Assembly (NCBI GenBank): GCA_029252685.1
Contig: JAQXAY010000148.1
Coordinates: 2,266-66,265, forward strand
Source of the DNA: Saprospiraceae bacterium
Lineage (GTDB): Bacteria; Bacteroidota; Bacteroidia; Chitinophagales; Saprospiraceae
DNA length: 64,000 nt
Direction: 5' to 3'
Shown here: positions 1-64,000 of the stretch, in pieces
Layout of the letters: the number at the start of each line of letters is the position of its first letter
Position numbering within the stretch: the stretch's first letter is position 1
The notes under the pieces: generated by a model
The model's database searches: none
What the model saw: only the letters and a program-made list of their open reading frames with translations
Told to the model about the DNA's origin: nothing
Position numbers and translations under genes: made by a program

Positions 1-864
1 TTTATCTAAAAACTTAAAACATTGTGCTGTTTGAATATAATGATATACACTTGGTTCAAAATGTTCAATTATTAGGATAAGTTCTTGAAGCGCAAAATCA
101 AAATTATTATTCTCTAAGAATAACTCTAGTTTTTCTTCTATTGCCGGGAAATATTTTTCACAGGAAACATAGGCAAAGTCAAATGCTTCTAAAGCCTCTT
201 GGTACTCTCCTCTTAGCTTGTATATTTTGCCTTTACAAAACCAAAATTGATAGGCAAATGGATTTATATTCAAAACTTGATCAATGAAATTTTCGTATTC
301 CGCAAGTTTATTCTCTTTGATAATTATTCTGCTAAGTTGGGCTTGTGAAAGTTGATTTTCCGACCAAGTAAGAATAGACTGTTTAAAATATTCTTCTGCA
401 CGAAAAGGATTGGAGGCTTTCTGGGCAAGCAGACCTTTGTAGTAAAGAATTGTGCTTTCTTGTTCTTCAGACGCGAATTCAATTTTGTCCAACAGACGAT
501 CTGCTTCTTCAACCTTATTCATATGATAGAATATTTCTACCTCTAGAACAGATGTATCAAATGGTTTTAAAATGTCAGACGCAAAACGCTGGAGAAATAA
601 ATAGGCAGATTCATAATCCTGCTCATAAATATGATTCTGAATCTTTTTATCGATTAGATCTACATTTTCTGGAAACTTAGCCAGAGCAGTATTTATTACG
701 ATATCAGCGGTTGAAAATGAGTTGTAATTCCAGTTGATTTCTATCAGTTCGATATACTCCTCTAGACAAAGGAGATCGAGGAAGTGCAGATCGGTAAGTT
801 CACAACCTTGAAGAAGGTTATATATGAACATAAGATTCTTATTATCAGAATGTCTTAGCTTCAT
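1..864 (-). CDS. Helical/TPR-like repeat protein, partial (3' end outside window)
   Basis: ATG at 862-864 on the minus strand. I checked every in-frame triplet down to nt 1 and found no stop (288 codons). It is absent from the ORF track because its stop lies outside the window. The translation (MKLRHSDNKNLMFIYNLLQG...GEYQEALEAFDFAYV...) is helix-rich with TPR-like spacing. The track ORFs at 324-680 lie inside it and look spurious. Confidence 0.45.
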   Translation of the reverse strand, partial: MKLRHSDNKNLMFIYNLLQGCELTDLHFLDLLCLEEYIELIEINWNYNSFSTADIVINTALAKFPENVDLIDKKIQNHIYEQDYESAYLFLQRFASDILKPFDTSVLEVEIFYHMNKVEEADRLLDKIEFASEEQESTILYYKGLLAQKASNPFRAEEYFKQSILTWSENQLSQAQLSRIIIKENKLAEYENFIDQVLNINPFAYQFWFCKGKIYKLRGEYQEALEAFDFAYVSCEKYFPAIEEKLELFLENNNFDFALQELILIIEHFEPSVYHYIQTAQCFKFLDK

Positions 865-1148
865 GAAAAGGGGTTTTGAGAAACAGCTTAAATTCGGTTA
901 ATTAAAGTTTTAATTAATACAATGAGTTTAGGGTTTTTTTAAACTTTAATTTTGCCAATTTCATATTTATGCAATTTAATTTACATAAAAAACATCAATT
1001 TGGTGTGTCTGTTAAAATATAATTTTATTGTTCAATTGTATTTTAAAATTAAAAATTGAAATTATTTTTTTGGTCGTAAGAGCCAATTTGTTGGTTGCTA
1101 GGTTTGTATATATATGTATTATATTAAAACAACTTATTTGATGCTCAG

Positions 1149-2066
1149 CTAGTGATTATTCTTTTTGTAAAAAGCACTTATGTATAGTCCAATACCGATA
1201 AGTAATCCAGAATAGATGGTTACTTTTTCAAGCTTAAAGCCGGAAAATAGAATAGCGATTAAGGTAGCGATTAAAGGCTGTAAGTAAATGTAGGCGGATA
1301 CAACGGACGGATTCACAATAGTTAATGCTTTGGCATTCAGGAGGTAATTCAGAAAAGTAGTACCGAATATTACAAATGCAATAGAAAGCCAGATGTTGGG
1401 CGGAAAGCTACTTGGGTCTATTTCCAAGAACTCTTTTATTCCAAAAGGACTCACATAAAAAAAGCCAAAGAGAAAAACCCACTTCACAATAGTAGTAGGA
1501 TTGTACTTCTGCATTAATTTTTTTACTAACACTAAATAGATAGCATAAGAACTGGCATTGATAAGTATTAGCAAGTCACCCCAAATGCTAGTTTGATTTG
1601 TTGGATTGTTATTAGTGCCCAGTATCAAGAAGCTTGCCCCTGCAGCTCCTATTATAATTCCAATAACTTTTTGAAGAGTTATCTTCTCCTTTATGTATAA
1701 AGAAGATGCAATCAGCACCAGAATAGGTGTAGTTAGCATAATCAATGAAGCATTTACTGGGCTGGTCAATTTTAAACCATTGAAAAAGCATAATTGGTTA
1801 ATGGCAACACCAAATAAGCCACAAAGTGCGATAAGACCTAGGTCCTTTTTTTCTACTTTCTCATTTACAAAAAACTTGTGAAAAAGGAAGAATAATATAG
1901 CACCGCTAGATACTCTCAAAAATATAAATCCATTAGGTCCAATGTATCCATCGCTGAGTACACTTTTAGCAATTGTATAGTTGGCACCATATATAAGGGC
2001 AACGATAAAAAGATAAACATGAGCTGTGATTAATGACTTTTTCACGTGTTTAATTTTGGTTTCCAA
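1149..2066 (-). CDS. EamA/DMT-family membrane transporter
   Basis: 305 aa, about 10 hydrophobic helices arranged as two similar halves, the typical drug/metabolite transporter (EamA) architecture. Confidence 0.8.
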   Translation of the reverse strand: METKIKHVKKSLITAHVYLFIVALIYGANYTIAKSVLSDGYIGPNGFIFLRVSSGAILFFLFHKFFVNEKVEKKDLGLIALCGLFGVAINQLCFFNGLKLTSPVNASLIMLTTPILVLIASSLYIKEKITLQKVIGIIIGAAGASFLILGTNNNPTNQTSIWGDLLILINASSYAIYLVLVKKLMQKYNPTTIVKWVFLFGFFYVSPFGIKEFLEIDPSSFPPNIWLSIAFVIFGTTFLNYLLNAKALTIVNPSVVSAYIYLQPLIATLIAILFSGFKLEKVTIYSGLLIGIGLYISAFYKKNNH

Positions 2067-2192
2067 AAGTACTTTAAATACTTTGTTTAATTTTAGTAAA
2101 TGGTCAATTATATAAATTAATTCGATTGTAAGAATCTGAATGATATAGGATATATTTGCATGTGTTTTTAATTAATTTTTAAAGAATAAGTA

Positions 2193-3122
2193 ATGAGATA
2201 TTTAGGTCTTAGCGTTTTATTTTTTGTTTTTTTTGCTACTGTATCAAGTGGACAAGAGACTACAGCTGATACTTCTCTTGTGGAGAAAACATCTGACTGG
2301 AAATTAGGTGGTGGTATAGGATTTGATTTTGCACAATTATTACAAGTTAATCCTAAGCCTGGTGCTGGTAACAATAGAATTGGACTTGGTGGTTTGAGTA
2401 ATTGGTTTGCGAACTACAATCGAGACAATATTAGTTGGGAAAATAATATAAGTCTTCAGCTTTCAGCTCAGAAAGTGGGGCTTGCAGATACACTATTTAT
2501 TAAAAACTTGGATGTTTTTCGTTTCAATTCAAAGTTTGGATTTAAAGGGAAGAATGAAAAACTATTTGTGGCTGCAGAATTACAGACTCAAACGCTTTTA
2601 TTGAATACTTATGAGGGCAATGTTTTGAGGAATAGAAGCGGAGAAAAAAATCTGATTGCAAAATTCCTATCCCCTGTTACGGCCAGCTTTTCTCCAGGTA
2701 TCGATTATAAGCCTAATGCGAATTTATCACTCTTCTATTCGCCCATTTCGTATAAACTGATTTATGTAAATGATCCTTCTGTGGCTGCATTGAATATCCA
2801 TGGGAATTTGGAAGGTGAACAGTCCTTGAGACAAATGGGATCAAATCTAAAAATTGTTTATTCAAATAAGTTCTTTGAAGAAAAAATGAATATCAATACA
2901 TCGCTTGATCTGTTCTCTAACTATTTAGAGCGTCCGCAGAATTTAGATGTTTTGTGGAAAACGGATATCAACATTCAATTGATCAAGAATGTTTCATTGA
3001 ATTTAGTAACTGAATTGTTTTATGATGACAACATCAGCGTGATTCTTGATAGCACAGGTGAACCAGGAGTTGCATTAAGTTTCACAGAAGCCTTGTTGAT
3101 TAAGTACAATATCATATTTTAG
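2193..3122 (+). CDS. Putative outer-membrane beta-barrel protein (DUF3078-like)
   Basis: 309 aa with a signal peptide (FFVFFATVSSGQE), alternating beta-strand pattern, a WKLGGGIGFDF...GLGG motif and a C-terminal aromatic residue (YNIIF). The family call is from memory only. Confidence 0.5.
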   Translation: MRYLGLSVLFFVFFATVSSGQETTADTSLVEKTSDWKLGGGIGFDFAQLLQVNPKPGAGNNRIGLGGLSNWFANYNRDNISWENNISLQLSAQKVGLADTLFIKNLDVFRFNSKFGFKGKNEKLFVAAELQTQTLLLNTYEGNVLRNRSGEKNLIAKFLSPVTASFSPGIDYKPNANLSLFYSPISYKLIYVNDPSVAALNIHGNLEGEQSLRQMGSNLKIVYSNKFFEEKMNINTSLDLFSNYLERPQNLDVLWKTDINIQLIKNVSLNLVTELFYDDNISVILDSTGEPGVALSFTEALLIKYNIIF

Positions 3123-3149
3123 TGCTAATAACTTATCAAGTACAGTCCT

Positions 3150-5930
3150 ATGTCTGAAAAAAAACTCTTTTTACTCGATGGCCATGCTTTGGTATACCGT
3201 GCACATTATGCATTTATATCTAGACCACTGATCAATTCAAAGGGATTGAACACCTCTGCAATAATGGGGTTTACCAATGTCCTAAGAGATCTTATAAAAA
3301 AGGAAAACCCTACGCACTTAGCTGTAAGCTTTGATCTTAGCGGTCCAACTTTTAGAAATGAGATCTTTGAAGCTTACAAAGCTAATAGGGAATCTCAACC
3401 TGAAGAGATCACAGCTGCTTTCCCATATATTCATGAAGTGATCAAAGGTTTTAAAATACCTATAATTACCTGTAAGGGTTATGAGGCAGATGATGTTATT
3501 GGGACGCTTGCGAAACGAGCTGAAAAGGAAGGGTTTAAGGTTTATATGATGACCCCAGATAAGGACTATGCTCAATTAGTGTCTCCAAATATCTTTATGT
3601 ACAAACCTGCAAGAAGTGGTAATGATGCGGAAGTTTTAGGTGTGGAAGAGATCCTTGAAAATTGGGGTATAGAGCGAGTTGAACAAGTAATAGATATTCT
3701 AGGACTTCAAGGAGATGCTGTGGATAATATTCCTGGTATACCTGGAATAGGACCCAAAACAGCTCAAAAATTACTTGCAGCTTACGGCTCCTTAGAAGGT
3801 TTACTCGAAAATGTTGACCAACTAAAGGGTAAGCAAAAGGAAAAAGTAATAGAATTTGCTGATCAAGGCCGTTTGTCTAAGGTCTTGGCTACAATTGATA
3901 CGGAAGTGCCTGTTGAGATCAATTTTGAGGACACACTTATCGAAGAACCAGATAGACCTGCTCTAGGTAAATTATTTCAGCAATTAGAGTTCAGACGATT
4001 AAGTGCTCAGATGTTGGGTGAACCAGAAGACAATGATCAGCAATTAGGTGGTTTGTTTGGAGGACCTGCTGTAAGTGCAAGTCAGGCTGATAAACCTGCT
4101 GTCGAAAAACTGTTTAAGGATATAGACTCCATAGAGCATGATTACATAAAGGTTGATGGGCTTGCTGAGATGAAAAAATTAGCAGCTGATTTATTAGACC
4201 AAAAGATTATCTGCTTTGATACGGAGACTACCAGTATAAATGCTAATGATGCGGAGCTGGTCGGTATAGCTTTTGCCTATGAAAAAGGAAAGGCTTATTA
4301 TGTACCAGTACCTTCAGATCCTAAGGAGTCAGCAGCGATTGTTGATATTTTTAGACCAGTTCTAGAACATTCAGGTATAGCAAAGACTGCACATAATTAT
4401 AAATACGATGCGATTGTTATGAAGCGCCATGGTGTTGCTTTAAGAGGTCCAGTTAGAGATACGCTTATAGCGCACTATCTACTAAATCCAGACCTTAGGC
4501 ATAAGATGGATTACCTCGCTGAGACGATTTTAAACTATAAGCCAATTCCAATAGAGAAGCTTATTGGTAAAGGAAAGAATCAACTAAGCATGCGTGATAT
4601 ATCTATTGATAAGGTGGTTCCTTATGCTTCGGAGGATGCAGATATAACACTCCAATTAGATGATATACTTTTCACAGATCTGGAGAAGGATGGTCTTGAT
4701 AAATTATATAAAGATATGGAAGAACCGCTTATAGAGGTTCTTGTACAAATGGAATATAATGGTGTTAATATAGATACAGAAGTCTTAGGGCTTCAATCAA
4801 AAGCCATTGAGGATGAATTGATTAATCTGGAGAAGGATCTGTATGTAGATGCAGGATCTCCTTTTAATATTCTATCCCCTAAACAAGTAGGTGAAATCCT
4901 TTTTGATCGATTGAAGATCCCTTATCGTTGGAAGTTGAGTTCGAAATCAAAACAATATTCGACGAGTGAGGATAAGTTAAAGGAACTAGAAAAAGAGCAT
5001 CCTATAGTTGGAAAGATTCTAAGATTCAGAGGGCTTTCAAAACTAAAATCAACCTATTTAGATGCTCTTCCTAAGCTTGTAAGTAAAAAAACTGGCTTGA
5101 TTCATTCATCGTTTAATCAAGCTTTAACAACAACGGGAAGATTGAGTTCTAACAATCCAAATCTTCAGAATATTCCGATCAGAACAACGGAGGGAGCAAG
5201 GGTTCGTGAAGCATTTGTTCCAAGAGAAAGTGGACATGTAATACTTGCTGCCGATTATTCTCAAATAGAGCTGAGGTTGATTGCGGAGATATCAAAAGAC
5301 GAAGGAATGCTTGATGCATTTATAAATGGTCAGGATATCCACAGTGCTACAGCTGCAAAGGTATTTGGGGTAGCTTATGATCAGGTAACCAAAGAGCAAC
5401 GTTATCGGGCAAAGACGGTTAATTTTAGTATAACTTATGGTGCTGGAGCAACAAATCTTGCTGGGCAATTGGATATACCGAGGTCTGAAGCTAAAAAGAT
5501 CATTGAAAGTTACTATGAACAATATCCAGGGCTGAAGTCATATATGACGGACATTGTTGAGTCTGCTAGGGCCAATGGATATGTGGAGACCCTAATGGGA
5601 AGAAGAAGATATCTTCGTAATATAAATTCTGGAAATGCCTTTGTTCGATCAGGAGAAGAAAGAAACGCAATCAATTCGCCGATTCAAGGTTCTGCTGCTG
5701 ATATGATCAAGCTAGCAATGATAAAAATTCATAGAGCTCTGATAGATGGGGAATTTAAAACCAAGATGATTATGCAGGTGCACGATGAACTTGTATTCGA
5801 TGTGCCTCAAAGTGAATTAGAGCAAGTAAGCTCAATCATCGAGGATTGTATGAAAAATGCTATGCCAGGGCTTAAGGTGCCAATATTAGTAGGAATGGAT
5901 CATGGCGCGAATTGGTTGGAGGCTCATTAA
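3150..5930 (+). CDS. polA: DNA polymerase I
   Basis: 926 aa. Has the 5'-nuclease N-terminus (LFLLDGHALVYRAHYA), 3'-5' exo motif (CFDTETTS), pol motif A (DYSQIELR), motif B (RYRAKTVNFSITYG) and motif C (QVHDELVF). Confidence 0.97.
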   Translation: MSEKKLFLLDGHALVYRAHYAFISRPLINSKGLNTSAIMGFTNVLRDLIKKENPTHLAVSFDLSGPTFRNEIFEAYKANRESQPEEITAAFPYIHEVIKGFKIPIITCKGYEADDVIGTLAKRAEKEGFKVYMMTPDKDYAQLVSPNIFMYKPARSGNDAEVLGVEEILENWGIERVEQVIDILGLQGDAVDNIPGIPGIGPKTAQKLLAAYGSLEGLLENVDQLKGKQKEKVIEFADQGRLSKVLATIDTEVPVEINFEDTLIEEPDRPALGKLFQQLEFRRLSAQMLGEPEDNDQQLGGLFGGPAVSASQADKPAVEKLFKDIDSIEHDYIKVDGLAEMKKLAADLLDQKIICFDTETTSINANDAELVGIAFAYEKGKAYYVPVPSDPKESAAIVDIFRPVLEHSGIAKTAHNYKYDAIVMKRHGVALRGPVRDTLIAHYLLNPDLRHKMDYLAETILNYKPIPIEKLIGKGKNQLSMRDISIDKVVPYASEDADITLQLDDILFTDLEKDGLDKLYKDMEEPLIEVLVQMEYNGVNIDTEVLGLQSKAIEDELINLEKDLYVDAGSPFNILSPKQVGEILFDRLKIPYRWKLSSKSKQYSTSEDKLKELEKEHPIVGKILRFRGLSKLKSTYLDALPKLVSKKTGLIHSSFNQALTTTGRLSSNNPNLQNIPIRTTEGARVREAFVPRESGHVILAADYSQIELRLIAEISKDEGMLDAFINGQDIHSATAAKVFGVAYDQVTKEQRYRAKTVNFSITYGAGATNLAGQLDIPRSEAKKIIESYYEQYPGLKSYMTDIVESARANGYVETLMGRRRYLRNINSGNAFVRSGEERNAINSPIQGSAADMIKLAMIKIHRALIDGEFKTKMIMQVHDELVFDVPQSELEQVSSIIEDCMKNAMPGLKVPILVGMDHGANWLEAH

Positions 5931-6145
5931 TCTTTTAAGGGATCAATGCGTTGAATATTTTTTATAACTAGTTGATTTGACTTGCTTTTGATTTGAAAAC
6001 TGATTCTATCTCCTTTTTTCAATTTCAAGTGCTCAATCTTCTGACCGGTTATATGATATTCTTCCAAACTATTTTCCTTTCGGACATAGCCATAATTTTT
6101 TTCAGGTATAAAAAACCGAATTATTCCTGTTTGAATTGTTGCCAT
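5927..6145 (-). CDS. Small cold-shock-domain-like (OB-fold) protein
   Basis: The track ORF (5927-6253) was trimmed to the internal ATG at 6143-6145 ([24 protein letters not shown]...), which removes the overlap with the lpxD start. The pattern G-I-I-R-F-F...YGYV...GDRISFQI resembles a CSD. Its stop overlaps the polA stop. Confidence 0.5.
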
Positions 6146-6182
6146 TTTAATAAATTTAGACCCTGCTAAATTAAGTATAAGA

Positions 6183-7115
6183 ATGAAATTTAAGCAAAAA
6201 TATTCTGTTGAAACGATCGCGAAAATGATCGGAGCGGAAATCAAGGGTCGCAAAGACCTTAATATAACTGGAATGAATGAGATTCACAAAGTGGTAAAGG
6301 GAGACCTTACTTTTGTGGACAATTATAAATATTTTCAGCACTCTCTGGAGTCATCTGCTTCTGTAATTATAATTAATGAAGAGGTAAAATGTCCAAGAGG
6401 TAAGGCACTTTTAATTGTGCGTTCTCCATTTAATGCCTACAATAAATTAGCAAAGAAATTTAGTCCGAAAAGAGTACTAACTAAAGAGCATGACGATTCA
6501 GCTCTAATAGATCCTTCTGTAGTCATGGAGCCCAATGTTGTGATTGGTAATAATGTCACAATTGGAAGAGACGTTTATATCCAAGGTAATTGCTATATAG
6601 GTAACGATACTGTTATCGGTGATCATGTTGAAATACATGCAGGGACGTCTATTGGAACGGATGCATTTTATTTTCATAAGAAAAGTAAAAAGTATACAAA
6701 ATGGCATTCTATAGGTCGTGTAGTTATCGAAGATAATGTTGTTATTGGCGCCAACTGCACCATCAATAAAGGTGTTTCTGGAGATACAATTATTGGAGAG
6801 GGGACTAAGATGGATTCACAGGTTCATATTGGCCATGGTGTAGAAATTGGTAAGCATTGTCTGATTGCCGGTCAGGTCGGTATAGGTGGTAAGACCATTC
6901 TAGAAGATCATGTTATTCTTTTTGGACAAGTAGGGGTTGCTCAAAATCTCAGGATTGGGCGTGCTGCTATCATTGCTGCAAAAAGTGGCGTTTCAAAGGA
7001 TCTTGCTGGTGGATTGACCTATTTTGGATCACCAGCGGCTGAGATAAAGACCAAACATAGGGAATTAGCAGCTTTAAGGCATTTGCCTGAGTTCTATAAA
7101 GAATATTACAAATAA
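6183..7115 (+). CDS. lpxD: UDP-3-O-acylglucosamine N-acyltransferase
   Basis: 310 aa. The N-terminal LpxD-type domain is followed by a long run of hexapeptide (left-handed beta-helix) repeats ([31 protein letters not shown]...). Confidence 0.9.
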
Positions 7116-7147
7116 AAAAATCCCGACTTCCAAGTCGGGATTTTTTT
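7114..7147. terminator. Bidirectional intrinsic terminator between lpxD and the thioredoxin-fold gene
   Basis: A7 run, perfect 8-bp stem tcccgact/agtcggga (7121-7140) with a 4-nt loop, then a T7 run. It fills exactly the space between the two convergent stop codons. Confidence 0.8.
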
Positions 7148-7703
7148 ATTTTTTCCATTTGATATTGCATCCTCCTGAAGGATATTGAAGCTTTGGTGCT
7201 TCATTGCCTGCCAACATATTGTCAATGGCATCCCTGAGGTCTTTACCAGTAAGTGGCGTTTCGCTTTTTGGTCTTGATTCGTCCAACCTTCCTCTGTAAT
7301 AGAGCTTTCCGTCTGCATCAAATAAGTAAAAATCTGGTGTGCATGCTGCATCATAAGATTTAGCTACGCGCTGGTCAGCATCATATAAGTAAGGGAAAGG
7401 ATATTTCTCAGTTTCAGCGTGAATCTTCATTTTTTCAGGAGAGTCGTCTGGGTAGTTTTCAACATCATTGGATGAGATACCAACTGATCCTATGCCCTTG
7501 GTTGCATAATCATTACAAAGATTTACCAACTCCTCATTTACATGGATTACATAAGGGCAATGGTTACAAAGAAAGATGATTATGGTGCCGTTTGGCCCTT
7601 TAACATCAGAAAGGCTTATATCTTTTCCAGAAACCGTGTCTGGAAGTGTGAAGTCTGGGGCTTGAGTTCCCAGCTCTATCATATTTGATTCTGTAAATGC
7701 CAT
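7146..7703 (-). CDS. Thioredoxin-fold thiol peroxidase/redoxin family protein
   Basis: 185 aa, AhpC/TSA-redoxin-like layout with an FLCNHCPYV active-site region. Confidence 0.75.
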   Translation of the reverse strand: MAFTESNMIELGTQAPDFTLPDTVSGKDISLSDVKGPNGTIIIFLCNHCPYVIHVNEELVNLCNDYATKGIGSVGISSNDVENYPDDSPEKMKIHAETEKYPFPYLYDADQRVAKSYDAACTPDFYLFDADGKLYYRGRLDESRPKSETPLTGKDLRDAIDNMLAGNEAPKLQYPSGGCNIKWKK

Positions 7704-7705
7704 AG

Positions 7706-8512
7706 TTAATTACAATTCGGATTTATACCTAAAATATACTTGTTAATAACATCAATGGAGTCAGTAGTGTTGTCTCCATCAAATCCTTTTATGTCTTTAT
7801 TGTTCATTTGCGTTTGAGCAAAATTGGTAAGTTTTGATGCAACTGGCAAGTAAGACCAATGCCATTTTTCGAGATTATAACCATAGGGTCTTTCGGCCCC
7901 TTTTTCACTGTATACTTGGCAAAAGCCGAAAGATCTAGCATTTGCCTGTAGCCATTCATATTCTTTGAGCCCTTTTCCGGATTCAAAATAGTCATTCTCT
8001 AAATTGTTAAGATCAATATCTGTGCCCCAGTGATGTCTTGATGTGCCCGGCATAGAGCTGTATTCAAGTATTTTAAGTGCTCTTTGTTTGAAACCCGGAT
8101 GTGACTTGGTAAGGTCTTTCCCGGACACTTTTGTTACCCCTGTCCACTTTCTTTCCCAAATTCCTTTCTGATAGTAAAAGGGGCGAGTTGCTGAGATGAT
8201 ATTGAACGTAATGCCTACCTCCTCAGCGGATTTTGCCATTTCCTTAAACGCCTCATAGGCATCTGTTCGCATGTATATGGCATCTTTCTTTGTAAATTCA
8301 GCATCTATCTTTGAAAAGCTTTTATGAGTAGCAGGATCGAATTTTCCCATAAGATAATCCTTACTAAGATAGCTTTCTCTAATGGTATCTTTGACTACTG
8401 CTTTTACAGAAACAGTTTGTTCCACCATTTTTTCATCTTGCCCCTGTTCATTAGAACGACAAGCTATCAGCAGGATAATAATTGTTAACAAAGAACCGAT
8501 TCTAATCATCAT
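7706..8512 (-). CDS. M15-family D-Ala-D-Ala carboxypeptidase-like peptidoglycan hydrolase (lipoprotein)
   Basis: 268 aa with signal/lipobox (LLIAC). The SRHHWGTDIDLN motif (His/Asp zinc ligands) and a later HWSY motif are typical of VanY/M15B peptidases. Confidence 0.75.
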   Translation of the reverse strand: MMIRIGSLLTIIILLIACRSNEQGQDEKMVEQTVSVKAVVKDTIRESYLSKDYLMGKFDPATHKSFSKIDAEFTKKDAIYMRTDAYEAFKEMAKSAEEVGITFNIISATRPFYYQKGIWERKWTGVTKVSGKDLTKSHPGFKQRALKILEYSSMPGTSRHHWGTDIDLNNLENDYFESGKGLKEYEWLQANARSFGFCQVYSEKGAERPYGYNLEKWHWSYLPVASKLTNFAQTQMNNKDIKGFDGDNTTDSIDVINKYILGINPNCN

Positions 8513-8649
8513 ATTGGTGGTTAATATTTGAATTCAATGCGTTTTATAGGATATCCAAATAATTTATCTCTCTTAATTAGGTCAGCCACTTTTTGAGGAA
8601 CTTCATCTTCCCAGCCAGCTTCATCATTCTTGATTTTTTTTTTTTCTTT

Positions 8650-9948
8650 TCAAGAGAATATATGCAGGATTTCTTTATTATAATTTTGAATATCAACAAT
8701 CTGTCTGACATCCTTAAGGTATTTAAGCAGGAAGTTGATCTCATCAGGAACCGGCATATTGTCTGAGTTCATTATATCAGAGCTACCTTCTTGGAATGCA
8801 GGGTAAACGTAGAATGATGCATTCCTTTTAAAGAGTTTACCGAATGTTTCCAGATGATTTCTAGACTTTGCAGTTTCATATTTCTGATGAACAATATTTA
8901 TTAAATCTCGAACACCAACCACAATACCAACATGTTCTACTTTGAAATCTCTGAGATATCTGATGAGTTCAGTTTGATCTTCTAATTGAGTCAGAACAAC
9001 CGTTTGATTTAATTCTGCTAGTAGATCTGCACGTTCTATAAAATCTGCCTCGTCAATTTCATCAAGTTCTGTTGCTCGATTGAGATTTTCTAGGGTTATT
9101 TCTGCAAGTTGAATGAGTTTTTCAGGATTTTCAATGTCATCTCTGAATTGCTCTGTTCCACTTTGAATCATGTCCCAATTGACGTGTGTAATTGGTCGGA
9201 AACTTCCTCTTACCAATAAGGGATTAGTTTTGTAAAGAAATTCAGATCCGTGTATAGGAGCTTTATCCTTACCAAACATCGTGACCTTACATATTTTATT
9301 TCTGATCAGGTAAAGAGCGAGCAATCTATTGTCAAGTTCTGTGAAATCTGGTCCCGTCAGTCGCACCATGTCAACTTCGACACGACCATGCAGGCCATCT
9401 ATTAGAGATTGTAACATGGTCTCTGGTTCCTTGTAATATTTATAGCAAGCGTAGATCATATTAACCCCCAGGATACCTATAGCTTGTTGTTGAAGCGTAT
9501 TGTCTTTGTCTTTCATTTTTACATGCAAGACAAAGTCGTTGGGTTCAGAACTTGGGTCGAGTTGAAAACGCACACCCATCCAGCCATTCCCTTTTATGGT
9601 ACGGGTATAATTGACAGCTGCTACAGAATTTGCAAAGACAAAAAATCGGGTATCTGGCCTGTTTTGTTTTAGTCTGTCTGACATGAGGACATATTCGTGA
9701 TCCAGCATTTTGTATAACCGGGGTTCACAAACATAGCGACCACTTTTTTCGAGACCATAGATTTTATCTGAATCAATCTTGTCATAAGCTGACATGGTTT
9801 TCGCTATAGTACCTGCAGCAGCGCCTACCTGAAAAAAGTGCCTGGCTACTTCTTGACCTGCTCCTATCTCCGCAAAGGTTCCGTAGATGGAGTTGTTCAA
9901 GTTGATTTCCAATGCCTTTTGGTCTGTTTCGAGAAGTTGTCGACTCAT
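8650..9948 (-). CDS. Conserved cytoplasmic protein of unknown function
   Basis: 432-aa ORF with no signal peptide and an N-terminal GTFAEIGAGQEVARHFF motif. I cannot assign a family. The stop is a TGA followed by an in-frame open extension (see findings). Confidence 0.6.
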   Translation of the reverse strand: MSRQLLETDQKALEINLNNSIYGTFAEIGAGQEVARHFFQVGAAAGTIAKTMSAYDKIDSDKIYGLEKSGRYVCEPRLYKMLDHEYVLMSDRLKQNRPDTRFFVFANSVAAVNYTRTIKGNGWMGVRFQLDPSSEPNDFVLHVKMKDKDNTLQQQAIGILGVNMIYACYKYYKEPETMLQSLIDGLHGRVEVDMVRLTGPDFTELDNRLLALYLIRNKICKVTMFGKDKAPIHGSEFLYKTNPLLVRGSFRPITHVNWDMIQSGTEQFRDDIENPEKLIQLAEITLENLNRATELDEIDEADFIERADLLAELNQTVVLTQLEDQTELIRYLRDFKVEHVGIVVGVRDLINIVHQKYETAKSRNHLETFGKLFKRNASFYVYPAFQEGSSDIMNSDNMPVPDEINFLLKYLKDVRQIVDIQNYNKEILHIFS

Positions 9949-10060
9949 TAGTATAGTATTGTTTCAACGATTTATCGTAAAATTAATATTTTAAGAACGA
10001 AGTTTTACCTATTGCTGTTCCTTTTAAGCAATCTGTAAGGCACTAAAAAATAATATTTTG

Positions 10061-10068
10061 TATTTTTG
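10061..10068 (+). promoter_or_regulatory. Candidate Bacteroidota -7 promoter box (TAnnTTTG) for mnmG
   Basis: TATTTTTG lies 18 nt upstream of the mnmG ATG. The octamer is expected by chance fairly often in AT-rich DNA. Confidence 0.3.
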
Positions 10069-10085
10069 TGCAAAATTTAGTTGTT

Positions 10086-11954
10086 ATGTTTCCAGAGTAT
10101 GATGTAATTGTGGTAGGTGCAGGGCACGCAGGTTGTGAAGCTGCGGTGGCTGCTGCCAATATGGGTTCAAAGGTGATGTTGGCAACGATGAACATGCAAA
10201 CGATAGCTCAAATGTCTTGTAATCCAGCGATGGGTGGTGTGGCAAAGGGGCAGATTGTTCGTGAAATCGATGCACTAGGTGGTTATTCCGGAATTATCAC
10301 TGATGCAACTCGCGTGCAATTCAGAATGCTCAACCGATCTAAGGGACCTGCAATGTGGAGCCCTCGTGCTCAATCTGACAGACATATGTTTGCCGCAATG
10401 TGGAGACAAAAGTTAGAAGAAAATCCAAATGTTGATTTTTGGCAGGAGATGATAGTTGGGCTTGTAGTAAAGGATGGTGTTGTCAAGGGTGTTAGAACGA
10501 GTATTGGATTAGAAATCCCAGGTAAAACGGTCATTCTTACCAATGGTACTTTTTTAAATGGGCTTATTCATATTGGTGAAAAGCAATTTGGAGGTGGTCG
10601 TGCGGGAGAACGCGCAGCTACTGGACTTACTGCTCAATTAACTGAACTTGGATTTGAGGCTGGAAGAATGAAGACGGGAACTCCTCCAAGAGTAGACGGT
10701 AGAACATTGGATTGGTCTAAAATGGAGGTACAACATGGTGATACAGATGTGGAGGGTAGATTTAGTTTTACTGATTCTGCATTGCCTGAAAAACAGATTC
10801 CTTGTCACATAACATTTACAAATGATGCTGTACATGAAATGTTGAAGACTGGCTTTGAACGTTCGCCGATGTTTAATGGGACGATTGAAGCTTTAGGACC
10901 GAGATATTGCCCTTCGATAGAAGACAAGATAAATCGATTTTCGGATAGAGACAGGCATCAGTTATTTGTAGAACCCGAGGGTTGGAATACTTGCGAAGTT
11001 TATGTTAATGGATTCTCCTCCTCTTTGCCAGAAGATATTCAGTACAAGGCAATGCGCCTGATTCCTGGTTTTGAAGAAGCCAAAATGTTTCGACCTGGTT
11101 ATGCCATTGAATATGATTTTTTCCAACCAACTCAACTGAAACCAACCCTAGAGACGAAGCTAGTTAAAAACCTCTTCTTTGCCGGTCAGATCAACGGTAC
11201 TACTGGATATGAAGAAGCTGGAGGTCAGGGACTGATGGCAGGAATTAATGCACATTTGAATATTCAGGAGCAGGGGCCATTTATCTTGAAGCGATCAGAA
11301 GGTTATATAGGTGTGCTTATCGATGACCTTGTGAATAAAGGTACTAAAGAGCCGTATAGAATGTTTACTTCAAGAGCGGAGTATCGCATCTTATTGCGTC
11401 AAGATAATGCAGATATTCGATTGACTCCGCTTGCTCATAAATTGGGTATGAAGGATATGGAAGATCGAATGGAACGTGTCAATAAAAAATTGGAAGAAGA
11501 GAAACAAATAGGTAAGTTCTTTGAGAACTACAGTATAGGGCCTGAAGTTTTGAATGAAACATTGGAAGAGCTTGGCGATAGTCTATTGAAGCAAAAAGTA
11601 AAATTGCTACCTGTATTGCTCAGACCAAAACTTAATATGGGAATTCTAGCAAATGCAGATGTTGAAGTCGGGACATTTTTATCTGCGTATGATAAAACAA
11701 CTCTTGAATATGCTGAGGTGGGAATGAAATATGCTGGATATATCAAAAAAGAACAGGAAATGGTTGACAAAATGATCCGTTTGGAGTCTGTAGCCTTGAG
11801 GGAAGATGAGGATTATGATTCATTAGTTTCCCTGTCTTTAGAGGCTAGAGAAAAGCTAAAAAAGGTTAGGCCTCTTTCTATTGGTCAGGCAAGCCGTATC
11901 TCAGGAATCTCTCCATCTGATATTTCTGTGCTTCTGGTTCACAAGGGTAGGTAA
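10086..11954 (+). CDS. mnmG: tRNA uridine 5-carboxymethylaminomethyl modification enzyme MnmG (GidA)
   Basis: FAD-binding N-terminus YDVIVVGAGHAGCEAA and full-length MnmG-like sequence. The start was moved from the track's GTG (10068) to the ATG at 10086 (MFPEYDVIVVG). Confidence 0.95.
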   Translation: MFPEYDVIVVGAGHAGCEAAVAAANMGSKVMLATMNMQTIAQMSCNPAMGGVAKGQIVREIDALGGYSGIITDATRVQFRMLNRSKGPAMWSPRAQSDRHMFAAMWRQKLEENPNVDFWQEMIVGLVVKDGVVKGVRTSIGLEIPGKTVILTNGTFLNGLIHIGEKQFGGGRAGERAATGLTAQLTELGFEAGRMKTGTPPRVDGRTLDWSKMEVQHGDTDVEGRFSFTDSALPEKQIPCHITFTNDAVHEMLKTGFERSPMFNGTIEALGPRYCPSIEDKINRFSDRDRHQLFVEPEGWNTCEVYVNGFSSSLPEDIQYKAMRLIPGFEEAKMFRPGYAIEYDFFQPTQLKPTLETKLVKNLFFAGQINGTTGYEEAGGQGLMAGINAHLNIQEQGPFILKRSEGYIGVLIDDLVNKGTKEPYRMFTSRAEYRILLRQDNADIRLTPLAHKLGMKDMEDRMERVNKKLEEEKQIGKFFENYSIGPEVLNETLEELGDSLLKQKVKLLPVLLRPKLNMGILANADVEVGTFLSAYDKTTLEYAEVGMKYAGYIKKEQEMVDKMIRLESVALREDEDYDSLVSLSLEAREKLKKVRPLSIGQASRISGISPSDISVLLVHKGR

Positions 11955-11957
11955 TTT

Positions 11958-13406
11958 ATGAAAAAAGAATTTCTGGTTAACATCTCTATTTTACTGGGCC
12001 TGAACCTAGTGATTAAGCCATTCTATGTTTTTGGCCTAGAACGAGGTGTACACGATCAACTTGGAAATGAATCCTTTGAACTTTACTTAAGTCTTTTCAG
12101 CATAGCAGTTATTTTTCAGATCATCAATGACCTGGGTATTCAAAGCTATACCTCTAAACGACTTTCGGAAGCACCCGAACTTATTCAGTCTTTATTCTCT
12201 AACTTTCTCGGATTCAAGCTTGTTCTTGGCTTGCTATACTTTTTACTATTATTTGCTGCTTCAGTGTTTCTTGGCTACGATAGGAGTAGTCAAATGCTAT
12301 TGTATGGTTTAGGTATTGTCCATTTTTTATCGGGGATACTACAATACTTAAGAGCAAATCTTGCTGGCATTGGTCGGTATAGGATAGATAGTTTATTATC
12401 AGCAGTTGATAGGAGTATTCTAATTGTCATTTTGTCAATTATTCTTTTCGGACAATGGGATATTAATTTTGACCTTAGCTGGTTTATTAGAGCGCAGATA
12501 CTTAGTATGGCTGTGTCTGTTGTGATAGGATTTCTTTTGTTAAGACCGTATTTAAAGGAGGTTGTGTGGACTTTAAATCGTTCTGTTTTTGTGAAGCAAG
12601 TGAAGGAAAGCCTGCCTTATGCAGTGGCAGTATTCCTGATGGCATTATACTCACGAATGGATCAGGTAATGCTTGAGCGAATGCTTACTGGTTCTGGTGA
12701 AGGAGGTGTGTATGGGATGAGTTATAGATTGTTGGACGTTTTAAATATGATCGGATTCCTATTTGCCGGATTGCTATTACCTATGTTTGCGAAGATGAAT
12801 TCGGAGGGGAGTGATGTGAAAGGCTTGATTGCTTTATCGGGAAAAATTTTATTCGGTGGGACTATTGTTTTGGCATTTTCAGTGTCGGCAGTTTCTTTTG
12901 ATTTGCTTGACTTTATGTATCCAAGCCTTGCAATAAGTTCGATAAATGTTGAAGTTACCCAGTATCTGATGGGAAGTCTAGTGATGATGAGTGGTGGGTA
13001 TATATTTGGTACTTATCTTGTGGCAACAGGAAGGCTAAAACGCTTGAATCTTTTGTTTGTAGCATCTTTAGTTTTGAATTTTACACTCAACCTTTTCTGG
13101 ATTAGGGAATATGGAGCAGCGGGGGCGGCAAAGGCTACTTTGATCACGCAGAGTCTTGTTTTTCTTGTTGAATTCATCTGGGTAAGTACTCTAAGGCTCA
13201 TTGATCACAAGGATCTGACATTAAGGGTGCTGTTTTTAGTTCTTTTGATGAGTTTCCTGATTTTAGGTGATCCTTTAACCTATATGAATCAATTTATGAT
13301 CAAGCTTTCAATCTATATTTTTATTGGATTGGCGGGAGGCTTTGTTTTTGGATTGTTCCCATTAAATGAATTTTTGAAAATACTTAAGTCGAAGGAAAAG
13401 CATTAG
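11958..13406 (+). CDS. Polysaccharide/oligosaccharide flippase (Wzx-like, MOP superfamily)
   Basis: 482 aa, about 12-14 TM helices. Begins 3 nt after the mnmG stop. Confidence 0.7.
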   Translation: MKKEFLVNISILLGLNLVIKPFYVFGLERGVHDQLGNESFELYLSLFSIAVIFQIINDLGIQSYTSKRLSEAPELIQSLFSNFLGFKLVLGLLYFLLLFAASVFLGYDRSSQMLLYGLGIVHFLSGILQYLRANLAGIGRYRIDSLLSAVDRSILIVILSIILFGQWDINFDLSWFIRAQILSMAVSVVIGFLLLRPYLKEVVWTLNRSVFVKQVKESLPYAVAVFLMALYSRMDQVMLERMLTGSGEGGVYGMSYRLLDVLNMIGFLFAGLLLPMFAKMNSEGSDVKGLIALSGKILFGGTIVLAFSVSAVSFDLLDFMYPSLAISSINVEVTQYLMGSLVMMSGGYIFGTYLVATGRLKRLNLLFVASLVLNFTLNLFWIREYGAAGAAKATLITQSLVFLVEFIWVSTLRLIDHKDLTLRVLFLVLLMSFLILGDPLTYMNQFMIKLSIYIFIGLAGGFVFGLFPLNEFLKILKSKEKH

Positions 13407-13464
13407 AATAGAAATGAAATCAATTCTTTGTTTAGATATAAGCTTTAAGAATTGTTTTATTTCA

Positions 13465-13472
13465 TACTTTTG
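13465..13472 (+). promoter_or_regulatory. Candidate -7 promoter box (TAnnTTTG) for the Wzz-like gene
   Basis: TACTTTTG lies 44 nt upstream of the ATG at 13516. I saw no well-spaced -33 TTTG. Confidence 0.25.
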
Positions 13473-13515
13473 TACTTACTAATTAATCGAAAAGCGTTAG
13501 ACAAAAAATATAGCA

Positions 13516-14616
13516 ATGGATCAGAAGGATAGTTTACTGGGTGTAGTTGGTTCCATTTATAAGTGGAGAAAACAGATCATAGGTTTTTCTTTTGGTATTG
13601 CTGTCATCATGGCAGTAGTTTCTTTGTTTCTTCCTAATTACTTTAAGTCTGTTACAATTTTCTATGCTGCAAGTCCAGACCTAGCAAGTCCTGAGGCACT
13701 CTTTGGTAAATCCAACGAGTCTATGGAATACTATGGAGAGGATGAAGATGTGGATCGTATTATGACTATCGCTAAGTCTAATGAATTAAAAGATTTTTTG
13801 ATTGCAAAATACAATCTCTATGAGCACTACGAGATTGATAGTACACACATCAAGGCTAAGTTTAAGATCTATGAGCGTTTGGATAAGTTGTATGAGGTTG
13901 AAAAGACAAAGTATGATGCTATTGAGTTGAGTTTCGAGGATAAGGATAAAGCCTTAGCTACTAATATGGCAAATGATTCACGCCTTAAGATTGATGAGAT
14001 CGGACAACGTTTGATCAAGCAATCTCAAGCTCAGGTATTGAGAACCTATGAAGAGAATATTCGTATAAAACTTGAAGAGCTAAACATCTTAAACGATAGT
14101 ATTCGTTATGTAAGACAAAAGTATGGTGTTTATAATCCTGTGACTCAATCAGAGCAATTGTCAACCTTCTCTGCAAAAGCAAATTCTGCGCTTCAAAGGG
14201 ATAAGGCAAAGTTAAACGCCTACAAGCAAATGTCAAATCCAAATAGTGATTCTATTCTTATAGTTCAATCGAGAGTAACAGGCGCTAAAGCAGAATTAAA
14301 GCAGCTTGCCTATATGACTTCTGAATTCAATAAGGGTATGGCCACTGTTGAGGTTCTTGCAGAAATTCAAGAAGAGAGTTCAAAGCAGTTGGGTGAGGAT
14401 AAAGAACGATATAAGCAGATTCAATCTGCTTACAGCTCACAATTCCCTACTATTCATACCGTTGAATTAGCGGAGACTCCTGTTGTAAAGAGCCGTCCGA
14501 AACGCAGTATATTAGTTGTTCTAGCAGGTGCACTTTCTTTCTTTTTCTTGGCAGTAGCTTCCATAATTGTAGAAGCATACAAAGATGTTGATTGGAAAGA
14601 GGTACTTAACCAATAA
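13516..14616 (+). CDS. Polysaccharide chain-length determinant (Wzz/PCP-like) protein
   Basis: 366 aa. Has an N-terminal TM helix, a long coiled-coil periplasmic region and a C-terminal TM helix (ILVVLAGALSFFFLAVASIIV), matching PCP topology. Confidence 0.65.
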   Translation: MDQKDSLLGVVGSIYKWRKQIIGFSFGIAVIMAVVSLFLPNYFKSVTIFYAASPDLASPEALFGKSNESMEYYGEDEDVDRIMTIAKSNELKDFLIAKYNLYEHYEIDSTHIKAKFKIYERLDKLYEVEKTKYDAIELSFEDKDKALATNMANDSRLKIDEIGQRLIKQSQAQVLRTYEENIRIKLEELNILNDSIRYVRQKYGVYNPVTQSEQLSTFSAKANSALQRDKAKLNAYKQMSNPNSDSILIVQSRVTGAKAELKQLAYMTSEFNKGMATVEVLAEIQEESSKQLGEDKERYKQIQSAYSSQFPTIHTVELAETPVVKSRPKRSILVVLAGALSFFFLAVASIIVEAYKDVDWKEVLNQ

Positions 14617-14622
14617 ATTCTA

Positions 14623-15750
14623 TCAATTCTGAATTAGTATTTTTGCGTAGCCAGTGTTTTCTAAAAAGAGCAAATAAAGTCCATCTGTGTAGTTTTTATT
14701 CAAGTGCAATTCACTTTGATTAATGACTCCTTGCTCAATCAATATTCCACTGCTGTTGAATAATCTATAAGTGTGTTCTTTTGAATGATCCAGTCCGATC
14801 AGGCTAAAGGTATCTTTACCTGGGTTCGGAGCAATTTGAAAGAATCGGTTAATATCTTTTTGACTCGTAGAGCTAGTTGGATTCAGAAATTTGGAGAAGA
14901 AGTACCAAATTTCAAGGCTCGAGTTGATATCCATATTGCCCCAAGCTCCAGGCCAATCATGTCCGCCATTCTGTACCTTGTAGAGCCATACTTCACTGTC
15001 ATTTATGCCTCCCGTGTAGGACTCCCAAAGTATTACACTGCCGTCAGATAGATTGATGTTAGGCATATTGGTAGAGTTATAAACAGAACAGCTATTAGCA
15101 GTTTTCCAAAATTCAATGACATCAGGAATAGACATGTAAGCTCCCCAACCATCTTGATTGTTAATATCTCCATCATAATAAGTAATATCATCATCTGTTC
15201 CGTGTATTTCAAATACAGGAACTCCGGTTGCAGGACAGTCGTCGTAAATATATTTCATCATGGTGCCTGCAACAGGAGCAATCGCCCGAAAATGATCTGA
15301 AGCTTCACAGGCCAATTTGTAAGACATATCTCCTCCATTGCTTAGACCAGTAGAGAAGGTTTTACTTGGACTTAGATTGTATGTTTCTTGGAGGTAGGAA
15401 GTGAGTTGAATTAAGAAATCTACATCATCAACTGTTTCGTTGTTATGAAATTCATATCCCACATTGAAAAATCTATTGCCGCTATTGTCTTTCGTCCCAT
15501 TAGGATAGCACACTGCGAATCCAAATTGATCTGCAATGGCATTCATACCTGAGTAGTTCCTAATACCAGTAGCATTTCCAGTATAACCATGCATGACGAC
15601 TATCAAAGGAGCATCCGCTGGGCAATTATCAGGAATATGTATAAGATATTGACGATTCTCTCCTTGGTGTTCAAAGATCTCGTATTGAGCAGCTAGAAAG
15701 CACGGCGATAGTACAAGTAATAGCAGGAGTAAATTATTCTTGACAGACAT
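14623..15750 (-). CDS. Secreted PHB-depolymerase-family esterase with T9SS C-terminal sorting domain
   Basis: Signal peptide, PLIVVMHGYTG oxyanion region and GLSNGG nucleophile elbow. The roughly 75-aa tail (FQIAPNPGKDTFSL...GLYLLFLENTGYAKILIQN) looks like a T9SS CTD. Confidence 0.75.
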   Translation of the reverse strand: MSVKNNLLLLLLVLSPCFLAAQYEIFEHQGENRQYLIHIPDNCPADAPLIVVMHGYTGNATGIRNYSGMNAIADQFGFAVCYPNGTKDNSGNRFFNVGYEFHNNETVDDVDFLIQLTSYLQETYNLSPSKTFSTGLSNGGDMSYKLACEASDHFRAIAPVAGTMMKYIYDDCPATGVPVFEIHGTDDDITYYDGDINNQDGWGAYMSIPDVIEFWKTANSCSVYNSTNMPNINLSDGSVILWESYTGGINDSEVWLYKVQNGGHDWPGAWGNMDINSSLEIWYFFSKFLNPTSSTSQKDINRFFQIAPNPGKDTFSLIGLDHSKEHTYRLFNSSGILIEQGVINQSELHLNKNYTDGLYLLFLENTGYAKILIQN

Positions 15751-15811
15751 ATTAGATGATTTTATAATTAAATATAATCAGCAATTATTTACCTACTAAA
15801 TTATTCAGCAA

Positions 15812-16501
15812 TTATCTTTTTTGTTTATTGAATAGTAATAAGCACTCATAGGCAGGTAGTAATGTCTTGGATTTGAAGTGTTTGTGGTTTAGTCTGTTTT
15901 GGTGTAATTCCATGATTTCTTCATCTTCCGAGATGAATTTATCAACAACCTTTACGATTTTGAATAAACGTCCAGGGTCTTCATTTTCAGGAATGTTCTT
16001 TGCCTCAAAACCTTTGAGTGCCTTTTGAAGTAGATTTAAGTTGTAGGGGCAGTATAATTCAGGTGAGGAGAGAAAGAGGTAGAGCGTGCTCATCCAGTGG
16101 TCACTATCGTGATAATGTCCAAGGTCATGTGCTTTCGGATTTTGTTTTTTCCAAACACTATACATTTCATCGCAATGAAAAATAAAACGATTGAGTCTTC
16201 CGTCAAGACTGTTTTCAGCCCTAAACAAGTCTTTAAAAGTCCATCGAACCATGTCCTTATCCATCTGAATGAACTTCAGCATCATCTGCTTTGGAAATTT
16301 TGCTTCCATCGTCCAAAGGCTTCTAGAGCTTGAGTTCTGCAAGGCCATATCTAGGGCGTTGGCTAGATCTTCTGCTTCTAGGTCGAAGTTTTTCTGGAAG
16401 TTTTCTACACTTTCCCAAAGATATAGATTGTCATAAGATTCGGGTCCTTTAAGCCAACTCCTATAAACTTCAATTTGCTCTTTGATGCGTTGTAAATTCA
16501 T
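15812..16501 (-). CDS. Hypothetical cytoplasmic protein
   Basis: 229-aa ORF, helical, His-rich patch (HDLGHYHDSDHW), no recognisable family. Confidence 0.5.
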   Translation of the reverse strand: MNLQRIKEQIEVYRSWLKGPESYDNLYLWESVENFQKNFDLEAEDLANALDMALQNSSSRSLWTMEAKFPKQMMLKFIQMDKDMVRWTFKDLFRAENSLDGRLNRFIFHCDEMYSVWKKQNPKAHDLGHYHDSDHWMSTLYLFLSSPELYCPYNLNLLQKALKGFEAKNIPENEDPGRLFKIVKVVDKFISEDEEIMELHQNRLNHKHFKSKTLLPAYECLLLFNKQKR

Positions 16502-16577
16502 AATAGATATGGATAGGAATATAATGACAAGGATGATGAATTAGTTTTATTTCCAATCATCATCCTTGTATGTGAAA

Positions 16578-18272
16578 TTATGCTTGAATTTTAGCATTTA
16601 CTGTAGCTCTGATTTCTGTTTCTAGAGCATCTGCTTTTTCCGTTATTTCCTTTCCGCGTTTAAGGATGTCTGCAACGAAAGTCTTGTCTTCAAGATCCAT
16701 TGTATTGATCTGTACATTCATGTAAGCTCCATGGACTGCTGCTCTTGCGCATAGGGCACCCACTCCTGCATCTGTTACAGAGTTTGGATTTCCGAAGTCA
16801 GCCATAGCTTTGATCACTTCAAAAGAATCTAGCGATGCCTGCATTACGGTAAAAGGAACTTCTATTGCGTATTTTGTGGCGTCTTGAATAGCCTGATGTC
16901 TTTTAGCTTTTTCTGCATCCGATGATTTTGGAAGTCGGATAGCATGAATGATCGCATTAAAAGAACGGGTATCTTCGTCTACCAACTTCAGAAGTTGATT
17001 TTTGATTGATTGTCCCTTTTCTGCCCATGTTCCAAACTCTTCCCATCGATCATCCCATACTCTTCTGTTTGAGGACAGGTTGGCAACCATTGTGCCTAGT
17101 GAAATACCTAAAGCACCAACATAGGCTGATATAGATCCACCTCCTGGGGCTGGGCTTTCAGAAGCAGTTTCATTTGCAAAAGCTTTCAGATCCATTTCAA
17201 GAAGTGGATCTCTTTGATCATTTGCCAAAACGTATTCTATGATCTTTTTCTCTGGGTCAAATGGACTTAGTTCATCTAGACCAAGCGTTTTGACTGCAAT
17301 CTTTATAATTTCAGATTCGGCTATCCCTAGACTTCTTTTTTGTTTGCGAAGAAAGTGCTTTCCAGCGTCCAACATTACTTTCAGTGGAACGAGTCCTACG
17401 AGTTCAGAACCTGTTACCCGCATACCTCTTTCTTGCGCTGAATCACAAACCGCTTCAAAAGCTTCATGTAGGCTGGTGATAGATATATTGGTTAGGTTCA
17501 TGGATATTTGAGCAATGCCGTATTCTTCAATATACCATCCTATACCTTTTACTGCTTTGAGCTTTCCAGCTTGGCGTATTGGATCACCATTTTCATCTTT
17601 CAATACTTTTCCATTGACGCGGTCTCCTTCTCTTTTAACACGGCCTGCTTCTCTTACATCAAAGGCAACAGAGTTTGCACGCCTTACGGAAGTTGTGTTT
17701 AGGTTGATATTGTATGCAACTAAGAAATCACGAGCACCGATTGCTGTAGCACCCGCTTTTGCGTTAAACACAGCAGGTCCATAGTCTGGCTTCCAAGCTT
17801 CTTTGGATAGTTTTTCCTGTAGAGCTTCGTATTCTCCAGATCGGACAGTTGCCAGGTTTTTCCATTCAGGCTTAGTTGCTGCATTCTCATATAGATAAAA
17901 AGGGATGTCAGTTGATTCACCTACCATCTTACCAAGCTTGTGAGCATATTCTACCACTTCATCCATAGAGATGTTAGCAATCGGAATTAAAGGACATACA
18001 TCCGTAGCGCCCATTCTAGGGTGCTCTCCTTTGTGCTTAGACATGTCAATGAGTTCAGCTGCTTTCTTGATCGCTTTGGCAGCAGCTTCTATAACGGGTT
18101 GGGGTTCTCCTACAAAGGTTACAACAGTTCTGTTTGTTGCTTTACCAGGATCTACATCCAGCAGTTTTACACCTTCTACGGTTTCGATCTCTGCTGTGAT
18201 CTGATCTATTATTTTCATATCGCGTCCTTCACTGAAGTTAGGAACGCACTCGATTAGTTGTTTACTGTTCAT
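16578..18272 (-). CDS. ftcD: Bifunctional glutamate formimidoyltransferase / formimidoyltetrahydrofolate cyclodeaminase
   Basis: 564 aa. Has the N-terminal transferase signature (ECVPNFSEGR) and a C-terminal helical cyclodeaminase domain (APGGGSISAYVGALG). Confidence 0.9.
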   Translation of the reverse strand: MNSKQLIECVPNFSEGRDMKIIDQITAEIETVEGVKLLDVDPGKATNRTVVTFVGEPQPVIEAAAKAIKKAAELIDMSKHKGEHPRMGATDVCPLIPIANISMDEVVEYAHKLGKMVGESTDIPFYLYENAATKPEWKNLATVRSGEYEALQEKLSKEAWKPDYGPAVFNAKAGATAIGARDFLVAYNINLNTTSVRRANSVAFDVREAGRVKREGDRVNGKVLKDENGDPIRQAGKLKAVKGIGWYIEEYGIAQISMNLTNISITSLHEAFEAVCDSAQERGMRVTGSELVGLVPLKVMLDAGKHFLRKQKRSLGIAESEIIKIAVKTLGLDELSPFDPEKKIIEYVLANDQRDPLLEMDLKAFANETASESPAPGGGSISAYVGALGISLGTMVANLSSNRRVWDDRWEEFGTWAEKGQSIKNQLLKLVDEDTRSFNAIIHAIRLPKSSDAEKAKRHQAIQDATKYAIEVPFTVMQASLDSFEVIKAMADFGNPNSVTDAGVGALCARAAVHGAYMNVQINTMDLEDKTFVADILKRGKEITEKADALETEIRATVNAKIQA

Positions 18273-18329
18273 GTTCTAATTAATTGGCTAGTATTATGAA
18301 GCGAAAATAGATATAACCCTATAAATGAA

Positions 18330-18365
18330 AAAGGGATAAGCAAGTTATTTCTTACCTATCCCTTT
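18330..18365 (-). terminator. Possible intrinsic terminator after the acyl-CoA synthetase gene
   Basis: 9-bp arms aaagggata/tatcccttt with a long 18-nt loop. A short T-run follows on the minus strand. Confidence 0.4.
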
Positions 18366-18387
18366 TATATGTTTAATATTGGATCAG

Positions 18388-20211
18388 TTATTCTGAATAC
18401 ATAGCATCAATGTGCGCTTTGTATTTACTTCTAATCACTCTTCTTTTCAACTTCATGGTTGGTGTCAACTCACCTTCAGCTCCATCTGGTTTGATTGGCT
18501 CCCAAGAATCATTGATAAGCGTAAATTTCTTGATCTGTTCTATTTTAGAGAAATTAGGATTATAGGCATCTACAATACGCTGGTACTTGTCAATAACGGC
18601 GTTTGTTTTAAGCATCTCTTCCATATTTGTCCAGGTCATACCTTTGTGTTCACACCAATCTTTTAGTGCTTCTTCAGCAGGTAAAATTACTGCAGATACA
18701 AACTTTTTACTCTCTCCTACGACCATGATTTGTTCTACAAGGAAGTCTTCTTTGAGCTTACTCTCAATTGGAGCGGGAGCTACATATTTACCACCTGAGG
18801 TCTTAAGGAGTTCTTTTTTACGATCGGTGATTTTTAAGTATTTATTGCCACCAGGTCCGTCTAAAAGGGTTCCTATGTCACCAGTTTTCAACCAGCGTTT
18901 ACCATCTTCTTCAAGAATTACATCAGCTGTCTTTTCAGGTTGCTTATAATAACCCATCATGATATTTTCTCCCGCTGCTAGGATCTCTCCTTCTCCAGGA
19001 CCGTAGGCTTCTTCTTCGATGATACGAACTTCAACATTGTCTAAAGGAATACCTACAGAACCAAGTAATGCTTGTTCACTATTAAAGTAGTTTACTGATA
19101 TCCCCGGAGCAGATTCTGTTAGTCCGTATGCTTCACGGATGGGAATTCCTGCTGCAGAGAAAATTCTTGCCATCTTTACCGGGCAAGGTGCTGCTCCTGT
19201 TACAATTCCTTTTACATGACCGCCTAATGCTTCTCTCCATTTGCTGTAGATTAACTTATCAGCGATCTTGAATTTCAATCCTGCAAGTCCAGTTGGATTA
19301 TACTGGTAGTTATAATTATCGGCTTGCTTCAGTGCCCAAAAGAATAGGTTTTTCTTTACGCCTGTCAGCTCTAACCCTTTATTGTAAATTTTTTCATATA
19401 CCTTTTCAAGTAGTCTAGGAACAGATGTAAAGAAGTGTGGTTTCACATCTTTTATAGCTCCTTCGTCACCACCAAGGGTGTCTACCGAGGTGAAATAAAC
19501 TGTGAAGCAATTGTCGATATAGGTATAGATTGCTGTGCGCTCAAAGATATGACAGATCGGTAAGAAAGATAAGACTCTAGATTCTGGTCCTATAGGCCAC
19601 AATGGTTTCAAAGCAGTAACATTTGCGATGATATTCTTGTGGGATAGCATTACACCTTTAGGGTTACCTGTAGTTCCAGATGTGTATATGATGGTTGCCA
19701 TATCCTCTGTTTTTACAGCGGCCATCCTTTTTTCAACTTCATCTTGTCCTTCATCATCAAAGATGGATGTCCAGCTTTTAACCTCTTTATTGTTGTCAAA
19801 AGCGAATACATCTTTAAGTGAGGTTAGTTTTTCTTTTGCACCCATTACCTTGTCAACGAGGTCGTCTTTACCACAAAAGCAATATTTTACCTCCGCTTCA
19901 TTGAATATGTATTCATATTCTCCTACACTGATCGTTGGGTAGACTGGTACATTGATTGCTCCAATTTGCTGAATTGCAATATCCATAATTACCCATTCTG
20001 GGCGATTAGTATAGGTTACCATTGCAATTTTATCTCCGGCTTGTACGCCCAATTTTATTAAACCTCGACTTGCTTTATTTGCAGTATCTATGATATAATC
20101 TGTACTATATGGCTTCCAGGTATTTCCTTCTTTAAAGTTGAGCGTATTACCTAAAGGATGGTTTGCTTTTTGTTTATGTATGAAATCGAAAAGTCTGGTT
20201 GTATTGATCAT
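18388..20211 (-). CDS. Long-chain fatty-acid--CoA ligase (AMP-forming)
   Basis: 607 aa with all adenylate-forming motifs: YTSGTTGNPKGVMLSH, GYGLTE, TGD, hinge DRKKELLKTSGGKYVAP and a complete C-terminal domain. Confidence 0.9.
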   Translation of the reverse strand: MINTTRLFDFIHKQKANHPLGNTLNFKEGNTWKPYSTDYIIDTANKASRGLIKLGVQAGDKIAMVTYTNRPEWVIMDIAIQQIGAINVPVYPTISVGEYEYIFNEAEVKYCFCGKDDLVDKVMGAKEKLTSLKDVFAFDNNKEVKSWTSIFDDEGQDEVEKRMAAVKTEDMATIIYTSGTTGNPKGVMLSHKNIIANVTALKPLWPIGPESRVLSFLPICHIFERTAIYTYIDNCFTVYFTSVDTLGGDEGAIKDVKPHFFTSVPRLLEKVYEKIYNKGLELTGVKKNLFFWALKQADNYNYQYNPTGLAGLKFKIADKLIYSKWREALGGHVKGIVTGAAPCPVKMARIFSAAGIPIREAYGLTESAPGISVNYFNSEQALLGSVGIPLDNVEVRIIEEEAYGPGEGEILAAGENIMMGYYKQPEKTADVILEEDGKRWLKTGDIGTLLDGPGGNKYLKITDRKKELLKTSGGKYVAPAPIESKLKEDFLVEQIMVVGESKKFVSAVILPAEEALKDWCEHKGMTWTNMEEMLKTNAVIDKYQRIVDAYNPNFSKIEQIKKFTLINDSWEPIKPDGAEGELTPTMKLKRRVIRSKYKAHIDAMYSE

Positions 20212-20283
20212 ATCTATGTTGTTTCATTATTAATGATGCGTATGTAATATAAATATATTTTTCAGCAATTGATTTATCTACAT

Positions 20284-21654
20284 TTAGTCTCTAGGTGCAA
20301 TGATTAAAAAATTATCATCCACAATCTTACCGACGTCACCGGTGGAGAGCCATTCTTGCTTTTCCGTTAATCCTGGTTGTTCTTCAATTCCTGTAAAATA
20401 GGAACGCATAACAGAAGGCCCTTTTACAAGGATCTCGCCATATTCTTGGTTCTTTTTTGTTGCAATTCGAACTTTGAGGTTATGCATGATCTTACCACTG
20501 GTTTTGGGCCTTGTAGTATCGTCAGCATACCCATTTAAACTCACCAAAGCAGTTGCCTCTGTTAGACCATATCCTTCTTTGATTTCAATACCTGCATGAT
20601 GAAAGAATTTAGCGGAAAGGGAGTCAAGTGGCGAGCCTATGACATATATAGCTTGCAGCTTATTTCCAAGCTTTTTTCGCCAAGCTTTGAATAAGGTAAG
20701 ATCAATGAATTTAATTATTATCCAATCCCAAAAACCTACAGTGAAGGTTTCTAGATTTTTTTTACAAATGCGCATCACCATATCTAAGGCTGGATTAGAT
20801 TGCTTTCCTTTTTTCGATTCGTCTGTAAGCTTTTTAAGGAATAAAAGACAATCTTCTGTAGACATGCTAAGAAAATGCGGCTTGATGCGTTTAGTCGCAA
20901 AATAAAAATTCTCTACACCACTTTGGAAAAAGCTACTTGCACCGCTTAGCATGACTGCTGTGAGAACAACCCGTTCAAAGGAGTGCGATATATGCGTTAT
21001 GGACAGATGTCTGTGATCACAATTGAGAGGACTTAATTTGAGCATAGCCTGTGCATTCTCAAGGATATTCTTGTGCGAAAGAAGTATGCCTTTTGGTTTA
21101 GCTGTCGTTCCTCTAGTGTAAAGAAGGAAGGCAAGATCATCTTCATGAATGACACCCTTCATTGTTTCCAGCGTTATTTGAGATTCTGGACTTGGATTGT
21201 TAAAGAGGGCATGTTTTTCAATAGTTACGAATTGCTTGTCAAAGTTGAATATTCCTTTTAGTGTACTTATCTGTTCCTCAAAGTCTTGAATGTAGAATTG
21301 AATTTCTTGAGCAAATGTGAAACAAAACTTTGACTGTGTATCTCTTAATAGGTTTATTGTTTCAACAAGGTTTTCATTTGTGATTTCAATTGGAACAACT
21401 ACACCGCCGGCTGATGATATTGCAAGTTCAGCTAGCACCCACCATACATCAGTTGTTGGACCAAATAGACAAACATAATCACCTTTCTTTAGACCTTTAT
21501 CTATTAAATTACATGCCATGTTGCCAACATACATAGCTATTTCTTGTGAGGAAAAGTTGATTTTTTTTCCAGCTTTAAGGTGTCCAAGTGCCCTTTTGTT
21601 AGGAAAAAACTGATTCTGATAGGTTAGGATATCGAAATATCGTTGAGCCTGCAT
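20284..21654 (-). CDS. AMP-binding (acyl-CoA synthetase-like) paralog lacking the C-terminal lid domain
   Basis: 456 aa. Motifs are retained but diverged (YTRGTTAKPKGILLSH, GYGLTE, STGD). The ORF ends at the hinge (IIAPRD-stop), where the neighbour has ITDRKKE plus about 140 more residues. Confidence 0.7.
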   Translation of the reverse strand: MQAQRYFDILTYQNQFFPNKRALGHLKAGKKINFSSQEIAMYVGNMACNLIDKGLKKGDYVCLFGPTTDVWWVLAELAISSAGGVVVPIEITNENLVETINLLRDTQSKFCFTFAQEIQFYIQDFEEQISTLKGIFNFDKQFVTIEKHALFNNPSPESQITLETMKGVIHEDDLAFLLYTRGTTAKPKGILLSHKNILENAQAMLKLSPLNCDHRHLSITHISHSFERVVLTAVMLSGASSFFQSGVENFYFATKRIKPHFLSMSTEDCLLFLKKLTDESKKGKQSNPALDMVMRICKKNLETFTVGFWDWIIIKFIDLTLFKAWRKKLGNKLQAIYVIGSPLDSLSAKFFHHAGIEIKEGYGLTEATALVSLNGYADDTTRPKTSGKIMHNLKVRIATKKNQEYGEILVKGPSVMRSYFTGIEEQPGLTEKQEWLSTGDVGKIVDDNFLIIAPRD

Positions 21655-21922
21655 GTTACAATGTAGTTAGTAAGAGTTCAGTTTAAAGTAAAGAATATTA
21701 AGCCAAAACCATAATCTTTAAAGAAAGTTTTTGGGGAGAAAATGCTGTAAGAATTTTATCAAAAATTGACAAAAACGTATAAATGCCGTAGGTATTTGTA
21801 GTTTTTTTTAAAATAAAACAATAGATTGTTAATCTTCAAAAAAGACAAAAAAAATACCGACATTGTTATAATAAGTATTTTACTGTTTTGAAAATCAACA
21901 GCCAAAGGCAAAACTTCACATT

Positions 21923-24535
21923 ATGAATCGTTTTTTCTATATGAAAAGTTATTTACTCATTTTTCTAAGCTCCTTTCTTTTTGTTGGAGCATCCCCATTG
22001 CATGCTGAAGGTTCAGAATTAGTTTTAAGCGCTGATTCTTGTATCTATACCCTCGATCTTTTTGATTCACTTGGTGATGGGTGGAACTCTAATTCAGTTA
22101 CTGTTACATCTGGAAGTAATTCATTGAATGTAACAATAGAAGAAGGCACTACAATTTCATTTGATGTAGTGGTATACGATGGTGAACCACTAACTATAGA
22201 ATACCTAGAAGGTGGTTCTACCAATGTTGATGGATCATTTAAGTTATATAATCACTTTGGCGGAGAGGTTTTCGCAAGTGGGTTTAATCCAGATTATGGA
22301 ATACTTTACAGCGAGTTGGCTGATTGTTCTTGTCAAGATATCGACCTTTCTACTGTTGTGAGCACTGCATTTATCGATAGTGTTTTCATTCAATGGACAG
22401 ATAATGGTTCGGACTCTTATTCTATTGAATACGGTCCTGTTGGTTTTCCGGTAGGACAAGGCGCGGTAGTAAGTACGAATTCGAATTCCGCGGAGATTGC
22501 TCCATTAAATTCTGGCCTAAGCTACGAATACTATATTACGAGTGAATGTGGGGATGAATTTGCGCCTTCAGATCAGGTAGGACCTGCGTTTTTTCAAACG
22601 AATTTTGATCCTACCTCTGGCGGAAGTTCGTGTGATTTCACATTGGATTTGTTTGATTCTTTTGGTGACGGATGGAATGGTGCTGTAATCTCTTTGGAAG
22701 TAAATGGAGAATCTACTGATTACACTTTTACTACCGGCTCTAGTGCTAGTTTTAATATCACATTGGCGGGTAACTCAGTAGTGAATGTCTCTTATGTTGG
22801 TGGTTTTTATGAAAATGAGGTTAGTTATGTTCTTTCTGACCAGGACGGTAATGAAATTTTTGCAAATGGTCCGTTTCCACCCCAAGGAGAGAATATATTT
22901 AGTTTTATAGCTTGCCCTAACTGTTTAGGGGCAACTGAATTTAATTTAGATTATGCCTTAGCAGACAAAGCGCTTTTTTCTTGGAATGAACCACAAGAAG
23001 AAGGAAGTTTTGAGTTAGAAATCGGCGAGATTGCTTTTGTCCGAGGATCAGGAACCTTATATACTTATAATAGTGAAACACTGGATTCGGAAGTGAATGG
23101 CCTACAGGAGAATACGTATTACTCAGCATATTTGACCTATTATTGTGCGGATGGAGACGTAGGAACGACCTATGGACCGATCATGTTCAAGACTAGTTAT
23201 TATATAGATGTTGGTATTTCTGACTTCTTCAACCCAACTGTGTTGGATTGTGAAATAGAGATTGGAAATGGTGTAAAAGTTGAACTTTCCAATTATGGGC
23301 AAAATCCTCAATCTCTTATCCCACTCAAGTACGCTGTAAATGGAGAGGTTGCTGATGTGGATATTCCATTTGATGGTTTTTATACAGGTGTTATAGGATA
23401 TGGTTTTAATGACGGTTTTACCTTTGATGAGCCTTATGATTTTTCTCAGCCTGGGACATATTATATTCAAGGATGGACAGAGCTGGAAGAGGATGTAAAC
23501 ACCTTGAATGATAGCTTTCAGTTAGTAGTGAAAACAGCCAATTACCTGCCTTTGAAAGAAGATTTCGAGGCCCTAGTACTTCCTGAAGGATGGTCCACTA
23601 GTAATGGATTTGGATTTTACCCACAAGGGGCACATAATAATGAATCAGCTTGTTGGGGAGTGAATCTGTACAGTGCTTTCAATCCCATAGCAGACTTGAC
23701 TACAGATCGTTATGTTATCAATGAGGAGGGCAAAGTTTTGTCTTTCGATTATCGCTATACTTTATGGTCTGCTGGTACAACTGGTTTTGAACTGGAGGAT
23801 AATAAATTGAATGTTCAAATTTCGACAGATTGTGGTCAGACCTATGAAACTGTTTTTGTAATTGATGGTAATAATCACGTGCCATCAGCAGACTTTACGC
23901 TTATAGAGATTCCTTTAGATGACTACGTTGGACAAGCTATAAATGTTAAGTTCTTTGCCGAATGGTCTGTTGTGGATTATTGGCTTGACATTGATAATGT
24001 AAACATTATCGGATGTCCTCCAGGTCTTGGAATAACCTATTCAATTGTTGGCGAAACTCAACCAAATGCTGGAGATGCTACAATTACGACTGCTCCTCCA
24101 TTTTTTGGTCAAGAACCGTATACTTATATCTGGAGCTCCGATCCGATTAATAATACTCCGGTACTAGATAATATTGGAGCTGGTTTTTACGATCTAGCAG
24201 TTGTCGATGAAAATGGTTGTTCAGAATCGTTTGTCTTTACGGTGAATGAAATTCCTGTAAGTACTGAAGAGGAAGATATTGCTTTCAATGTTTTTGATGT
24301 AATGCCAAATCCAACTTCAGGACAGATCTTTATCAATATAGAATTGGTAGAACAAGAAGATTTAAATATTGAGCTTTTAGATAATCTAGGACGTGTAATT
24401 CGCAGCATCAGAGCTGAAAATGTTCTCGATTGGTCTGAATCATTAGATATGAGTGGATATGCTTCTGGAATGTACTTTTTAAGAGCTTATTCTGATCAAT
24501 CAATAATGACTAAGAGAATAATTTTGAATAAATAA
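21923..24535 (+). CDS. Large T9SS-secreted multidomain surface protein (GDGW repeats, MAM/choice-of-anchor-J-like domain, SprB-like repeat, CTD)
   Basis: 870 aa with a signal peptide and two copies of a C..TLDLFDS.GDGWN module. Has an LPLKEDFE...PEGW...IDNVNI MAM-like domain and an SprB-type repeat (YTYIWSS...AGFYDLAVVDENGC). The CTD is MPNPTSGQIFINI...GMYFLRAY. Confidence 0.8.
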   Translation: MNRFFYMKSYLLIFLSSFLFVGASPLHAEGSELVLSADSCIYTLDLFDSLGDGWNSNSVTVTSGSNSLNVTIEEGTTISFDVVVYDGEPLTIEYLEGGSTNVDGSFKLYNHFGGEVFASGFNPDYGILYSELADCSCQDIDLSTVVSTAFIDSVFIQWTDNGSDSYSIEYGPVGFPVGQGAVVSTNSNSAEIAPLNSGLSYEYYITSECGDEFAPSDQVGPAFFQTNFDPTSGGSSCDFTLDLFDSFGDGWNGAVISLEVNGESTDYTFTTGSSASFNITLAGNSVVNVSYVGGFYENEVSYVLSDQDGNEIFANGPFPPQGENIFSFIACPNCLGATEFNLDYALADKALFSWNEPQEEGSFELEIGEIAFVRGSGTLYTYNSETLDSEVNGLQENTYYSAYLTYYCADGDVGTTYGPIMFKTSYYIDVGISDFFNPTVLDCEIEIGNGVKVELSNYGQNPQSLIPLKYAVNGEVADVDIPFDGFYTGVIGYGFNDGFTFDEPYDFSQPGTYYIQGWTELEEDVNTLNDSFQLVVKTANYLPLKEDFEALVLPEGWSTSNGFGFYPQGAHNNESACWGVNLYSAFNPIADLTTDRYVINEEGKVLSFDYRYTLWSAGTTGFELEDNKLNVQISTDCGQTYETVFVIDGNNHVPSADFTLIEIPLDDYVGQAINVKFFAEWSVVDYWLDIDNVNIIGCPPGLGITYSIVGETQPNAGDATITTAPPFFGQEPYTYIWSSDPINNTPVLDNIGAGFYDLAVVDENGCSESFVFTVNEIPVSTEEEDIAFNVFDVMPNPTSGQIFINIELVEQEDLNIELLDNLGRVIRSIRAENVLDWSESLDMSGYASGMYFLRAYSDQSIMTKRIILNK

Positions 24536-24553
24536 TAAATTCTATTTATGCTT

Positions 24554-24582
24554 AAAGCCGCAACATTGTTGTGGCTTTTTTT
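24554..24582 (+). terminator. Intrinsic terminator after the 870-aa T9SS cargo gene
   Basis: Stem aaagccgcaac/gttgtggcttt (one G-U pair) followed by a T7 run, 19 nt after the stop. Confidence 0.6.
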
Positions 24583-24637
24583 GTCTTTAAGATTAATTAA
24601 CTTGGATTGAAATTTGTCTGTTCAGACAATAACAAAA

Positions 24638-25783
24638 ATGTATGGTATGAAGATTGGAATAGTTTGTTATCCAACCTTTGGAGGATCAGGAGTGTTAGCT
24701 ACTGAATTAGGCCTTGGACTTGCGAAGAAAGGACATGAAGTTCATTTCATTACATATAGAACACCTTTTAGATTAACTGCGTTTCAAGAAAATGTATTCT
24801 ATCATGAGGTTAGTGACCTTAATTATCCACTCTTCGAATATGCACCTTATGAGACTGCATTAGCGAGTAAAATGGTGGATGTAGTTCTTCATGAAGACTT
24901 AGATGTATTGCACGTTCATTACGCCGTACCTCACGCTTCTGTGGCCTATATGGCAAAAAAGATTCTTCTTCAAAAAGGAAAGTATATACCAGTAGTTACA
25001 ACCTTGCATGGTACAGATATAACCTTGGTCGGGCGAGATCCAGCAATGGCCCCTGTAGTAAGTTTTTCAATTGATAAGTCTGATGGTGTAACAGCAGTGT
25101 CTCATGCACTTAAAAAGCAAACCTTAGAGGCTTTTGATATTTCTAATGATATCAAAGTAATTCATAATTTTATAGATTTAAACAGATTCTCAAGGCAGAA
25201 TAAAGAACATTTCAAACAGGCAATAGCTCCAAACGGAGAACGAATATTTATTCATGTGTCCAACTTCCGAAAAGTAAAACGGGTGGATGATGTGATTAAA
25301 ATGTTTGCACTTGTAGAAAAAGAGATATCAGCAACCTTACTGATGATTGGTGATGGTCCTGACCGATATAAAATGGAAGCATTATGTCGCGAAATGGGTC
25401 TTTGTGATAAGATTCGTTTTCTTGGTAAACAAGAAGCTGTAGAGGAGTTATTAGCGATTTCAGATATCTTTGTGATGCCTTCTGAAAATGAAAGTTTTGG
25501 TTTGGCAGCACTTGAAGCAATGGCATGCCAGGTGCCTGTTATTTCTTCGAATGTAGGCGGTATCCCTGAGGTCAATATTGATGGCGTTACTGGTTATATT
25601 TCTTCGGTTGGAGATATAGAAGCAATGGCAAAAAATGCCTTGTCTATTCTGAAGTCTGAGGAAGAATTAACCAAATTTCGAAAAGCTGCCCTAACGCAAG
25701 CCGAGCGATTTTCTATCGACTATATTCTTCCTCAGTATGAAGATTATTATGCGGAAATAATTCGAACTACAGTTTATGCTTAG
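24638..25783 (+). CDS. bshA: N-acetyl-alpha-D-glucosaminyl L-malate synthase (bacillithiol biosynthesis GT4 glycosyltransferase)
   Basis: The N-terminus MKIGIVCYPTFGGSGVLATELGLGLAKKGHEVHFITY closely resembles Bacillus BshA. The GT-B C-terminal E..FGLAALEAMAC motif is present. The start was moved from the track's TTG (24614) to the ATG at 24638. Confidence 0.8.
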   Translation: MYGMKIGIVCYPTFGGSGVLATELGLGLAKKGHEVHFITYRTPFRLTAFQENVFYHEVSDLNYPLFEYAPYETALASKMVDVVLHEDLDVLHVHYAVPHASVAYMAKKILLQKGKYIPVVTTLHGTDITLVGRDPAMAPVVSFSIDKSDGVTAVSHALKKQTLEAFDISNDIKVIHNFIDLNRFSRQNKEHFKQAIAPNGERIFIHVSNFRKVKRVDDVIKMFALVEKEISATLLMIGDGPDRYKMEALCREMGLCDKIRFLGKQEAVEELLAISDIFVMPSENESFGLAALEAMACQVPVISSNVGGIPEVNIDGVTGYISSVGDIEAMAKNALSILKSEEELTKFRKAALTQAERFSIDYILPQYEDYYAEIIRTTVYA

Positions 25784-25786
25784 TAC

Positions 25787-28111
25787 TTAACGAACGATCA
25801 ATAATTTCCCTGTTGTAGTTCTAGGTTTGTCAAAATTCTCATCTGAGCTTACAAAGATTAGGTAAACACCAGTCTCTGGTTTTCTTCCTTTAAGATCTCT
25901 GCCATCCCAGACCGCTTGTCCACCCAGGGCAATGGTCTCGTAGACTAATTTACCATCGACGGTTGTTATCTTTATTCTGCTATTTTCGGATACTCCTCGT
26001 ATGGCAATAGGACCATCATAGTCTGGCCTAACAGGGTTCGGAAATACTTCGACTTCACTGTGGAATTCTCCTCCATCTACTGCTTCGCCACGAATAATCA
26101 AGATGCCTTCACTGGTTCCTATATATGCTTCTCCATTTAGGGAGTCAAATTTTATGAGCTTTATACTGTTTGAAAAGAGAGGGCTATTATCAATGTCTAG
26201 TCTTAATACTTGGTTTTCGCCAGATTCTGATTGAACAAAAATTCCGTTATCGGTTCCGAACCATTTTCGATTAGCTCCATCTATTCCGATGCAGTTTATA
26301 TTTTCAGTTTCGAGTAGATAGGCGCCAATATTGTCTGTTTCTCCAATCCTAAGTGAACCCTGACAACCGGATTCTTCAAAAATATTTGATGCACAGTCAA
26401 AAACAACAGGACCTTCCTGTGTTCCTACCCAAACATCACCATCCTTATCAACAGAGATACAGTTTACTGAATTTGTAGGTAAATTACTGTTGTTGGTATT
26501 TATGATCCAGGATCTATCATCTGAGGTACTTAATGGATCTTCGCCAGAATCATAGACCAACACTCCATTACTGCTCCCTCCAATAACAAACCACTTGTAA
26601 CCATTTTGATCAATGGTCATAGAGAGTAACTGTTTACTTGGAAATAAAAAGTTTTGCCATTCACCACCAGCTGTCAAAACAGAAACAGGATTGTTAGCGC
26701 CATAATTAGAAACCCATAAGTTTAGGTCATCATCAAAGCCTAAATCTGCAATTCTTGTCCTTGTTGGATCCCCAGGAATGTTTCCAAGACTTGAATTAGC
26801 ATCATTGAATATGTTCATCTCGTCTGCTTGGCGATCAAAATGTACTAATCCATCTAAATATGATCCAAAATATATATCATTCGTTATGGGATGCACCTCG
26901 ACTGAACTTATGTCTGCCAATCCATCTAGATTATCATATCTATTGGAGAAATATTGTCCCCAAGTGCCATCTACATAGCCTAGTAGTCCACTAAAGTTGA
27001 ATAGATAATCATAGTTTACTCCATAGCCTCCTGGTGCAATCCATATTTCTTCTCCGTTGAGTTCAAGATCAAATACTCCCTTGTCCAATATATCATTTGA
27101 AAAAATGAATTTACAGGAATAGTTACCATCTGTATCGGGTTCAAGGTATCGAAGCGGTCTAAAGTTATCACTGAGCCAAATATTTCCAGCTGCATCAGCA
27201 ATAGCATTTATATTTTGACCGAAACAAGTTTCAGAACCCAACTTAATATCTCTAAAGTCGTCTGTGTCTGTTTGGAGATATAGTGGTGCTTGGCAGAATT
27301 GATCGACACATCCATATGCTACAAGCAGTTTGTCATAAGCACTATTGATATAAACAGGAAAAAAGTTATCGTCTTCTAACACTTTTTCAATTGTAACTTC
27401 GTCATAGCTATATACTGCCTTGTTGATTCCTAGGTAAAGCTTCCCTGCGTGGCTGTTAAGTGCATATGATTCATAGGCAGCAGGCAGTTCATCGTTATCG
27501 AGGAAGGTCCATGTATCTACGTTGTCTATGTTAGGATTGTCTCCAGGAGAAAAGAATATACCCTCATTCGTTGCAATGTAGATCTGATCATTAAAGACAC
27601 AAGCACTATATATATTTATACCTAACTTCCTTGCGGTAAACGAAAACTCTTCGTTCGCAATATCAAATCGTGTAAGCCCGAAATTGCCAGCAATCAAAAC
27701 CCCACCTGCTCCATCTAAGCTTACAGCATTTACAGCTTTTACACCTTGTGTGAAATTAAAGTTTTTGAGGTCAAGGTTAGCACGAATACCTTCTGGGCCA
27801 ATCATGTCAATTATAAGCGATTCATAAATAAGAACAAGGTTCTCAGTTTGTTCATCATAGATGCTATGTTGAATATTGATATCACTGAGGCCATCCACTC
27901 TACTCAATCTAGTTTTTGACTTATTGGACTTGTTTAGTATCATAAGTCCAATGTTTGACCCTATGAAAACATTTTCACTGTCTTGAGTAATTGATACACC
28001 AACATTATAGGGTACCATTGCTTTCCATTCACCGATTCTCAATTCTGACTCCTGTGCGAATATGGAAATAGAAATTAATAGTATTGGAAATATGTAAAAT
28101 AGTCGCTTCAT
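25787..28111 (-). CDS. porZ: PorZ-like T9SS component (double beta-propeller protein with C-terminal domain)
   Basis: 774 aa, similar in size to P. gingivalis PorZ. Has a signal peptide, two-component-regulator-propeller-type repeats throughout, and the tail VFPNPVRPDYDGPIAIRGV...GVYLIFV...GKLLIVR. Confidence 0.6.
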   Translation of the reverse strand: MKRLFYIFPILLISISIFAQESELRIGEWKAMVPYNVGVSITQDSENVFIGSNIGLMILNKSNKSKTRLSRVDGLSDINIQHSIYDEQTENLVLIYESLIIDMIGPEGIRANLDLKNFNFTQGVKAVNAVSLDGAGGVLIAGNFGLTRFDIANEEFSFTARKLGINIYSACVFNDQIYIATNEGIFFSPGDNPNIDNVDTWTFLDNDELPAAYESYALNSHAGKLYLGINKAVYSYDEVTIEKVLEDDNFFPVYINSAYDKLLVAYGCVDQFCQAPLYLQTDTDDFRDIKLGSETCFGQNINAIADAAGNIWLSDNFRPLRYLEPDTDGNYSCKFIFSNDILDKGVFDLELNGEEIWIAPGGYGVNYDYLFNFSGLLGYVDGTWGQYFSNRYDNLDGLADISSVEVHPITNDIYFGSYLDGLVHFDRQADEMNIFNDANSSLGNIPGDPTRTRIADLGFDDDLNLWVSNYGANNPVSVLTAGGEWQNFLFPSKQLLSMTIDQNGYKWFVIGGSSNGVLVYDSGEDPLSTSDDRSWIINTNNSNLPTNSVNCISVDKDGDVWVGTQEGPVVFDCASNIFEESGCQGSLRIGETDNIGAYLLETENINCIGIDGANRKWFGTDNGIFVQSESGENQVLRLDIDNSPLFSNSIKLIKFDSLNGEAYIGTSEGILIIRGEAVDGGEFHSEVEVFPNPVRPDYDGPIAIRGVSENSRIKITTVDGKLVYETIALGGQAVWDGRDLKGRKPETGVYLIFVSSDENFDKPRTTTGKLLIVR

Positions 28112-28180
28112 TCTTTTATTGATTTACCTAATATTAAAGTAATATTCGATAGTCTATTGTGCTGGGTAGTCGCTTTAAAC

Positions 28181-28756
28181 TTATTTATATAGGGTGCTGT
28201 CTAGAAGGTATTTGTATACAGGCTCTGGCACCATGTAGCGAATTGATCTTCCTGCTTTGATTTCTCCCCTTAAAAACGAGGCTGAAATATTCAGAAGAGG
28301 ACCTTTGTTGATGTTTAAATTTGTTTGCTCAAGTTCTGTAGGAGCAACTTCTCTTTCAGGTCTTTGATAAACTATAATAGGGTATTCTTTTGCAAGAAAT
28401 TCTGCATTTTTCCATTTGTGGAAGCTTTTGATATTATCAGATCCCATGATCAATGAGAAATTGTGCTTAGGAAATTTTTCCCGAAGGAAAATAAGTGTAT
28501 CAGACGTATAGGAGGGCTTTGGAAGTGCAAATTCAATATTCGAAGATCTTAATCTAGGATTGTTTTCTATGGCAAGGTTGACCAAGTGTAACCTGTCGTA
28601 ATCTGGTGCTAATGAGGCTTTTTTCTTGAAAGGACTGTGCGGACTTACTACAAACCATACTTCATCTAACTTTTGATTTTCCAAAATACTATTAGCGATA
28701 ATAAGGTGTCCAATATGTATTGGATTGAATGAACCGAAGAAAAGACCAATCTCCAT
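28181..28756 (-). CDS. nadD: Nicotinate-nucleotide adenylyltransferase
   Basis: 191 aa with a GSFNPIHIGH (HxGH) nucleotidyltransferase motif and a C-terminal ISAS..R motif. Confidence 0.9.
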   Translation of the reverse strand: MEIGLFFGSFNPIHIGHLIIANSILENQKLDEVWFVVSPHSPFKKKASLAPDYDRLHLVNLAIENNPRLRSSNIEFALPKPSYTSDTLIFLREKFPKHNFSLIMGSDNIKSFHKWKNAEFLAKEYPIIVYQRPEREVAPTELEQTNLNINKGPLLNISASFLRGEIKAGRSIRYMVPEPVYKYLLDSTLYK

Positions 28757-28801
28757 CTGTTACTTTTTTGCACAAGTTAAACATAATTGGAGACACCTAA
28801 A

Positions 28802-29227
28802 TTATTTAGATGATTCATATAAGGCTATAAGCCATTTTGAGTCTTTATATACTAGATGGAATGTGTCGAGATAGGTTTCATCAAAGCTTAGATCTTTAAT
28901 GGTTGTGATGCATGTCGCTGTCTCTGCACCTTGGGTGCACTTTAATTTAAGGAACTGACTCTTACTTTTGATTGTATCTTCTGGAGTGTTAAGCACAAAA
29001 TGTTTGATTTCATTAAGAAATTCTTTTGCTTCCTCGTTTGCAATTTCTTTTGCTTGGTCAAAATCATTGTTATCCATAAAGTACTGCCAAGATTTAACTG
29101 TGCTTTCTGGGGTGTTTTCCTGCAGTAGCTGTCTTATCGGTTTGTCTTCGGTATTCTGATCTTGATTCTTTTTACAAGCAAAGGAGCAACTTAAAATGAG
29201 GAGTATTATAAATAACTTGATTTTCAT
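28802..29227 (-). CDS. Hypothetical lipoprotein
   Basis: The track ORF was trimmed to the ATG at 29225-29227 (MKIKLFIILLILSCSFAC, lipobox). The longer version would run into the upstream terminator hairpin. Confidence 0.5.
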   Translation of the reverse strand: MKIKLFIILLILSCSFACKKNQDQNTEDKPIRQLLQENTPESTVKSWQYFMDNNDFDQAKEIANEEAKEFLNEIKHFVLNTPEDTIKSKSQFLKLKCTQGAETATCITTIKDLSFDETYLDTFHLVYKDSKWLIALYESSK

Positions 29228-29249
29228 TTTTAATATTAATAAAAATCCC

Positions 29250-29290
29250 AAAAAAAAACTCAAATCAATTTAAGTGATTTGAGTTTTTTT
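29250..29290 (-). terminator. Intrinsic terminator after the 117-aa lipoprotein gene
   Basis: 11-bp arms aactcaaatca/tgatttgagtt flanked by an A-run and a T-run. Lies just downstream of the stop at 29296. Confidence 0.55.
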
Positions 29291-29295
29291 AAGAT

Positions 29296-29649
29296 TTAAA
29301 ATCCGGAGTCTATGATTCTATATACTGCCGGATTATTTTTAATAAAGTCAGCATAAATACTGTCTTTAGTGCTTTGGATTCCTAAGGCTTCGTAATGAAT
29401 GATTAAATCCCCCCAGGCTTCTTCTAAGAGGCCTAGCTGTATCTTTGCATCACATTCCGATATTGTACTTGAATAGGTTGTGTCCCACTTATTGACCACA
29501 TGAAAATCATTATCAGGGGTGCTGCAAATTGAAATGGAAGGATTAATGGATTCAATGACTACTTCCTTAGTGTCTAAGCAATGGATCTCTTCGTTATTAC
29601 ATGCGAAGCTTATGCATAGCAAGAGCGGTAAAAGTTTGGTTGTTTTCAT
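29296..29649 (-). CDS. Small 4-Cys lipoprotein, paralog A
   Basis: 117 aa with lipobox ISFAC. About 40% identical by eye to the 119-aa neighbour, with conserved Cys at CLD, IC and SEC. Confidence 0.6.
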   Translation of the reverse strand: MKTTKLLPLLLCISFACNNEEIHCLDTKEVVIESINPSISICSTPDNDFHVVNKWDTTYSSTISECDAKIQLGLLEEAWGDLIIHYEALGIQSTKDSIYADFIKNNPAVYRIIDSGF

Positions 29650-29791
29650 TTTAAACGGGGTTTGGGGTTTTTGTTTATTGTTCTTAAAGGGATTACTAAA
29701 TTAGTAGTTATTAGGGATCAAATATTGAGAGGTATATTACAAATTGGATAAGTGAGCAATAAATTTTATAGATGTGTCTTTTCCCTTACAA

Positions 29792-30151
29792 TCAATTACC
29801 GTTATCGGAAATCTTAAATATTGGTGGATTATTTGATAAGAAATCAAAATATAGACTGTCTTGTAGGCTTATCCCTGAATTCGATTCGTGTTTATCTAAG
29901 ATTAGCATCCAAGATGCTTCAAGTTCTTCAATTTGAATTTCAGCTTGACACTCTGACATAATTAGAAATTCTGAAGTGTCCCACTTGTGTTCCACTCTGA
30001 AATTCATTTCAGATGTTTGACAGATTCTTGCTGATGGAGTGATGGATTTGATGACAACTTGCTTGTTGTCTAGGCATTCTATGTCCTTGTTGGAGCAAGA
30101 AAAAAGGAATAGTGTTCCGATACAAATTAAAATTGCAAAAGGGGTTTTCAT
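29792..30151 (-). CDS. Small 4-Cys lipoprotein, paralog B
   Basis: 119 aa with lipobox LFSC. Shares the motifs I.CLD.K.VVI.SI.PS..IC, KWDT, SEC.A.IQ and DF..NNP with paralog A. Confidence 0.6.
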   Translation of the reverse strand: MKTPFAILICIGTLFLFSCSNKDIECLDNKQVVIKSITPSARICQTSEMNFRVEHKWDTSEFLIMSECQAEIQIEELEASWMLILDKHESNSGISLQDSLYFDFLSNNPPIFKISDNGN

Positions 30152-30330
30152 ACGTTCAATGATTTTGGATACTTACTTTAAACATTGAGACGTTAATTGG
30201 TATTGTATAGAACACAAAAATACGAGATCTACTTGTCAAAAAATAGCAAATCAGGTATGATAACACTTTGTTAAATGTTGAGGATCAGAACGTTGTTTTG
30301 TATTGTTTGATTTGTGATAATTGCAATAAA

Positions 30331-30361
30331 AAAAGGGAAAGACTAGCTTTCCCTTTTTTTT
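30331..30361 (-). terminator. Intrinsic terminator downstream of dnaN
   Basis: A-run, stem gggaaag/ctttccc with a 5-nt loop, then a T-run. Lies 9 nt beyond the dnaN stop. Confidence 0.7.
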
Positions 30362-30369
30362 ATTTGTTA

Positions 30370-31485
30370 TCAAACACTTAACATGACAGGCATGACAAGC
30401 ATAAGTATACTTTCGTCTTCGAGTTCTTCAGCCGGAAGTAATATTCCTGCAGTTGTTGGAGAAGATAATTCCATTTTAATTTCATCGGTTTCAAGCACTC
30501 CTAGCATTTCTATTAGGAATTTTGCATTGAAGCCTATAGTGAGTGGGTCTCCTTCGTAAGAACAACTAAGTTTCTCAGATGCCTCGTTAGAAAAATCGAG
30601 ATCCTGAGCAGATATGTTCATATCATCATTGTTGATGTTTAGAACTACTTGGTTTGTTGTTTTATTAGCATAGATTGCTATCCGTTTCAAGGAATTCTGT
30701 AGATCCTGACGATTAGCATGTAGGTTGTTCGGATTATTTTGTGGGATTACAGCCCTGTAATTTGGATAATTCTCATCGATCAGACGACAGCTTAATTTAG
30801 TGTGCTCTGATTCAAAGAAAACATTTGACCCATTATATTTAAGTTCTATTAAATCGGAATTACCTACAATTCCTTTAAGTAGATTTAAGGCTTTTTTAGG
30901 AACAATAAATGACGATCCAGAGGTGATGTCAAGTTCTTTAAACGTGTATTTCACCAATTTGTGCGCATCAGTAGCAACAAGTGTCAATTCATTATTTTCT
31001 AACTGAAAATAAACGCCAGTCATTGCTGGACGTAATTCATCATTACTAGTTGCAAAAATTGTTTTGTTTATACCTTGGGTTAGTTTGTGCCCTGGAATAG
31101 ACAAAGCTGCAGGCCCCTCTGCCTCTGGAATTGTTGGAAATTCCTCTCCATTCTCACCAGCAAGTTTGTATTTACCGTAAGAAGAAGTAATCTCTATGTT
31201 AAAATTACTTTCATCTACATCAACAGTAATAGGTTGCTGCGGAAGTGCTTTTAATGTCTCTAATAGTATTTTGGCTGGTACAGCAACTGAACCGTCTTTA
31301 TCTGCCTCAACATCCATTTGGGTAGTTATGGCAGTTTCAAGATCAGTAGCTGTTATGATCAGTTGATTTCCCTTAATCGTAAATAAAAAATCTTCAAGTA
31401 TTGGCAAAACCGGGTTTGAACCAATGGCTCCTCCTGTTACTTGTAATTTTTTAAGTAGATCTGAAGAAGATACGCTAAATCTCAT
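30370..31485 (-). CDS. dnaN: DNA polymerase III beta sliding clamp
   Basis: 371 aa. The N-terminus MRFSVSSSDLLKKLQ...PILEDFLF and the three-domain length are typical of DnaN. Confidence 0.95.
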   Translation of the reverse strand: MRFSVSSSDLLKKLQVTGGAIGSNPVLPILEDFLFTIKGNQLIITATDLETAITTQMDVEADKDGSVAVPAKILLETLKALPQQPITVDVDESNFNIEITSSYGKYKLAGENGEEFPTIPEAEGPAALSIPGHKLTQGINKTIFATSNDELRPAMTGVYFQLENNELTLVATDAHKLVKYTFKELDITSGSSFIVPKKALNLLKGIVGNSDLIELKYNGSNVFFESEHTKLSCRLIDENYPNYRAVIPQNNPNNLHANRQDLQNSLKRIAIYANKTTNQVVLNINNDDMNISAQDLDFSNEASEKLSCSYEGDPLTIGFNAKFLIEMLGVLETDEIKMELSSPTTAGILLPAEELEDESILMLVMPVMLSV

Positions 31486-31578
31486 TTTGGTTTATTTTAA
31501 TTGTGATCTCAGCAGAAATAGCTAAAATACAAACTTAAGCTAAAGCTTTGATTTGAGCACTTATTTTTCCCAACATTT

Positions 31579-31587
31579 TGTGGATAA
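31579..31587 (-). promoter_or_regulatory. Perfect DnaA box (TTATCCACA on the minus strand) upstream of dnaN
   Basis: The plus strand reads TGTGGATAA at 31579-31587, about 95 nt upstream of the dnaN ATG (31485). Confidence 0.5.
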
Positions 31588-31709
31588 ACAAAACATTATA
31601 GGGTATTTGTTCTAAATTTGTGATTTAATTACAAAGAAATAGTCTTTTTGTTGAAATATCTCAACAAAAATAAGCTTTAAATGATTGTTTAAGGCCAAAA
31701 TAAAGCAGC

Positions 31710-32990
31710 GTGGATAGAAGTAGAGTGCCAGAGATTAAGAATATCAGTGAGATTATCATACCTAATGTAAAAACGGTTGAATTATCAAATGGGATTAAAG
31801 TTCATTGCCTTAACTCAGGTTCACAAGATGTGCTTAAACTTGAAGTCGTTTTCAATGCTGGAAGACCAGTAGAATTAAAAAATGTTGCTTCGAGAGCCAC
31901 TCAGGAAATGCTTAAGGAGGGGACTTCGACAATGAGCAATCATGAAATATCTGAACGTGTTGATTTCTTTGGAACCTATATTGAGAGTACCTTTAATCTC
32001 GATGATAATACCATAGGTTTTTATTGTCTGAAGCGTTATTTTAAAGAAATTCTGCCTATCCTTTCAGAGGTGCTATTTGATCCTGTTTTTCCAGAAAAAG
32101 AACTCGATGGATGGAAACAAAATTCAAAACAAAAATTAAAAGTTGATCTTGAGCGTACGGATGTACTTTCTTACCGCACATTGACTGAACAAATATTCGG
32201 GAAAGAACATCCTTATGGATATAATAGCACTGCCCAGTTATTTGATGACATTACTAGAGCAGATTTACTAAGCCACTATCAACAATTTTATGTTAGTGGA
32301 AATTGTCAGATATTTTTGACTGGGAAAGTAGGTCAGGAGGAGATTGATCTTGTAGAGGAATTTATAGCTGGAAAAATGAAATCTGGGCCAAGTTCTAAGG
32401 TTCTATTGCCTGAGGTACATTCAATTCCTTCTCGTTTAGTTGTTCCTGTGAAATCAGATGTTCAAGCTTCGGTTAGAATGGGATACCGGCTTTTTTCAAA
32501 AGAGCACAAGGATTATAATGACTTATATGTTCTCAATAATCTATTTGGAGGGTATTTTGGATCAAGGCTGATGATGAATATCCGAGAGGAAAAGGGATTG
32601 ACCTATAATATTTATTCTTCACTAGATACTTTCAAGCACGACGGCTATTTTTATGTGGGTTCTGAGGCTAGCAGTGAGAATGTAAATCAAGTTGTTGAGG
32701 AGATCAATAAAGAAATGAATATCCTCAAGACTGAACTAGTTACGGAACAAGAATTGTTAATGTTAAAAAACTACCTGATGGGAGGTTTTCTTTCAATGTT
32801 GGATGGACCGTTCAATGCAGGTGAGGTCGCTAAATCCTATTTATCAGATGGTTTGGATTTTAGTTTATTTGAAAAGTTGATAAAAAGAGTTAACCAAATA
32901 CAGGCAGAAGATTTAAGAGAAGTAGCAAATAAATATTTAAATGCAAAGGACTTCGATATTGTTATTGTGGGCGATGATTCAGAAAACTAA
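31710..32990 (+). CDS. M16 (pitrilysin) family protein, probably non-catalytic
   Basis: 426 aa with the M16 two-domain layout and a GTG start. The position of the HxxEH zinc motif reads R-A-T-Q-E (VASRATQEMLKEGT). Confidence 0.75.
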   Translation: MDRSRVPEIKNISEIIIPNVKTVELSNGIKVHCLNSGSQDVLKLEVVFNAGRPVELKNVASRATQEMLKEGTSTMSNHEISERVDFFGTYIESTFNLDDNTIGFYCLKRYFKEILPILSEVLFDPVFPEKELDGWKQNSKQKLKVDLERTDVLSYRTLTEQIFGKEHPYGYNSTAQLFDDITRADLLSHYQQFYVSGNCQIFLTGKVGQEEIDLVEEFIAGKMKSGPSSKVLLPEVHSIPSRLVVPVKSDVQASVRMGYRLFSKEHKDYNDLYVLNNLFGGYFGSRLMMNIREEKGLTYNIYSSLDTFKHDGYFYVGSEASSENVNQVVEEINKEMNILKTELVTEQELLMLKNYLMGGFLSMLDGPFNAGEVAKSYLSDGLDFSLFEKLIKRVNQIQAEDLREVANKYLNAKDFDIVIVGDDSEN

Positions 32991-33144
32991 TAGTAGTGTC
33001 GCTCTAGAATCCTTTTATTTACTTATTATATTTTAATTTTTTCCTATTTCTTTCGTATGTTTAGTGTTAACGGATTTAATAGATGTTATTAAAGAATAAT
33101 ACATCCTAATTATTTAAAAATTCCGAGAACTACCAAGGTAATTA

Positions 33145-34176
33145 ATGAAATTATTCAAATTTTTTTCACAGGAAATAGCCATTGATCTGGGTACAGCGAA
33201 TACGCTGGTAATCCAAGATGGTGAAGTGCTGATTGATCAACCATCGATTATTGCACTTAATAGAAGAACAAGAGAAACAGTAGCGGTGGGGCAACGTGCT
33301 ATGCTTATGCACGAAAAAACCCATGGTAATATAGAGACAGTGCGTCCACTTAAAGATGGCGTTATTGCAGATTTTGATGCAGCAGAAAAGATGATCAAAG
33401 GTTTCATCAATATGATAACAGCTAGAAGAAGTTTCTTCTCGCACATGAAAATGGTTATCTGCATCCCTTCTGGTATTACGGAGGTAGAAAAAAGAGCTGT
33501 ATTTGATTCTGCCGATCATGTAGATTCTAAAGAAACCTATCTTATTTATGAGCCTATGGCAGCAGCATTAGGTATAGGTCTTGATGTTGAGGAGCCCGTC
33601 GGAAATATGATAATTGATATAGGCGGAGGTACTACAGAAATTGCTGTAATTGCCCTTTCTGGAATAGTATGTGACCAGTCCATCAGAATAGCAGGGGATG
33701 AGTTTACACTCGACATAATGAATTATCTTAAGAAGCAGCATAATCTTTTGATCGGTGAACGTACTGCTGAACAAATCAAAATAAAAGTTGGTGCGGCATT
33801 GACTGAGTTAGAGTCACCACCAGAAGATCTTGCTGTTAATGGCAGGGATCTTATGACAGGAATTCCTAAACAGATTTATGTAACATTCAAAGAAGTTGCA
33901 GAGTCATTGGATAAGTCAATTTCCAAGGTGGAGGATGCCATTATGAAGGCTTTAGAAGCCACTCCTCCTGAGTTGGCATCTGATATTTATCAAACTGGCT
34001 TATACCTGACTGGTGGAGGTGCATTATTGCGTGGGCTTGATAAGCGAATTTCTTCTAAGACTAAATTACCAGTTCATGTCGCAGAAGATCCGTTAAGAGC
34101 TGTTGTTCGAGGTACAGGGATTGCTCTTAAAAATACAGATCGATTTACCTTCTTGATCGATCGCAGAAATAACTGA
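33145..34176 (+). CDS. mreB: Rod shape-determining protein MreB
   Basis: 343 aa with actin-fold motifs IAIDLGTANTL and DIGGGTTEIAV. Confidence 0.96.
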   Translation: MKLFKFFSQEIAIDLGTANTLVIQDGEVLIDQPSIIALNRRTRETVAVGQRAMLMHEKTHGNIETVRPLKDGVIADFDAAEKMIKGFINMITARRSFFSHMKMVICIPSGITEVEKRAVFDSADHVDSKETYLIYEPMAAALGIGLDVEEPVGNMIIDIGGGTTEIAVIALSGIVCDQSIRIAGDEFTLDIMNYLKKQHNLLIGERTAEQIKIKVGAALTELESPPEDLAVNGRDLMTGIPKQIYVTFKEVAESLDKSISKVEDAIMKALEATPPELASDIYQTGLYLTGGGALLRGLDKRISSKTKLPVHVAEDPLRAVVRGTGIALKNTDRFTFLIDRRNN

Positions 34177-34214
34177 CAAACGGATTTCAAGAAAGAGAAT
34201 AATATTTACTAGCT

Positions 34215-35042
34215 ATGCGTAACCTTATACTTTATCTACTTAGATATGGGAGTTTCGTACTTTTCTTGTTCCTGGAAGGTATATGCATATTCATGTTGGT
34301 CAATTATAATGATTCTCAAAAAGAGATATTCCTTAACTCCTCCGGTAATCTTAACGGAAGAGTTAATTCATTTACGCACCGAGTTGGTGAGATATACGGT
34401 GCACATAAAGAGCTAGACTCTCTAGCGACCGTTGTCCGTGATTTAAGGACGCAAAATTTGTATTTGATTTCATTGCTCGAAGAAATTGAACTGACAGATT
34501 CACCTGCGGAGGATACCACCTTTTCATATAAAGCAGCTCGAGTTATTCAAAATAGTACAGTTAAAAGCAATAATTTTATCACGATCAATAGAGGCTCAAA
34601 GCAAGGTGTATATCCTCGTATGGGCGTAGTTACTGATGATGGTATAATTGGTGTAGTTCGAGATGTCTCTAATAATTTTTCAACCGTAATGTCAATATTA
34701 CATAGACAATCTCAAGTCTCTTGCAGGATAAAACATGCAGCATTTTTTGGAAATCTAAAATGGACTGGCTTGGATCCAACTGTTGTTTTTTTAGAAGATA
34801 TACCAAAACATGCTGATGTGGAGGTGGGAGATACTATCCAAACATCTGGCTATTCCAGGCACTTTCCTGTAGGATTAGATGTGGGGAAAGTACAAGACAT
34901 TTCCCTAAGCCAGGGTTCAAACTCTTATACAATACAGGTTCAGTTATTCAACGATATGAATAACTTGGAGGTTGTCTACGTGCTGGAGGATCAGCAGGCT
35001 GAAGAACTTGATAGCTTGTTAACAATTATAGAAAATGAATAG
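34215..35042 (+). CDS. mreC: Rod shape-determining protein MreC
   Basis: 275 aa with an N-terminal TM helix, a coiled coil and a beta-rich C-terminus. Position between mreB and mreD supports the call. Confidence 0.85.
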   Translation: MRNLILYLLRYGSFVLFLFLEGICIFMLVNYNDSQKEIFLNSSGNLNGRVNSFTHRVGEIYGAHKELDSLATVVRDLRTQNLYLISLLEEIELTDSPAEDTTFSYKAARVIQNSTVKSNNFITINRGSKQGVYPRMGVVTDDGIIGVVRDVSNNFSTVMSILHRQSQVSCRIKHAAFFGNLKWTGLDPTVVFLEDIPKHADVEVGDTIQTSGYSRHFPVGLDVGKVQDISLSQGSNSYTIQVQLFNDMNNLEVVYVLEDQQAEELDSLLTIIENE

Positions 35043-35556
35043 CAATACACTTCCTCATATATTTAGGTTTCTAGGTCTGTTTATTGCACAGGTGCTAGTT
35101 CTCCAAAATATTGAATTTGAAAGAGGCGTTTTAAGCTATGTTCATCCAATGATCTATCCTTTATTTATTATTTTAATGCCTATTAAAACCCCAGTTCCTT
35201 TAGTCACTGCTTTAGGTTTTGCAATGGGGCTTATGATAGATTATTTGTATTCATCTTTTGGGATGCATGCTGGTGCAGCAGTCTTTGTTGCTTATACGCG
35301 TTCCTTTGTGTTGAATTTTTTAGAGCCCAGAGGAGGATATAATGTCTCGTATAGTCCAAATGCTAAACGGTACTCAATACGATGGTTTCTTCAGTATTCC
35401 GCAATAATGTTATTTCTACATCATATATTTTATTTTTCCCTGCAGTTCTTTGCTCCAGTATACATTGTACCTATACTTTTAAATACCATCGGTTCGATGA
35501 TTGTTTCGTTCATGTTGGTTGCATTCTTCCAGATTATTTTTGATCCACAAGACTAA
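35035..35556 (+). CDS. mreD: Rod shape-determining protein MreD
   Basis: 173 aa, polytopic membrane protein. Overlaps the mreC stop by 8 nt. Confidence 0.75.
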   Translation: MNSNTLPHIFRFLGLFIAQVLVLQNIEFERGVLSYVHPMIYPLFIILMPIKTPVPLVTALGFAMGLMIDYLYSSFGMHAGAAVFVAYTRSFVLNFLEPRGGYNVSYSPNAKRYSIRWFLQYSAIMLFLHHIFYFSLQFFAPVYIVPILLNTIGSMIVSFMLVAFFQIIFDPQD

Positions 35557-35570
35557 AAAATAGAATAGAA

Positions 35571-37445
35571 GTGACCAATAATCGTAGCATAGTCATCCAA
35601 GTTATATTCTTTGTATTTGCTATAGTTCTAATAGTAAATGCCTTCTACTTGCAGGTCCTGGATGAGTCTATCCCAAATAGGGCAGTTTCTACGGTTACAG
35701 ATAATATAGAGATCTATCCTGCACGGGGTTTGATTTACGATAGAAATGGTGAGTTGATGGTTGTCAACGAACAAGTATATGATATCAAGGTAACCTATAA
35801 CTTTCTTGAGCCCTCAATGGATACGCTCCGTTTTTGCGAATTTTTAGGCATCAGCCAAGCAGAGTTTGAAAAGCGAATGGATATTGATTTTAGAAATGAA
35901 AGGTATAGCAAGAGAATTCCTTTTACTTTCTTGAGTACGATTTCTTCAGCTCAAATAACAGCACTGAAAGAAAGTTTACATGAATTTCCAGGGTTTTCAA
36001 TACAAAGAAGGAATGTTAGAGGATATCCGCATAGCTCAGCTGCTCATATCTTAGGTTATATTCGAGAGGTCAATCGAGCTGAGGTAGATGCAGATGATAA
36101 TTTTGATAATGAAGGCAGTAGGATATATGAATCAGGGGATTATATAGGAAGCGATGGATTAGAATCTACCTATGAATCTTATCTAAAAGGTGAAAAAGGG
36201 CAGCGAGTAGTATTTAAAGATAGACTTGGAAGGGAAGTTGGAGATTATAAGGAAGGAGCAATGAATTATGATGCGATATCAGGTGCTGATATTCATACTT
36301 CTCTTGACCTTGAGTTGCAGGCATATGCTGAATCTCTTATGAATGGCAAGAAAGGTGCTGTTGTAGCTATAGAGCCAGAAACTGGAGAAATCCTCTGTAT
36401 GCTTTCTTCGCCGTCTTATGATCCAGGCCTTTTAACAATATCTAAAGAGCGGGGTAAGAACTTCCAACAGCTCAACAAAAATCCAAATAATCTATTCTTC
36501 AATAGGTCATTGTCCGCGCAATACCCTCCAGGTTCTACACATAAAATGTTAGTAGGTCTTGTTGGGATGCAGGAAGGAGTAATATCCCATGATCAATACA
36601 TACCTTGTCCAGGCTATTATTCTTACAATAATTTTTTAGGTAAATGTAGAAATCACCCTCCTACGCACAACATAGGTCGTGCGATTCAATTTTCTTGTAA
36701 TACTTATTTCTGGCATACCTTCCAGAAGATAATCGATAAAGGAGGATCTAGTAATGATGAAGCCAATCTAGACAAATTCTACACGTATATGAGAGAATTT
36801 GGCTTGGGTCAAGAGTTGGGAGTAGATCTTCCCGGCGAAGAGGACGGCAAGGTGCCGAATGCAGCGTTCTACAATAAGATTTATGGAAAAAATAAATGGT
36901 ATTCTACCTTTATTATCTCTTTAGGAATCGGCCAAGGAGAACTTTTGTTAACAACTTTACAGATGGCAAATATGTCCTGTCTCTTAGGGAATAGAGGTTA
37001 TTATAAAACTCCACACCTTGTCAAACGTTTTGAAAATACAAGCTTAGATTTTCCTAAAGATAGTATAGCTGTGTTCCAGTCCTCTATAGATAAACAACAT
37101 TTCGAGCATGTAGTGGAGGGTATGAAGTTAGTTGTTCAGGCAGGAACTGGTAGGCAGGCACAAAACAATTTCACTCCGATTGCGGGAAAAACTGGTACTG
37201 TTCAAAATAAGTTTGGGGAGGATCATTCTACCTTTATTGGCTTTTCTCCAACTGAACGTCCAAAAATTGCTGTGGCTGTATATGTTGAAAATTCAGGAGG
37301 AGGTGGAACTTTTGCTGCACCCATTGCTGGTTTAATAATGGAGAAGTATACAAATGGGGAGATCTCTAAGCAAAAGAAGTGGGTCGAAGAAAGAATGATC
37401 AACACCATATTAATTGAAGAAACAGAAATTACAGATGAGAATTAG
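35571..37445 (+). CDS. mrdA: Penicillin-binding protein 2 (elongasome transpeptidase)
   Basis: 624 aa with a GTG start and an N-terminal TM anchor. Has the SxxK (GSTHK), SxN (SCN) and KTG (GKTGT) motifs. Confidence 0.9.
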   Translation: MTNNRSIVIQVIFFVFAIVLIVNAFYLQVLDESIPNRAVSTVTDNIEIYPARGLIYDRNGELMVVNEQVYDIKVTYNFLEPSMDTLRFCEFLGISQAEFEKRMDIDFRNERYSKRIPFTFLSTISSAQITALKESLHEFPGFSIQRRNVRGYPHSSAAHILGYIREVNRAEVDADDNFDNEGSRIYESGDYIGSDGLESTYESYLKGEKGQRVVFKDRLGREVGDYKEGAMNYDAISGADIHTSLDLELQAYAESLMNGKKGAVVAIEPETGEILCMLSSPSYDPGLLTISKERGKNFQQLNKNPNNLFFNRSLSAQYPPGSTHKMLVGLVGMQEGVISHDQYIPCPGYYSYNNFLGKCRNHPPTHNIGRAIQFSCNTYFWHTFQKIIDKGGSSNDEANLDKFYTYMREFGLGQELGVDLPGEEDGKVPNAAFYNKIYGKNKWYSTFIISLGIGQGELLLTTLQMANMSCLLGNRGYYKTPHLVKRFENTSLDFPKDSIAVFQSSIDKQHFEHVVEGMKLVVQAGTGRQAQNNFTPIAGKTGTVQNKFGEDHSTFIGFSPTERPKIAVAVYVENSGGGGTFAAPIAGLIMEKYTNGEISKQKKWVEERMINTILIEETEITDEN

Positions 37446-37929
37446 TGCGATTGTTGCGGTTTCCAAAGGAAATGTAATCGGAAAGGATAATGGTATTCCT
37501 TGGTATTTGCCATCAGATTTCAAATATTTCAAAAAGACCACATTGGGGCACAACATTCTAATGGGAAGGAAATGCTTTGAATCAATAGGTCGCCCATTGC
37601 CAAAGCGTACTAATATTGTGATCACTCGTAATCCTTATTTTATGGCTTCGAATATATTGGTATTCAATTCGATAGAAGAAGGTATTGAAGCAGCGAGGGA
37701 AAATGGTGAAGAAGAATTATTTATTATAGGAGGTGGTTTGATCTATGATCAGACAGTACATCTTTGGGATAAGTTGTATTTGACAGAAGTTGATCTAGAT
37801 GTACCAGGAGATGTGTTTTTTCCTGAAATCAAGTCAGAGGAATGGGATCAGGTATCCTCTGAACACCATTCGCCTGACGAAAAAAATGAATACGCCTACA
37901 CATTTAAAGTATTTACCCGCAAGACTTAA
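37435..37929 (+). CDS. folA: Dihydrofolate reductase
   Basis: MRISAIVAVSKGNVIGKDNGIPWYLPSDFKYFKKTT, GRKCFESIGRPLPKRTNIV and FIIGGGLIY. The start was chosen at the ATG at 37435 (the track gives 37414). It overlaps the mrdA stop by 11 nt. Confidence 0.9.
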   Translation: MRISAIVAVSKGNVIGKDNGIPWYLPSDFKYFKKTTLGHNILMGRKCFESIGRPLPKRTNIVITRNPYFMASNILVFNSIEEGIEAARENGEEELFIIGGGLIYDQTVHLWDKLYLTEVDLDVPGDVFFPEIKSEEWDQVSSEHHSPDEKNEYAYTFKVFTRKT

Positions 37930-38804
37930 ATCCAAGCAATAGCAGTAGCTTTTTCAAGGTTATTTTTTGGATCCTTAAGCAAGTCAGCTATATAGGCATG
38001 TAATGCTTCTATGTGGTTTGCTCCCTCTATTATTTTCTTAACAGATGGGTCAGATTTGGCAGTTTCAATAGCTTCTTGTGATGGAATGTTTTTTATCCCT
38101 GCAAGCATGCCGATTTCATTTCCTCTAAGTACAGTACTAGTCTGTATTTTAGCAGGTAGTTTGTCAAAGCCAATAGTTATTTCTGTTACACTTTGAACAA
38201 TAGTTTGTATAGCATCTCCACTCGCTCTCACGTAGTAGGCCCTTCCAAGTCTTCCCATCAGATCAAGTTTATGCGGATTGATCCTATTGTTTTCATCTAC
38301 AACATGCTCAGCAATATGCATCAGTACCACTTCACAAAGGATTAGGTGTCCCGCTCCTCCATGATCACCAAGAGTTATAATTTCCTTGACTTTACATTCC
38401 ATTTGGACAGGACTTTCCTTAACGCGAAAAGGTCTTACCTTTTCAGATGGAATTGTATTCAAACCAGCCTTTTCAAACTCATTGATATTAGAAGGAAATT
38501 CTACCGATGTCACAGCCATCTGTCGCACTATGTCATGATTGACAACATTAATAACGACCTCCTTTGTGTTCATGACATTGGATAAGGTATCTTTTGTTGT
38601 GTTATTTAAAACTCTTCTATTTGAGGAGAAAACTAGAATTGGTGGATTTGAGCTGAATGCATTGAAGAACGAGTAAGGCGCAAGGTTTGGATTACCCTCC
38701 TCATCTACTGTGCTCACAAAAGCAATAGGTCTTGGAGCAATAGATCCTACTAAGAACTGATGTAAGTCTTTAGTTTTTGTTTCTTCAGGTACTATTCTAA
38801 GCAT
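37926..38804 (-). CDS. Flavin reductase-like (FMN-binding split-barrel) protein
   Basis: 292 aa with an N-terminal flavin-reductase-like domain (LVGSIAPRPIAFVST.DE.GN.NLAPYSFFN). Its stop overlaps the folA stop. Confidence 0.7.
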   Translation of the reverse strand: MLRIVPEETKTKDLHQFLVGSIAPRPIAFVSTVDEEGNPNLAPYSFFNAFSSNPPILVFSSNRRVLNNTTKDTLSNVMNTKEVVINVVNHDIVRQMAVTSVEFPSNINEFEKAGLNTIPSEKVRPFRVKESPVQMECKVKEIITLGDHGGAGHLILCEVVLMHIAEHVVDENNRINPHKLDLMGRLGRAYYVRASGDAIQTIVQSVTEITIGFDKLPAKIQTSTVLRGNEIGMLAGIKNIPSQEAIETAKSDPSVKKIIEGANHIEALHAYIADLLKDPKNNLEKATAIAWI

Positions 38805-38912
38805 TTGTCTTATTTTTGGATCCTGCTATCAAATAAAATATAAAGCAGGACAGTTTTCTTTTAATTTGCAGCGTGAAAATAACTACAAATAGGCAATTAA
38901 ATGCAATCAAAT

Positions 38913-39455
38913 ATGAAAAAGCAAGGTAAAGGTCCTCTTATCTCTTTAGTTTTTATAGCATTACTAATATTGGGGAGGTCCTATTATTTTCAGCCGGATG
39001 TAGATCAGGGAGAAAAGGCGCCTGACTTAGTCGCTGAATTATTGAATGGAGATGCATTCGATCTTCAGCAGTTAAAAGGTAGGTATGTATTGGTTGATTT
39101 TTGGGGCTCATGGTGCGCACCTTGTAGAAGAGAAAATCCTAGTTTGGTCAATCTATTTAGAAAATTTAAAGGTCAGTCTTTTAAGAATGCCTCTGGTTTT
39201 GATATTGTATCTGTAGCTATAGATAAAGATGAGGCAGCTCTAAAGTATGCTATTCGTAAGGATGGCCTAAGTTGGCCTTATCATGTCTTTGATGAAGCAA
39301 CAAGCCTTCGTTTTTTTAATGGCCCAATTTCAAATGTGTGGGGCATAAACGAAGTACCTCAGAAATTTCTGATTAGCCCCGAAGGCACAATTGCTTTAAC
39401 CAATCCTTCTGTGGATGAATTAGATTCTTTTCTTAATACACATGTCAGTAACTGA
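38913..39455 (+). CDS. TlpA/ResA-like periplasmic thiol:disulfide oxidoreductase
   Basis: N-terminal membrane anchor and a WGSWCAPC active site. The ATG at 38913 is preferred over 38901. Confidence 0.75.
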   Translation: MKKQGKGPLISLVFIALLILGRSYYFQPDVDQGEKAPDLVAELLNGDAFDLQQLKGRYVLVDFWGSWCAPCRRENPSLVNLFRKFKGQSFKNASGFDIVSVAIDKDEAALKYAIRKDGLSWPYHVFDEATSLRFFNGPISNVWGINEVPQKFLISPEGTIALTNPSVDELDSFLNTHVSN

Positions 39456-39491
39456 CAATTTGTCAAAATAGTAGGTTTGGCAGGTAATTTG

Positions 39492-39499
39492 TACTTTTG
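39492..39499 (+). promoter_or_regulatory. Candidate -7 promoter box (TAnnTTTG) for grpE-dnaJ-gldH
   Basis: TACTTTTG lies 29 nt upstream of the grpE ATG. No CIRCE-like inverted repeat is visible. Confidence 0.3.
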
Positions 39500-39527
39500 T
39501 GCTTGAATGTAAAATCTGATAAAAAGA

Positions 39528-40073
39528 ATGGCTAAAAAAGATAGTAAGCAGAACGAGGAAGTGATGGATGAAAATATCAAAGTAGAGGATACGGCGACAG
39601 ATACTAAATCCGAGGAACAGCAGACTAGTTCTGATAGTGCGAACAACGAAGTTCAGCAGATAAAGGATAAATACCTTAGGCTGTTTTCAGACTTTGAAAA
39701 CTATAAGAAAAGGACTGCAAAAGAAACTCTCGAAATTAGAAGAACTGCATCTAAGGATGTAATGATGTCTATTATTCCCGTCTTAGACGATTTTGAGCGT
39801 GCTAGACAAAATGCAGCGAAAGATAGTAATGATGAATCTTTTAGTGAAGGTGTTCAGCTCGTTTACGATAAATTATTCAAAGCTCTTCAAGCAAAAGGCC
39901 TTGAAATGATGAAATCAACTGGTGAAGTTTTTGATTCAGAACTACATGAAGCAATTACAAAAATTCCTGCTCCTACTCCTGACCTTAAAGGGAAGGTAAT
40001 AGATACGATTGAGTTTGGTTATACCCTTAATGATCAGATTATCCGTTATGCCAAAGTAGTGGTTGGCGAATAA
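39528..40073 (+). CDS. grpE: Nucleotide exchange factor GrpE
   Basis: 181 aa with an acidic N-terminus, then KDKYLRLFSDFENYKKR and a GrpE beta domain. Confidence 0.95.
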   Translation: MAKKDSKQNEEVMDENIKVEDTATDTKSEEQQTSSDSANNEVQQIKDKYLRLFSDFENYKKRTAKETLEIRRTASKDVMMSIIPVLDDFERARQNAAKDSNDESFSEGVQLVYDKLFKALQAKGLEMMKSTGEVFDSELHEAITKIPAPTPDLKGKVIDTIEFGYTLNDQIIRYAKVVVGE

Positions 40074-40089
40074 TCATAATATTTAGATA

Positions 40090-41262
40090 ATGGCAAAGAG
40101 AGATTATTACGATGTATTGGGGGTTGACAAATCAGCAGACGAGTCGGCAATCAAGAAAGCATATAGGAAGAAAGCAATTAAGTTTCACCCCGATAAGAAT
40201 CCTGATAACAAGGAAGCGGAGGAGAGTTTTAAGGAGGCTGCTGAGGCTTATGAAATACTGAGTAATGCAGAGAAAAAGGCTCGTTATGATCGCTATGGTC
40301 ATGCAGGTGTCGATCCAAATGCAGGATTTGGAGGTGCTGGTGGAGCTGGAATGACCATGGATGATATTTTCTCCCATTTCGGAGATATATTCGGCGGTGG
40401 TGGTAGCGGTGGCGGAGATCCATTTTCATCATTCTTTGGCGGCGGCGGTGGTCGTGCTAGAAGCCGTGGTGAGCGAGGAAAGAACCTTCGTATAAAGGTT
40501 AGCCTAAGCCTTGAAGAGATCGCTTCCGGAGTTAAGAAAAAAGTAAAGGTAAAAAAGCATAATGCTTGTACAAGCTGTAACGGATCAGGAGCGAAAGATG
40601 CAAACTCAGTAACTACCTGTACTACTTGTGGTGGTCGAGGTGCTGTCAATCAAATCCGATCGACGATGTTCGGTCAGATGCAGACTACTGTGACTTGTCC
40701 GACCTGTAATGGAAGAGGAGAAATGGTAACAGCAAAATGTGGATCTTGTAGAGGTGAAGGTGTCATTTTTAGCGAAGAGACATTAGAGCTTGATATCCCA
40801 GCTGGTGTTTCAGAGGGTATGCAGATTACTTTTAGAGGTAAAGGTTCTGCAGGAAGATTTGGTGGTCCAAATGGTGATCTTTTAGTCGTAGTGACAGAGA
40901 AGGAACATGAGCATTTTGAAAGAGATGGTCAATCTTTAATCTATGACTTGTATGTAAACTTTGCTGATTTAGCACTTGGCGCATCTATAGAAGTTCCTAC
41001 ACTTGATGGTCGTGTGAAGATTAAAATTCCTGAAGGTACACAAGCAGGTAAGATTTTCCGTTTGAAAGGAAAGGGTCTACCTGAGGTGCAAGCTTATGGA
41101 AGGGGTGATTTTCTGATTCATGTAAATGTTTGGACACCTAAGAAGTTGACTTCAGAGGAGCGCAAAATGCTTCAAACAATGAGGGACTCTGATAACTTTA
41201 ATCCTAATCCGGATAATCAGTCAAAGGGTTTCTTAGGCAGAATGAAGGATATATTCAACTAG
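40090..41262 (+). CDS. dnaJ: Molecular chaperone DnaJ
   Basis: J domain with HPDKN, a G/F-rich linker, four CxxCxGxG zinc-finger repeats and a C-terminal substrate-binding domain. Confidence 0.97.
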
Positions 41263-41263
41263 T

Positions 41264-41737
41264 ATGAAGGCAATTAAAAGATTATTTTTTGGTGCTTTTT
41301 GTTTAATGCTTTGTTCCTGTGGTCCGAAAATTATTTTTGAAGAGACAGTAGGTTTTGAAAACGAAGTGTGGACTTATGGTGATTCTCTGAATTTTGAATT
41401 CTCCATACAGGATACCTCTAAGCAATACGATTTGATGGTGGATATCGGCCATAATGCTCGTTTTCCTTACCAGAATTTGTATAGCACTATATCCACTATA
41501 TATCCTGATGCCAAGCGCATGGATCAAGTCTTGTCCTTTGAAATGGCAGAAAAGACAGGTCGTTGGTATGGTAAATGCAAGGCCGAAACTTGCGAGCTTA
41601 CTATTCCATTGCAAACTTCTGTGCGATTTGACCAAGTAGGAGATTATGTAATAGGATTTGAACAGTTTAGTAGGAAGGATAGCCTTTGGGGCTTTAGGGA
41701 TTTTACCCTTAGACTGACAGAAAGCATAGTGAAATAA
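41264..41737 (+). CDS. gldH: Gliding motility lipoprotein GldH
   Basis: 157 aa with lipobox LCSC. The W.Y.D.L.F.F.I.D....YDL...I.H...FPYQNLY pattern matches my memory of GldH. It starts 1 nt after the dnaJ stop. Confidence 0.7.
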   Translation: MKAIKRLFFGAFCLMLCSCGPKIIFEETVGFENEVWTYGDSLNFEFSIQDTSKQYDLMVDIGHNARFPYQNLYSTISTIYPDAKRMDQVLSFEMAEKTGRWYGKCKAETCELTIPLQTSVRFDQVGDYVIGFEQFSRKDSLWGFRDFTLRLTESIVK

Positions 41738-41739
41738 CA

Positions 41740-41773
41740 AAAAGGGCGATTAAATATTAATCGCCCTTTTTTT
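41740..41773 (+). terminator. Intrinsic terminator after gldH
   Basis: Perfect 10-bp stem gggcgattaa/ttaatcgccc with a 3-nt loop, followed by T7. Confidence 0.8.
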
Positions 41774-41910
41774 ATTGGCAAAATGTATTGCAAAATGTAG
41801 ATGTCTTGCTAACAACAGATTGATTTATTGTCAATTATAAGGCAATTTGAAAGACCTGTACTACTTGTTTGGACACTCTTGTCTCTTGACAAACCAAACA
41901 AGAAACCAAA

Positions 41911-44328
41911 ATGAAAAACTACACCTACTTTTTGCTGCTTTTTGGATTCATAATGATTCCTTTTTTTACTGCATCCGCACAGGAAGTGCGTGTGAAAATT
42001 AAATCGGAAGAAACACTTCATAAGGAACACAAGATTAATACCATACAGCCTATTAGTAAGTCTAATCCACTTTTTCCAATATTCCATGATATAGACTTAA
42101 GTTCAAGCAAGGATTTTGACTTGAGCCTTGTGGCCATAGAACAAGGTCAACCAAGTATTCAAGATAAGCTTGAGCTTGATGCCGAGATCGATAAGCTTAG
42201 GTCTAGTAAACTTAATACTAAATTCGATCCATTCAATCTTGTAGAATCAGACGCTGATGGAGGTATAGCCCTTGTCAACGGGTTTGAAGGCAACGCTTAT
42301 AATAGTTGGTATCCTTCTGATAATGCGATGGCAATTTCTAATGATGGATATATTGTTAGTCTTACAAATTCTTCCATTAGTTTTTATAATTCTGGCGGTG
42401 TAGTGTTTTTGAATAGTCAGTCCTTAGGGCAATTTTATAGTTTTCTTGATTTAGGATATTTCTTCTTTGACCCTAGGATTATCTATGACGTAGAGGCGGA
42501 CAGATTTATTATTGTATGTCTATATTCTAATTCACCACAATCAAACAGGGTTGTTGTTTCTGTCTCAGCATCTGGCAATCCATTGGACGGTTGGAACACA
42601 ACCACAATCCTCGCATCAGATATAGAGGCGGATGCCTGGTTTGACTATCCTAACGTTGGGATTTCTGCAGAGGATATTTTTATAAGTGGAAACATGTTCA
42701 CGAGTAGTGCTCAGTTTACACAATCTGTAGTAATTCAGTTGGATAAGACTGCACTTTATGCTGGTGAAGAAGCTTCTTGGGAGATATTTGAAAATATTTC
42801 AGATGGCATGGGAGTTGGATCTTTTACTATAAAGCCAATGTCTTCGGGAGTAGCGGAAAATTATAGTTCAGGTTTATATTTGATAAGTACAAGTTCCGCT
42901 GGAGGAAATTCATTCTTGTTGTATAGGATTACGGACCAGCTTTCGGCCGAGCAAGTATTGGAAGTGTTTTCTATACCTACAATGAGTTATGCTGCTCCAG
43001 TAGAGGCTTCTCAGAATGGATCAGATAAGAAATTATTTACTGGTGGAGTTCGACTTAGGGATGGGTTTTATGCCGACGGGAAACTACATTTTGTGCATGC
43101 CACTGATTTTGGAAACGGCTATGCAGGAATTCGATATACTAAGTTCGATCTCAATGACTATGAAAGTTACTCAATTGATTATGGACTACTAGGTTTTGAT
43201 TATGCTTATCCGTCTATCTCAGCCTTTGAAACAGAAAACAATCAATTTTCAGTCTTGATATCCTGTCTACGTTCTGGGCAATCTCTGTATCCAGAAATCA
43301 GAGCTTTTAAGATAGATAAGTATATGAATTCCACAAATTCAATTCTTATAAAAAGTGGTGAATCACCAATATCAATATCTAATAATTTGAATCAGCGGTG
43401 GGGTGATTATACATCTACTGTAATGCAATTTGATACCGATGAACCTACGGTTTGGGTTTTTGGATGCTATGGTAAAAATATGAAGTTTGGAAATTTTATT
43501 GGGGAGGTGAGTTTAGGAAATAATGGCAATGCTCCTCTGTCGGATTTTATTGCAAGCAATACATTTGGTGTAGGTCCTTTGTCGGTTAGTTTCTCGGATG
43601 AACCTTCATCTGCTGTTGAAAATAGATACTGGTCCTTTCCCAACGGAAATCCATCTTTTTCTACTGATCCCAATCCCGTCGTAGAGTATTTGAGCCCGGG
43701 GAATTATAATGTCACACTATCTGTATCAAATGCTTTTGGAACTCATCAGGTTACAAAATATGATTTTGTACAAGTTGGGGTTTTGCCAGAAGCTGATATT
43801 CAGGTAACAAGCCCAAGTGTTACAGTAGATGAAAATGTTATTTTTCAAGGTGTGAGTCTTTCCGAGGTTGACTATTGGGAATGGATTATTGAAGGTGCTG
43901 ATGAGCAATACCACAACATCCAAAACCCGGTCGTTGTATTTAAAGAACCGGGTATGTATTCAGTCGAATTGAATGTGTCAAATGCTTTTGGAGCGTCACA
44001 GGTTTTCAAAGAGGACTTTATTGCAGTTAGTACGCTGAGTAGTTTGAATAAAGTCTCAGACTTGGCAAGCTTGTCGGTCTATCCGAATCCTGCTGTACAT
44101 TCTTTTAGTGCCGATATGCAACTGAAGGAGCGTTTGGAGCTTACTATTGTGTTAGTGGATGCATCAGGTAAATTAGTTCGAAATTTTTTCTCGGGATTTC
44201 TTAAGCCTGGTGTCCAAAGACTTACTTTCAATACTGATGTATTATCGAAGGGAGTTTATTATCTTGTGATCAAAGAATATTCAGGAAAATTACTATCGAA
44301 TGAAAAAATCATTATTCAGGGTCCTTAG
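41911..44328 (+). CDS. T9SS-secreted protein: unknown ~540-aa N-terminal domain, two PKD domains, CTD
   Basis: 805 aa with a signal peptide and two PKD-like repeats (GPLSVSFSD...YNVTLSVSNAFG and the SVELNVSNAFG copy). The CTD is SVYPNPAVHSF...GVYYLVIKE. Confidence 0.8.
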   Translation: MKNYTYFLLLFGFIMIPFFTASAQEVRVKIKSEETLHKEHKINTIQPISKSNPLFPIFHDIDLSSSKDFDLSLVAIEQGQPSIQDKLELDAEIDKLRSSKLNTKFDPFNLVESDADGGIALVNGFEGNAYNSWYPSDNAMAISNDGYIVSLTNSSISFYNSGGVVFLNSQSLGQFYSFLDLGYFFFDPRIIYDVEADRFIIVCLYSNSPQSNRVVVSVSASGNPLDGWNTTTILASDIEADAWFDYPNVGISAEDIFISGNMFTSSAQFTQSVVIQLDKTALYAGEEASWEIFENISDGMGVGSFTIKPMSSGVAENYSSGLYLISTSSAGGNSFLLYRITDQLSAEQVLEVFSIPTMSYAAPVEASQNGSDKKLFTGGVRLRDGFYADGKLHFVHATDFGNGYAGIRYTKFDLNDYESYSIDYGLLGFDYAYPSISAFETENNQFSVLISCLRSGQSLYPEIRAFKIDKYMNSTNSILIKSGESPISISNNLNQRWGDYTSTVMQFDTDEPTVWVFGCYGKNMKFGNFIGEVSLGNNGNAPLSDFIASNTFGVGPLSVSFSDEPSSAVENRYWSFPNGNPSFSTDPNPVVEYLSPGNYNVTLSVSNAFGTHQVTKYDFVQVGVLPEADIQVTSPSVTVDENVIFQGVSLSEVDYWEWIIEGADEQYHNIQNPVVVFKEPGMYSVELNVSNAFGASQVFKEDFIAVSTLSSLNKVSDLASLSVYPNPAVHSFSADMQLKERLELTIVLVDASGKLVRNFFSGFLKPGVQRLTFNTDVLSKGVYYLVIKEYSGKLLSNEKIIIQGP

Positions 44329-44533
44329 TTTTTTTGTAGTTTTAAGTATGATTTCCTGTGGCTCAAGTCGGAATGCACTTGAGATTGATTCGGGCTATAC
44401 AGAAGAGCTACCTGATCCAGCATTGAATGATACTGATCCAAGGAGGAATTCTCAATTATCAGGGAAAAAAGGATTTGAGGGATTGAATAAAGGCTCAAAG
44501 ATCTCCAAGAAAAAGAAATCAGGTAATTCTTAA
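44300..44533 (+). CDS. Small basic-tailed lipoprotein (hypothetical)
   Basis: 77 aa with a good signal/lipobox (VVLSMISC). Overlaps the upstream gene by 29 nt and is followed by a terminator. Confidence 0.4.
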   Translation: MKKSLFRVLSFFVVLSMISCGSSRNALEIDSGYTEELPDPALNDTDPRRNSQLSGKKGFEGLNKGSKISKKKKSGNS

Positions 44534-44562
44534 GTGCTTTGAAAAAAGATAATTATTTAAAT

Positions 44563-44600
44563 AAATTAGCCATTCTATTCAGAATGGCTAATTTAATTTT
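44563..44600 (+). terminator. Intrinsic terminator
   Basis: 14-bp perfect stem aaattagccattct/agaatggctaattt with a 4-nt loop and a T-rich tail. Confidence 0.6.
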
Positions 44601-44614
44601 TACAAAAAAGTTGT

Positions 44615-45640
44615 ATGACAAGTATAAGCAGAGAAGTATACAGAATTAATCCAGGGTCTATGAAGAGCTTGCGAATTACCAAGGAGACGCTTGAGGAGCC
44701 AGGGCTGGGTGAGGTAAGGGTTAGTGTGAAAGCAATAGGATTGAATTTTGCTGATGTCTTTTCTGTTTGGAAGTTGTATTCCGCTATTCCTAAAGGAGCC
44801 TTTATTCCTGGGCTTGAATATTCTGGCATTGTTGAATCAGTTGGTACAGGCACTTCTCAATTTAAGCCGGGAGATCGTGTGATGGGAATCTGTAGGTTTG
44901 GAGCTTATTCAAGTCATCTGAATATTGATGAAAGATATTTGGTAGCACTAGCAGACACATGGACTTATTCAGAAGGTGCAGCTTATCTTGTTCAGTCTTT
45001 GACTGCCTACTATGCTTTGTTGGACTTAGGCGGTCTAAAAGAGGGTATGAATGTACTTGTCCACTCCGCTGCTGGCGGTGTAGGTACTTATGCAAATCGT
45101 ATTGCCAAGAAGTTTGGGGCACATACCATAGGTACAGTTGGTAGTGAATCAAAGGTGGAATATTGTAAAAAGGAAGGATACGATCAGGTAATTGTTAGAG
45201 ATAATAAAAACTTCGGACCTCAGCTAAAAGATGCTCTTGGCGATCGTCCACTAAATCTAATCCTTGAATGCATTGGTGGGCCTGTTCTTAAGGACGGTTA
45301 TCAGTCACTTGCAGAACAGGGAAGAATGGTAGTTTATGGATCTGCCTACTACGCGAGTGACCGCGATAAGCCTCGTTTTATTGATCTATTTCTAAAATAT
45401 AAGCGTAGGCCAATGATAGATCCTCAACAGATGATTCAATATAATAAAGGAATCTTAGGCTTCAACTTGATTTACCTTTATGAGCGTGCAGATTTGATGC
45501 ATAAACTATTGGAAGAATTGGCTGTGCTTGAGCTTGAGAAGCCTACTGTAGGAGAGACATTTTCATTTGATAAATTACCCGACGCTCTAAGGTTATTCCG
45601 AACGGGGAAGACCATTGGAAAAGTTGTTGTAACGGTATAA
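44615..45640 (+). CDS. Zinc-type/MDR-family NAD(P)H quinone oxidoreductase-like dehydrogenase
   Basis: 341 aa with the MDR fold (GLNFADV, PGLEYSGIV) and a Rossmann motif VHSAAGGVG. Confidence 0.85.
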   Translation: MTSISREVYRINPGSMKSLRITKETLEEPGLGEVRVSVKAIGLNFADVFSVWKLYSAIPKGAFIPGLEYSGIVESVGTGTSQFKPGDRVMGICRFGAYSSHLNIDERYLVALADTWTYSEGAAYLVQSLTAYYALLDLGGLKEGMNVLVHSAAGGVGTYANRIAKKFGAHTIGTVGSESKVEYCKKEGYDQVIVRDNKNFGPQLKDALGDRPLNLILECIGGPVLKDGYQSLAEQGRMVVYGSAYYASDRDKPRFIDLFLKYKRRPMIDPQQMIQYNKGILGFNLIYLYERADLMHKLLEELAVLELEKPTVGETFSFDKLPDALRLFRTGKTIGKVVVTV

Positions 45641-45670
45641 AAAAAGGATGCTCTCGAGCATCCTTTTTTT
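45641..45670. terminator. Bidirectional intrinsic terminator between the oxidoreductase gene and carB
   Basis: A-run, stem aaggatgct/agcatcctt around a ctcgag centre, then a T7 run. It fills the gap between the convergent stops. Confidence 0.8.
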
Positions 45671-45673
45671 ATT

Positions 45674-48493
45674 TTATCTACTTAAATACATATTTCGTTT
45701 ACTATCCAAATCTCTAAAGAAAGGATCAGTAAGGTCTTTTATGAATCGAATTGCTTCACCTGTGGATTTCATTTCAGGCCCTAGATTTTTATCAACATTC
45801 GGGAATTTATCGAATGAAAATACAGGAACTTTAATTGCGTATCCCTGTGGTTTAGGCGTGATCGTGAAATCTTTCAATGTATTGGCACCCATCATAACTT
45901 TTGTAGCAATATTCAAGTATGGAACTTGATATGCTTTTGCTATAAATGGCGTTGTTCTAGACGCTCTTGGATTTGCTTCAATTACAAATACTTTCTCACC
46001 CTTTATGGCGAATTGTATATTAATCAAGCCTTTGATCTGAAGCGATAAAGCTAGTTTTTTAGCATACTCAACCATTTGATTAATTACATCAACACTTAAG
46101 CTGTATGTAGGTAGCACAGCGGAACTATCGCCAGAGTGCACACCTGCAGGTTCAATATGCTCCATGATACCCATGATATGCACATCTTCACCATCACAGA
46201 TTGCATCAATCTCTGCTTCTTTAGCTCTATCAAGGAATTGATCAATTAGAATCTTGTTACCAGGTAGTTGCTTGTAAATGGAAAGAACATGTCTCTCTAG
46301 TTCCTCGTCATTGATCACAATACGCATACTCTGACCACCTAATACGTAAGAAGGTCTTACGAGTACAGGATAGCTGACCTTGTTTGCGATTTCAATTGCT
46401 TGGTCAACATCAATGGCAGCGCCATAGTCTGGATAAGGTATTTCTAATTCTTTCAGAAGGTCAGAGAATGCACCTCTATCCTCTGCAAGATCCATAGACT
46501 CAAAACTAGTACCAATAATATTTATTCCCTTATCTCTAAGTGTTTCTGCTAGTTTCAATGCTGTTTGCCCACCAAGCTGTACAATAACGCCCTCCGGTTT
46601 TTCAAGTGCTATGATTTCCTCTAGGTGTTCCCAAAATATAGGCTCAAAGTAGAGTTTGTCTGCAATATCAAAATCGGTTGATACAGTCTCAGGATTACAA
46701 TTGATCATGATGGCCTCGTATCCTGCTTCTTTAATCGCTTTAATACCGTGTACACAGCAATAGTCAAACTCGATTCCCTGTCCAATTCTATTTGGCCCTG
46801 AACCAAGTACTATGATTTTCTTCTTATCTGAAGGTATACTTTCGTTCTCCGTGTCAAACGTTGAATAGAAGTATGGTGTTTGAGCTGCAAATTCCGCCGC
46901 ACAGGTATCCACCATTTTATATGTTCTTCTAATATCAAGTGCTAGACGACGATTGGTAATATGGTGTTCATCAATTCGCATCTTCCATGCGATTTGTTTA
47001 TCTGAGTACCCCGCTTTTTTAAGCTCTATTAAAAAGTCTTTATCTAGATCTTCAGGAACGTTATATCTGGAAATCTTTGCTTCAAGGTCAACCAAATCTT
47101 TGATTTGTCTGATGAACCAAGGATCTATTTTTGTTAATTTGTGTATCGTCTTAGACGGTACTCCTAGTCTAAGTGCATCCTTTACTCTGAAGATCCTATC
47201 ATCTGAAGGTTTTTCTAATCTAGTTAGAATTTCTTCAGTTTTGATCCATTCTTTTTGATCTGTTCCTAAGCCTGCTCGATTATTTTCTAAGGATTGACAA
47301 GCTTTCTGCAAAGCTTCTTTGAAGCTACGTCCAATAGCCATCACCTCTCCTACTGATTTCATCTGAAGACCAAGTGTATGATCAGAACCATAGAACTTAC
47401 TGAAGTTCCATCTAGGCATCTTCACGATAACATAATCTAGTGTAGGTTCAAAGAAAGCAGAAGTATTTCCAGTAATCTGGTTGTCCAACTCATCAAGTGT
47501 ATACCCAATGGCTAGTTTAGCAGCGATCTTTGCGATTGGATATCCAGTAGCTTTAGAAGCAAGTGCAGAAGATCTTGAAACTCTTGGGTTGATCTCAATT
47601 ACAATAAGCTCTTCCGTTTCAGGATTGATAGAGAATTGAATATTACATCCACCTGCAAAGTTACCTAGTGAGCGCATAGATTGTATGGCCTCATTACGCA
47701 TCCTTTGATAGGCAGAATCTGATAGAGTCATCGCAGGTGCAACAGTTATACTGTCTCCTGTATGAATCCCCATTGGATCAAGGTTCTCTACTGTACAGAT
47801 GATAACTACATTATCATTGGAGTCTCTTAGAAGTTCAAGTTCATATTCTTTCCATCCCAATACTGCCTTTTCAACCAATACTTCGTGGGTAGGAGACATA
47901 TTTAAACCATGTCTAAGCGCATTGTCAAATTCTTCGGCTTTGTGAACAAATCCACCACCAGAACCTCCAAGAGTATAGGATGGTCTTATCACAAGTGGGA
48001 AACCAATCTCCTGTGCTGCTTCTTTCCCTTCCAAGAAAGAATTGGCAATTTTAGAAGGTGCTACCGATAAGCCTATATCAATGATGTGGTTTCTGAAAGC
48101 CTCTCTGTTTTCAGTGAGTTCGATCGCATCTAGATCAACACCAATAAGTTTGATGTTGTATTTTTCCCAGATACCTCTTTCACCAGCTTCGATAGCTAAA
48201 TTTAGAGCGGTCTGCCCTCCCATTGTTGGCAGGACTGAATCGATATCAGGCTGCTCAATAAGGATTTCCTCAATACTCTCAACTGTGAGAGGTTTTAAGT
48301 AAATCTTATCTGCTGTCATTGGATCAGTCATGATGGTTGCAGGGTTTGAGTTTATCAAACTCACTTTTATACCTTCTTCCATCAAAGAACGAGAAGCTTG
48401 TGTACCTGAATAATCAAATTCACAGGCTTGGCCAATGATTATTGGACCACTGCCAATTATAAGAACGGAACGGATACTATTATCTTTGGGCAT
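45674..48493 (-). CDS. carB: Carbamoyl-phosphate synthase large subunit (short form, no allosteric domain)
   Basis: 939 aa with two ATP-grasp synthetase halves and an oligomerisation domain. The protein ends about 25 aa after the second GPEMKSTGE motif. Confidence 0.95.
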   Translation of the reverse strand: MPKDNSIRSVLIIGSGPIIIGQACEFDYSGTQASRSLMEEGIKVSLINSNPATIMTDPMTADKIYLKPLTVESIEEILIEQPDIDSVLPTMGGQTALNLAIEAGERGIWEKYNIKLIGVDLDAIELTENREAFRNHIIDIGLSVAPSKIANSFLEGKEAAQEIGFPLVIRPSYTLGGSGGGFVHKAEEFDNALRHGLNMSPTHEVLVEKAVLGWKEYELELLRDSNDNVVIICTVENLDPMGIHTGDSITVAPAMTLSDSAYQRMRNEAIQSMRSLGNFAGGCNIQFSINPETEELIVIEINPRVSRSSALASKATGYPIAKIAAKLAIGYTLDELDNQITGNTSAFFEPTLDYVIVKMPRWNFSKFYGSDHTLGLQMKSVGEVMAIGRSFKEALQKACQSLENNRAGLGTDQKEWIKTEEILTRLEKPSDDRIFRVKDALRLGVPSKTIHKLTKIDPWFIRQIKDLVDLEAKISRYNVPEDLDKDFLIELKKAGYSDKQIAWKMRIDEHHITNRRLALDIRRTYKMVDTCAAEFAAQTPYFYSTFDTENESIPSDKKKIIVLGSGPNRIGQGIEFDYCCVHGIKAIKEAGYEAIMINCNPETVSTDFDIADKLYFEPIFWEHLEEIIALEKPEGVIVQLGGQTALKLAETLRDKGINIIGTSFESMDLAEDRGAFSDLLKELEIPYPDYGAAIDVDQAIEIANKVSYPVLVRPSYVLGGQSMRIVINDEELERHVLSIYKQLPGNKILIDQFLDRAKEAEIDAICDGEDVHIMGIMEHIEPAGVHSGDSSAVLPTYSLSVDVINQMVEYAKKLALSLQIKGLINIQFAIKGEKVFVIEANPRASRTTPFIAKAYQVPYLNIATKVMMGANTLKDFTITPKPQGYAIKVPVFSFDKFPNVDKNLGPEMKSTGEAIRFIKDLTDPFFRDLDSKRNMYLSR

Positions 48494-48525
48494 TTTTTAA
48501 GAGCTTAGCTAAGAATAAATTTTCG

Positions 48526-48533
48526 CAAAAATA
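48526..48533 (-). promoter_or_regulatory. Candidate -7 promoter box (TAnnTTTG) for carB
   Basis: The minus strand reads TATTTTTG, about 32 nt upstream of the carB ATG. Confidence 0.3.
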
Positions 48534-48642
48534 TTTGTTGTTGGCTTAATTTCCTAATCTTCAGCAAATATAACTAATGAATTAAAGTGAAAAACTTTTA
48601 AATCGTTCCTTTTTCATTGGAAATAAAGATTCTCTGGAGTCT

Positions 48643-49326
48643 TTAATTTATAATAGTTTGTTTGTCAGTGCTGTAGAATTCGTAGGCATTATGCAATAAA
48701 ATATTCGGTCCTTCTTGAATTGACTCACTTCTTTTTACAAAATAGTACGTCCATTTTCCTTCTGATAAATCTTGTTTTACAAGATCAACTTGGAAGAGTG
48801 AATCTTGTGGGCCGATTATACTAATGACTTTAGTCTCTCCTTTTTCATTGTTAAGAAGAATATTTATTTTTTCATTGATCTTTAGTTGTTCTTTAGAAAA
48901 ATCCAGCTCAAAACCATCTTCGAGGCTGACTTGCTCGTCAAGCGTGTAGCTTTTTATGCCAGACATCGTAATGGTATTCTTCAAATTCTGACCACTTAAG
49001 TCTTTGAATTCAAATTCCACTAAATTTCTAAATGACCTTTCCTGTTCAATTTGGTATCTGTGTAGTTTATCTGAGATCCATTTGCTGTTCATTTTGTCTT
49101 TTCCTTGATTAATACCATCGGACAATACAAAAGGAGTTTTATTTTTTGAGGTGTCCACAAGGAAAAGGTGCGCCTCTATTCGTTCGACACTTCCTTTTTC
49201 AAGGTATCTAACATAAAAATTTCCGCTAAGGACCTCTTGAGTATCAGTATCCTTCTTGTTACAAGACAAGAGAAAACCTAAAGTAAATAATGAAATTGCA
49301 ATTGAAATGTAAAAAGATGACCTCAT
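48643..49326 (-). CDS. Hypothetical lipoprotein
   Basis: 227 aa with signal/lipobox (GFLLSC). No recognisable family. Confidence 0.5.
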   Translation of the reverse strand: MRSSFYISIAISLFTLGFLLSCNKKDTDTQEVLSGNFYVRYLEKGSVERIEAHLFLVDTSKNKTPFVLSDGINQGKDKMNSKWISDKLHRYQIEQERSFRNLVEFEFKDLSGQNLKNTITMSGIKSYTLDEQVSLEDGFELDFSKEQLKINEKINILLNNEKGETKVISIIGPQDSLFQVDLVKQDLSEGKWTYYFVKRSESIQEGPNILLHNAYEFYSTDKQTIIN

Positions 49327-49742
49327 TAGAATCTATTTATTAGTATACGGGGATGTGATAAATTTGAGTAGCAAGGTAATAAATGGAAAAGGTATTTGTG
49401 CACTCTATTGGTTAATCTTCATTAAAATCCATCCGGTTTTGTGTTTTTTACTTTGTTTAAACCATTGTTAAATAGGTATGTGTGTTGCTTTTAATTTGTT
49501 TAGAAGCCTTGATTTTAGATGGATTATGTTTATTATTTTAACCATTAAGACCTATTTTGCAATTGGTTTATAGGAGTGTTGTCGAGATAATATATCAAAA
49601 AAGACATTATATCCGAAAGATTTTTTTGAGCATAACTTTCTTCCAAGACCTTAATATACTTTGTAAAGCGGAGGCATTTGGTTAATATTGTGTGAATAAA
49701 AAAACTCGAATTAGATTATTGTAACTAATTAAAAAAGACTGT

Positions 49743-52700
49743 ATGGTACGTTATTTACTCATAACCCTGTCTTTTCTTCTCCTAGGATCCTTTGGAGCTG
49801 CTGCCCAGGGTACCCTTCAGGGAAAGGTGACAGAGAATGAATCAGGGTTAGGCGCCATCGGCGCTACGGTATTAGTCAAAAGAGGCGGTGTCCAGATTAC
49901 TGGGGGCGTGACTGATTTTGATGGGAACTATTCTATTCCCAATCTTGATCCCGGAACTTATGATGTGGAGGTTTCCTATGTAGGTTTTGCATCATCAAGA
50001 ACAACAGGAGTAGTTCTTTATGTGAACAGAATTGTTAAACTTGATGTATCTCTTGTTCCGGATTCAGAAGTATTGGATCAATTCGTCGTAGTGGGCTACA
50101 AAGTACCACTGATCGAAGTTGATAATACAACTGGAGGTAAGACGGTAACAGCTGAAGAGATTGCAAATCTTCCTGGTAAATCCATTGGAAGTATTGTATC
50201 TACTGTTGCAGGTGTCGCATCTGTTGATGGTAATGTCAACGTAAAGGGATCTCGTTCCAATGCAACCGATTATTACGTGGATGGTATTCGCGTGAGTGGT
50301 TCATTACCTCCACAATCGGAGTATGAGCAGATTCAGGTATTGACGGGTGGTATTTCCGCTCAATACGGTGATGTAACAGGTGGTATCATCTCGATCATCA
50401 CAAAAGGACCTCAGAGTAATTATTCTGGTAGTGTGGATTTAGAGACAACTTCTCCTTTTGATAATTATAACTATAATCTTGCTGCTGCAAGTATAGCTGG
50501 TCCAATTATCAAAAAGAATGATAAATCTATACTTGGTTTCCGTATTTCGGGACAATATAGATATGAAGATGATAATAATCCTCCTCAAGGAGTTTATTAC
50601 AAAGCAACAGACGCAAAAATAGCTGAGATTGAGGATAATCCAGTTGATAATATTGGAGGTATTCTTCGTCCTACTGCAAATTCAATGAATGCGCAAGACG
50701 TCGAAGCATTGGATTACAATCCTAATTCAGAAATAGAGGATATGTTCTACACTGCAAAATTGGATTGGCAGGTTTCAAAGGGTATTGATGTTACCGCGTC
50801 AGGTTCATTCAGAAAGAACAAAAACAGATTCCTACCAGGAACAAATGATAATGGTAATAGTCGTTGGATTCTTTTTAACTCTCACAACAACCCATATTCT
50901 GATTTCCAGAATTACCGTGCTAATTTTAGATTGAGACACCGTCTTGGTCAGACTGATTATACATCGGCAGGGGAGGGAGATACGAAAAGTGCTGTTCAGA
51001 ATATTACTTACATCCTTCAGGGTGGTTTTGAGCGTTCTAACAGATTTAATTATGACTCAAGACATGAAGATAGATTCTTTGATTACGGATATGTTGGACA
51101 ATTTGAATATAGTTTTGATAATGCGCTAGGTCTTCCTTTTGATAGAGAAAATCCAGCGGACTATCCATTCTTCCTAGAGCATAGAGGTTTCTCTGAGACG
51201 CTTACAGGGTATACACCAGCTGGAATTAATCCAGTTTTGGAAAATTATAACGCAGATGTTCCAGAAGGATCTATTGAATCTGCATATTTGATCAGGAATG
51301 GTTTCCAGAGTAATACACTTACAGAAATCTTCAATGGCCTTCATACCAATGCAGGTGCTGTTTACAATAATTATACTAAAACAGAGAGTGATCGTATAAC
51401 TGCTCAAGCGAATGTATCTTTCGAGATTGTTCCAAGAAAAAATTCTGCAAACAGACATAACATCAAATTTGGTGCTATGTACGAGCAACGTACTTCAAGA
51501 AGATGGGATTTAGATCCTATAGCTCTTTGGCGAATTGCTGAACAACAAGTAAATCGTAACATCATAGGTGTAGATACATCGATGATCGTTGGAGATTCTC
51601 TCGTTGAACAGACAGGTGAGCTTATTCCTATTTACGGTAAAACAACTGTTGATTTACTGGGTAACTCATTTTATAAAGAGATTCGTGAGTCATTCGGAAT
51701 TCCATTAACTGATTTCGTAAATGTACATGGATTTAGTCCTGACCAATTGTCAATAGACATGTTCTCTTCCTCAGAGCTTACTACTGAGGATATCTTGAAT
51801 TATTATGGTTATTCTTATACAGGTGAGAAGAAGAACTCAACTTTTGATGACTTCTTCACAAATACTGATGAGAACGGTCTGAGAACATTCGATGTTCCAG
51901 CATTTACACCGAACTACTTTGCTTTCTATGTGGAGGATAAATTTAACATCGATGACATTTACTTTAGCTTTGGTCTTCGTATGGATCGTTTCGATGCAAA
52001 CACGAAAGTGGCTAAAGATTTGTATGTCTTAGAAGATGTTTATTCTGCTGCTGATTATCATGCACAATTTGGAGGTGAAGCTCCATCTACTGTAGGTGAT
52101 GATTCTAAGGTATATGTAACCAATATAGAGCAACCACAAGTTGTAGCATATAGAGATGGTGATGCATGGTATACATCAGGGGGTACTGAGAGTACAGGAC
52201 CTCAAATCTTCGGTGGTCAGACTGTACAGCCGATGTATGTTAATCCTGACGTATCGATCAACTCTCCTGAATTCGATCCGTCGACTTCATTTGTAGATTA
52301 CGTACCACAGGTGAATTTCTCACCTCGTCTTGCATTTTCATTTGCGATTTCAGATGTTGCAAACTTCTATGCACACTATGATGTGATGGTTCAGCGTCCA
52401 GCTTCAAATAGCGTATTTACTCCATTGGATTATTACCTATTCTACGAAGGAGGAACACTAAAGAACAATCCAAATCTTAGACCAGAGCGTACTATTGATT
52501 ACGAAATTGGTTTCCAACAGAAACTTAATGATCGTTCATCAATCAAACTTTCGGCTTATTACAAGGAGCTAAGAGATATGATCCAGTCAAGACAATTGAC
52601 TCAGGTTGCTATCCTTGGTCAATATACAACTTATGATAACCTTGACTTTGGTACTACCAAAGGTTTCACATTCTACTATGACCTTCGTCGTACGAAGAAT

Positions 52701-53357
52701 ATTCAAATGCAGTTATCATATACCCTTCAGTTTGCTGATGGTACTGGTTCAGATGCTAACTCAACTCGTGGTTTAGACTTTAGAGGAGTTCAGCGTTCAC
52801 TATATCCACTTAACTTTGATGAGCGTCACAGATTCGGTTTGAATCTAGACTACTCTTACGGAGAAGGAAAGAAATATAATGGTCCAGTATTATTCGGAAG
52901 AGACATCTTTGCTAATGCAGGTCTGAATGTTCAGATGAATGCAGTATCAGGTCGTCCGTATACGAAGAAACTTCAGCCAACTCAATTTGGTGGAGACTTT
53001 ACACTTGGATCTATTAATGGTGCAAGAAAACCTTGGACATTCCAATTGGATTCAAGATTGATGAAAAATTTCTCTATTGCAAGGGAAAATGGTTCAAGCC
53101 TGAACTTCCAGGTTTACCTAAGGGTATCAAATATCTTGAACAGAAGAAATGTACTAAATGTATTTACGGCTACAGGTGTGGCGGATGATGATGGTTATTT
53201 GGCATCTGCTAATGGTCAGTCTGCATTGACTGCAATTGGTAACGATCCAACACTATCTGAAACAAGTTATATTGCTGCATACAATTGGCGTATGTTGAAT
53301 CCTGACTTCTTTACACAGCCGAGAAGATTCTATTTAGGAACAGTTTTCTCATTCTAA
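49743..53357 (+). CDS. Oversized TonB-dependent-receptor-like outer-membrane barrel (CarboxypepD_reg-like domain, plug, very large barrel)
   Basis: 1204 aa with a signal peptide and an N-terminal Ig-like domain (GKVTE...GATVLV...TDFDGNYSIPNLDPGTYDVEVSYVGF). The plug region is VVVGY...GKTVTAEEI...VNVKGSRSNATDYYVDGIRV...LTGGISAQYGDVTGGIISIITK. A long amphipathic beta region ends in the beta-signal YLGTVFSF. Confidence 0.85.
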   Translation: MVRYLLITLSFLLLGSFGAAAQGTLQGKVTENESGLGAIGATVLVKRGGVQITGGVTDFDGNYSIPNLDPGTYDVEVSYVGFASSRTTGVVLYVNRIVKLDVSLVPDSEVLDQFVVVGYKVPLIEVDNTTGGKTVTAEEIANLPGKSIGSIVSTVAGVASVDGNVNVKGSRSNATDYYVDGIRVSGSLPPQSEYEQIQVLTGGISAQYGDVTGGIISIITKGPQSNYSGSVDLETTSPFDNYNYNLAAASIAGPIIKKNDKSILGFRISGQYRYEDDNNPPQGVYYKATDAKIAEIEDNPVDNIGGILRPTANSMNAQDVEALDYNPNSEIEDMFYTAKLDWQVSKGIDVTASGSFRKNKNRFLPGTNDNGNSRWILFNSHNNPYSDFQNYRANFRLRHRLGQTDYTSAGEGDTKSAVQNITYILQGGFERSNRFNYDSRHEDRFFDYGYVGQFEYSFDNALGLPFDRENPADYPFFLEHRGFSETLTGYTPAGINPVLENYNADVPEGSIESAYLIRNGFQSNTLTEIFNGLHTNAGAVYNNYTKTESDRITAQANVSFEIVPRKNSANRHNIKFGAMYEQRTSRRWDLDPIALWRIAEQQVNRNIIGVDTSMIVGDSLVEQTGELIPIYGKTTVDLLGNSFYKEIRESFGIPLTDFVNVHGFSPDQLSIDMFSSSELTTEDILNYYGYSYTGEKKNSTFDDFFTNTDENGLRTFDVPAFTPNYFAFYVEDKFNIDDIYFSFGLRMDRFDANTKVAKDLYVLEDVYSAADYHAQFGGEAPSTVGDDSKVYVTNIEQPQVVAYRDGDAWYTSGGTESTGPQIFGGQTVQPMYVNPDVSINSPEFDPSTSFVDYVPQVNFSPRLAFSFAISDVANFYAHYDVMVQRPASNSVFTPLDYYLFYEGGTLKNNPNLRPERTIDYEIGFQQKLNDRSSIKLSAYYKELRDMIQSRQLTQVAILGQYTTYDNLDFGTTKGFTFYYDLRRTKNIQMQLSYTLQFADGTGSDANSTRGLDFRGVQRSLYPLNFDERHRFGLNLDYSYGEGKKYNGPVLFGRDIFANAGLNVQMNAVSGRPYTKKLQPTQFGGDFTLGSINGARKPWTFQLDSRLMKNFSIARENGSSLNFQVYLRVSNILNRRNVLNVFTATGVADDDGYLASANGQSALTAIGNDPTLSETSYIAAYNWRMLNPDFFTQPRRFYLGTVFSF

Positions 53358-53376
53358 TTGACAAAATAAATTGAAA

Positions 53377-56300
53377 ATGATGAAACATAAATATTGGTTA
53401 TCAGCTCTCTTGATGTTCTCGTTCCTTGTTGGAATGCAGGCGCAGGAAGAATGTCTGAAGCCTAAAGCCCAAATTGATCAGGGGGTTAATCGTCTGACTC
53501 AGGGTAAAGTTAATAATGTAAGGGCTCGTCTAAGAACCGGTGGTGATAACTGGTGGGATGGCTCTGGTGATGGAAAATACGTAGTACCGGCTGTTGCTGC
53601 AGGTGAAATCGAGGTATCTTCGGTATTTGCAGGTGGTGTATGGCTAGGAGGATTTGATTCAGGTGGTAATCTAAAACTTGCTGCTCAAACTTACGGATCT
53701 TCTCAAGGTAATACGGATTTTTACAATGGTCCATTGAATGATTCAGATGGTACCACTGAAAAGGAAACATGTGAAGATTGGGATAGATTCTTCGAAGTAT
53801 ATGCTTCAGAGATTGATGATCATATTGCTCTTCTTGCAGAAGCTATAAATGGTGGAACTTACGAGCAAGATCAAATTCCTTTCGGTGTAAAATACTGGCC
53901 TGCAAAAGGTAATCAGTACTTCGCTTCATACTATGGTTTTGCGCTTCCTGACAATGAGCAGGGGCTTGCATACTTTTATGATGCAGATGCAGATGGTTCA
54001 TATGAACCTCTGAACGGTGACTATCCTGTAATCCGTGTAAGAGGTTGTGAAGAGCCTCAATATCCAGATCAGATGATCTACTGGATTTATAATGATAACG
54101 GTGGTATTCACTCAGAAACGCAAGGTGATGCTATTCAGATGGAAATTCAAGTTCAGTCTTTTGCTTATGGTACAAATGACCAGGTAAATGACATGACTTT
54201 CCAAGCTTATCGTTTAATTAACCGTGCAATTGATGAAATTGATTCTACATACTTTGCAATGTGGGCTGATATAGATCTAGGTTGTTATACGGATGATTAT
54301 ATTGGCTGTGATACAGTTCGTTCTCTTGGATATGCATATAATGCAGATGAAGAAGATGGTACTAATGGTATTACATGTCTGCAAGGTGTACCAACTTACG
54401 GTAATGAGGTTCCAATGATTGGGATTGACTACTTTAGAGGACCTTTAAAGCCTATTTTTGATGCCGAAGATAATATCATTGGTGAGGAAGAATTAGGAAT
54501 GTCTTCATTCGCTGTTTACAACAACGGTGGAGTTGGTGATCCTCCTGTAGGTACGACAGATCCATCTCAGGATTTTGAATACTATAACTACCTTTCTGGT
54601 TCATGGAGAGACGGAACCCCAATTCAGTTTGGTGGTGATGGATACCAAACTGGAGGTGAAGAGGTAGATTATGTATTTTTTGATGAACCAAACAATGGTG
54701 AAGGTTGGTCAATGTGTACAGAAACACTTCCTTCTGATTACGATAGACGTCAGCTTCAGGCTTCAGGTCCTTTTAGACTTCTTCCGGGTGCTGTTAACGA
54801 ACTAATTGTAGGTGTAGTTTGGGTACCAGACATGACTTACCCTTGTCCAGATCTTAACAGGTTCTTTAAAGCGGATGATTTTGCTCAAGGACTTTTTGAT
54901 AGTTGTTTCGATATTCTTGATGGTCCAGATGCACCGGATGTAGATCTTGTGGAGCTTGACAGAGAGTTGGTGATGATACTTACAAATGACAAATTGACTT
55001 CAAACAATGCATTTGAGGCATATACTGAGGATGATCCAACAGCTCCTGCTATTCCTGGTATTGATCCAGCATATAAGTTTGAAGGATACCTAGTATACCA
55101 AATTCCAAGTCCAAATGATGTAGCTGATCTTCAAGATCCTGAAAAAGCTCGTTTGATTTTGCAGATGGATGTAAAGAATGGAATCTCTACAATTTATAAT
55201 TGGAGTAGTGAATCTATTGCATATCCAGATGGAACTACGGATGAAGTTTGGTTCCCTACTGTACAGGTAGAAGGATCTAATAAAGGTATTGAGCATACAT
55301 TTAAAGTAACTAACGATGCATTTAAATCGGGTAATGATACACGTTTGATCAATCATACGAGGTATTACTACAAGGTTGTAGCATACGGATATAATAACTA
55401 CGAAGAATTTAATGAAGACCTTGGTGAAGGCCAACGTCGTCCATTCATCATTGGTCGTAGAGGTGGTTCTCCATTTACTGCAATTCCAAGACCAATTGTT
55501 GATCAGACGCTTAATTCAAATTATGGTGACGGTGCTATCGTTACACGTTTGGATGGTGTCGGTGTTGGATCTAACTTCCTTGATATCTCTGATGAGTCAA
55601 GAGATCAGATTCTAAATGGTGAATTCGATGGTTCAATTACGTACAAAGAAGGTGGCGGTCCAATCTCTGTTAAGATTTTCAATCCGCTAGAGGTAATAAA
55701 TGGATCTTATGAACTTAGGTTTAAGGATTCAGACCAAAATGATGACTCTTTAGATGAGGATGCAGTTTGGGAACTTGAAGACCTTGGAACTGGTGAAATC
55801 ATTGCTTCAGAAACTTCAATTGAGTTACTAAATGAACAAGTATTTGGTCAGTATGGATTCTCTATTGCTATAGAGAATGATGAGGATCTATTCAATTCAG
55901 CAAGCCCTGACGGAGCAGTTGGTTCAGAAGTTGTTTATTCTGATGTTACTGGTGCAGATTGGTTTGATGTAGTTAAAGATGAAGAAGATTTCGGAATTCA
56001 GGCTTCCTTTATTTCAAGTACGTTTGATTACGTAAATCCTGAAGAAGGATCTAACGTGTTTAATATTGATCCAAACAATACACTTGGTTCTATGGCGGAT
56101 GGTTTCGTGCCATTCCCTCTAGCAACTAATGATTATACGACTGATCCTACAAATCCAGCTGCTGGACCTGTTTTGACTCCAGGTTGGACTAAAGTAGGTG
56201 CAAGTACTTTCTTCAACAACAACTTTAACCTTCCTCAAATCATGGGTAACCTAAACAATATTGATATTGTTTTCACCTCTGATAAGAGTATGTGGTCAAG

Positions 56301-57381
56301 ATGTATCGTTGTAGAAACAGCAAACCCTGGAATGACATCAAACTTCCCATCTATTGAGAACCATGCACAGATGATGCTTAGAGGTTCAACATCTGTTGGT
56401 AAGTATGATAGTGATGAAGATGGAAAAGCAGATACTGATACTTCTGATGCACCAACTGGTAAAGGATGGTTCCCTGGTTATGCAATTAATGTTGAAACAG
56501 GAAAACGTGTAAACATCTTCTTCGGAGAGAACTCTTCATTCAGTCAGTCTCCGCTTAAAGAATTCTTCCCAGATGAAGATTCTAAAACGGATGATATGAT
56601 GTTTAATCCATCAGATGAGACATTACTTGAATTCCAAGGTGTTCAATTTGGTCAAGCAAACCTTTATTGTGGTGGGCAGCACTTCGTTTATGTAACTAAT
56701 ACAGAATATGATGGCTGTAACGCACTTTATGAAGCGGCTAAGAACTTGACCCCGAATAGTGCTTACACCTTCTATTTGGCATACATTAGAAATATAGTTT
56801 GGTCTGGATTCCCGATTCTTAAATCTGGGGCGCGTCTAGATCCTCTTGGATCTGGAGAGTCTGGCCTTATACCAAATGATGTAACTGTTAAGTTGCGTGT
56901 TACGAGTCCTTACGCTGTAGAGACTGGAACTGGTGTTCGTAATGGTAATCCAACTTACCAATTCGATATAGCAGGTAAAGCGTCAACGGACCTTACATCA
57001 GACGAGGTTGAGTCTGCGTTAGATATGATCAATGTAGTTCCTAATCCTTACTACGGATTCTCTAATTACGATTCAAATAACTTCAACAATACAATTAAGA
57101 TTACAAATCTTCCTGCAACATGTGTAGTATCTATATACTCACTAGATGGTAAATTTATCAAAAGATTTAACCGTGCGGAGAGATATACTACGCCTTCAGG
57201 AACGAACAGAGGACTTCAGTCTGCACAATATGCTCCAGACGTTGAATGGGATATGAAGAATAATCAGAATATTCCAGTAGCGGGTGGTGTTTACTTGATC
57301 CATGTGGAAGCGGAAGGTCTTGGTGAGCGTGTAATTAAATGGTTCGGTACAAACAGACAGTTTGATGCTACCGGATTATAA
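53377..57381 (+). CDS. Giant acidic secreted protein of unknown function with T9SS-type C-terminal domain
   Basis: 1334 aa from the ATG at 53377 (the track starts at TTG 53371), beginning 19 nt after the receptor stop. Signal peptide LLMFSFLVGMQAQ. No catalytic motif is recognised. The C-terminus VVPNPYYGFS...ITNLP..CVVSIYSLDGKFIKRF...WDMKN...PVAGGVYLIHVEAEG resembles a T9SS/FlgD-Ig-like sorting domain. Confidence 0.8.
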   Translation: MMKHKYWLSALLMFSFLVGMQAQEECLKPKAQIDQGVNRLTQGKVNNVRARLRTGGDNWWDGSGDGKYVVPAVAAGEIEVSSVFAGGVWLGGFDSGGNLKLAAQTYGSSQGNTDFYNGPLNDSDGTTEKETCEDWDRFFEVYASEIDDHIALLAEAINGGTYEQDQIPFGVKYWPAKGNQYFASYYGFALPDNEQGLAYFYDADADGSYEPLNGDYPVIRVRGCEEPQYPDQMIYWIYNDNGGIHSETQGDAIQMEIQVQSFAYGTNDQVNDMTFQAYRLINRAIDEIDSTYFAMWADIDLGCYTDDYIGCDTVRSLGYAYNADEEDGTNGITCLQGVPTYGNEVPMIGIDYFRGPLKPIFDAEDNIIGEEELGMSSFAVYNNGGVGDPPVGTTDPSQDFEYYNYLSGSWRDGTPIQFGGDGYQTGGEEVDYVFFDEPNNGEGWSMCTETLPSDYDRRQLQASGPFRLLPGAVNELIVGVVWVPDMTYPCPDLNRFFKADDFAQGLFDSCFDILDGPDAPDVDLVELDRELVMILTNDKLTSNNAFEAYTEDDPTAPAIPGIDPAYKFEGYLVYQIPSPNDVADLQDPEKARLILQMDVKNGISTIYNWSSESIAYPDGTTDEVWFPTVQVEGSNKGIEHTFKVTNDAFKSGNDTRLINHTRYYYKVVAYGYNNYEEFNEDLGEGQRRPFIIGRRGGSPFTAIPRPIVDQTLNSNYGDGAIVTRLDGVGVGSNFLDISDESRDQILNGEFDGSITYKEGGGPISVKIFNPLEVINGSYELRFKDSDQNDDSLDEDAVWELEDLGTGEIIASETSIELLNEQVFGQYGFSIAIENDEDLFNSASPDGAVGSEVVYSDVTGADWFDVVKDEEDFGIQASFISSTFDYVNPEEGSNVFNIDPNNTLGSMADGFVPFPLATNDYTTDPTNPAAGPVLTPGWTKVGASTFFNNNFNLPQIMGNLNNIDIVFTSDKSMWSRCIVVETANPGMTSNFPSIENHAQMMLRGSTSVGKYDSDEDGKADTDTSDAPTGKGWFPGYAINVETGKRVNIFFGENSSFSQSPLKEFFPDEDSKTDDMMFNPSDETLLEFQGVQFGQANLYCGGQHFVYVTNTEYDGCNALYEAAKNLTPNSAYTFYLAYIRNIVWSGFPILKSGARLDPLGSGESGLIPNDVTVKLRVTSPYAVETGTGVRNGNPTYQFDIAGKASTDLTSDEVESALDMINVVPNPYYGFSNYDSNNFNNTIKITNLPATCVVSIYSLDGKFIKRFNRAERYTTPSGTNRGLQSAQYAPDVEWDMKNNQNIPVAGGVYLIHVEAEGLGERVIKWFGTNRQFDATGL

Positions 57382-57390
57382 TAAAATTGT

Positions 57391-57408
57391 GGGGAGCTCA
57401 AGCTCCCC
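57391..57408 (+). promoter_or_regulatory. GC-rich intercistronic stem-loop without U-tract
   Basis: ggggagctcaagctcccc is a perfect palindrome (6-7 bp G/C stem). It lies 10 nt after the 1334-aa gene stop and 35 nt before the next ATG. It is followed by ccaacttt, so it is not a canonical terminator. Confidence 0.4.
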
Positions 57409-57442
57409 CCAACTTTGTTGAACATTTTGAATTAAAAAAGTT

Positions 57443-58492
57443 ATGAATAAAATAATAAACTATATAGTAGCCTTCTTTTTGGTTCTTGGTTTCATGCCTG
57501 ATGCTCAGGCAGGTAACCCGGATCGTCAGGGGGAGGCAGGTTTTGCCCAGTTACTATTGGTTCCATATGCGCAATCAGCTGGTTTGAGTGCAATGAACAC
57601 AGCTTTTGTATCTGGTGTGGAATCATTTGGTGTAAATCCTGCAGGTTTGGCTTCAGTTACAAACCTTGAGATAGGCGTTCATCAGGCTCAGTACCTAGTT
57701 GGAACGGATATCAAATTAAATGCCTTTGGTATGGTTACCAAGTTGAAGAATGGTGGTGCACTTGGTGTCTCATTGAATAATGTAGATATGGGTGAAATCG
57801 CAAGAACAACTTCGGATCAGCCAGGAGGTACTGGAAATACATTTTCTCCTTCAATTTTTTCTTTGAATATTGGCTATGCTAAATCATGGGATGAGAAAAT
57901 TTTTGTAGGAGTTAACTTCAAAGTAGCTTCTGAGCGCGTTGAGGATATGTCTCTTTCTACATTTGCAATTGATGCAGGTGTTCAGTACAAGTCCGGTGAA
58001 AATGATCGTTTTCGTTTTGGAGTTGCTTTGAGAAACATTGGAGCTCCAGCAGCTTTCGAAGGAGAGGGACTTATTTTTATCTCTACAGTACCATTCGAAG
58101 GAGGTACATTTACGCAGACTACAACTCAGCGTTCTTCAAGAGTAGAACTTCAGTCGGCTCTTAAGTTAGGAACATCTTATGATGTTATCACTGGTGTTAA
58201 TACACTTCGTGTACTTGCTAACTTTACGTCTAATGCCTTCTCCCGTGATCAGATCGGTGGAGGTATTGAGTATCACCTTAAGGATATATTTGTACTTCGT
58301 GGTGGATACCAATATGAATTGGATCAGATAGATTCTGAGTTGCCAATTTATACAGGTGTTTCTGGAGGTGCAACATTTAACTTTAAGTTAGGTAAAAGTG
58401 TAGATGCAGCCCGTGTAGGCTTAGGATATGCTTACCGAATGACAAGTAAGTTCAATGGTACACACAATGTGGGTGTAACATTGGAACTATAG
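57443..58492 (+). CDS. PorV/PorQ-family (FadL-like) outer-membrane beta-barrel protein
   Basis: 349 aa with a signal peptide. The N-terminal motif GEAGFAQLLLVPYAQSAGLSAMNTAFVSGVESFGVNPAGLA is characteristic of PorV/PorQ-type proteins as I remember them. The rest has an alternating beta-strand pattern. Confidence 0.7.
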   Translation: MNKIINYIVAFFLVLGFMPDAQAGNPDRQGEAGFAQLLLVPYAQSAGLSAMNTAFVSGVESFGVNPAGLASVTNLEIGVHQAQYLVGTDIKLNAFGMVTKLKNGGALGVSLNNVDMGEIARTTSDQPGGTGNTFSPSIFSLNIGYAKSWDEKIFVGVNFKVASERVEDMSLSTFAIDAGVQYKSGENDRFRFGVALRNIGAPAAFEGEGLIFISTVPFEGGTFTQTTTQRSSRVELQSALKLGTSYDVITGVNTLRVLANFTSNAFSRDQIGGGIEYHLKDIFVLRGGYQYELDQIDSELPIYTGVSGGATFNFKLGKSVDAARVGLGYAYRMTSKFNGTHNVGVTLEL

Positions 58493-58516
58493 AGTAGCTG
58501 ATACAGATAATAAAAG

Positions 58517-58547
58517 AGGCTGACTCATTGAGAGTCAGCCTTTTTTA
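58517..58547 (+). terminator. Strong intrinsic terminator closing the receptor / giant protein / PorV-like unit
   Basis: Perfect 10-bp stem aggctgactc/gagtcagcct with a 5-nt loop and a T6 run, 25 nt after the stop. Confidence 0.85.
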
Positions 58548-58618
58548 TTTTAATGAATTAGATTAAATAGAAATAAGATTAATTTGATAAAACCAAAGAA
58601 AAAAATTAAATTTGTTTA

Positions 58619-58657
58619 AAGGATTCCTTCAATCATGTTGGAAGCCTTATTTTTTTT
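58619..58657 (+). terminator. Orphan terminator-like hairpin in the greA upstream region
   Basis: aaggattcc/ggaagcctt (9 bp, one mismatch) with a 12-nt loop, followed by A-T8. There is no annotated gene between it and the previous terminator. Confidence 0.35.
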
Positions 58658-58777
58658 CTAAACTAGATGGCGATCCCGCTGTCGGCTGTTTCCTCTCCAA
58701 AACATTATTGGAATGACTGGCTTGCTAAGTTTCAAAGAACTTAGGGTTTAGAATTTTTTAATTTAAAATTGAAGAAT

Positions 58778-59251
58778 ATGTCTAATGTAACCTATTTGTC
58801 GCAAGAAGGATACGATAACCTTGTGGCACAGTTGGACGATCTTAAAACACGTGGTAGGACTGAAGCTGCTAAAGCAATTGCCGAGGCAAGAGAAAAAGGA
58901 GATTTGTCTGAAAATGCAGAGTACGATGCTGCTAAAGACGCGCAGGGTTTACTAGAGTTAAAGATCAATCAGTTAGAAACTGTAATGGCTACTGCCAGAG
59001 TACTTGATACGAGTCAGTTGGATAATTCAGAAGTACGAGTACTTTCTAAAGTGCGTATTATGAATTTGAAAATGAAAAAAGAATTCACTTATCAGCTTGT
59101 TGCAGAGTCAGAGGCTAATCTTAAGGAGAAAAAGATCTCAATAGGCTCCCCTATTGGTGAAGGTTTATTAGGTAGGAAGGTTGGAGATGTTACGGAAATA
59201 ACTACTCCAGGTGGAATGATGAAATTTGAAATCCTTGAAATCACAATCTAA
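58778..59251 (+). CDS. greA: Transcription elongation factor GreA
   Basis: 157 aa from the ATG at 58778 (the track starts at TTG 58769). Has the coiled-coil N-terminus with the DLSENAEYDAAK motif and a C-terminal FKBP-like domain. Confidence 0.93.
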   Translation: MSNVTYLSQEGYDNLVAQLDDLKTRGRTEAAKAIAEAREKGDLSENAEYDAAKDAQGLLELKINQLETVMATARVLDTSQLDNSEVRVLSKVRIMNLKMKKEFTYQLVAESEANLKEKKISIGSPIGEGLLGRKVGDVTEITTPGGMMKFEILEITI

Positions 59252-59646
59252 TGGCTGGTATCTTTTCAAAGATTATAGCAGGTGAAATTCCCTGTTACAA
59301 GATCGCAGAGTCTGAAGATTATTTCGCATTTCTAGACATTCGTCCTTTGCAAAAAGGGCATACTTTAGTGATCCCGAAAAGAGAAATTGACTATGTCTTT
59401 GATTTGGAAGATGATGCATTAGCAGGTCTTATGCTTTTTGCAAAACGCGTAGGAAAAGCAATGAAGCAGGTCATTGATTGTAAACGAATAGGAGTATCAA
59501 TTATCGGATTAGAAGTACCACACACGCATATCCACTTAATACCCATCAATTCCTTAAATGATATGGATTTTACAAATCCTATTGATGGACTTGAACCCAA
59601 AGATTTCCAAATAATAGCAGAACAAATTGCCGAAAGGTTTGAATAA
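59251..59646 (+). CDS. HIT-family nucleotide hydrolase/transferase
   Basis: 131 aa with the histidine triad HTHIHLIP. Its ATG overlaps the greA TAA (TAATG). Confidence 0.9.
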   Translation: MAGIFSKIIAGEIPCYKIAESEDYFAFLDIRPLQKGHTLVIPKREIDYVFDLEDDALAGLMLFAKRVGKAMKQVIDCKRIGVSIIGLEVPHTHIHLIPINSLNDMDFTNPIDGLEPKDFQIIAEQIAERFE

Positions 59647-59682
59647 AAAAAAGCCAGTTGAATATACTCAACTGGCTTTTTT
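59647..59682. terminator. Bidirectional intrinsic terminator between the HIT gene and gldB
   Basis: A-run, 11-bp stem aagccagttga/tcaactggctt with a 6-nt loop, then a T-run. It occupies the whole gap between the convergent stops. Confidence 0.8.
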
Positions 59683-59683
59683 C

Positions 59684-60721
59684 TTATCGGCTCGGTCTGT
59701 ATTTTGATCGTGCAAGAAACTCTTGAGCGTCATTAAGTTTTAATAAATCCTCAAAACTAGTTTCTGGGTTATTTCTCATGTAGGCATCTACCATTCTATA
59801 CCCAATGTAATTGGCTGTTCTTCCGGGTGCTTCTGCAGGCATTCCTGATGCATTAGGACTATGATCAACTAGTTTTCTGAAATCCTGCCAGAGGGTTGAA
59901 TATAAAAGTTCTTGATCAATCAAATGCGCATAAATGTTAGACTCATTAGCAGCTACCCAATCCATTTTTTCCTTGCTATATTGGTGGATAACAGTATCCG
60001 ACAGCTCTGGAAGTAATGCATCTAAAATGTAAAGTTCTTTGCCATTGTCGAGCATGTAATCGATGAGTTTACGATCTGCTTTTTCTGCATTCATATCATC
60101 AATAAGAGGATAGAGGGTGTTTCGTACAATATAGTCCTTGTTGTAATGTTGGCTCAAGTAATTTGAGAAGTTCGGATTGCCAGCATTTAAAAGTAAATAG
60201 GGGTAATCCGCACCTAAAAAGAAATCGAGACCGACTGCAAGTGAATTTTCAGAGTAGATGAAATTGGAAACAGTATATTCTGATACAAATGTCGTAATAT
60301 CAGGAACCTGTCTATCTGGAAAATAATACTTGAAATACTTAAATGCTTCTTCAAATGCATTTCCGGATAAGCCTTTGTATAATTCTTGACTTCGCTCATA
60401 CATAACAAGAACCATAGAATCCGATAAAAAACCATTGATTATATCTGTCGGACCTTCTGGAAATAAAACCGAGTCAAAGACAGGAAAAAGCTGACCAAAA
60501 TAGATATCGGAAAAAGCTGGATAATCCTGCATTAGTCGATCTAGTTCTGCAGCAGTATTATTTGTATCTATATTGAATAGGTCTTGTTCAAAGTGTTTCA
60601 CCTCTACTTCTACTGTAATACCTGTAAGATCTGGTTTGATAGGACCTTTATTACAAGCGTACAAGGAGAACACTATCATACTGAACAAGAATCCTCGGAA
60701 CACTAATTTTTGTTTTATCAT
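59684..60721 (-). CDS. gldB: Gliding motility lipoprotein GldB
   Basis: 345 aa with lipobox SLYAC. The N-terminal region (VEVKHFEQDLF...L..LMQDYPAF) and the overall length fit GldB as I remember it. Confidence 0.6.
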   Translation of the reverse strand: MIKQKLVFRGFLFSMIVFSLYACNKGPIKPDLTGITVEVEVKHFEQDLFNIDTNNTAAELDRLMQDYPAFSDIYFGQLFPVFDSVLFPEGPTDIINGFLSDSMVLVMYERSQELYKGLSGNAFEEAFKYFKYYFPDRQVPDITTFVSEYTVSNFIYSENSLAVGLDFFLGADYPYLLLNAGNPNFSNYLSQHYNKDYIVRNTLYPLIDDMNAEKADRKLIDYMLDNGKELYILDALLPELSDTVIHQYSKEKMDWVAANESNIYAHLIDQELLYSTLWQDFRKLVDHSPNASGMPAEAPGRTANYIGYRMVDAYMRNNPETSFEDLLKLNDAQEFLARSKYRPSR

Positions 60722-60902
60722 CCTTCTCGATTAAAGTATAATTTATATCACCTCTTAAATAATAATCCTATACGAATAGGGGTTAATCATAAAATTGGAT
60801 CTTTGATGTATTCGATGCTAAAATTCTTAAATTAAATGCTAATAATCTATTATTATTGTTTTTAAATCTTCAATTTTCATCAAACGCTTAAAATTCATTC
60901 CT

Positions 60903-61667
60903 ATGAAAAAAAGTTGGCTGTTATTGCTTTTGATAAGCAGTATGTTTAGTGCAGTAACTAATGCACAGACAGAGACCCGTTTTGGAATTCAATTAGCACC
61001 TACCTTTTCATGGCTTACAACAGATTACGGTGATATTGGCTCCAATGGCAGTAATCTTGGGTTTGCAATGGCTATTAAGGCCGATATGTTCTTTGCCGAA
61101 AAGGCGGCATTTTCTTTTGGACTTGGACTTGGACTTAATCAAGGCGGAAGATTATTACATAATAATCCCGGAGATTATTTCTTCAATTCTGAGCTTTCAG
61201 AAAATATCCTTCACGCATTGCCAGAACTTTCAGATATACGATATAAGGTTAATTATATCCAAGTACCATTAAGCCTAAAAATTTTAACGGATGAAATCTT
61301 ACAGTTAAGGGATATGCGTTTCTCTGTTGATGCGCCTATTTTTACACTTGGCCTGAGGAATAAAGCATTCGCTGACATTACTGGTCTAAGTGGAGTGCAA
61401 GGATTTGAGGACAATTTTTATAAAGAGATCGTTTCGAAAGATGTTAATCCCTTGGACTTGAGCTGGGGTTTTGGAATCGGTATGGAGTATAATCTATCCG
61501 GAACATCTAGAGATGGGACATCTTTGCTTGTTGGACTTACTTATGCACAGTCGATTTTTGATATAACAAAGAATGACGGTTCTAGAATTGTCGACGGTTT
61601 GATCGAAGAGGAAAACTCATCGGCTACTCGACATAATATTAATATTGTTGTTGGAATGGCCTTTTAA
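60903..61667 (+). CDS. Outer-membrane beta-barrel protein (OMP_b-brl_2 / PorT-like porin family)
   Basis: 254 aa with a signal peptide (AVTNAQ), an alternating-strand pattern and a terminal VVGMAF. Confidence 0.55.
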   Translation: MKKSWLLLLLISSMFSAVTNAQTETRFGIQLAPTFSWLTTDYGDIGSNGSNLGFAMAIKADMFFAEKAAFSFGLGLGLNQGGRLLHNNPGDYFFNSELSENILHALPELSDIRYKVNYIQVPLSLKILTDEILQLRDMRFSVDAPIFTLGLRNKAFADITGLSGVQGFEDNFYKEIVSKDVNPLDLSWGFGIGMEYNLSGTSRDGTSLLVGLTYAQSIFDITKNDGSRIVDGLIEEENSSATRHNINIVVGMAF

Positions 61668-61677
61668 TTATTAGAGT

Positions 61678-62544
61678 ATGAACAAACTTGATTTCAATAA
61701 TAAAACACAGTTTTTAAAATTCTTTATTGATAATGCACTGATGGAAGATCAAGGCGATGGAGATCACACTTCATTGGCTTGTGTTGGCGCAGAGGACGAA
61801 GATACTGCTATCCTCAAAGTTAAGGATGAGGGTATCTTGGCAGGAGTAGAACTTATGGAGCATATCTTTAAAGCAGTTGATCCCAATGCACGAATCAATA
61901 TCTTTAAGAAAGATGGTTCTTTTGTGCAGCATGGAGATATTGCATTTCAGGTTCACTGTAAAAGTCGAGCACTACTATTGGCAGAACGCCTTGTCTTGAA
62001 TACTATGCAACGAATGTCTGGAGTGGCGACTACTGCTCGGATGTATGCTGATGCTGTGAAAGATTTTCCTGTACAAATATTGGATACACGTAAGACTATG
62101 CCATTGAACAGGTTCTTACAGAAATGGGCTGTGCAAATAGGTGGTTGTAGTAATTATCGTTTTGGGCTGTTTGATCGTATAATGATAAAAGATAATCATG
62201 TGGATGCTTCAGGAGGCATGCAGGAGGCGATAGAACGCGTTCAGGACTACTTACAAGAAATGGGTAAAAGCCTTGAAATGACAGTAGAAGTTCGGGATCT
62301 TGAAGAACTTGAATTAGTTATGGCCTATGACTCTGTGAACCGAGTGATGCTGGATAATTTTAGTATGGAAGACATGCGAATTGCGGTAGCACGAGTGGAC
62401 AAGAAAAAAGAAGTTGAAGCATCTGGAGGGATTACAATAGATGTTCTTAAAGAAGTAGCATCAACTGGTGTCGATTTTATTTCAGTAGGAGCTCTAACGC
62501 ACTCTGCTCCTTCTTTGGATTTGAGTCTTAAAGTTAGGAAATGA
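61678..62544 (+). CDS. nadC: Nicotinate-nucleotide diphosphorylase (carboxylating)
   Basis: 288 aa, typical QPRTase sequence (ERLVLNTMQRMSGVAT...ILDTRKT.P..R...K.AV..GG..NHR.GL.D...IKDNH). Confidence 0.92.
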   Translation: MNKLDFNNKTQFLKFFIDNALMEDQGDGDHTSLACVGAEDEDTAILKVKDEGILAGVELMEHIFKAVDPNARINIFKKDGSFVQHGDIAFQVHCKSRALLLAERLVLNTMQRMSGVATTARMYADAVKDFPVQILDTRKTMPLNRFLQKWAVQIGGCSNYRFGLFDRIMIKDNHVDASGGMQEAIERVQDYLQEMGKSLEMTVEVRDLEELELVMAYDSVNRVMLDNFSMEDMRIAVARVDKKKEVEASGGITIDVLKEVASTGVDFISVGALTHSAPSLDLSLKVRK

Positions 62545-62587
62545 TTAGTCAGCGATTTAAAATTGCTGTGATAATATAAACGATACT

Positions 62588-62627
62588 ACAAAGGCTTAGG
62601 ACTAAGGTCCAAGCCTTTGTTTGTTTT
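62588..62627 (+). terminator. Probable nadC terminator (long interrupted hairpin)
   Basis: acaaaggctt-a-ggac/taag/gtcc-a-aagcctttgt followed by ttgtttt. Confidence 0.55.
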
Positions 62628-62736
62628 ATTCCAAATTCACCTTTTTGTAAATTCATTATAGTCTTGAAAACGTAGATGGATATCAAGATTAGGGTCAATC
62701 CGATCATTTAAGATTCCTTTGCGAGGAGTCTAATTG

Positions 62737-63774
62737 CTATGCTTTATCTAGAATCGCTTTGTTGATATCTCTGATCAGCCCAGGACCGTAATATACGAGT
62801 CCAGAATAAACCTGAACAAGAGATGCTCCTGCCTCTAGCTTTTCAATTGCATCCTCTGGTTTTGAGATTCCACCAACCCCTACAATGGGAATGGATCCAT
62901 TACTCTTAGTATGTATATAACGAATGATTTCTGTCGAACGGTTCCTAAGTGGCGCTCCACTGAGTCCTCCATTACCAATTTGTTGTATTACTGACTGATC
63001 GGTGGAAAGGTTGGACCTGTCGATGGTTGTATTCGTAGCAATGAGCCCATCAATTTTTGTATCTGAAACAATATCAATGATATCATCCAATTGTCCCTCA
63101 GTTAGGTCAGGAGCGATTTTTAATAAGATGGGTTTTGGAGCAATCTTATCTTGATTTAGCTTTTGAATGCTGTTGAGCAGTTTTGTGAGTGGTTCTTTTT
63201 CTTGTAGGTCTCTTAGGTTTGGTGTGTTTGGCGAGCTAACATTTACTACAAAATAATCTACATAAGGATAAAGCGCCTCGAAGCAGATTTCATAATCTCT
63301 AAACGCCATTTCATTAGGGGTCACCTTGTTCTTGCCTATATTACCTCCAATTATGATTCTGTCGTTAGACCTTTTTTTGATACGCTCCACAAAAGCATCT
63401 AAGCCTTCGTTGTTGAATCCCATTCTGTTGATAAGTGCAGCATCTTCTTTCAATCGAAAAAGTCTGGGTTTAGGATTCCCATCTTGAGGTTTGGGGGTGA
63501 CAGTACCAATTTCAATAAAACCGAAGCCTAAGTTTTCGAGATCCTTGAAATATCTTCCGTCTTTGTCAAAACCAGCAGCAAGCCCCACTGGGTTATCAAA
63601 ATTTAAGCCAAATAGTGTTCTTTGGAGCTTTTTATCTTCAAGTGTATATAAGGACTTAAATATTTTCTTTCCAAATGGTAAAGAAAGAGAAAGACGAAAT
63701 AACTGCATCGTTATTTTATGTGCTTTTTCCGGTTGAAAAGAAAAAAGCAATGGTTTTAAGATCGTTTTATACAT
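62737..63774 (-). CDS. pyrD: Dihydroorotate dehydrogenase (quinone), class 2
   Basis: 345 aa with an N-terminal membrane-association helix and the motifs [25 protein letters not shown] and GGLSG. Confidence 0.95.
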
Positions 63775-63791
63775 ACCTTCTGACTATGCGT

Positions 63792-64000
63792 TTAGAAATA
63801 TTCTTTTATAATTTCTTTCAATTCACTTAATATCATTGCCGTTGCTCCCCACACTACTCTACCCTCAAGTTCAAAATAAGGGACCATTTTTAAAGTTATA
63901 TGCTCTGATATTCTTATGTCTTTATGCTTAATGTTTTCAGGGTCTAAAAGTGTCTTGATATCTACTTCAAATATATCCTTTACTTCGGATTCTTGTGGCT
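63792..64000 (-). CDS. NUDIX (CoA pyrophosphatase-like) hydrolase, C-terminal fragment (5' end outside window)
   Basis: The frame is open from the window edge to the TAA at 63792-63794 (checked triplet by triplet). The translation ...MVPYFELEGRVVWGATAMILSELKEIIKEYF has a VWGATA.IL ending typical of NudL-type NUDIX proteins. It is not in the ORF track. Confidence 0.45.
   Translation of the reverse strand, partial: PQESEVKDIFEVDIKTLLDPENIKHKDIRISEHITLKMVPYFELEGRVVWGATAMILSELKEIIKEYF

Follow-up and report, generated by a model that had tools for sequence, protein, structure and literature searches.

Three adjacent genes in the window (i.e., the whole 64,000-nt stretch of DNA that was analysed) point to an undescribed surface machine. 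All are encoded on the forward strand and comprise a TonB-dependent transporter (gene 1, 49743-53357, 1204 aa), a large acidic secreted protein (gene 2, 53377-57381, 1334 aa counted from an ATG, with an alternative TTG start at 53371), and a PorV/PorQ-family barrel (gene 3, 57443-58492, 349 aa). The sizes, the common strand, and the spacers of 19 nt (gene 1/gene 2) and 61 nt (gene 2/gene 3) given in an earlier interpretation of the letters (henceforth called the sequence-only reading) were confirmed from the ORF coordinates. What the proteins are by domain, how those of genes 1 and 2 fold, and that the gene order is conserved is established. The proposal as a whole, i.e., that the trio is one outer-membrane module, is put forward tentatively and is given a little less than an even chance.

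Domains and folds of the three proteins

Gene 1 encodes a genuine TonB-dependent transporter with an Ig domain, TonB box, plug, and barrel, for which binding to TonB is predicted. Behind the signal peptide (residues 1-21), the Ig-type carboxypeptidase-regulatory domain and the plug of the sequence-only reading were both recovered by Pfam/NCBIfam profile searches, the former as an Ig-like N-terminal extension (CarboxypepD_reg, residues 24-104, E 5e-14) and the latter with a consensus kept in 61 homologs (PF07715 Plug, residues 133-214, E 2e-8). Upstream of the plug lies the TonB-box-like motif LDQFVVVGYK (residues 111-120, 50073-50102; family consensus LDEVVVTxYK), and the protein ends in a C-terminal Phe. 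Profile matches to the TonB-dependent-transporter barrel were weak. The AlphaFold model (pLDDT 81, pTM 0.78) was matched by Foldseek to PirA, PhuR, PfeA, and FhuA, with E values from 1e-26 to 1e-20 and target TM-scores of 0.6-0.76, and is predicted to be a barrel enclosing the plug, of the 22-strand type by alignment to these classical transporters. The barrel had been called unusually large, which was overstated, as its size is only modestly above that of SusC-like proteins because of long loops; three long extracellular loops are present, which are about as conserved as the strands (conservation 0.66-0.69, compared to 0.72).

Gene 1 had also been taken for the kind of receptor that pairs with SusD. 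This was not upheld, since no TIGR04056/TIGR04057 (SusC/RagA) match was obtained at E <= 0.01 and the best folds were classical siderophore-type transporters. No SusD-like partner was found next to gene 1 (gene 2 has no family match and its model is mostly beta); as gene 1 is not of the SusC/RagA type, the missing SusD is no anomaly.

The gene 2 product carries a signal peptide, is very acidic (pI 4.10), and belongs to no recognised catalytic family, in agreement with the sequence-only reading; no Pfam or NCBIfam family was matched by the body of the window protein or by those of 26 homologs. It represents a very large and wholly unannotated family (>2100 full-length homologs; 6647 clusters at 50% identity). 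Along the protein, an N-module (residues ~40-520) is followed by middle modules, a variable region (~790-960), a C-module with a TSP3-like motif (DSDEDGKADTD at residue 1011), and a C-terminal domain (CTD). Beta structure dominates the AlphaFold model (pLDDT 82), for which a fold search returned weak matches only, to beta-supersandwich and FN3 domains (TM-scores 0.1-0.2), the likeness being to a non-catalytic part of GH94, GH116, and GH65 enzymes, their beta-supersandwich. Going by the model, gene 2 may contain a carbohydrate-enzyme-like beta-supersandwich together with Ig/FN3-like domains, and the protein is probably calcium-binding and disulfide-bonded. The expectation that it would resemble neither a C25 peptidase nor any known enzyme family held in both profile and fold searches: no PF01364 or NF033707 match was found outside the CTD, and PorU was absent from the fold matches, its structure 6za2 being part of the searched PDB library. 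PorZ was rejected as well (no PF21544 match and no propeller among the fold matches); a canonical PorZ matching PF21544 is encoded in the window at 25790-28111.

The T9SS-type C-terminal sorting domain that had been assigned to gene 2 (residues 1218-1334, 57028..57378, forward strand) is clear across the family and sub-threshold in the window protein, where matches were weak (PorZ CTD, E 3e-3; PF18962, E 0.08) and below every curated cutoff. In homologs, the PorZ CTD was matched at E 1e-5 to 9e-10 and the PorU CTD down to 4e-7; TIGR04183 scored 19-23 bits (cutoff 23), compared to 35 bits for a paralog with a canonical ending, and some homologs are labelled type A by NCBI. Judged by these profile comparisons, the CTDs of the family are closer to the PorZ and PorU CTDs than to the generic sorting domain of the T9SS. 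The protein ends in an additional family-specific tail, FGTNRQFDATGL (residues 1323-1334, 57343-57378), for which a strict pattern gave matches in at least 97 of the 130 full-length gene 2 representatives; it is found on trio-type gene 2 proteins and not on paralogs that end canonically.

Gene 3 proved to be a PorV/PorQ-family barrel and a separate paralog, as the sequence-only reading had it. It scored 128.5 bits against NF033709 (PorV/PorQ family; cutoff 90, residues 34-348), seven orthologs scored 110-156 bits, and F. johnsoniae PorV (6h3i_F) was matched at E 1.5e-6. The equivalog models for PorV (NF033710, 59.6 bits with a cutoff of 250), PorQ (NF033711, 75 with a cutoff of 220), and PorV2 (NF052325, 38 with a cutoff of 325) were not reached, with the same shortfall in all seven orthologs, and the distance to PorV is about that to PorQ. 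On these scores, gene 3 is assigned to a third subfamily of PorV/PorQ, distinct from the others, at every trio locus tested. Trace similarity to PorP/SprF (E 2e-4 to 8e-4) was seen in two orthologs.

Conservation and transcription of the locus

The synteny across genomes supposed in the sequence-only reading was found in a neighbourhood survey and is kept even with differing flanks. Apart from contig ends, the order and orientation gene 1-gene 2-gene 3 were kept in all 79 Saprospiraceae-type loci, including 11 in which neither carB nor greA flanks the trio any longer, and the order was also kept in six distant Bacteroidota loci (L080, L083, L084, L085, L087, and L094), where gene 2 is 36-40% identical. 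Intergenic gaps within the trio are short throughout related loci. The trio is kept together in hundreds of Bacteroidota species, the order having been checked at these 79 and 6 loci. Linkage alone is nevertheless weaker evidence than it looks, because greA and HIT also adjoin the trio in distant lineages and the synteny of this region is thus partly inertia.

For the whole window, any stretch in which no ORF reached 100 aa was counted as non-coding. The 416-nt gap ahead of gene 1 (49327-49742), said earlier to be the longest such stretch, is the longest internal one; only the window edge (1-1148) is longer. A promoter-like element of the Bacteroidota type, TTTG-N19-TAATATTG (49660..49690, forward strand), was read in this gap; its -7 box begins 60 nt upstream of the gene 1 ATG, and the same motif recurs at equal distance in ~30 of 67 related loci. 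The final ~190 nt upstream of the ATG share ~95% identity with locus L003, compared to only 79% for the proteins. We infer from this sequence pattern that the element is a promoter. It was found as a conserved element upstream of gene 1 only, and gene 3 is followed by the perfect 10-bp terminator reported before, i.e., an intrinsic terminator with a 5-nt loop and a T-run (AGGCTGACTC-attga-GAGTCAGCCT, 58517-58551, forward strand; MFE -27.2 kcal/mol, z = -6.29).

The 61-nt spacer between genes 2 and 3 (MFE -17.2 kcal/mol, z = -3.15) folds into a GC-rich hairpin without a T-run, GGGGAGC-tcaa-GCTCCCC (57391..57408, forward strand), and in almost all of 59 related loci this spacer likewise carries a strong hairpin, whose sequence is unrelated, suggesting an attenuator or mRNA stabiliser. 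A single operon, as had been proposed, is plausible given the short gaps, the promoter-like element before gene 1, and the terminator after gene 3; the conserved gene 2/gene 3 hairpin speaks against it in its simplest form, and because this hairpin is stable and conserved, the transcript may be attenuated before gene 3.

Proposed module and alternative readings

In the proposed module, gene 1 would serve as a TonB-energised transporter with a plugged barrel. Gene 2 would cross the outer membrane through the T9SS by means of its CTD and, as is the case for PorZ and PorU, would not be released, remaining bound non-covalently to the gene 3 barrel via the retained CTD and the extra 12-residue tail. 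Tethered beside or over gene 1, it would capture substrate for import by gene 1. The suggestion in the sequence-only reading that gene 2 stands in for a SusD-type partner of gene 1 is likewise hypothetical. PorZ and PorU retain their CTDs, which are held by PorQ and PorV, respectively; by analogy, the likeness of the family CTDs to theirs fits the idea of a private anchor. Retention of the gene 2 CTD and anchoring to gene 3 are considered probable, and it is a somewhat better than even bet that gene 1 is functionally coupled with genes 2 and 3. A tentative suggestion is that the imported substrate is a glycan-like compound or another that is widely available. More doubtful still is the generalisation to a widespread, unrecognised class of TonB-transport complexes, whose capture subunit would be a T9SS-exported, CTD-retaining protein docked on a private PorV-like barrel rather than a lipoprotein. 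If true, the T9SS would be a supplier of permanent subunits to import machines, and trios of TonB receptor, T9SS protein, and PorV-like protein in Bacteroidota and Rhodothermus utilisation loci would be explained.

The surroundings of the trio are of the housekeeping kind. At the window locus, no regulator, TonB/ExbBD genes, CAZyme, or peptidase was found; T9SS-related genes in the window are PorZ, GldH, GldB, and ordinary T9SS cargo, which speaks for the proposed module. A housekeeping setting without a regulator or degradative enzyme is unusual for nutrient uptake, unlike the loci that serve it, and speaks against the module. Wherever the flanks were long enough, the locus holds a single copy of the trio, embedded in the core genome (carB, greA, gldB, gldH, PorZ, mreBCD, and dnaN), which favours a reading of genes 2 and 3 as a third attachment-complex-like pair for surface or outer-membrane biogenesis, with gene 1 as a co-expressed barrel for the same housekeeping task instead of an importer of nutrients. 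Handling of surface polymer or of T9SS cargo would be examples of such a task. Three findings point the same way: the gene 2 CTD comes closest to the PorZ and PorU CTDs, gene 3 stands about equally far from PorV and PorQ, and gene 2 is very strongly conserved for a protein of the cell surface (50% identity over 1330 aa, with >160 positions invariant among 61 sequences). This reading is unlikely, however, as gene 2 has neither PorZ-like propellers nor a C25 fold, the window already holds a canonical PorZ, the intact TonB box and plug of gene 1 argue for gated transport, and the gene 2 N-module has short paralogs that stand in tandem arrays, as is seen with ordinary cargo.

The three genes could also be mere neighbours, with gene 2 as ordinary cargo with a cleaved CTD (an adhesin or binding protein), gene 3 as a general PorV/PorQ component, and gene 1 acting independently. 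The synteny of the unrelated greA, HIT, and 2-Hacid_dh with the trio across lineages, the hairpin between genes 2 and 3, and gene 2 homologs without partners (L082, and a recent duplicate in L086) would agree with this. It is made quite unlikely by the persistence of the trio where every flank differs (e.g., L084), by the accretion, at trio loci, of additional gene 1 copies (L085) and of short paralogs of gene 2 (L088 and L091), by the scores of gene 3 far below the PorV and PorQ equivalog cutoffs in all lineages, and by the special C-terminal tail, which is carried by trio-type gene 2 and not by canonically ending paralogs.

An outward function of gene 1 was considered with regard to Oar of Myxococcus xanthus, a TonB-dependent transporter which is required for PopC secretion and consists of a CarboxypepD_reg extension, a plug, and a 22-strand barrel (PMC6434023). 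As an Oar-like exporter, gene 1 would release a protein or assist in its assembly, with gene 2 and its short paralogs as possible candidates, and no import-type partner or regulator is present nearby. The shared architecture is not diagnostic of export, because this N-terminal extension architecture is generic and dominant among Bacteroidota transporters (PMC6434023). Moreover, gene 2 carries its own T9SS export signal, so that the export role of gene 1, only hypothetical, is improbable.

Although porU and porV are typically adjacent, similar in size to genes 2 and 3 (~1150-1300 aa and ~350-400 aa), and matched in the PorU CTD segment by gene 2 homologs, it is very improbable that genes 2 and 3 are a divergent porU-porV operon (sortase and shuttle) of this lineage, given that Peptidase_C25 and NF033707 are not matched outside the gene 2 CTD, that the mostly beta gene 2 model has no alpha/beta caspase-like domain and did not find 6za2, and that gene 3 reaches 59.6 bits where PorV needs 250.

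Comparison with known systems

The trio as described here was not found in the literature searched, and the proposed module was compared with systems sharing parts of it. PorZ-PorQ and PorU-PorV of Porphyromonas gingivalis likewise combine a large T9SS-exported protein with a 14-strand barrel of the PorV/PorQ family; their CTD segments are the best match for the gene 2 family CTDs, and gene 3 scores above the cutoff of the PorV/PorQ family model. In contrast to these pairs, the gene 2 body has neither the PorZ propellers nor the PorU C25 fold, gene 3 fails both equivalog models, and the trio adds a TonB-dependent transporter and a tail after the gene 2 CTD.

In systems of the SusC/SusD type (RagAB, BtuB-BtuG), a TonB-dependent barrel is also encoded beside a surface-exposed partner, and gene 1 resembles Bacteroidota transporters in its TonB box and its Ig-like extension at the N-terminus. 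Gene 1 falls outside the SusC/RagA family, however, with folds nearest to classical siderophore-type transporters, and gene 2 is mostly beta and neither a lipoprotein nor a helical SusD fold; it would arrive via the T9SS and be held by a third protein.

Cargo with type B CTDs, e.g., SprB-SprF of Flavobacterium johnsoniae, uses its own adjacent PorP/SprF-family barrel instead of a general carrier. The concept of T9SS cargo with an adjacent dedicated outer-membrane barrel is the same as for genes 2 and 3, whereas gene 3 is of the PorV/PorQ family with only trace PorP/SprF similarity, and the gene 2 CTD is type A/PorZ-like rather than type B.

The sequence-only reading had mentioned similar trios in other genomes, and the same annotations do appear in the alginate utilisation locus of Rhodothermus marinus, which according to the Fig. 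2 legend of PMC9530828 is drawn with a TonB-dependent receptor, a T9SS type A sorting protein, and a PorV/PorQ family protein. No function is given to that trio in PMC9530828. Its three annotations are ordered as genes 1-3, a likeness by annotation only, and its proteins differ in size, the middle protein being ~726 aa and the receptor ~934 aa (PMC9530828).

Gene layout and transcription signals

The three genes were confirmed on the + strand exactly where the sequence-only reading had placed them, at 49743-53357 (gene 1, the TonB-dependent transporter, 1204 aa), 53377-57381 (gene 2, the acidic secreted protein, 1334 aa counted from the ATG; the mechanical ORF start is a TTG two codons upstream), and 57443-58492 (gene 3, the PorV/PorQ-family barrel, 349 aa), with spacers of 19 nt and 61 nt. 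The 416 nt preceding gene 1 (49327-49742), which had been described as the longest non-coding stretch, were the longest internal stretch of the window when an ORF threshold of at least 100 aa was applied. A Bacteroidota-type promoter-like element, TTTG-N19-TAATATTG, was located at 49660-49690 (+), its -7 box beginning 60 nt before the gene 1 ATG, and motifs of this type were found at equal distance to the ATG in about 30 of 67 loci. This motif was more informative than the sigma-70 consensus, for which a scan returned 25 occurrences vs 30.8 expected, i.e., no enrichment. The ~190 nt of leader closest to gene 1 (49555-49742), comprising the promoter-like element and a conserved leader of ~50 nt, were about 95% identical to the related locus L003, compared with 79% for the proteins. 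An Rfam search matched no family anywhere in the window, which ruled out a riboswitch or another known RNA for the 416-nt leader. The leader region is shared with a divergent gene (48646-49326, - strand) for a 227-aa protein without a family, and weak homologs of this protein (23-32% identity) occupy the equivalent position in ~20 related loci.

The perfect 10-bp terminator noted earlier was recovered at 58517-58551 (+) as a stem followed by a T-run (MFE -27.2 kcal/mol, z = -6.3). While this terminator agrees with the proposed single operon, that proposal is qualified by a stable hairpin ahead of gene 3 (57391-57408, + strand, z = -3.15). The gene 2-gene 3 spacer (57382-57442 in the window) contained a strong GC-rich hairpin in almost all of 59 related loci (-17 to -48 kcal/mol), its structure being conserved among unrelated sequences. 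The hairpin is probably an intra-operon attenuator or a stabiliser of the mRNA 3' end, and it would seem to fix how much of gene 3 is made relative to genes 1 and 2.

Families and folds of the three proteins

The components of the trio are of known kinds, namely a TonB-dependent transporter, a T9SS CTD (C-terminal domain) protein, and a PorV/PorQ barrel. In gene 1, Pfam identified CarboxypepD_reg (residues 24-104) and Plug (133-214), and in NCBIfam generic TonB-dependent receptor models were matched weakly and partially and SusC/RagA models not at all. A TonB-box-like LDQFVVVGYK follows the Ig domain, precedes the plug, and is conserved as LDEVVVTxYK among 61 homologs, whose alignment served as input for an AlphaFold model (pLDDT 81, pTM 0.78). 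This model matched the classical transporters PirA, PhuR, PfeA, FhuA, and BtuB (E 1e-26 to 1e-20, target TM-score 0.6-0.76) over the entire barrel and plug, the extra length being due to three long connections of 88, 104, and 65 residues. These loops are conserved to the same degree as the strands (0.66-0.69 vs 0.72), which is unusual for loops at the surface and would be compatible with a ligand or partner that is itself conserved. Gene 1 is a genuine TonB-dependent transporter and not a SusC, and the missing SusD, previously regarded as an oddity, is therefore no anomaly. Homologs are publicly named “TonB-dependent receptor” or “carboxypeptidase regulatory-like domain-containing protein,” and a CarboxypepD_reg extension is the commonest architecture among Bacteroidota transporters (PMC6434023).

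Gene 3 scored 128.5 bits over its full length against the PorV/PorQ family model (cutoff 90 bits), in agreement with its initial assignment, and its sole sequence match in the PDB was F. johnsoniae PorV (E 1.5e-6). It fell far below the equivalog cutoffs of PorQ (75 of 220 bits), PorV (59.6 of 250), and PorV2 (38 of 325), which rules it out as the PorQ or PorV ortholog of the lineage. Seven orthologs from trio loci of different lineages behaved likewise (family model 110-156 bits, PorV and PorQ 55-82 bits), and because of these profile scores gene 3 is classified as a third PorV/PorQ subfamily.

For gene 2 and 26 aligned homologs, no Pfam family was matched, and NCBIfam returned nothing for gene 2 beyond a weak C-terminal match. 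A first homolog search yielded more than 2100 full-length matches (about 1320-1350 aa), and a search from a distant family member more than 7700; 6647 clusters at 50% identity were obtained with E <= 1e-3 (1740 of them with E <= 1e-30), and at least 588 matches were confirmed in a one-genome-per-species collection. Gene 2 is a member of a very large family that has neither a name nor a Pfam or NCBIfam model. The protein carries a Sec signal peptide, has a pI of 4.10 (205 acidic vs 82 basic residues), and contains 13 mostly conserved cysteines as well as a thrombospondin-type-3-like motif (DSDEDGKADTD), a composition that fits a putatively extracellular, disulfide-bonded, calcium-binding protein.

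The AlphaFold model of gene 2 residues 25-1214 (pLDDT 82) is largely beta structure, and Foldseek retrieved weak similarities (E about 1e-4, TM-score 0.1-0.2) to FN3 arrays and to the non-catalytic beta-supersandwich of GH94, GH116, GH15-like, and GH65 enzymes. An (alpha/alpha)6 catalytic domain, a caspase-like C25 domain, and a propeller were all absent from the model; PorU (6za2) and PorZ (5m11), both contained in the searched libraries, were unmatched outside the CTD, and the gene 2 profile matched no PDB sequence. The earlier impression of no recognisable catalytic family was thus corroborated. Since only the non-catalytic beta-supersandwich was matched, gene 2 was not assigned as a glycoside hydrolase, phosphorylase, or lyase, and HMM and fold evidence likewise ruled out a divergent PorU (C25), the identity that would have spoken against the initial proposal, or PorZ.

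The T9SS-type CTD proposed for gene 2 was clear across the family but remained sub-threshold in the window protein itself (PorZ CTD E 3e-3, PF18962 E 0.08). Homologs matched the PorZ model in its CTD segment (E 1e-5 to 9e-10) and the PorU model likewise (E values as low as 4e-7), and reached 19-23 bits on the generic TIGR04183 (cutoff 23 bits), on which a paralog with canonical ending scored 35 bits; against the PDB, the CTD profile gave sub-threshold matches to PorZ and PorU only (E 0.7-0.8). In trio-type proteins, about 12 residues are added beyond the last canonical strand (KWFG), with the pattern xxRxFDxSGL or xMRPxDLDxF; the final residue is usually aromatic or Leu. Of 130 full-length representatives, at least 97 matched a strict pattern for the tail and about 20 had canonical ends. 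PorZ and PorU are T9SS substrates that retain their CTD and are held at the surface by PorQ and PorV, and the likeness of the CTDs supports, short of proof, a retained-CTD, tethered state of gene 2.

Short forms of the family (about 580-830 aa) consist of an N-module (about residues 40-520, or to about 710) and the CTD, and in long forms added domains, e.g., BNR/Ycf48-like, are inserted near residue 800. N-module paralogs of about 610-830 aa, all carrying a CTD, were observed in three loci, as a tandem array of four in L093 (3056-10851) and directly beside the trio in L088 (122-2035) and L091 (9001-11490), which points to a group of accessory surface proteins that can be expanded.

Conservation of gene order

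The synteny that the sequence-only reading had put up for checking was found by tblastn in 79 related loci from distinct species genomes: gene 2 was flanked directly by gene 1 upstream and gene 3 downstream in every one, except at contig ends (gene 1 missing in L012, L074, and L078; gene 3 in L018 and L058), and trio-internal spacers were short across loci. Relatives of the window belong to Saprospiraceae, Lewinellaceae, and Haliscomenobacter and include a “Sphingobacteriales bacterium” MAG contig (L001) with ~97% protein-level identity. The same order of transporter, gene 2, and PorV-like gene was retained in six loci of other Bacteroidota MAGs (L080, L083, L084, L085, L087, and L094), in which the gene 2 homolog is just 36-40% identical; in L081, a second contig with the same homolog as L080, gene 2 and then the PorV-like gene are seen before the contig end. 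In L085 (258-7969), from a distant genome, genes 2 and 3 are preceded by a tandem pair of transporter genes resembling gene 1 (1228 and 1230 aa). Two orphan gene 2 homologs were seen, one being a near-identical, recent duplicate elsewhere in the 3.79-Mb genome of L085 (L086) and the other a paralog with canonical ending (L082). In L080 (14123-16648) and L081 (6380-8905), i.e., two contigs of one distant lineage, greA-HIT past the trio is followed by a gene for an 841-aa outer-membrane protein with CarboxypepD_reg and DUF5686, an uncharacterised conserved envelope gene.

A candidate outer-membrane module and its alternatives

The domain and fold identities and the conserved order of the trio are shown by the data. 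The best-supported interpretation is that the trio may form one outer-membrane module. Gene 2 would be exported by the T9SS with its PorZ/PorU-like CTD and tail kept, would be tethered to gene 3 as its private PorV-like barrel, and would work at the surface together with the TonB-energised gene 1, as a capture component or a lid. Anchoring of gene 2 to gene 3 is considered fairly probable and coupling of the two to gene 1 plausible on balance, and the imported substrate is tentatively proposed to be glycan-like or otherwise ubiquitous.

A housekeeping, attachment-complex-like module for surface biogenesis appears unlikely. The window is a core-genome region (polA, lpxD, mnmG, dnaN, mreBC, PBP2, grpE-dnaJ, carB, greA, nadC, pyrD), and its gene annotation placed no TonB/ExbBD genes, regulators, CAZymes, or peptidases beside the trio. 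A canonical PorZ (25790-28111, - strand, 774 aa; PorZ_N_b_propeller E 5e-21) is encoded ~22 kb upstream of the trio, so the organism possesses a normal T9SS attachment component besides the gene 2-gene 3 pair. Somewhat less probable still is that the three genes are mere neighbours and gene 2 an ordinary cleaved cargo. Several distant lineages have also kept greA-HIT downstream and a 2-hydroxyacid dehydrogenase gene upstream, so this region tends to preserve its gene order in general, and order by itself makes the functional link look stronger than it is; the trio was intact in the 11 of 79 loci that lack both the carB and the greA flank. Oar-like export via gene 1 is very improbable, and a divergent porU-porV operon formed by genes 2 and 3 is contradicted by the HMM and fold data and has next to no likelihood. 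The BAM subunits recently described in Bacteroidota (FadL-like BamG and surface lipoproteins) do not correspond to the trio proteins, and a link to them was rejected.

Conceptually, the trio comes closest to the PorU-PorV and PorZ-PorQ pairs, the SusCD, RagAB, and BtuBG complexes, and type B cargo with PorP/SprF partners. In a literature search, the trio was undescribed apart from one figure legend; its sole look-alike, by annotation only, is the Rhodothermus marinus alginate locus, with an uncommented run of TonB-dependent receptor, T9SS type A sorting protein, and PorV/PorQ family protein (PMC9530828). The search yielded no account of a separate PorV/PorQ subfamily, a specialised CTD tail, or the very large gene 2 family. 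Surface-partnered TonB-dependent transporters and the T9SS are Bacteroidota hallmarks that have so far been viewed separately. If the one-module interpretation is true, the trio would physically link the two and would represent a third kind of pair of CTD protein and PorV-like barrel after PorU-PorV and PorZ-PorQ. Given the abundance of Saprospiraceae in communities of wastewater and marine particles, a surface machine conserved in them is likely relevant to their physiology.

No paralogs of genes 1-3 were found in the rest of the window. It further encodes two ordinary T9SS type A cargo proteins with no further recognisable domain (21923-24532, +, 870 aa; 41911-44325, +, 805 aa), the gliding/T9SS lipoproteins GldH (41264-41734, +) and GldB (59687-60721, -), and, between gldB and nadC, a small outer-membrane barrel of the OMP_b-brl_2 family (60903-61664, +, 254 aa).

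Follow-up and report, generated by a model that had tools for sequence, protein, structure and literature searches.

The gene examined here lies on the forward strand of the window, the 64,000-nt stretch of DNA that was analyzed, and runs from an ATG at 53377 to a stop codon at 57379–57381, encoding an acidic protein of 1334 residues (P0001). An in-frame TTG at 53371 offers an alternative start that would add 2 residues. The open reading frame (ORF) is the largest in the window, as a first-pass annotation of this DNA had stated, and inspection of the signal peptide that opens its product revealed no lipobox cysteine. Gaps of 19 and 61 nt separate the gene from two neighbors for predicted outer-membrane barrels, and an intrinsic terminator closes the three-gene unit (Table 1). 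The stem of this terminator was also picked up in a scan that lists it on the minus strand.

Table 1. Features of the P0001 gene and its flanks (window coordinates; residues are those of P0001).
Feature	Position	Strand	Basis or remark
TonB-dependent-transporter-like barrel, 1204 aa	49743..53357	+	directly upstream; Pfam, synteny
Gene for 1334-aa acidic secreted protein (P0001)	53377..57381	+	single-copy in genome
Sec-type signal peptide, MMKHKYWLSALLMFSFLVGMQA followed by QEE	53377..53442	+	residues 1-22; read off sequence
N-terminal conserved domain	53443..54921	+	residues 23-515; AlphaFold, Foldseek
Motif FYDADADGSYEPLNGDYPV			residues 200-218; quoted in first-pass annotation
DxDxDG calcium-loop-like motif, D202-A-D204-A-D206-G207	53980..53997	+	within FYDADADGSYEP of first-pass annotation
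Motif WADIDLGCYTDDYIGCD			residues 296-312; quoted in first-pass annotation
Acidic block, W296-x-D298-x-D300-L-G302-x3-D306-D307-x2-G310-x-D312	54262..54312	+	136-homologue alignment
D456-R457-R458, then S-G464-P-F466-x-L-x-P-G	54742..54789	+	GPF.L.PG is residues 464-471
FN3-like beta-sandwich with insertion	54922..55491	+	residues ~516-705; boundaries approximate
Middle beta domain	55492..55986	+	residues ~706-870; model and alignment; boundaries approximate
C-terminal mixed alpha/beta domain	55987..57021	+	residues ~871-1215; model
Divergent T9SS type A-like (PorZ-like) CTD	57022..57342	+	residues 1216-1322; hhalign
Motif GGVYLIHVEAEG			residues 1303-1314; quoted in first-pass annotation
Family-specific C-terminal extension FGTNRQFDATGL	57343..57378	+	residues 1323-1334; past canonical-CTD alignment
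GC-rich perfect palindrome GGGGAGCTCAAGCTCCCC	57391..57408	.	in 61-nt gap; no plus-strand T-run
PorV/PorQ-family outer-membrane barrel, 349 aa	57443..58492	+	directly downstream; NF033709, synteny
Intrinsic terminator, stem GGCTGACTC/GAGTCAGCC then TTTTTTATTTT	58517..58550	+	ends three-gene unit

With respect to composition, the earlier description of P0001 as rich in Asp, Glu, Gly and Asn holds for three of the four residues. Relative to ORFs of at least 300 aa from the same genome, the mature protein is elevated in Gly (10.1% vs a genome mean of 7.1%), Asp (9.1% vs 6.4%) and Asn (7.2% vs 5.9%), whereas Glu is not enriched (6.5% vs 6.6%). It contains 205 Asp and Glu against 80 Lys and Arg, has a pI of 4.08, and ranks at the 92nd percentile of net acidity among the same ORFs. 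All four motifs quoted in the first-pass annotation were located in the sequence. No Pfam family matched the protein at E ≤ 0.01, and a sequence search of the PDB returned no match.

A phmmer search with residues 23–720 against 1.84 billion representatives yielded at least 6,465 family clusters (50% identity) at E ≤ 1e-3, with 1,678 at E ≤ 1e-30. These come from Saprospiraceae, Ignavibacteria, Rhodothermia, KSB1 and Cloacimonetes-labelled metagenome-assembled genomes (MAGs), and full-length homologues in Saprospiraceae/Lewinellaceae are 45–56% identical. The cultured species Haliscomenobacter hydrossis has an orthologue, F4L5P7. The only names that members carry in their sources are 'hypothetical protein' and 'T9SS type A sorting domain-containing protein'. 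No model in Pfam or NCBIfam extends over the body of the protein, and the literature searched yielded no description. Together with the invariant residues described below, these observations agree with the earlier proposal of a real but uncharacterised family.

AlphaFold models, which cover P0001 up to its CTD, are confident (pLDDT 87). They resolve four domains, of which the first is a beta-supersandwich and the second FN3-like, and the CTD follows these as a fifth. The N-domain (residues 23–530 modeled at pLDDT 92.5 and pTM 0.91) is predicted as one compact, elaborated supersandwich of ~490 residues that holds nearly all of the invariant acidic positions. In Foldseek searches of the PDB it resembled only the N-domains of carbohydrate enzymes, of the galactose-mutarotase-like supersandwich type, namely those of GH94 cellobiose phosphorylase, GH116 beta-glucosidase, GH65, GH161 and a dextran dextrinase (e.g. 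8ho8, 7dks and 9ju0), with a probability of ~1.0, TM-scores of 0.24–0.36 and 9–10% identity over ~300 columns. As judged from the model, this likeness is weak and at the level of the fold, and the matched supersandwich, which is a non-catalytic part of these enzymes, has no proven binding role of its own. Unlike GH94, GH116, GH65 and GH161 enzymes, P0001 lacks the (alpha/alpha)6 catalytic barrel in its models, and PDB structure searches with these models gave only the non-catalytic N-domain matches and no known catalytic fold. The earlier statement that P0001 has no recognisable catalytic domain is thus borne out by Pfam, PDB sequence and AlphaFold/PDB structure searches, and structure prediction followed by Foldseek placed no characterised family confidently over most of the protein.

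Thirteen residues (D240, E256, D298, D300, G302, D306, D307, D327, G355, D456, R457, R458 and G464) are identical in 136/136 aligned homologues, which are otherwise 22–30% identical across phyla, and conservation of these blocks in the alignment is far above chance. The two motifs singled out earlier for a conservation check are both kept, to different degrees. D298, D300, G302, D306 and D307 of the acidic block are invariant and are accompanied by W296 (128/136), G310 (133/136) and D312 (134/136); in the DxDxDG motif D202 is kept in 127 of the 136 and positions 204 and 206 are Asp or Asn in 125 and 121, whereas G207 is found in only 85. Within the GPF motif, P465 and F466 are shared by 134 and 133 of the homologues, respectively. 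In the model the acidic block falls at the end of strand 266–277 and within strand 285–290 (model numbering). Calcium binding at the DxDxDG loop is suggested by the motif.

An active site is an equally possible reading of the invariant Asp/Glu/Arg cluster, in which case P0001 would be a surface enzyme and not a binding protein: a new hydrolase or lyase family that cuts polymer at the cell surface, possibly in a calcium-dependent manner, and feeds the adjacent transporter. The candidate site would comprise D240, E256, D298, D300, D306, D307, D312, D327, D456, R457 and R458, and the 13 fully conserved residues are indeed mostly Asp, Glu and Arg at strand ends. Moreover, 550-aa paralogues elsewhere consist of the N-domain alone with a canonical, presumably cleaved CTD; their genes are accompanied by neither transporter nor barrel and in one case form a tandem array of four, a habit common among secreted enzymes. 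Genes for T9SS-tailed GH13 and GH31 proteins also lie near some loci of the family. We nonetheless consider an enzymatic role rather unlikely. The invariant positions of the N-domain include no His, Ser, Cys, Lys or Tyr, the searches found no known catalytic fold or family, and the supersandwich is non-catalytic in the enzymes that it matches. DxDxDG-like and DD..G.D patterns are, in addition, typical of structural calcium sites, and E256 and D351 are not retained in a short paralogue.

Beyond the N-domain, the first-pass annotation, which recognised no FN3 repeat, requires correction. Residues ~516–705 are all-beta in the model, the GPDAPxV...ELD start of this segment aligns weakly with a titin FN3 domain in a profile search, Pfam fn3 was detected weakly at E 0.0012 in 1/30 homologues, and FN3-type matches to the model were found in a viral structure library. 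The middle beta domain carries a Saprospiraceae-specific insertion and is 18% identical to distant homologues. The mixed alpha/beta domain that follows (pLDDT mostly 73–95) is the most divergent part of the protein, at 13% identity to distant homologues, with which it shares blocks such as FPGYAIDVETGKRLNIFFGENS; none of the PDB or viral fold matches from whole-model searches could be assigned to it.

The C-terminal tail had been assigned to the T9SS at first pass, and its homology to type A CTDs stands on profile-profile comparison only. Aligned by hhalign with 40 canonical type A CTDs from this genome, the family C-terminus matched over the whole CTD with 97.7% probability (E 1.7e-12), whereas the curated type A models TIGR04183 and PF18962 do not detect the P0001 tail, which is absent from the 128 matches to TIGR04183 in this genome. 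Of the curated matches, that to the PorZ CTD is the closest, found weakly at E 0.003 (NCBIfam) and at residues 662–757 of 5m11; the NF052228 match is confined to the tail and scores 15.9 bits (cut-off 260). The tail has a clade-specific insertion of ~16 residues and does not end in GGVYLIHVEAEG, as had been stated, since 20 further residues follow. Canonical CTDs of the genome continue for ~19 residues after the GxY motif and P0001 for 29, and the 12-residue extension is present in 30/30 aligned homologues, with Leu, Phe or Tyr as the final residue. Conservation of the CTD is on par with that of the N-terminal core within Saprospiraceae (0.65) and is the highest of any domain among distant members (0.51). 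Taken together, the homology, the likeness to PorZ, the conservation and the extension fit an interaction domain that stays on the protein better than a signal that is discarded. No evidence emerged that P0001 bypasses the T9SS, the route assumed in the first-pass annotation, and the host genome carries genes of this system (SprA, PorU, PorV, PorQ and PorZ). In a 301-genome sample, SprA is present in 86/86 genomes with the P0001 family and the family in 0/64 without SprA, a correlation that rests essentially on one SprA-less taxonomic family and is not independent evidence.

The upstream barrel has Pfam matches above cut-offs to CarboxypepD_reg (52.9 bits) and Plug (35.1 bits), partial NCBIfam TonB-receptor matches, a TonB-box-like segment (QFVVVGYKVPLIEVD), and a C-terminal ...VFSF; its CarboxypepD_reg part forms an N-terminal extension. 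The TonB-box-like segment, with the pattern VVVxYxxPLIxxD, is conserved in 20 transporter partners from several phyla, as is the terminal aromatic residue, and these features, with Plug, count in favor of a transporter role. The downstream barrel matches NF033709 (PorV_fam) at 128.5 bits (cut-off 90). Assignment as PorQ, PorV or PorV2 was rejected with scores below cut-off (75/220, 59.6/250 and 38/325 bits, respectively), PorQ being the nearest equivalog model. In this genome it makes a fourth paralogue beside the canonical PorV, PorQ and PorV2, which are encoded elsewhere.

The order transporter, P0001, PorV-like barrel is kept in nearly all of ~100 loci with enough flank, from Saprospiraceae, other Bacteroidia, Rhodothermia (Rubrivirga), Ignavibacteria, KSB1 and a Cloacimonetes-labelled MAG, while the surrounding genes vary. 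Rates of divergence are comparable among the three proteins, each with ~45% identity across the family. The trio points to a complex at the cell surface, as yet undescribed, in Saprospiraceae and in many related phyla. Tail homology to type A CTDs, the ~120 such cargos encoded by the genome and the FN3-like domain, a type common among adhesins, would also suit an ordinary T9SS cargo, adhesin or released, with a cleaved tail, the usual anchor and functionally unrelated neighboring barrels. We regard this as highly improbable given the three-gene order kept across several phyla amid changing surroundings, the atypical and unusually conserved tail, and a barrel that is an extra paralogue found only in the trio context. 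The three-gene module and the atypical, extended, PorZ-like CTD instead shift the likely biology of P0001 from secreted cargo to subunit of a surface complex.

The closest precedents are the attachment-complex pairs PorZ–PorQ and PorU–PorV of the Porphyromonas gingivalis T9SS, in which retained CTDs serve as anchors (PMC10202324, PMC5121618). The retained PorZ CTD binds PorQ, and cognate PorV-like barrels have been proposed to shield CTDs from cleavage (PMC10202324). Like these pairs, P0001 and its downstream neighbor combine a large surface protein bearing a type A-like CTD with a PorV-family, 14-strand-type barrel, and the nearest relatives of tail and barrel are the PorZ CTD and the PorQ equivalog. 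Unlike them, the pair is joined at the gene level to a TonB-dependent transporter, the tail of P0001 bears a 12-residue extension specific to the family, and the P0001 body is neither the PorZ double beta-propeller nor the PorU peptidase; the genome's own PorZ, PorQ, PorU and PorV are encoded elsewhere. Type B CTD proteins such as SprB require a cargo-adjacent PorP/SprF-like barrel for surface anchorage (SprB–SprF; PMC9143113). The trio shares with SprB–SprF an outer-membrane barrel encoded beside its T9SS cargo and differs in its type A/PorZ-like tail, in a barrel of the PorV/PorQ and not the PorP/SprF family, and in the transporter gene within the unit.

Building from these comparisons, we tentatively favor, at somewhat less than an even chance, a reading of P0001 as a T9SS-exported, calcium-stabilized surface protein whose retained tail sits on a private barrel and which acts as the transporter's capture partner. 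The 145-kDa multi-domain product, probably stabilized by calcium at the cell surface, would cross the inner membrane via Sec, by its signal peptide, and the outer membrane via type IX secretion, by its divergent CTD. The CTD would be neither cleaved nor exchanged for a lipopolysaccharide anchor and would dock P0001 on the downstream PorV/PorQ-family barrel, much as PorZ docks on PorQ and PorU on PorV. As the extracellular partner of the upstream transporter, P0001 may use its N-domain, with its carbohydrate-binding-type fold and Asp/Arg cluster, to capture a polymeric substrate, and perhaps also to process it, whereupon the transporter would import it. This reading agrees with the likeness of the N-domain to the N-domains of carbohydrate enzymes only, and with its existence as an autonomous secreted unit in the short paralogues.

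A CarboxypepD_reg-type transporter beside a surface-exposed partner with no assigned enzymatic function recalls SusC/SusD (RagA/RagB) and the surface glycan-binding proteins of Bacteroidota polysaccharide utilization loci. Unlike SusD, P0001 is three times larger, is all-beta and not TPR-type (no PF07980 match), and is not a lipoprotein, with the T9SS rather than lipoprotein export as its probable route. The trio further differs from SusC/SusD in its third gene, the barrel, and in lying outside a sugar-utilization locus in this genome.

In Saprospiraceae the trio instead adjoins greA and a HIT-family gene, and its position upstream of these is fixed in 78 loci; elsewhere it lies beside a ribosomal-protein operon or genes for ATP synthase, lipid A acyltransferase and heptosyltransferase (LPS). 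No regulator or catabolic gene linked to P0001 was found within the window. This neighborhood suits a housekeeping function in the envelope no less than it suits nutrient capture. In an alternative reading P0001 would belong to a coat or spacer on the cell surface, constitutive and anchored to the two barrels, the trio being a module for envelope architecture or outer-membrane maintenance and not a nutrient importer. The single-copy state of the gene and its presence in all 6 sampled genomes of the host's taxonomic family and in at least 80 Saprospiraceae/Lewinellaceae loci agree with such a role. We judge it improbable, however: the upstream barrel retains the Plug and TonB-box-like segment that are hallmarks of an energized importer, genomes of other phyla contain 1 to several copies, as expected for nutrient systems, and most Bacteroidia do without the module, which is therefore not essential for the envelope in general. 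Within the capture-partner reading, the relationship to SusD is also not one of simple replacement. The P0001 family and SusD are negatively associated in the 301 genomes (odds ratio 0.40, uncorrected for phylogeny), yet 34 genomes have both and 82 have neither, and the host genome itself encodes at least 5 SusD homologues.

Reading of the window sequence placed the target, the 1334-residue acidic secreted protein, on the + strand between an ATG at 53377 and a stop codon at 57379–57381, and comparison of the ORFs within the window bore out the first-pass annotation in describing it as the largest. The gene is present in a single copy in its own 3.4-Mb genome, and the encoded protein begins with what reads as a Sec signal peptide lacking a lipobox. 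In terms of composition, the mature protein contains 10.1% Gly, 9.1% Asp and 7.2% Asn (versus 7.1, 6.4 and 5.9% in the genome's long ORFs), so that the proposed D/E/G/N-rich character holds for Gly, Asp and Asn but not for Glu, which shows no enrichment. Asp and Glu total 205 residues versus 80 for Lys and Arg (pI 4.08), and the resulting net acidity, at the 92nd percentile of the genome's long ORFs, is marked but not extreme. The four motifs quoted in the annotation were located at residues 200–218, 296–312, 464–471 and 1303–1314.

Domain searches left the body of this protein without a name. No Pfam family matched the target (PF18962, PF07980 and PF00041 included), a sequence search of the PDB returned no match, and the only NCBIfam match was a weak one between residues 1211–1312 and the tail of the PorZ model (NF052228, profile positions 666–742, 15.9 bits against a cut-off of 260). 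Searched against the PDB, a 30-sequence profile of the family matched nothing other than the PorZ tail, at E 0.09, and an FN3 domain of titin, at E 2.3. The body likewise remained unmatched when Pfam and NCBIfam were run on the target, nine distant homologues, 30 alignment members (E ≤ 1) and six long relatives; the matches obtained were CTD-type or Ig-type, except for extra modules in two long relatives. Of these, P0360 (1687 aa) and P0316 (1553 aa), one carries an inserted BNR/Sortilin-type propeller segment and the other a Big_9/cadherin-like domain, so that the stretch behind the FN3-like domain appears to be a variable cassette. The fn3 model (PF00041) matched one of 30 homologues (E 0.0012) and not the target, whose FN3 resemblance is structural only.

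With respect to structure, an AlphaFold2 model of residues 23–1222 built from a 60-sequence alignment was confident (pLDDT 87.1, pTM 0.70), and residues 23–530 modelled alone were very confident (pLDDT 92.5, pTM 0.91). The resulting domain boundaries are collected in the table below. When the 1200-residue model and the N-domain were compared with the PDB using Foldseek, the only matches were to the N-terminal β-supersandwich domains of GH94 phosphorylases, GH116, GH65, GH161, dextran dextrinase and an exo-arabinanase, with probabilities of about 1.0 but TM scores of 0.24–0.36 over about 300 columns at 9–10% identity. The 1200-residue model retrieved FN3 noise only from a viral structure library, and its C-terminal α/β domain was unmatched in both the PDB and the viral comparison. 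A GH94/GH116/GH65-type enzyme was rejected, as the (α/α)6 catalytic barrel is absent and the model contains no run of 12 long helices. Since the matches are restricted to the fold of the N-domain, the greater part of the target is not covered by any characterised domain family; neither Foldseek nor the profile searches gave a confident match of that extent, and Pfam, NCBIfam, the PDB and Foldseek together name no catalytic domain for the body. The absence of a recognisable catalytic domain noted in the first-pass annotation is thus confirmed; its interpretation is supported, and the finding is real.

Coordinates of the trio genes, of the domains of the target and of the short paralogues
Feature	Sequence	Coordinates	Basis or content
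Upstream TonB-dependent-transporter-like barrel gene	window (+)	49743–53357	
Target gene	window (+)	53377–57381	
Downstream PorV/PorQ-family barrel gene	window (+)	57443–58492	
Single elaborated β-sandwich (N-domain)	target residues	23–515	AlphaFold2 model
FN3-like sandwich	target residues	about 516–705	AlphaFold2 model
Further β domain	target residues	about 706–870	AlphaFold2 model
Mixed α/β domain	target residues	about 871–1215	AlphaFold2 model
Tail	target residues	1216–1334	beyond modelled span 23–1222
Short paralogues	locus L108 (genome G127)	3480–10230	N-domain + Por_Secre_tail
Short paralogues	locus L107	7541–9208	N-domain + Por_Secre_tail
Short paralogues	locus L109	6780–8423	N-domain + Por_Secre_tail

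The family to which the target belongs is large. In a search of 5.8 billion proteins, the top of the list was filled by full-length homologues of about 1315–1385 aa and 45–56% identity from Saprospiraceae, Lewinellaceae, Haliscomenobacter, Phaeodactylibacter, Aureispira, Neolewinella and Membranihabitans, and more distant relatives (about 1000–1200 aa, 22–30% identity) were found in Ignavibacteria, Melioribacteraceae, Rhodothermia (Rubrivirga), KSB1 and a Cloacimonetes-labelled MAG. An exhaustive phmmer search of 1.84 billion representatives with residues 23–720 returned 6,465 clusters at E ≤ 1e-3, 1,678 of them at E ≤ 1e-30. Of 301 near-complete genomes sampled from the phylum, 86 encode a clear family member (E ≤ 1e-15); a member is lacking in most Bacteroidia other than Saprospiraceae and a few further families. 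Database names are limited to ‘hypothetical’ or ‘T9SS type A sorting domain-containing’; no paper was retrieved by searching the literature with the accession numbers of the orthologue from Haliscomenobacter hydrossis, and searches for PorV, PorQ, TonB-dependent and T9SS together with the relevant taxa found no description of the family or of its gene trio. With thousands of members, neither a Pfam nor an NCBIfam model and no relative of solved structure, this is a real but uncharacterised family, as had been suspected.

An alignment of 136 sequences, covering Saprospiraceae-type members and the distant phyla, revealed 13 residues that are identical throughout: D240, E256, D298, D300, G302, D306, D307, D327, G355, D456, R457, R458 and G464. 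A further eight (W296, G310, D312, N322, G349, D351, P465 and F466) are kept in 128–135 of the 136. The near-complete conservation of the WxDxDLG..DDxxGxD motif, which had been flagged for checking, marks it, together with GPF.L.PG and its preceding DRR, as a family signature. The suspected DxDxDG-like motif is a canonical D-x-D-x-D-G at D202–G207 (D-x-[DN]-x-[DN]-G in most members), with D202 kept in 127 of 136 homologues, and from these motif patterns calcium binding by the target is a reasonable inference. The 13 invariant residues of the N-domain constitute a defined target for a new ligand-binding or catalytic activity. One possibility is that the invariant Asp/Arg cluster serves a new family of surface enzymes; with no catalytic domain named by any search, we regard this as unlikely, and on the narrower question of binding rather than catalysis our judgement is evenly divided.

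The T9SS tail assigned in the first-pass annotation is supported by profile–profile homology to the canonical CTDs of the genome, although the curated TIGR04183 and PF18962 models miss it and the target is absent from the genome's 128 TIGR04183 matches (E ≤ 0.01). Specifically, hhalign comparison of the family's last 125 residues (a profile of 136 sequences) with 40 canonical CTDs of the same genome gave a probability of 97.7% (E 1.7e-12) across the whole CTD (template columns 12–87 of 91), which identifies the tail as a type A CTD that has diverged. In the same genome, TIGR04183 scores the PorU and PorZ tails at 30.7 and 22.3 bits; one homologue of the target passes this model (25.1 bits versus a cut-off of 23), and 6 of 30 give weak PF18962 matches. 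The nearest curated relative of the target tail is that of PorZ. The target itself is not PorZ, as it lacks a full-length match that would include the two β-propeller domains and the genome has its own PorZ (window 25787–28111, 453.5 bits); PorU was rejected in the same way, the genome carrying its own. The tail also runs 12 residues past the end of the alignment to canonical CTDs, an extension found in all aligned homologues and ending in Leu, Phe or Tyr. Within Saprospiraceae the tail, at an identity of 0.65, is about as conserved as the N-terminal core; among distant members its identity of 0.51 exceeds that of every other domain. Judging by sequence, such conservation would not be expected of a disposable export signal and, being as strong as that of the N-terminal core, suggests that the CTD may bind a barrel.

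Export by the T9SS is likely. The target's genome encodes SprA, PorU, PorV, PorQ and PorZ, all above curated cut-offs, and SprA was found in 86 of 86 family-positive genomes of the 301-genome sample, whereas the family occurred in 0 of 64 SprA-negative genomes. As the SprA-negative set is essentially one family, this pattern is only consistent with T9SS dependence and is not independent proof. With about 120 TIGR04183 matches above cut-off, a genome of this size is unusually heavily invested in T9SS cargo. Other genomes contain short paralogues (about 550 aa) in which the N-domain (28% identity, motifs kept) is joined to a canonical Por_Secre_tail above the Pfam cut-off, which makes the N-domain an autonomous secreted unit. 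These paralogues, four of which lie in tandem in one genome, have no transporter or PorV-like barrel nearby; the special tail and the private barrel accompany the long form.

In the window, the target gene lies between two barrel genes. The upstream partner (1204 aa, 19-nt gap) ends in Phe and combines a Plug domain with a CarboxypepD_reg extension and a TonB-box-like QFVVVGYKVPLIEVD segment, the Pfam matches to Plug and CarboxypepD_reg being generic features of TonB-dependent receptors. The SusC/RagA model TIGR04056 did not match it, and two homologous upstream partners matched profile positions 2–207 only (55–94 bits versus a cut-off of 368). The downstream partner (349 aa, 61-nt gap) belongs to the PorV/PorQ family and falls below the PorQ, PorV and PorV2 equivalog cut-offs. 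As a PorU–PorV pair, PorQ, PorZ and PorV2 are encoded elsewhere in the genome, this barrel is an extra, context-specific paralogue. A strong terminator follows its gene. Between the target and barrel genes lies a perfect GC-rich 18-nt palindrome (57391–57408) without a T-run on the + strand, which may act in RNA processing or stability and so set the product ratio.

Comparison of the three proteins with about 100 fetched loci by tblastn showed the same gene order in nearly every locus with enough flank and in all phyla named for the family, and the three diverge at similar rates. That the target is ordinary T9SS cargo with unrelated neighbours is highly improbable; it probably forms a functional unit with both barrels, and the most plausible reading makes it one subunit of an outer-membrane module encoded by the three genes. 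Precedents exist for tails retained on cognate PorV-like barrels (PorZ–PorQ and PorU–PorV; PMC10202324) and for cargo-specific barrels (type B CTD/PorP-like pairs; PMC9143113). PorZ–PorQ-type anchoring is paralleled here by a dedicated PorV/PorQ-family barrel (NF033709, 128.5 bits) linked in nearly all of the approximately 100 loci. The target would be exported by the T9SS to the cell surface, would remain docked through its PorZ-like tail on the private PorV-family barrel, and would there be the extracellular partner of the adjacent TonB-dependent transporter, engaged in capture and possibly also in processing. This is the reading with the best support; as it goes beyond sequence, fold and synteny, we infer the composite role only tentatively, at a little short of even confidence, each of its separate steps being more likely when taken alone. 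Broader, and more doubtful, is the proposal that many FCB lineages, among them Saprospiraceae, Ignavibacteria, Rhodothermia and KSB1, provide a TonB-dependent transporter with a surface partner by a hitherto undescribed means, namely a large T9SS-delivered non-lipoprotein whose uncleaved, specialised CTD is locked in a private PorV-family barrel. The three proteins would then form an outer-membrane machine coupling protein secretion to nutrient import, and the N-domain would represent a new fold family with calcium-dependent binding or catalysis.

The target is not a SusD/RagB protein (PF07980), as it has no Pfam match, a predominantly β model and no lipobox. An accessory subunit of the BAM complex was also rejected, as no such component appears in papers on the Bacteroidota BAM. 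Across the 301 genomes, 34 have both the family and SusD, 52 the family only, 133 SusD only and 82 neither, a negative association with an odds ratio of 0.40, uncorrected for phylogeny. Simple replacement of SusD was rejected, as the target's own genome holds at least five SusD genes and the two systems coexist in the 34 sampled genomes.

If the trio is a physical complex, two textbook pictures would be extended at once: surface partners would be supplied to TonB-dependent transporters by a route distinct from that of SusD-type and Slam-type lipoproteins, and PorV-family barrels would act as private docking sites beyond the core T9SS attachment complex. The family is spread over several phyla abundant in soils, sediments, wastewater and oceans. 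The gene is present in cultured strains, including Haliscomenobacter hydrossis DSM 1100 with its orthologue F4L5P7/WP_013766420, Neolewinella and Membranihabitans marinus, which makes the trio reading testable.

Neighbours outside the trio vary between lineages. In the window, the trio is followed directly by greA and a HIT-family gene (58769–59646), and among about 100 loci (L003–L103, class-level relatives included) greA follows the trio in 78 and HIT in 53, within Bacteroidia relatives, so that the position of the trio is fixed beside housekeeping genes in this lineage. Such a neighbourhood suggests a constitutive envelope module, a reading that we consider improbable beside that of a capture partner. 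Elsewhere the trio adjoins a ribosomal operon, ATP synthase with LPS genes or, in one case, T9SS-tailed GH13 and GH31; placement inside a polysaccharide utilisation locus was rejected for the window and for most sampled loci. An Ignavibacteriae MAG carries two complete tandem trios (L104, 7290–22133) directly after the ribosomal-protein/rpoA/L17 operon. In a KSB1 MAG and a Melioribacteraceae MAG (L022, 14605–15969; L106, 5365–6729), a 454-aa GWxTD-domain protein is encoded one or two genes downstream of the trio. Finally, another contig of the target's own genome (C262, 774–16638) places a PorV2-type barrel (NF052325, 391 bits) near giant CTD-bearing ORFs of 2275 and 1337 aa, and represents a second, different PorV-paralogue neighbourhood.
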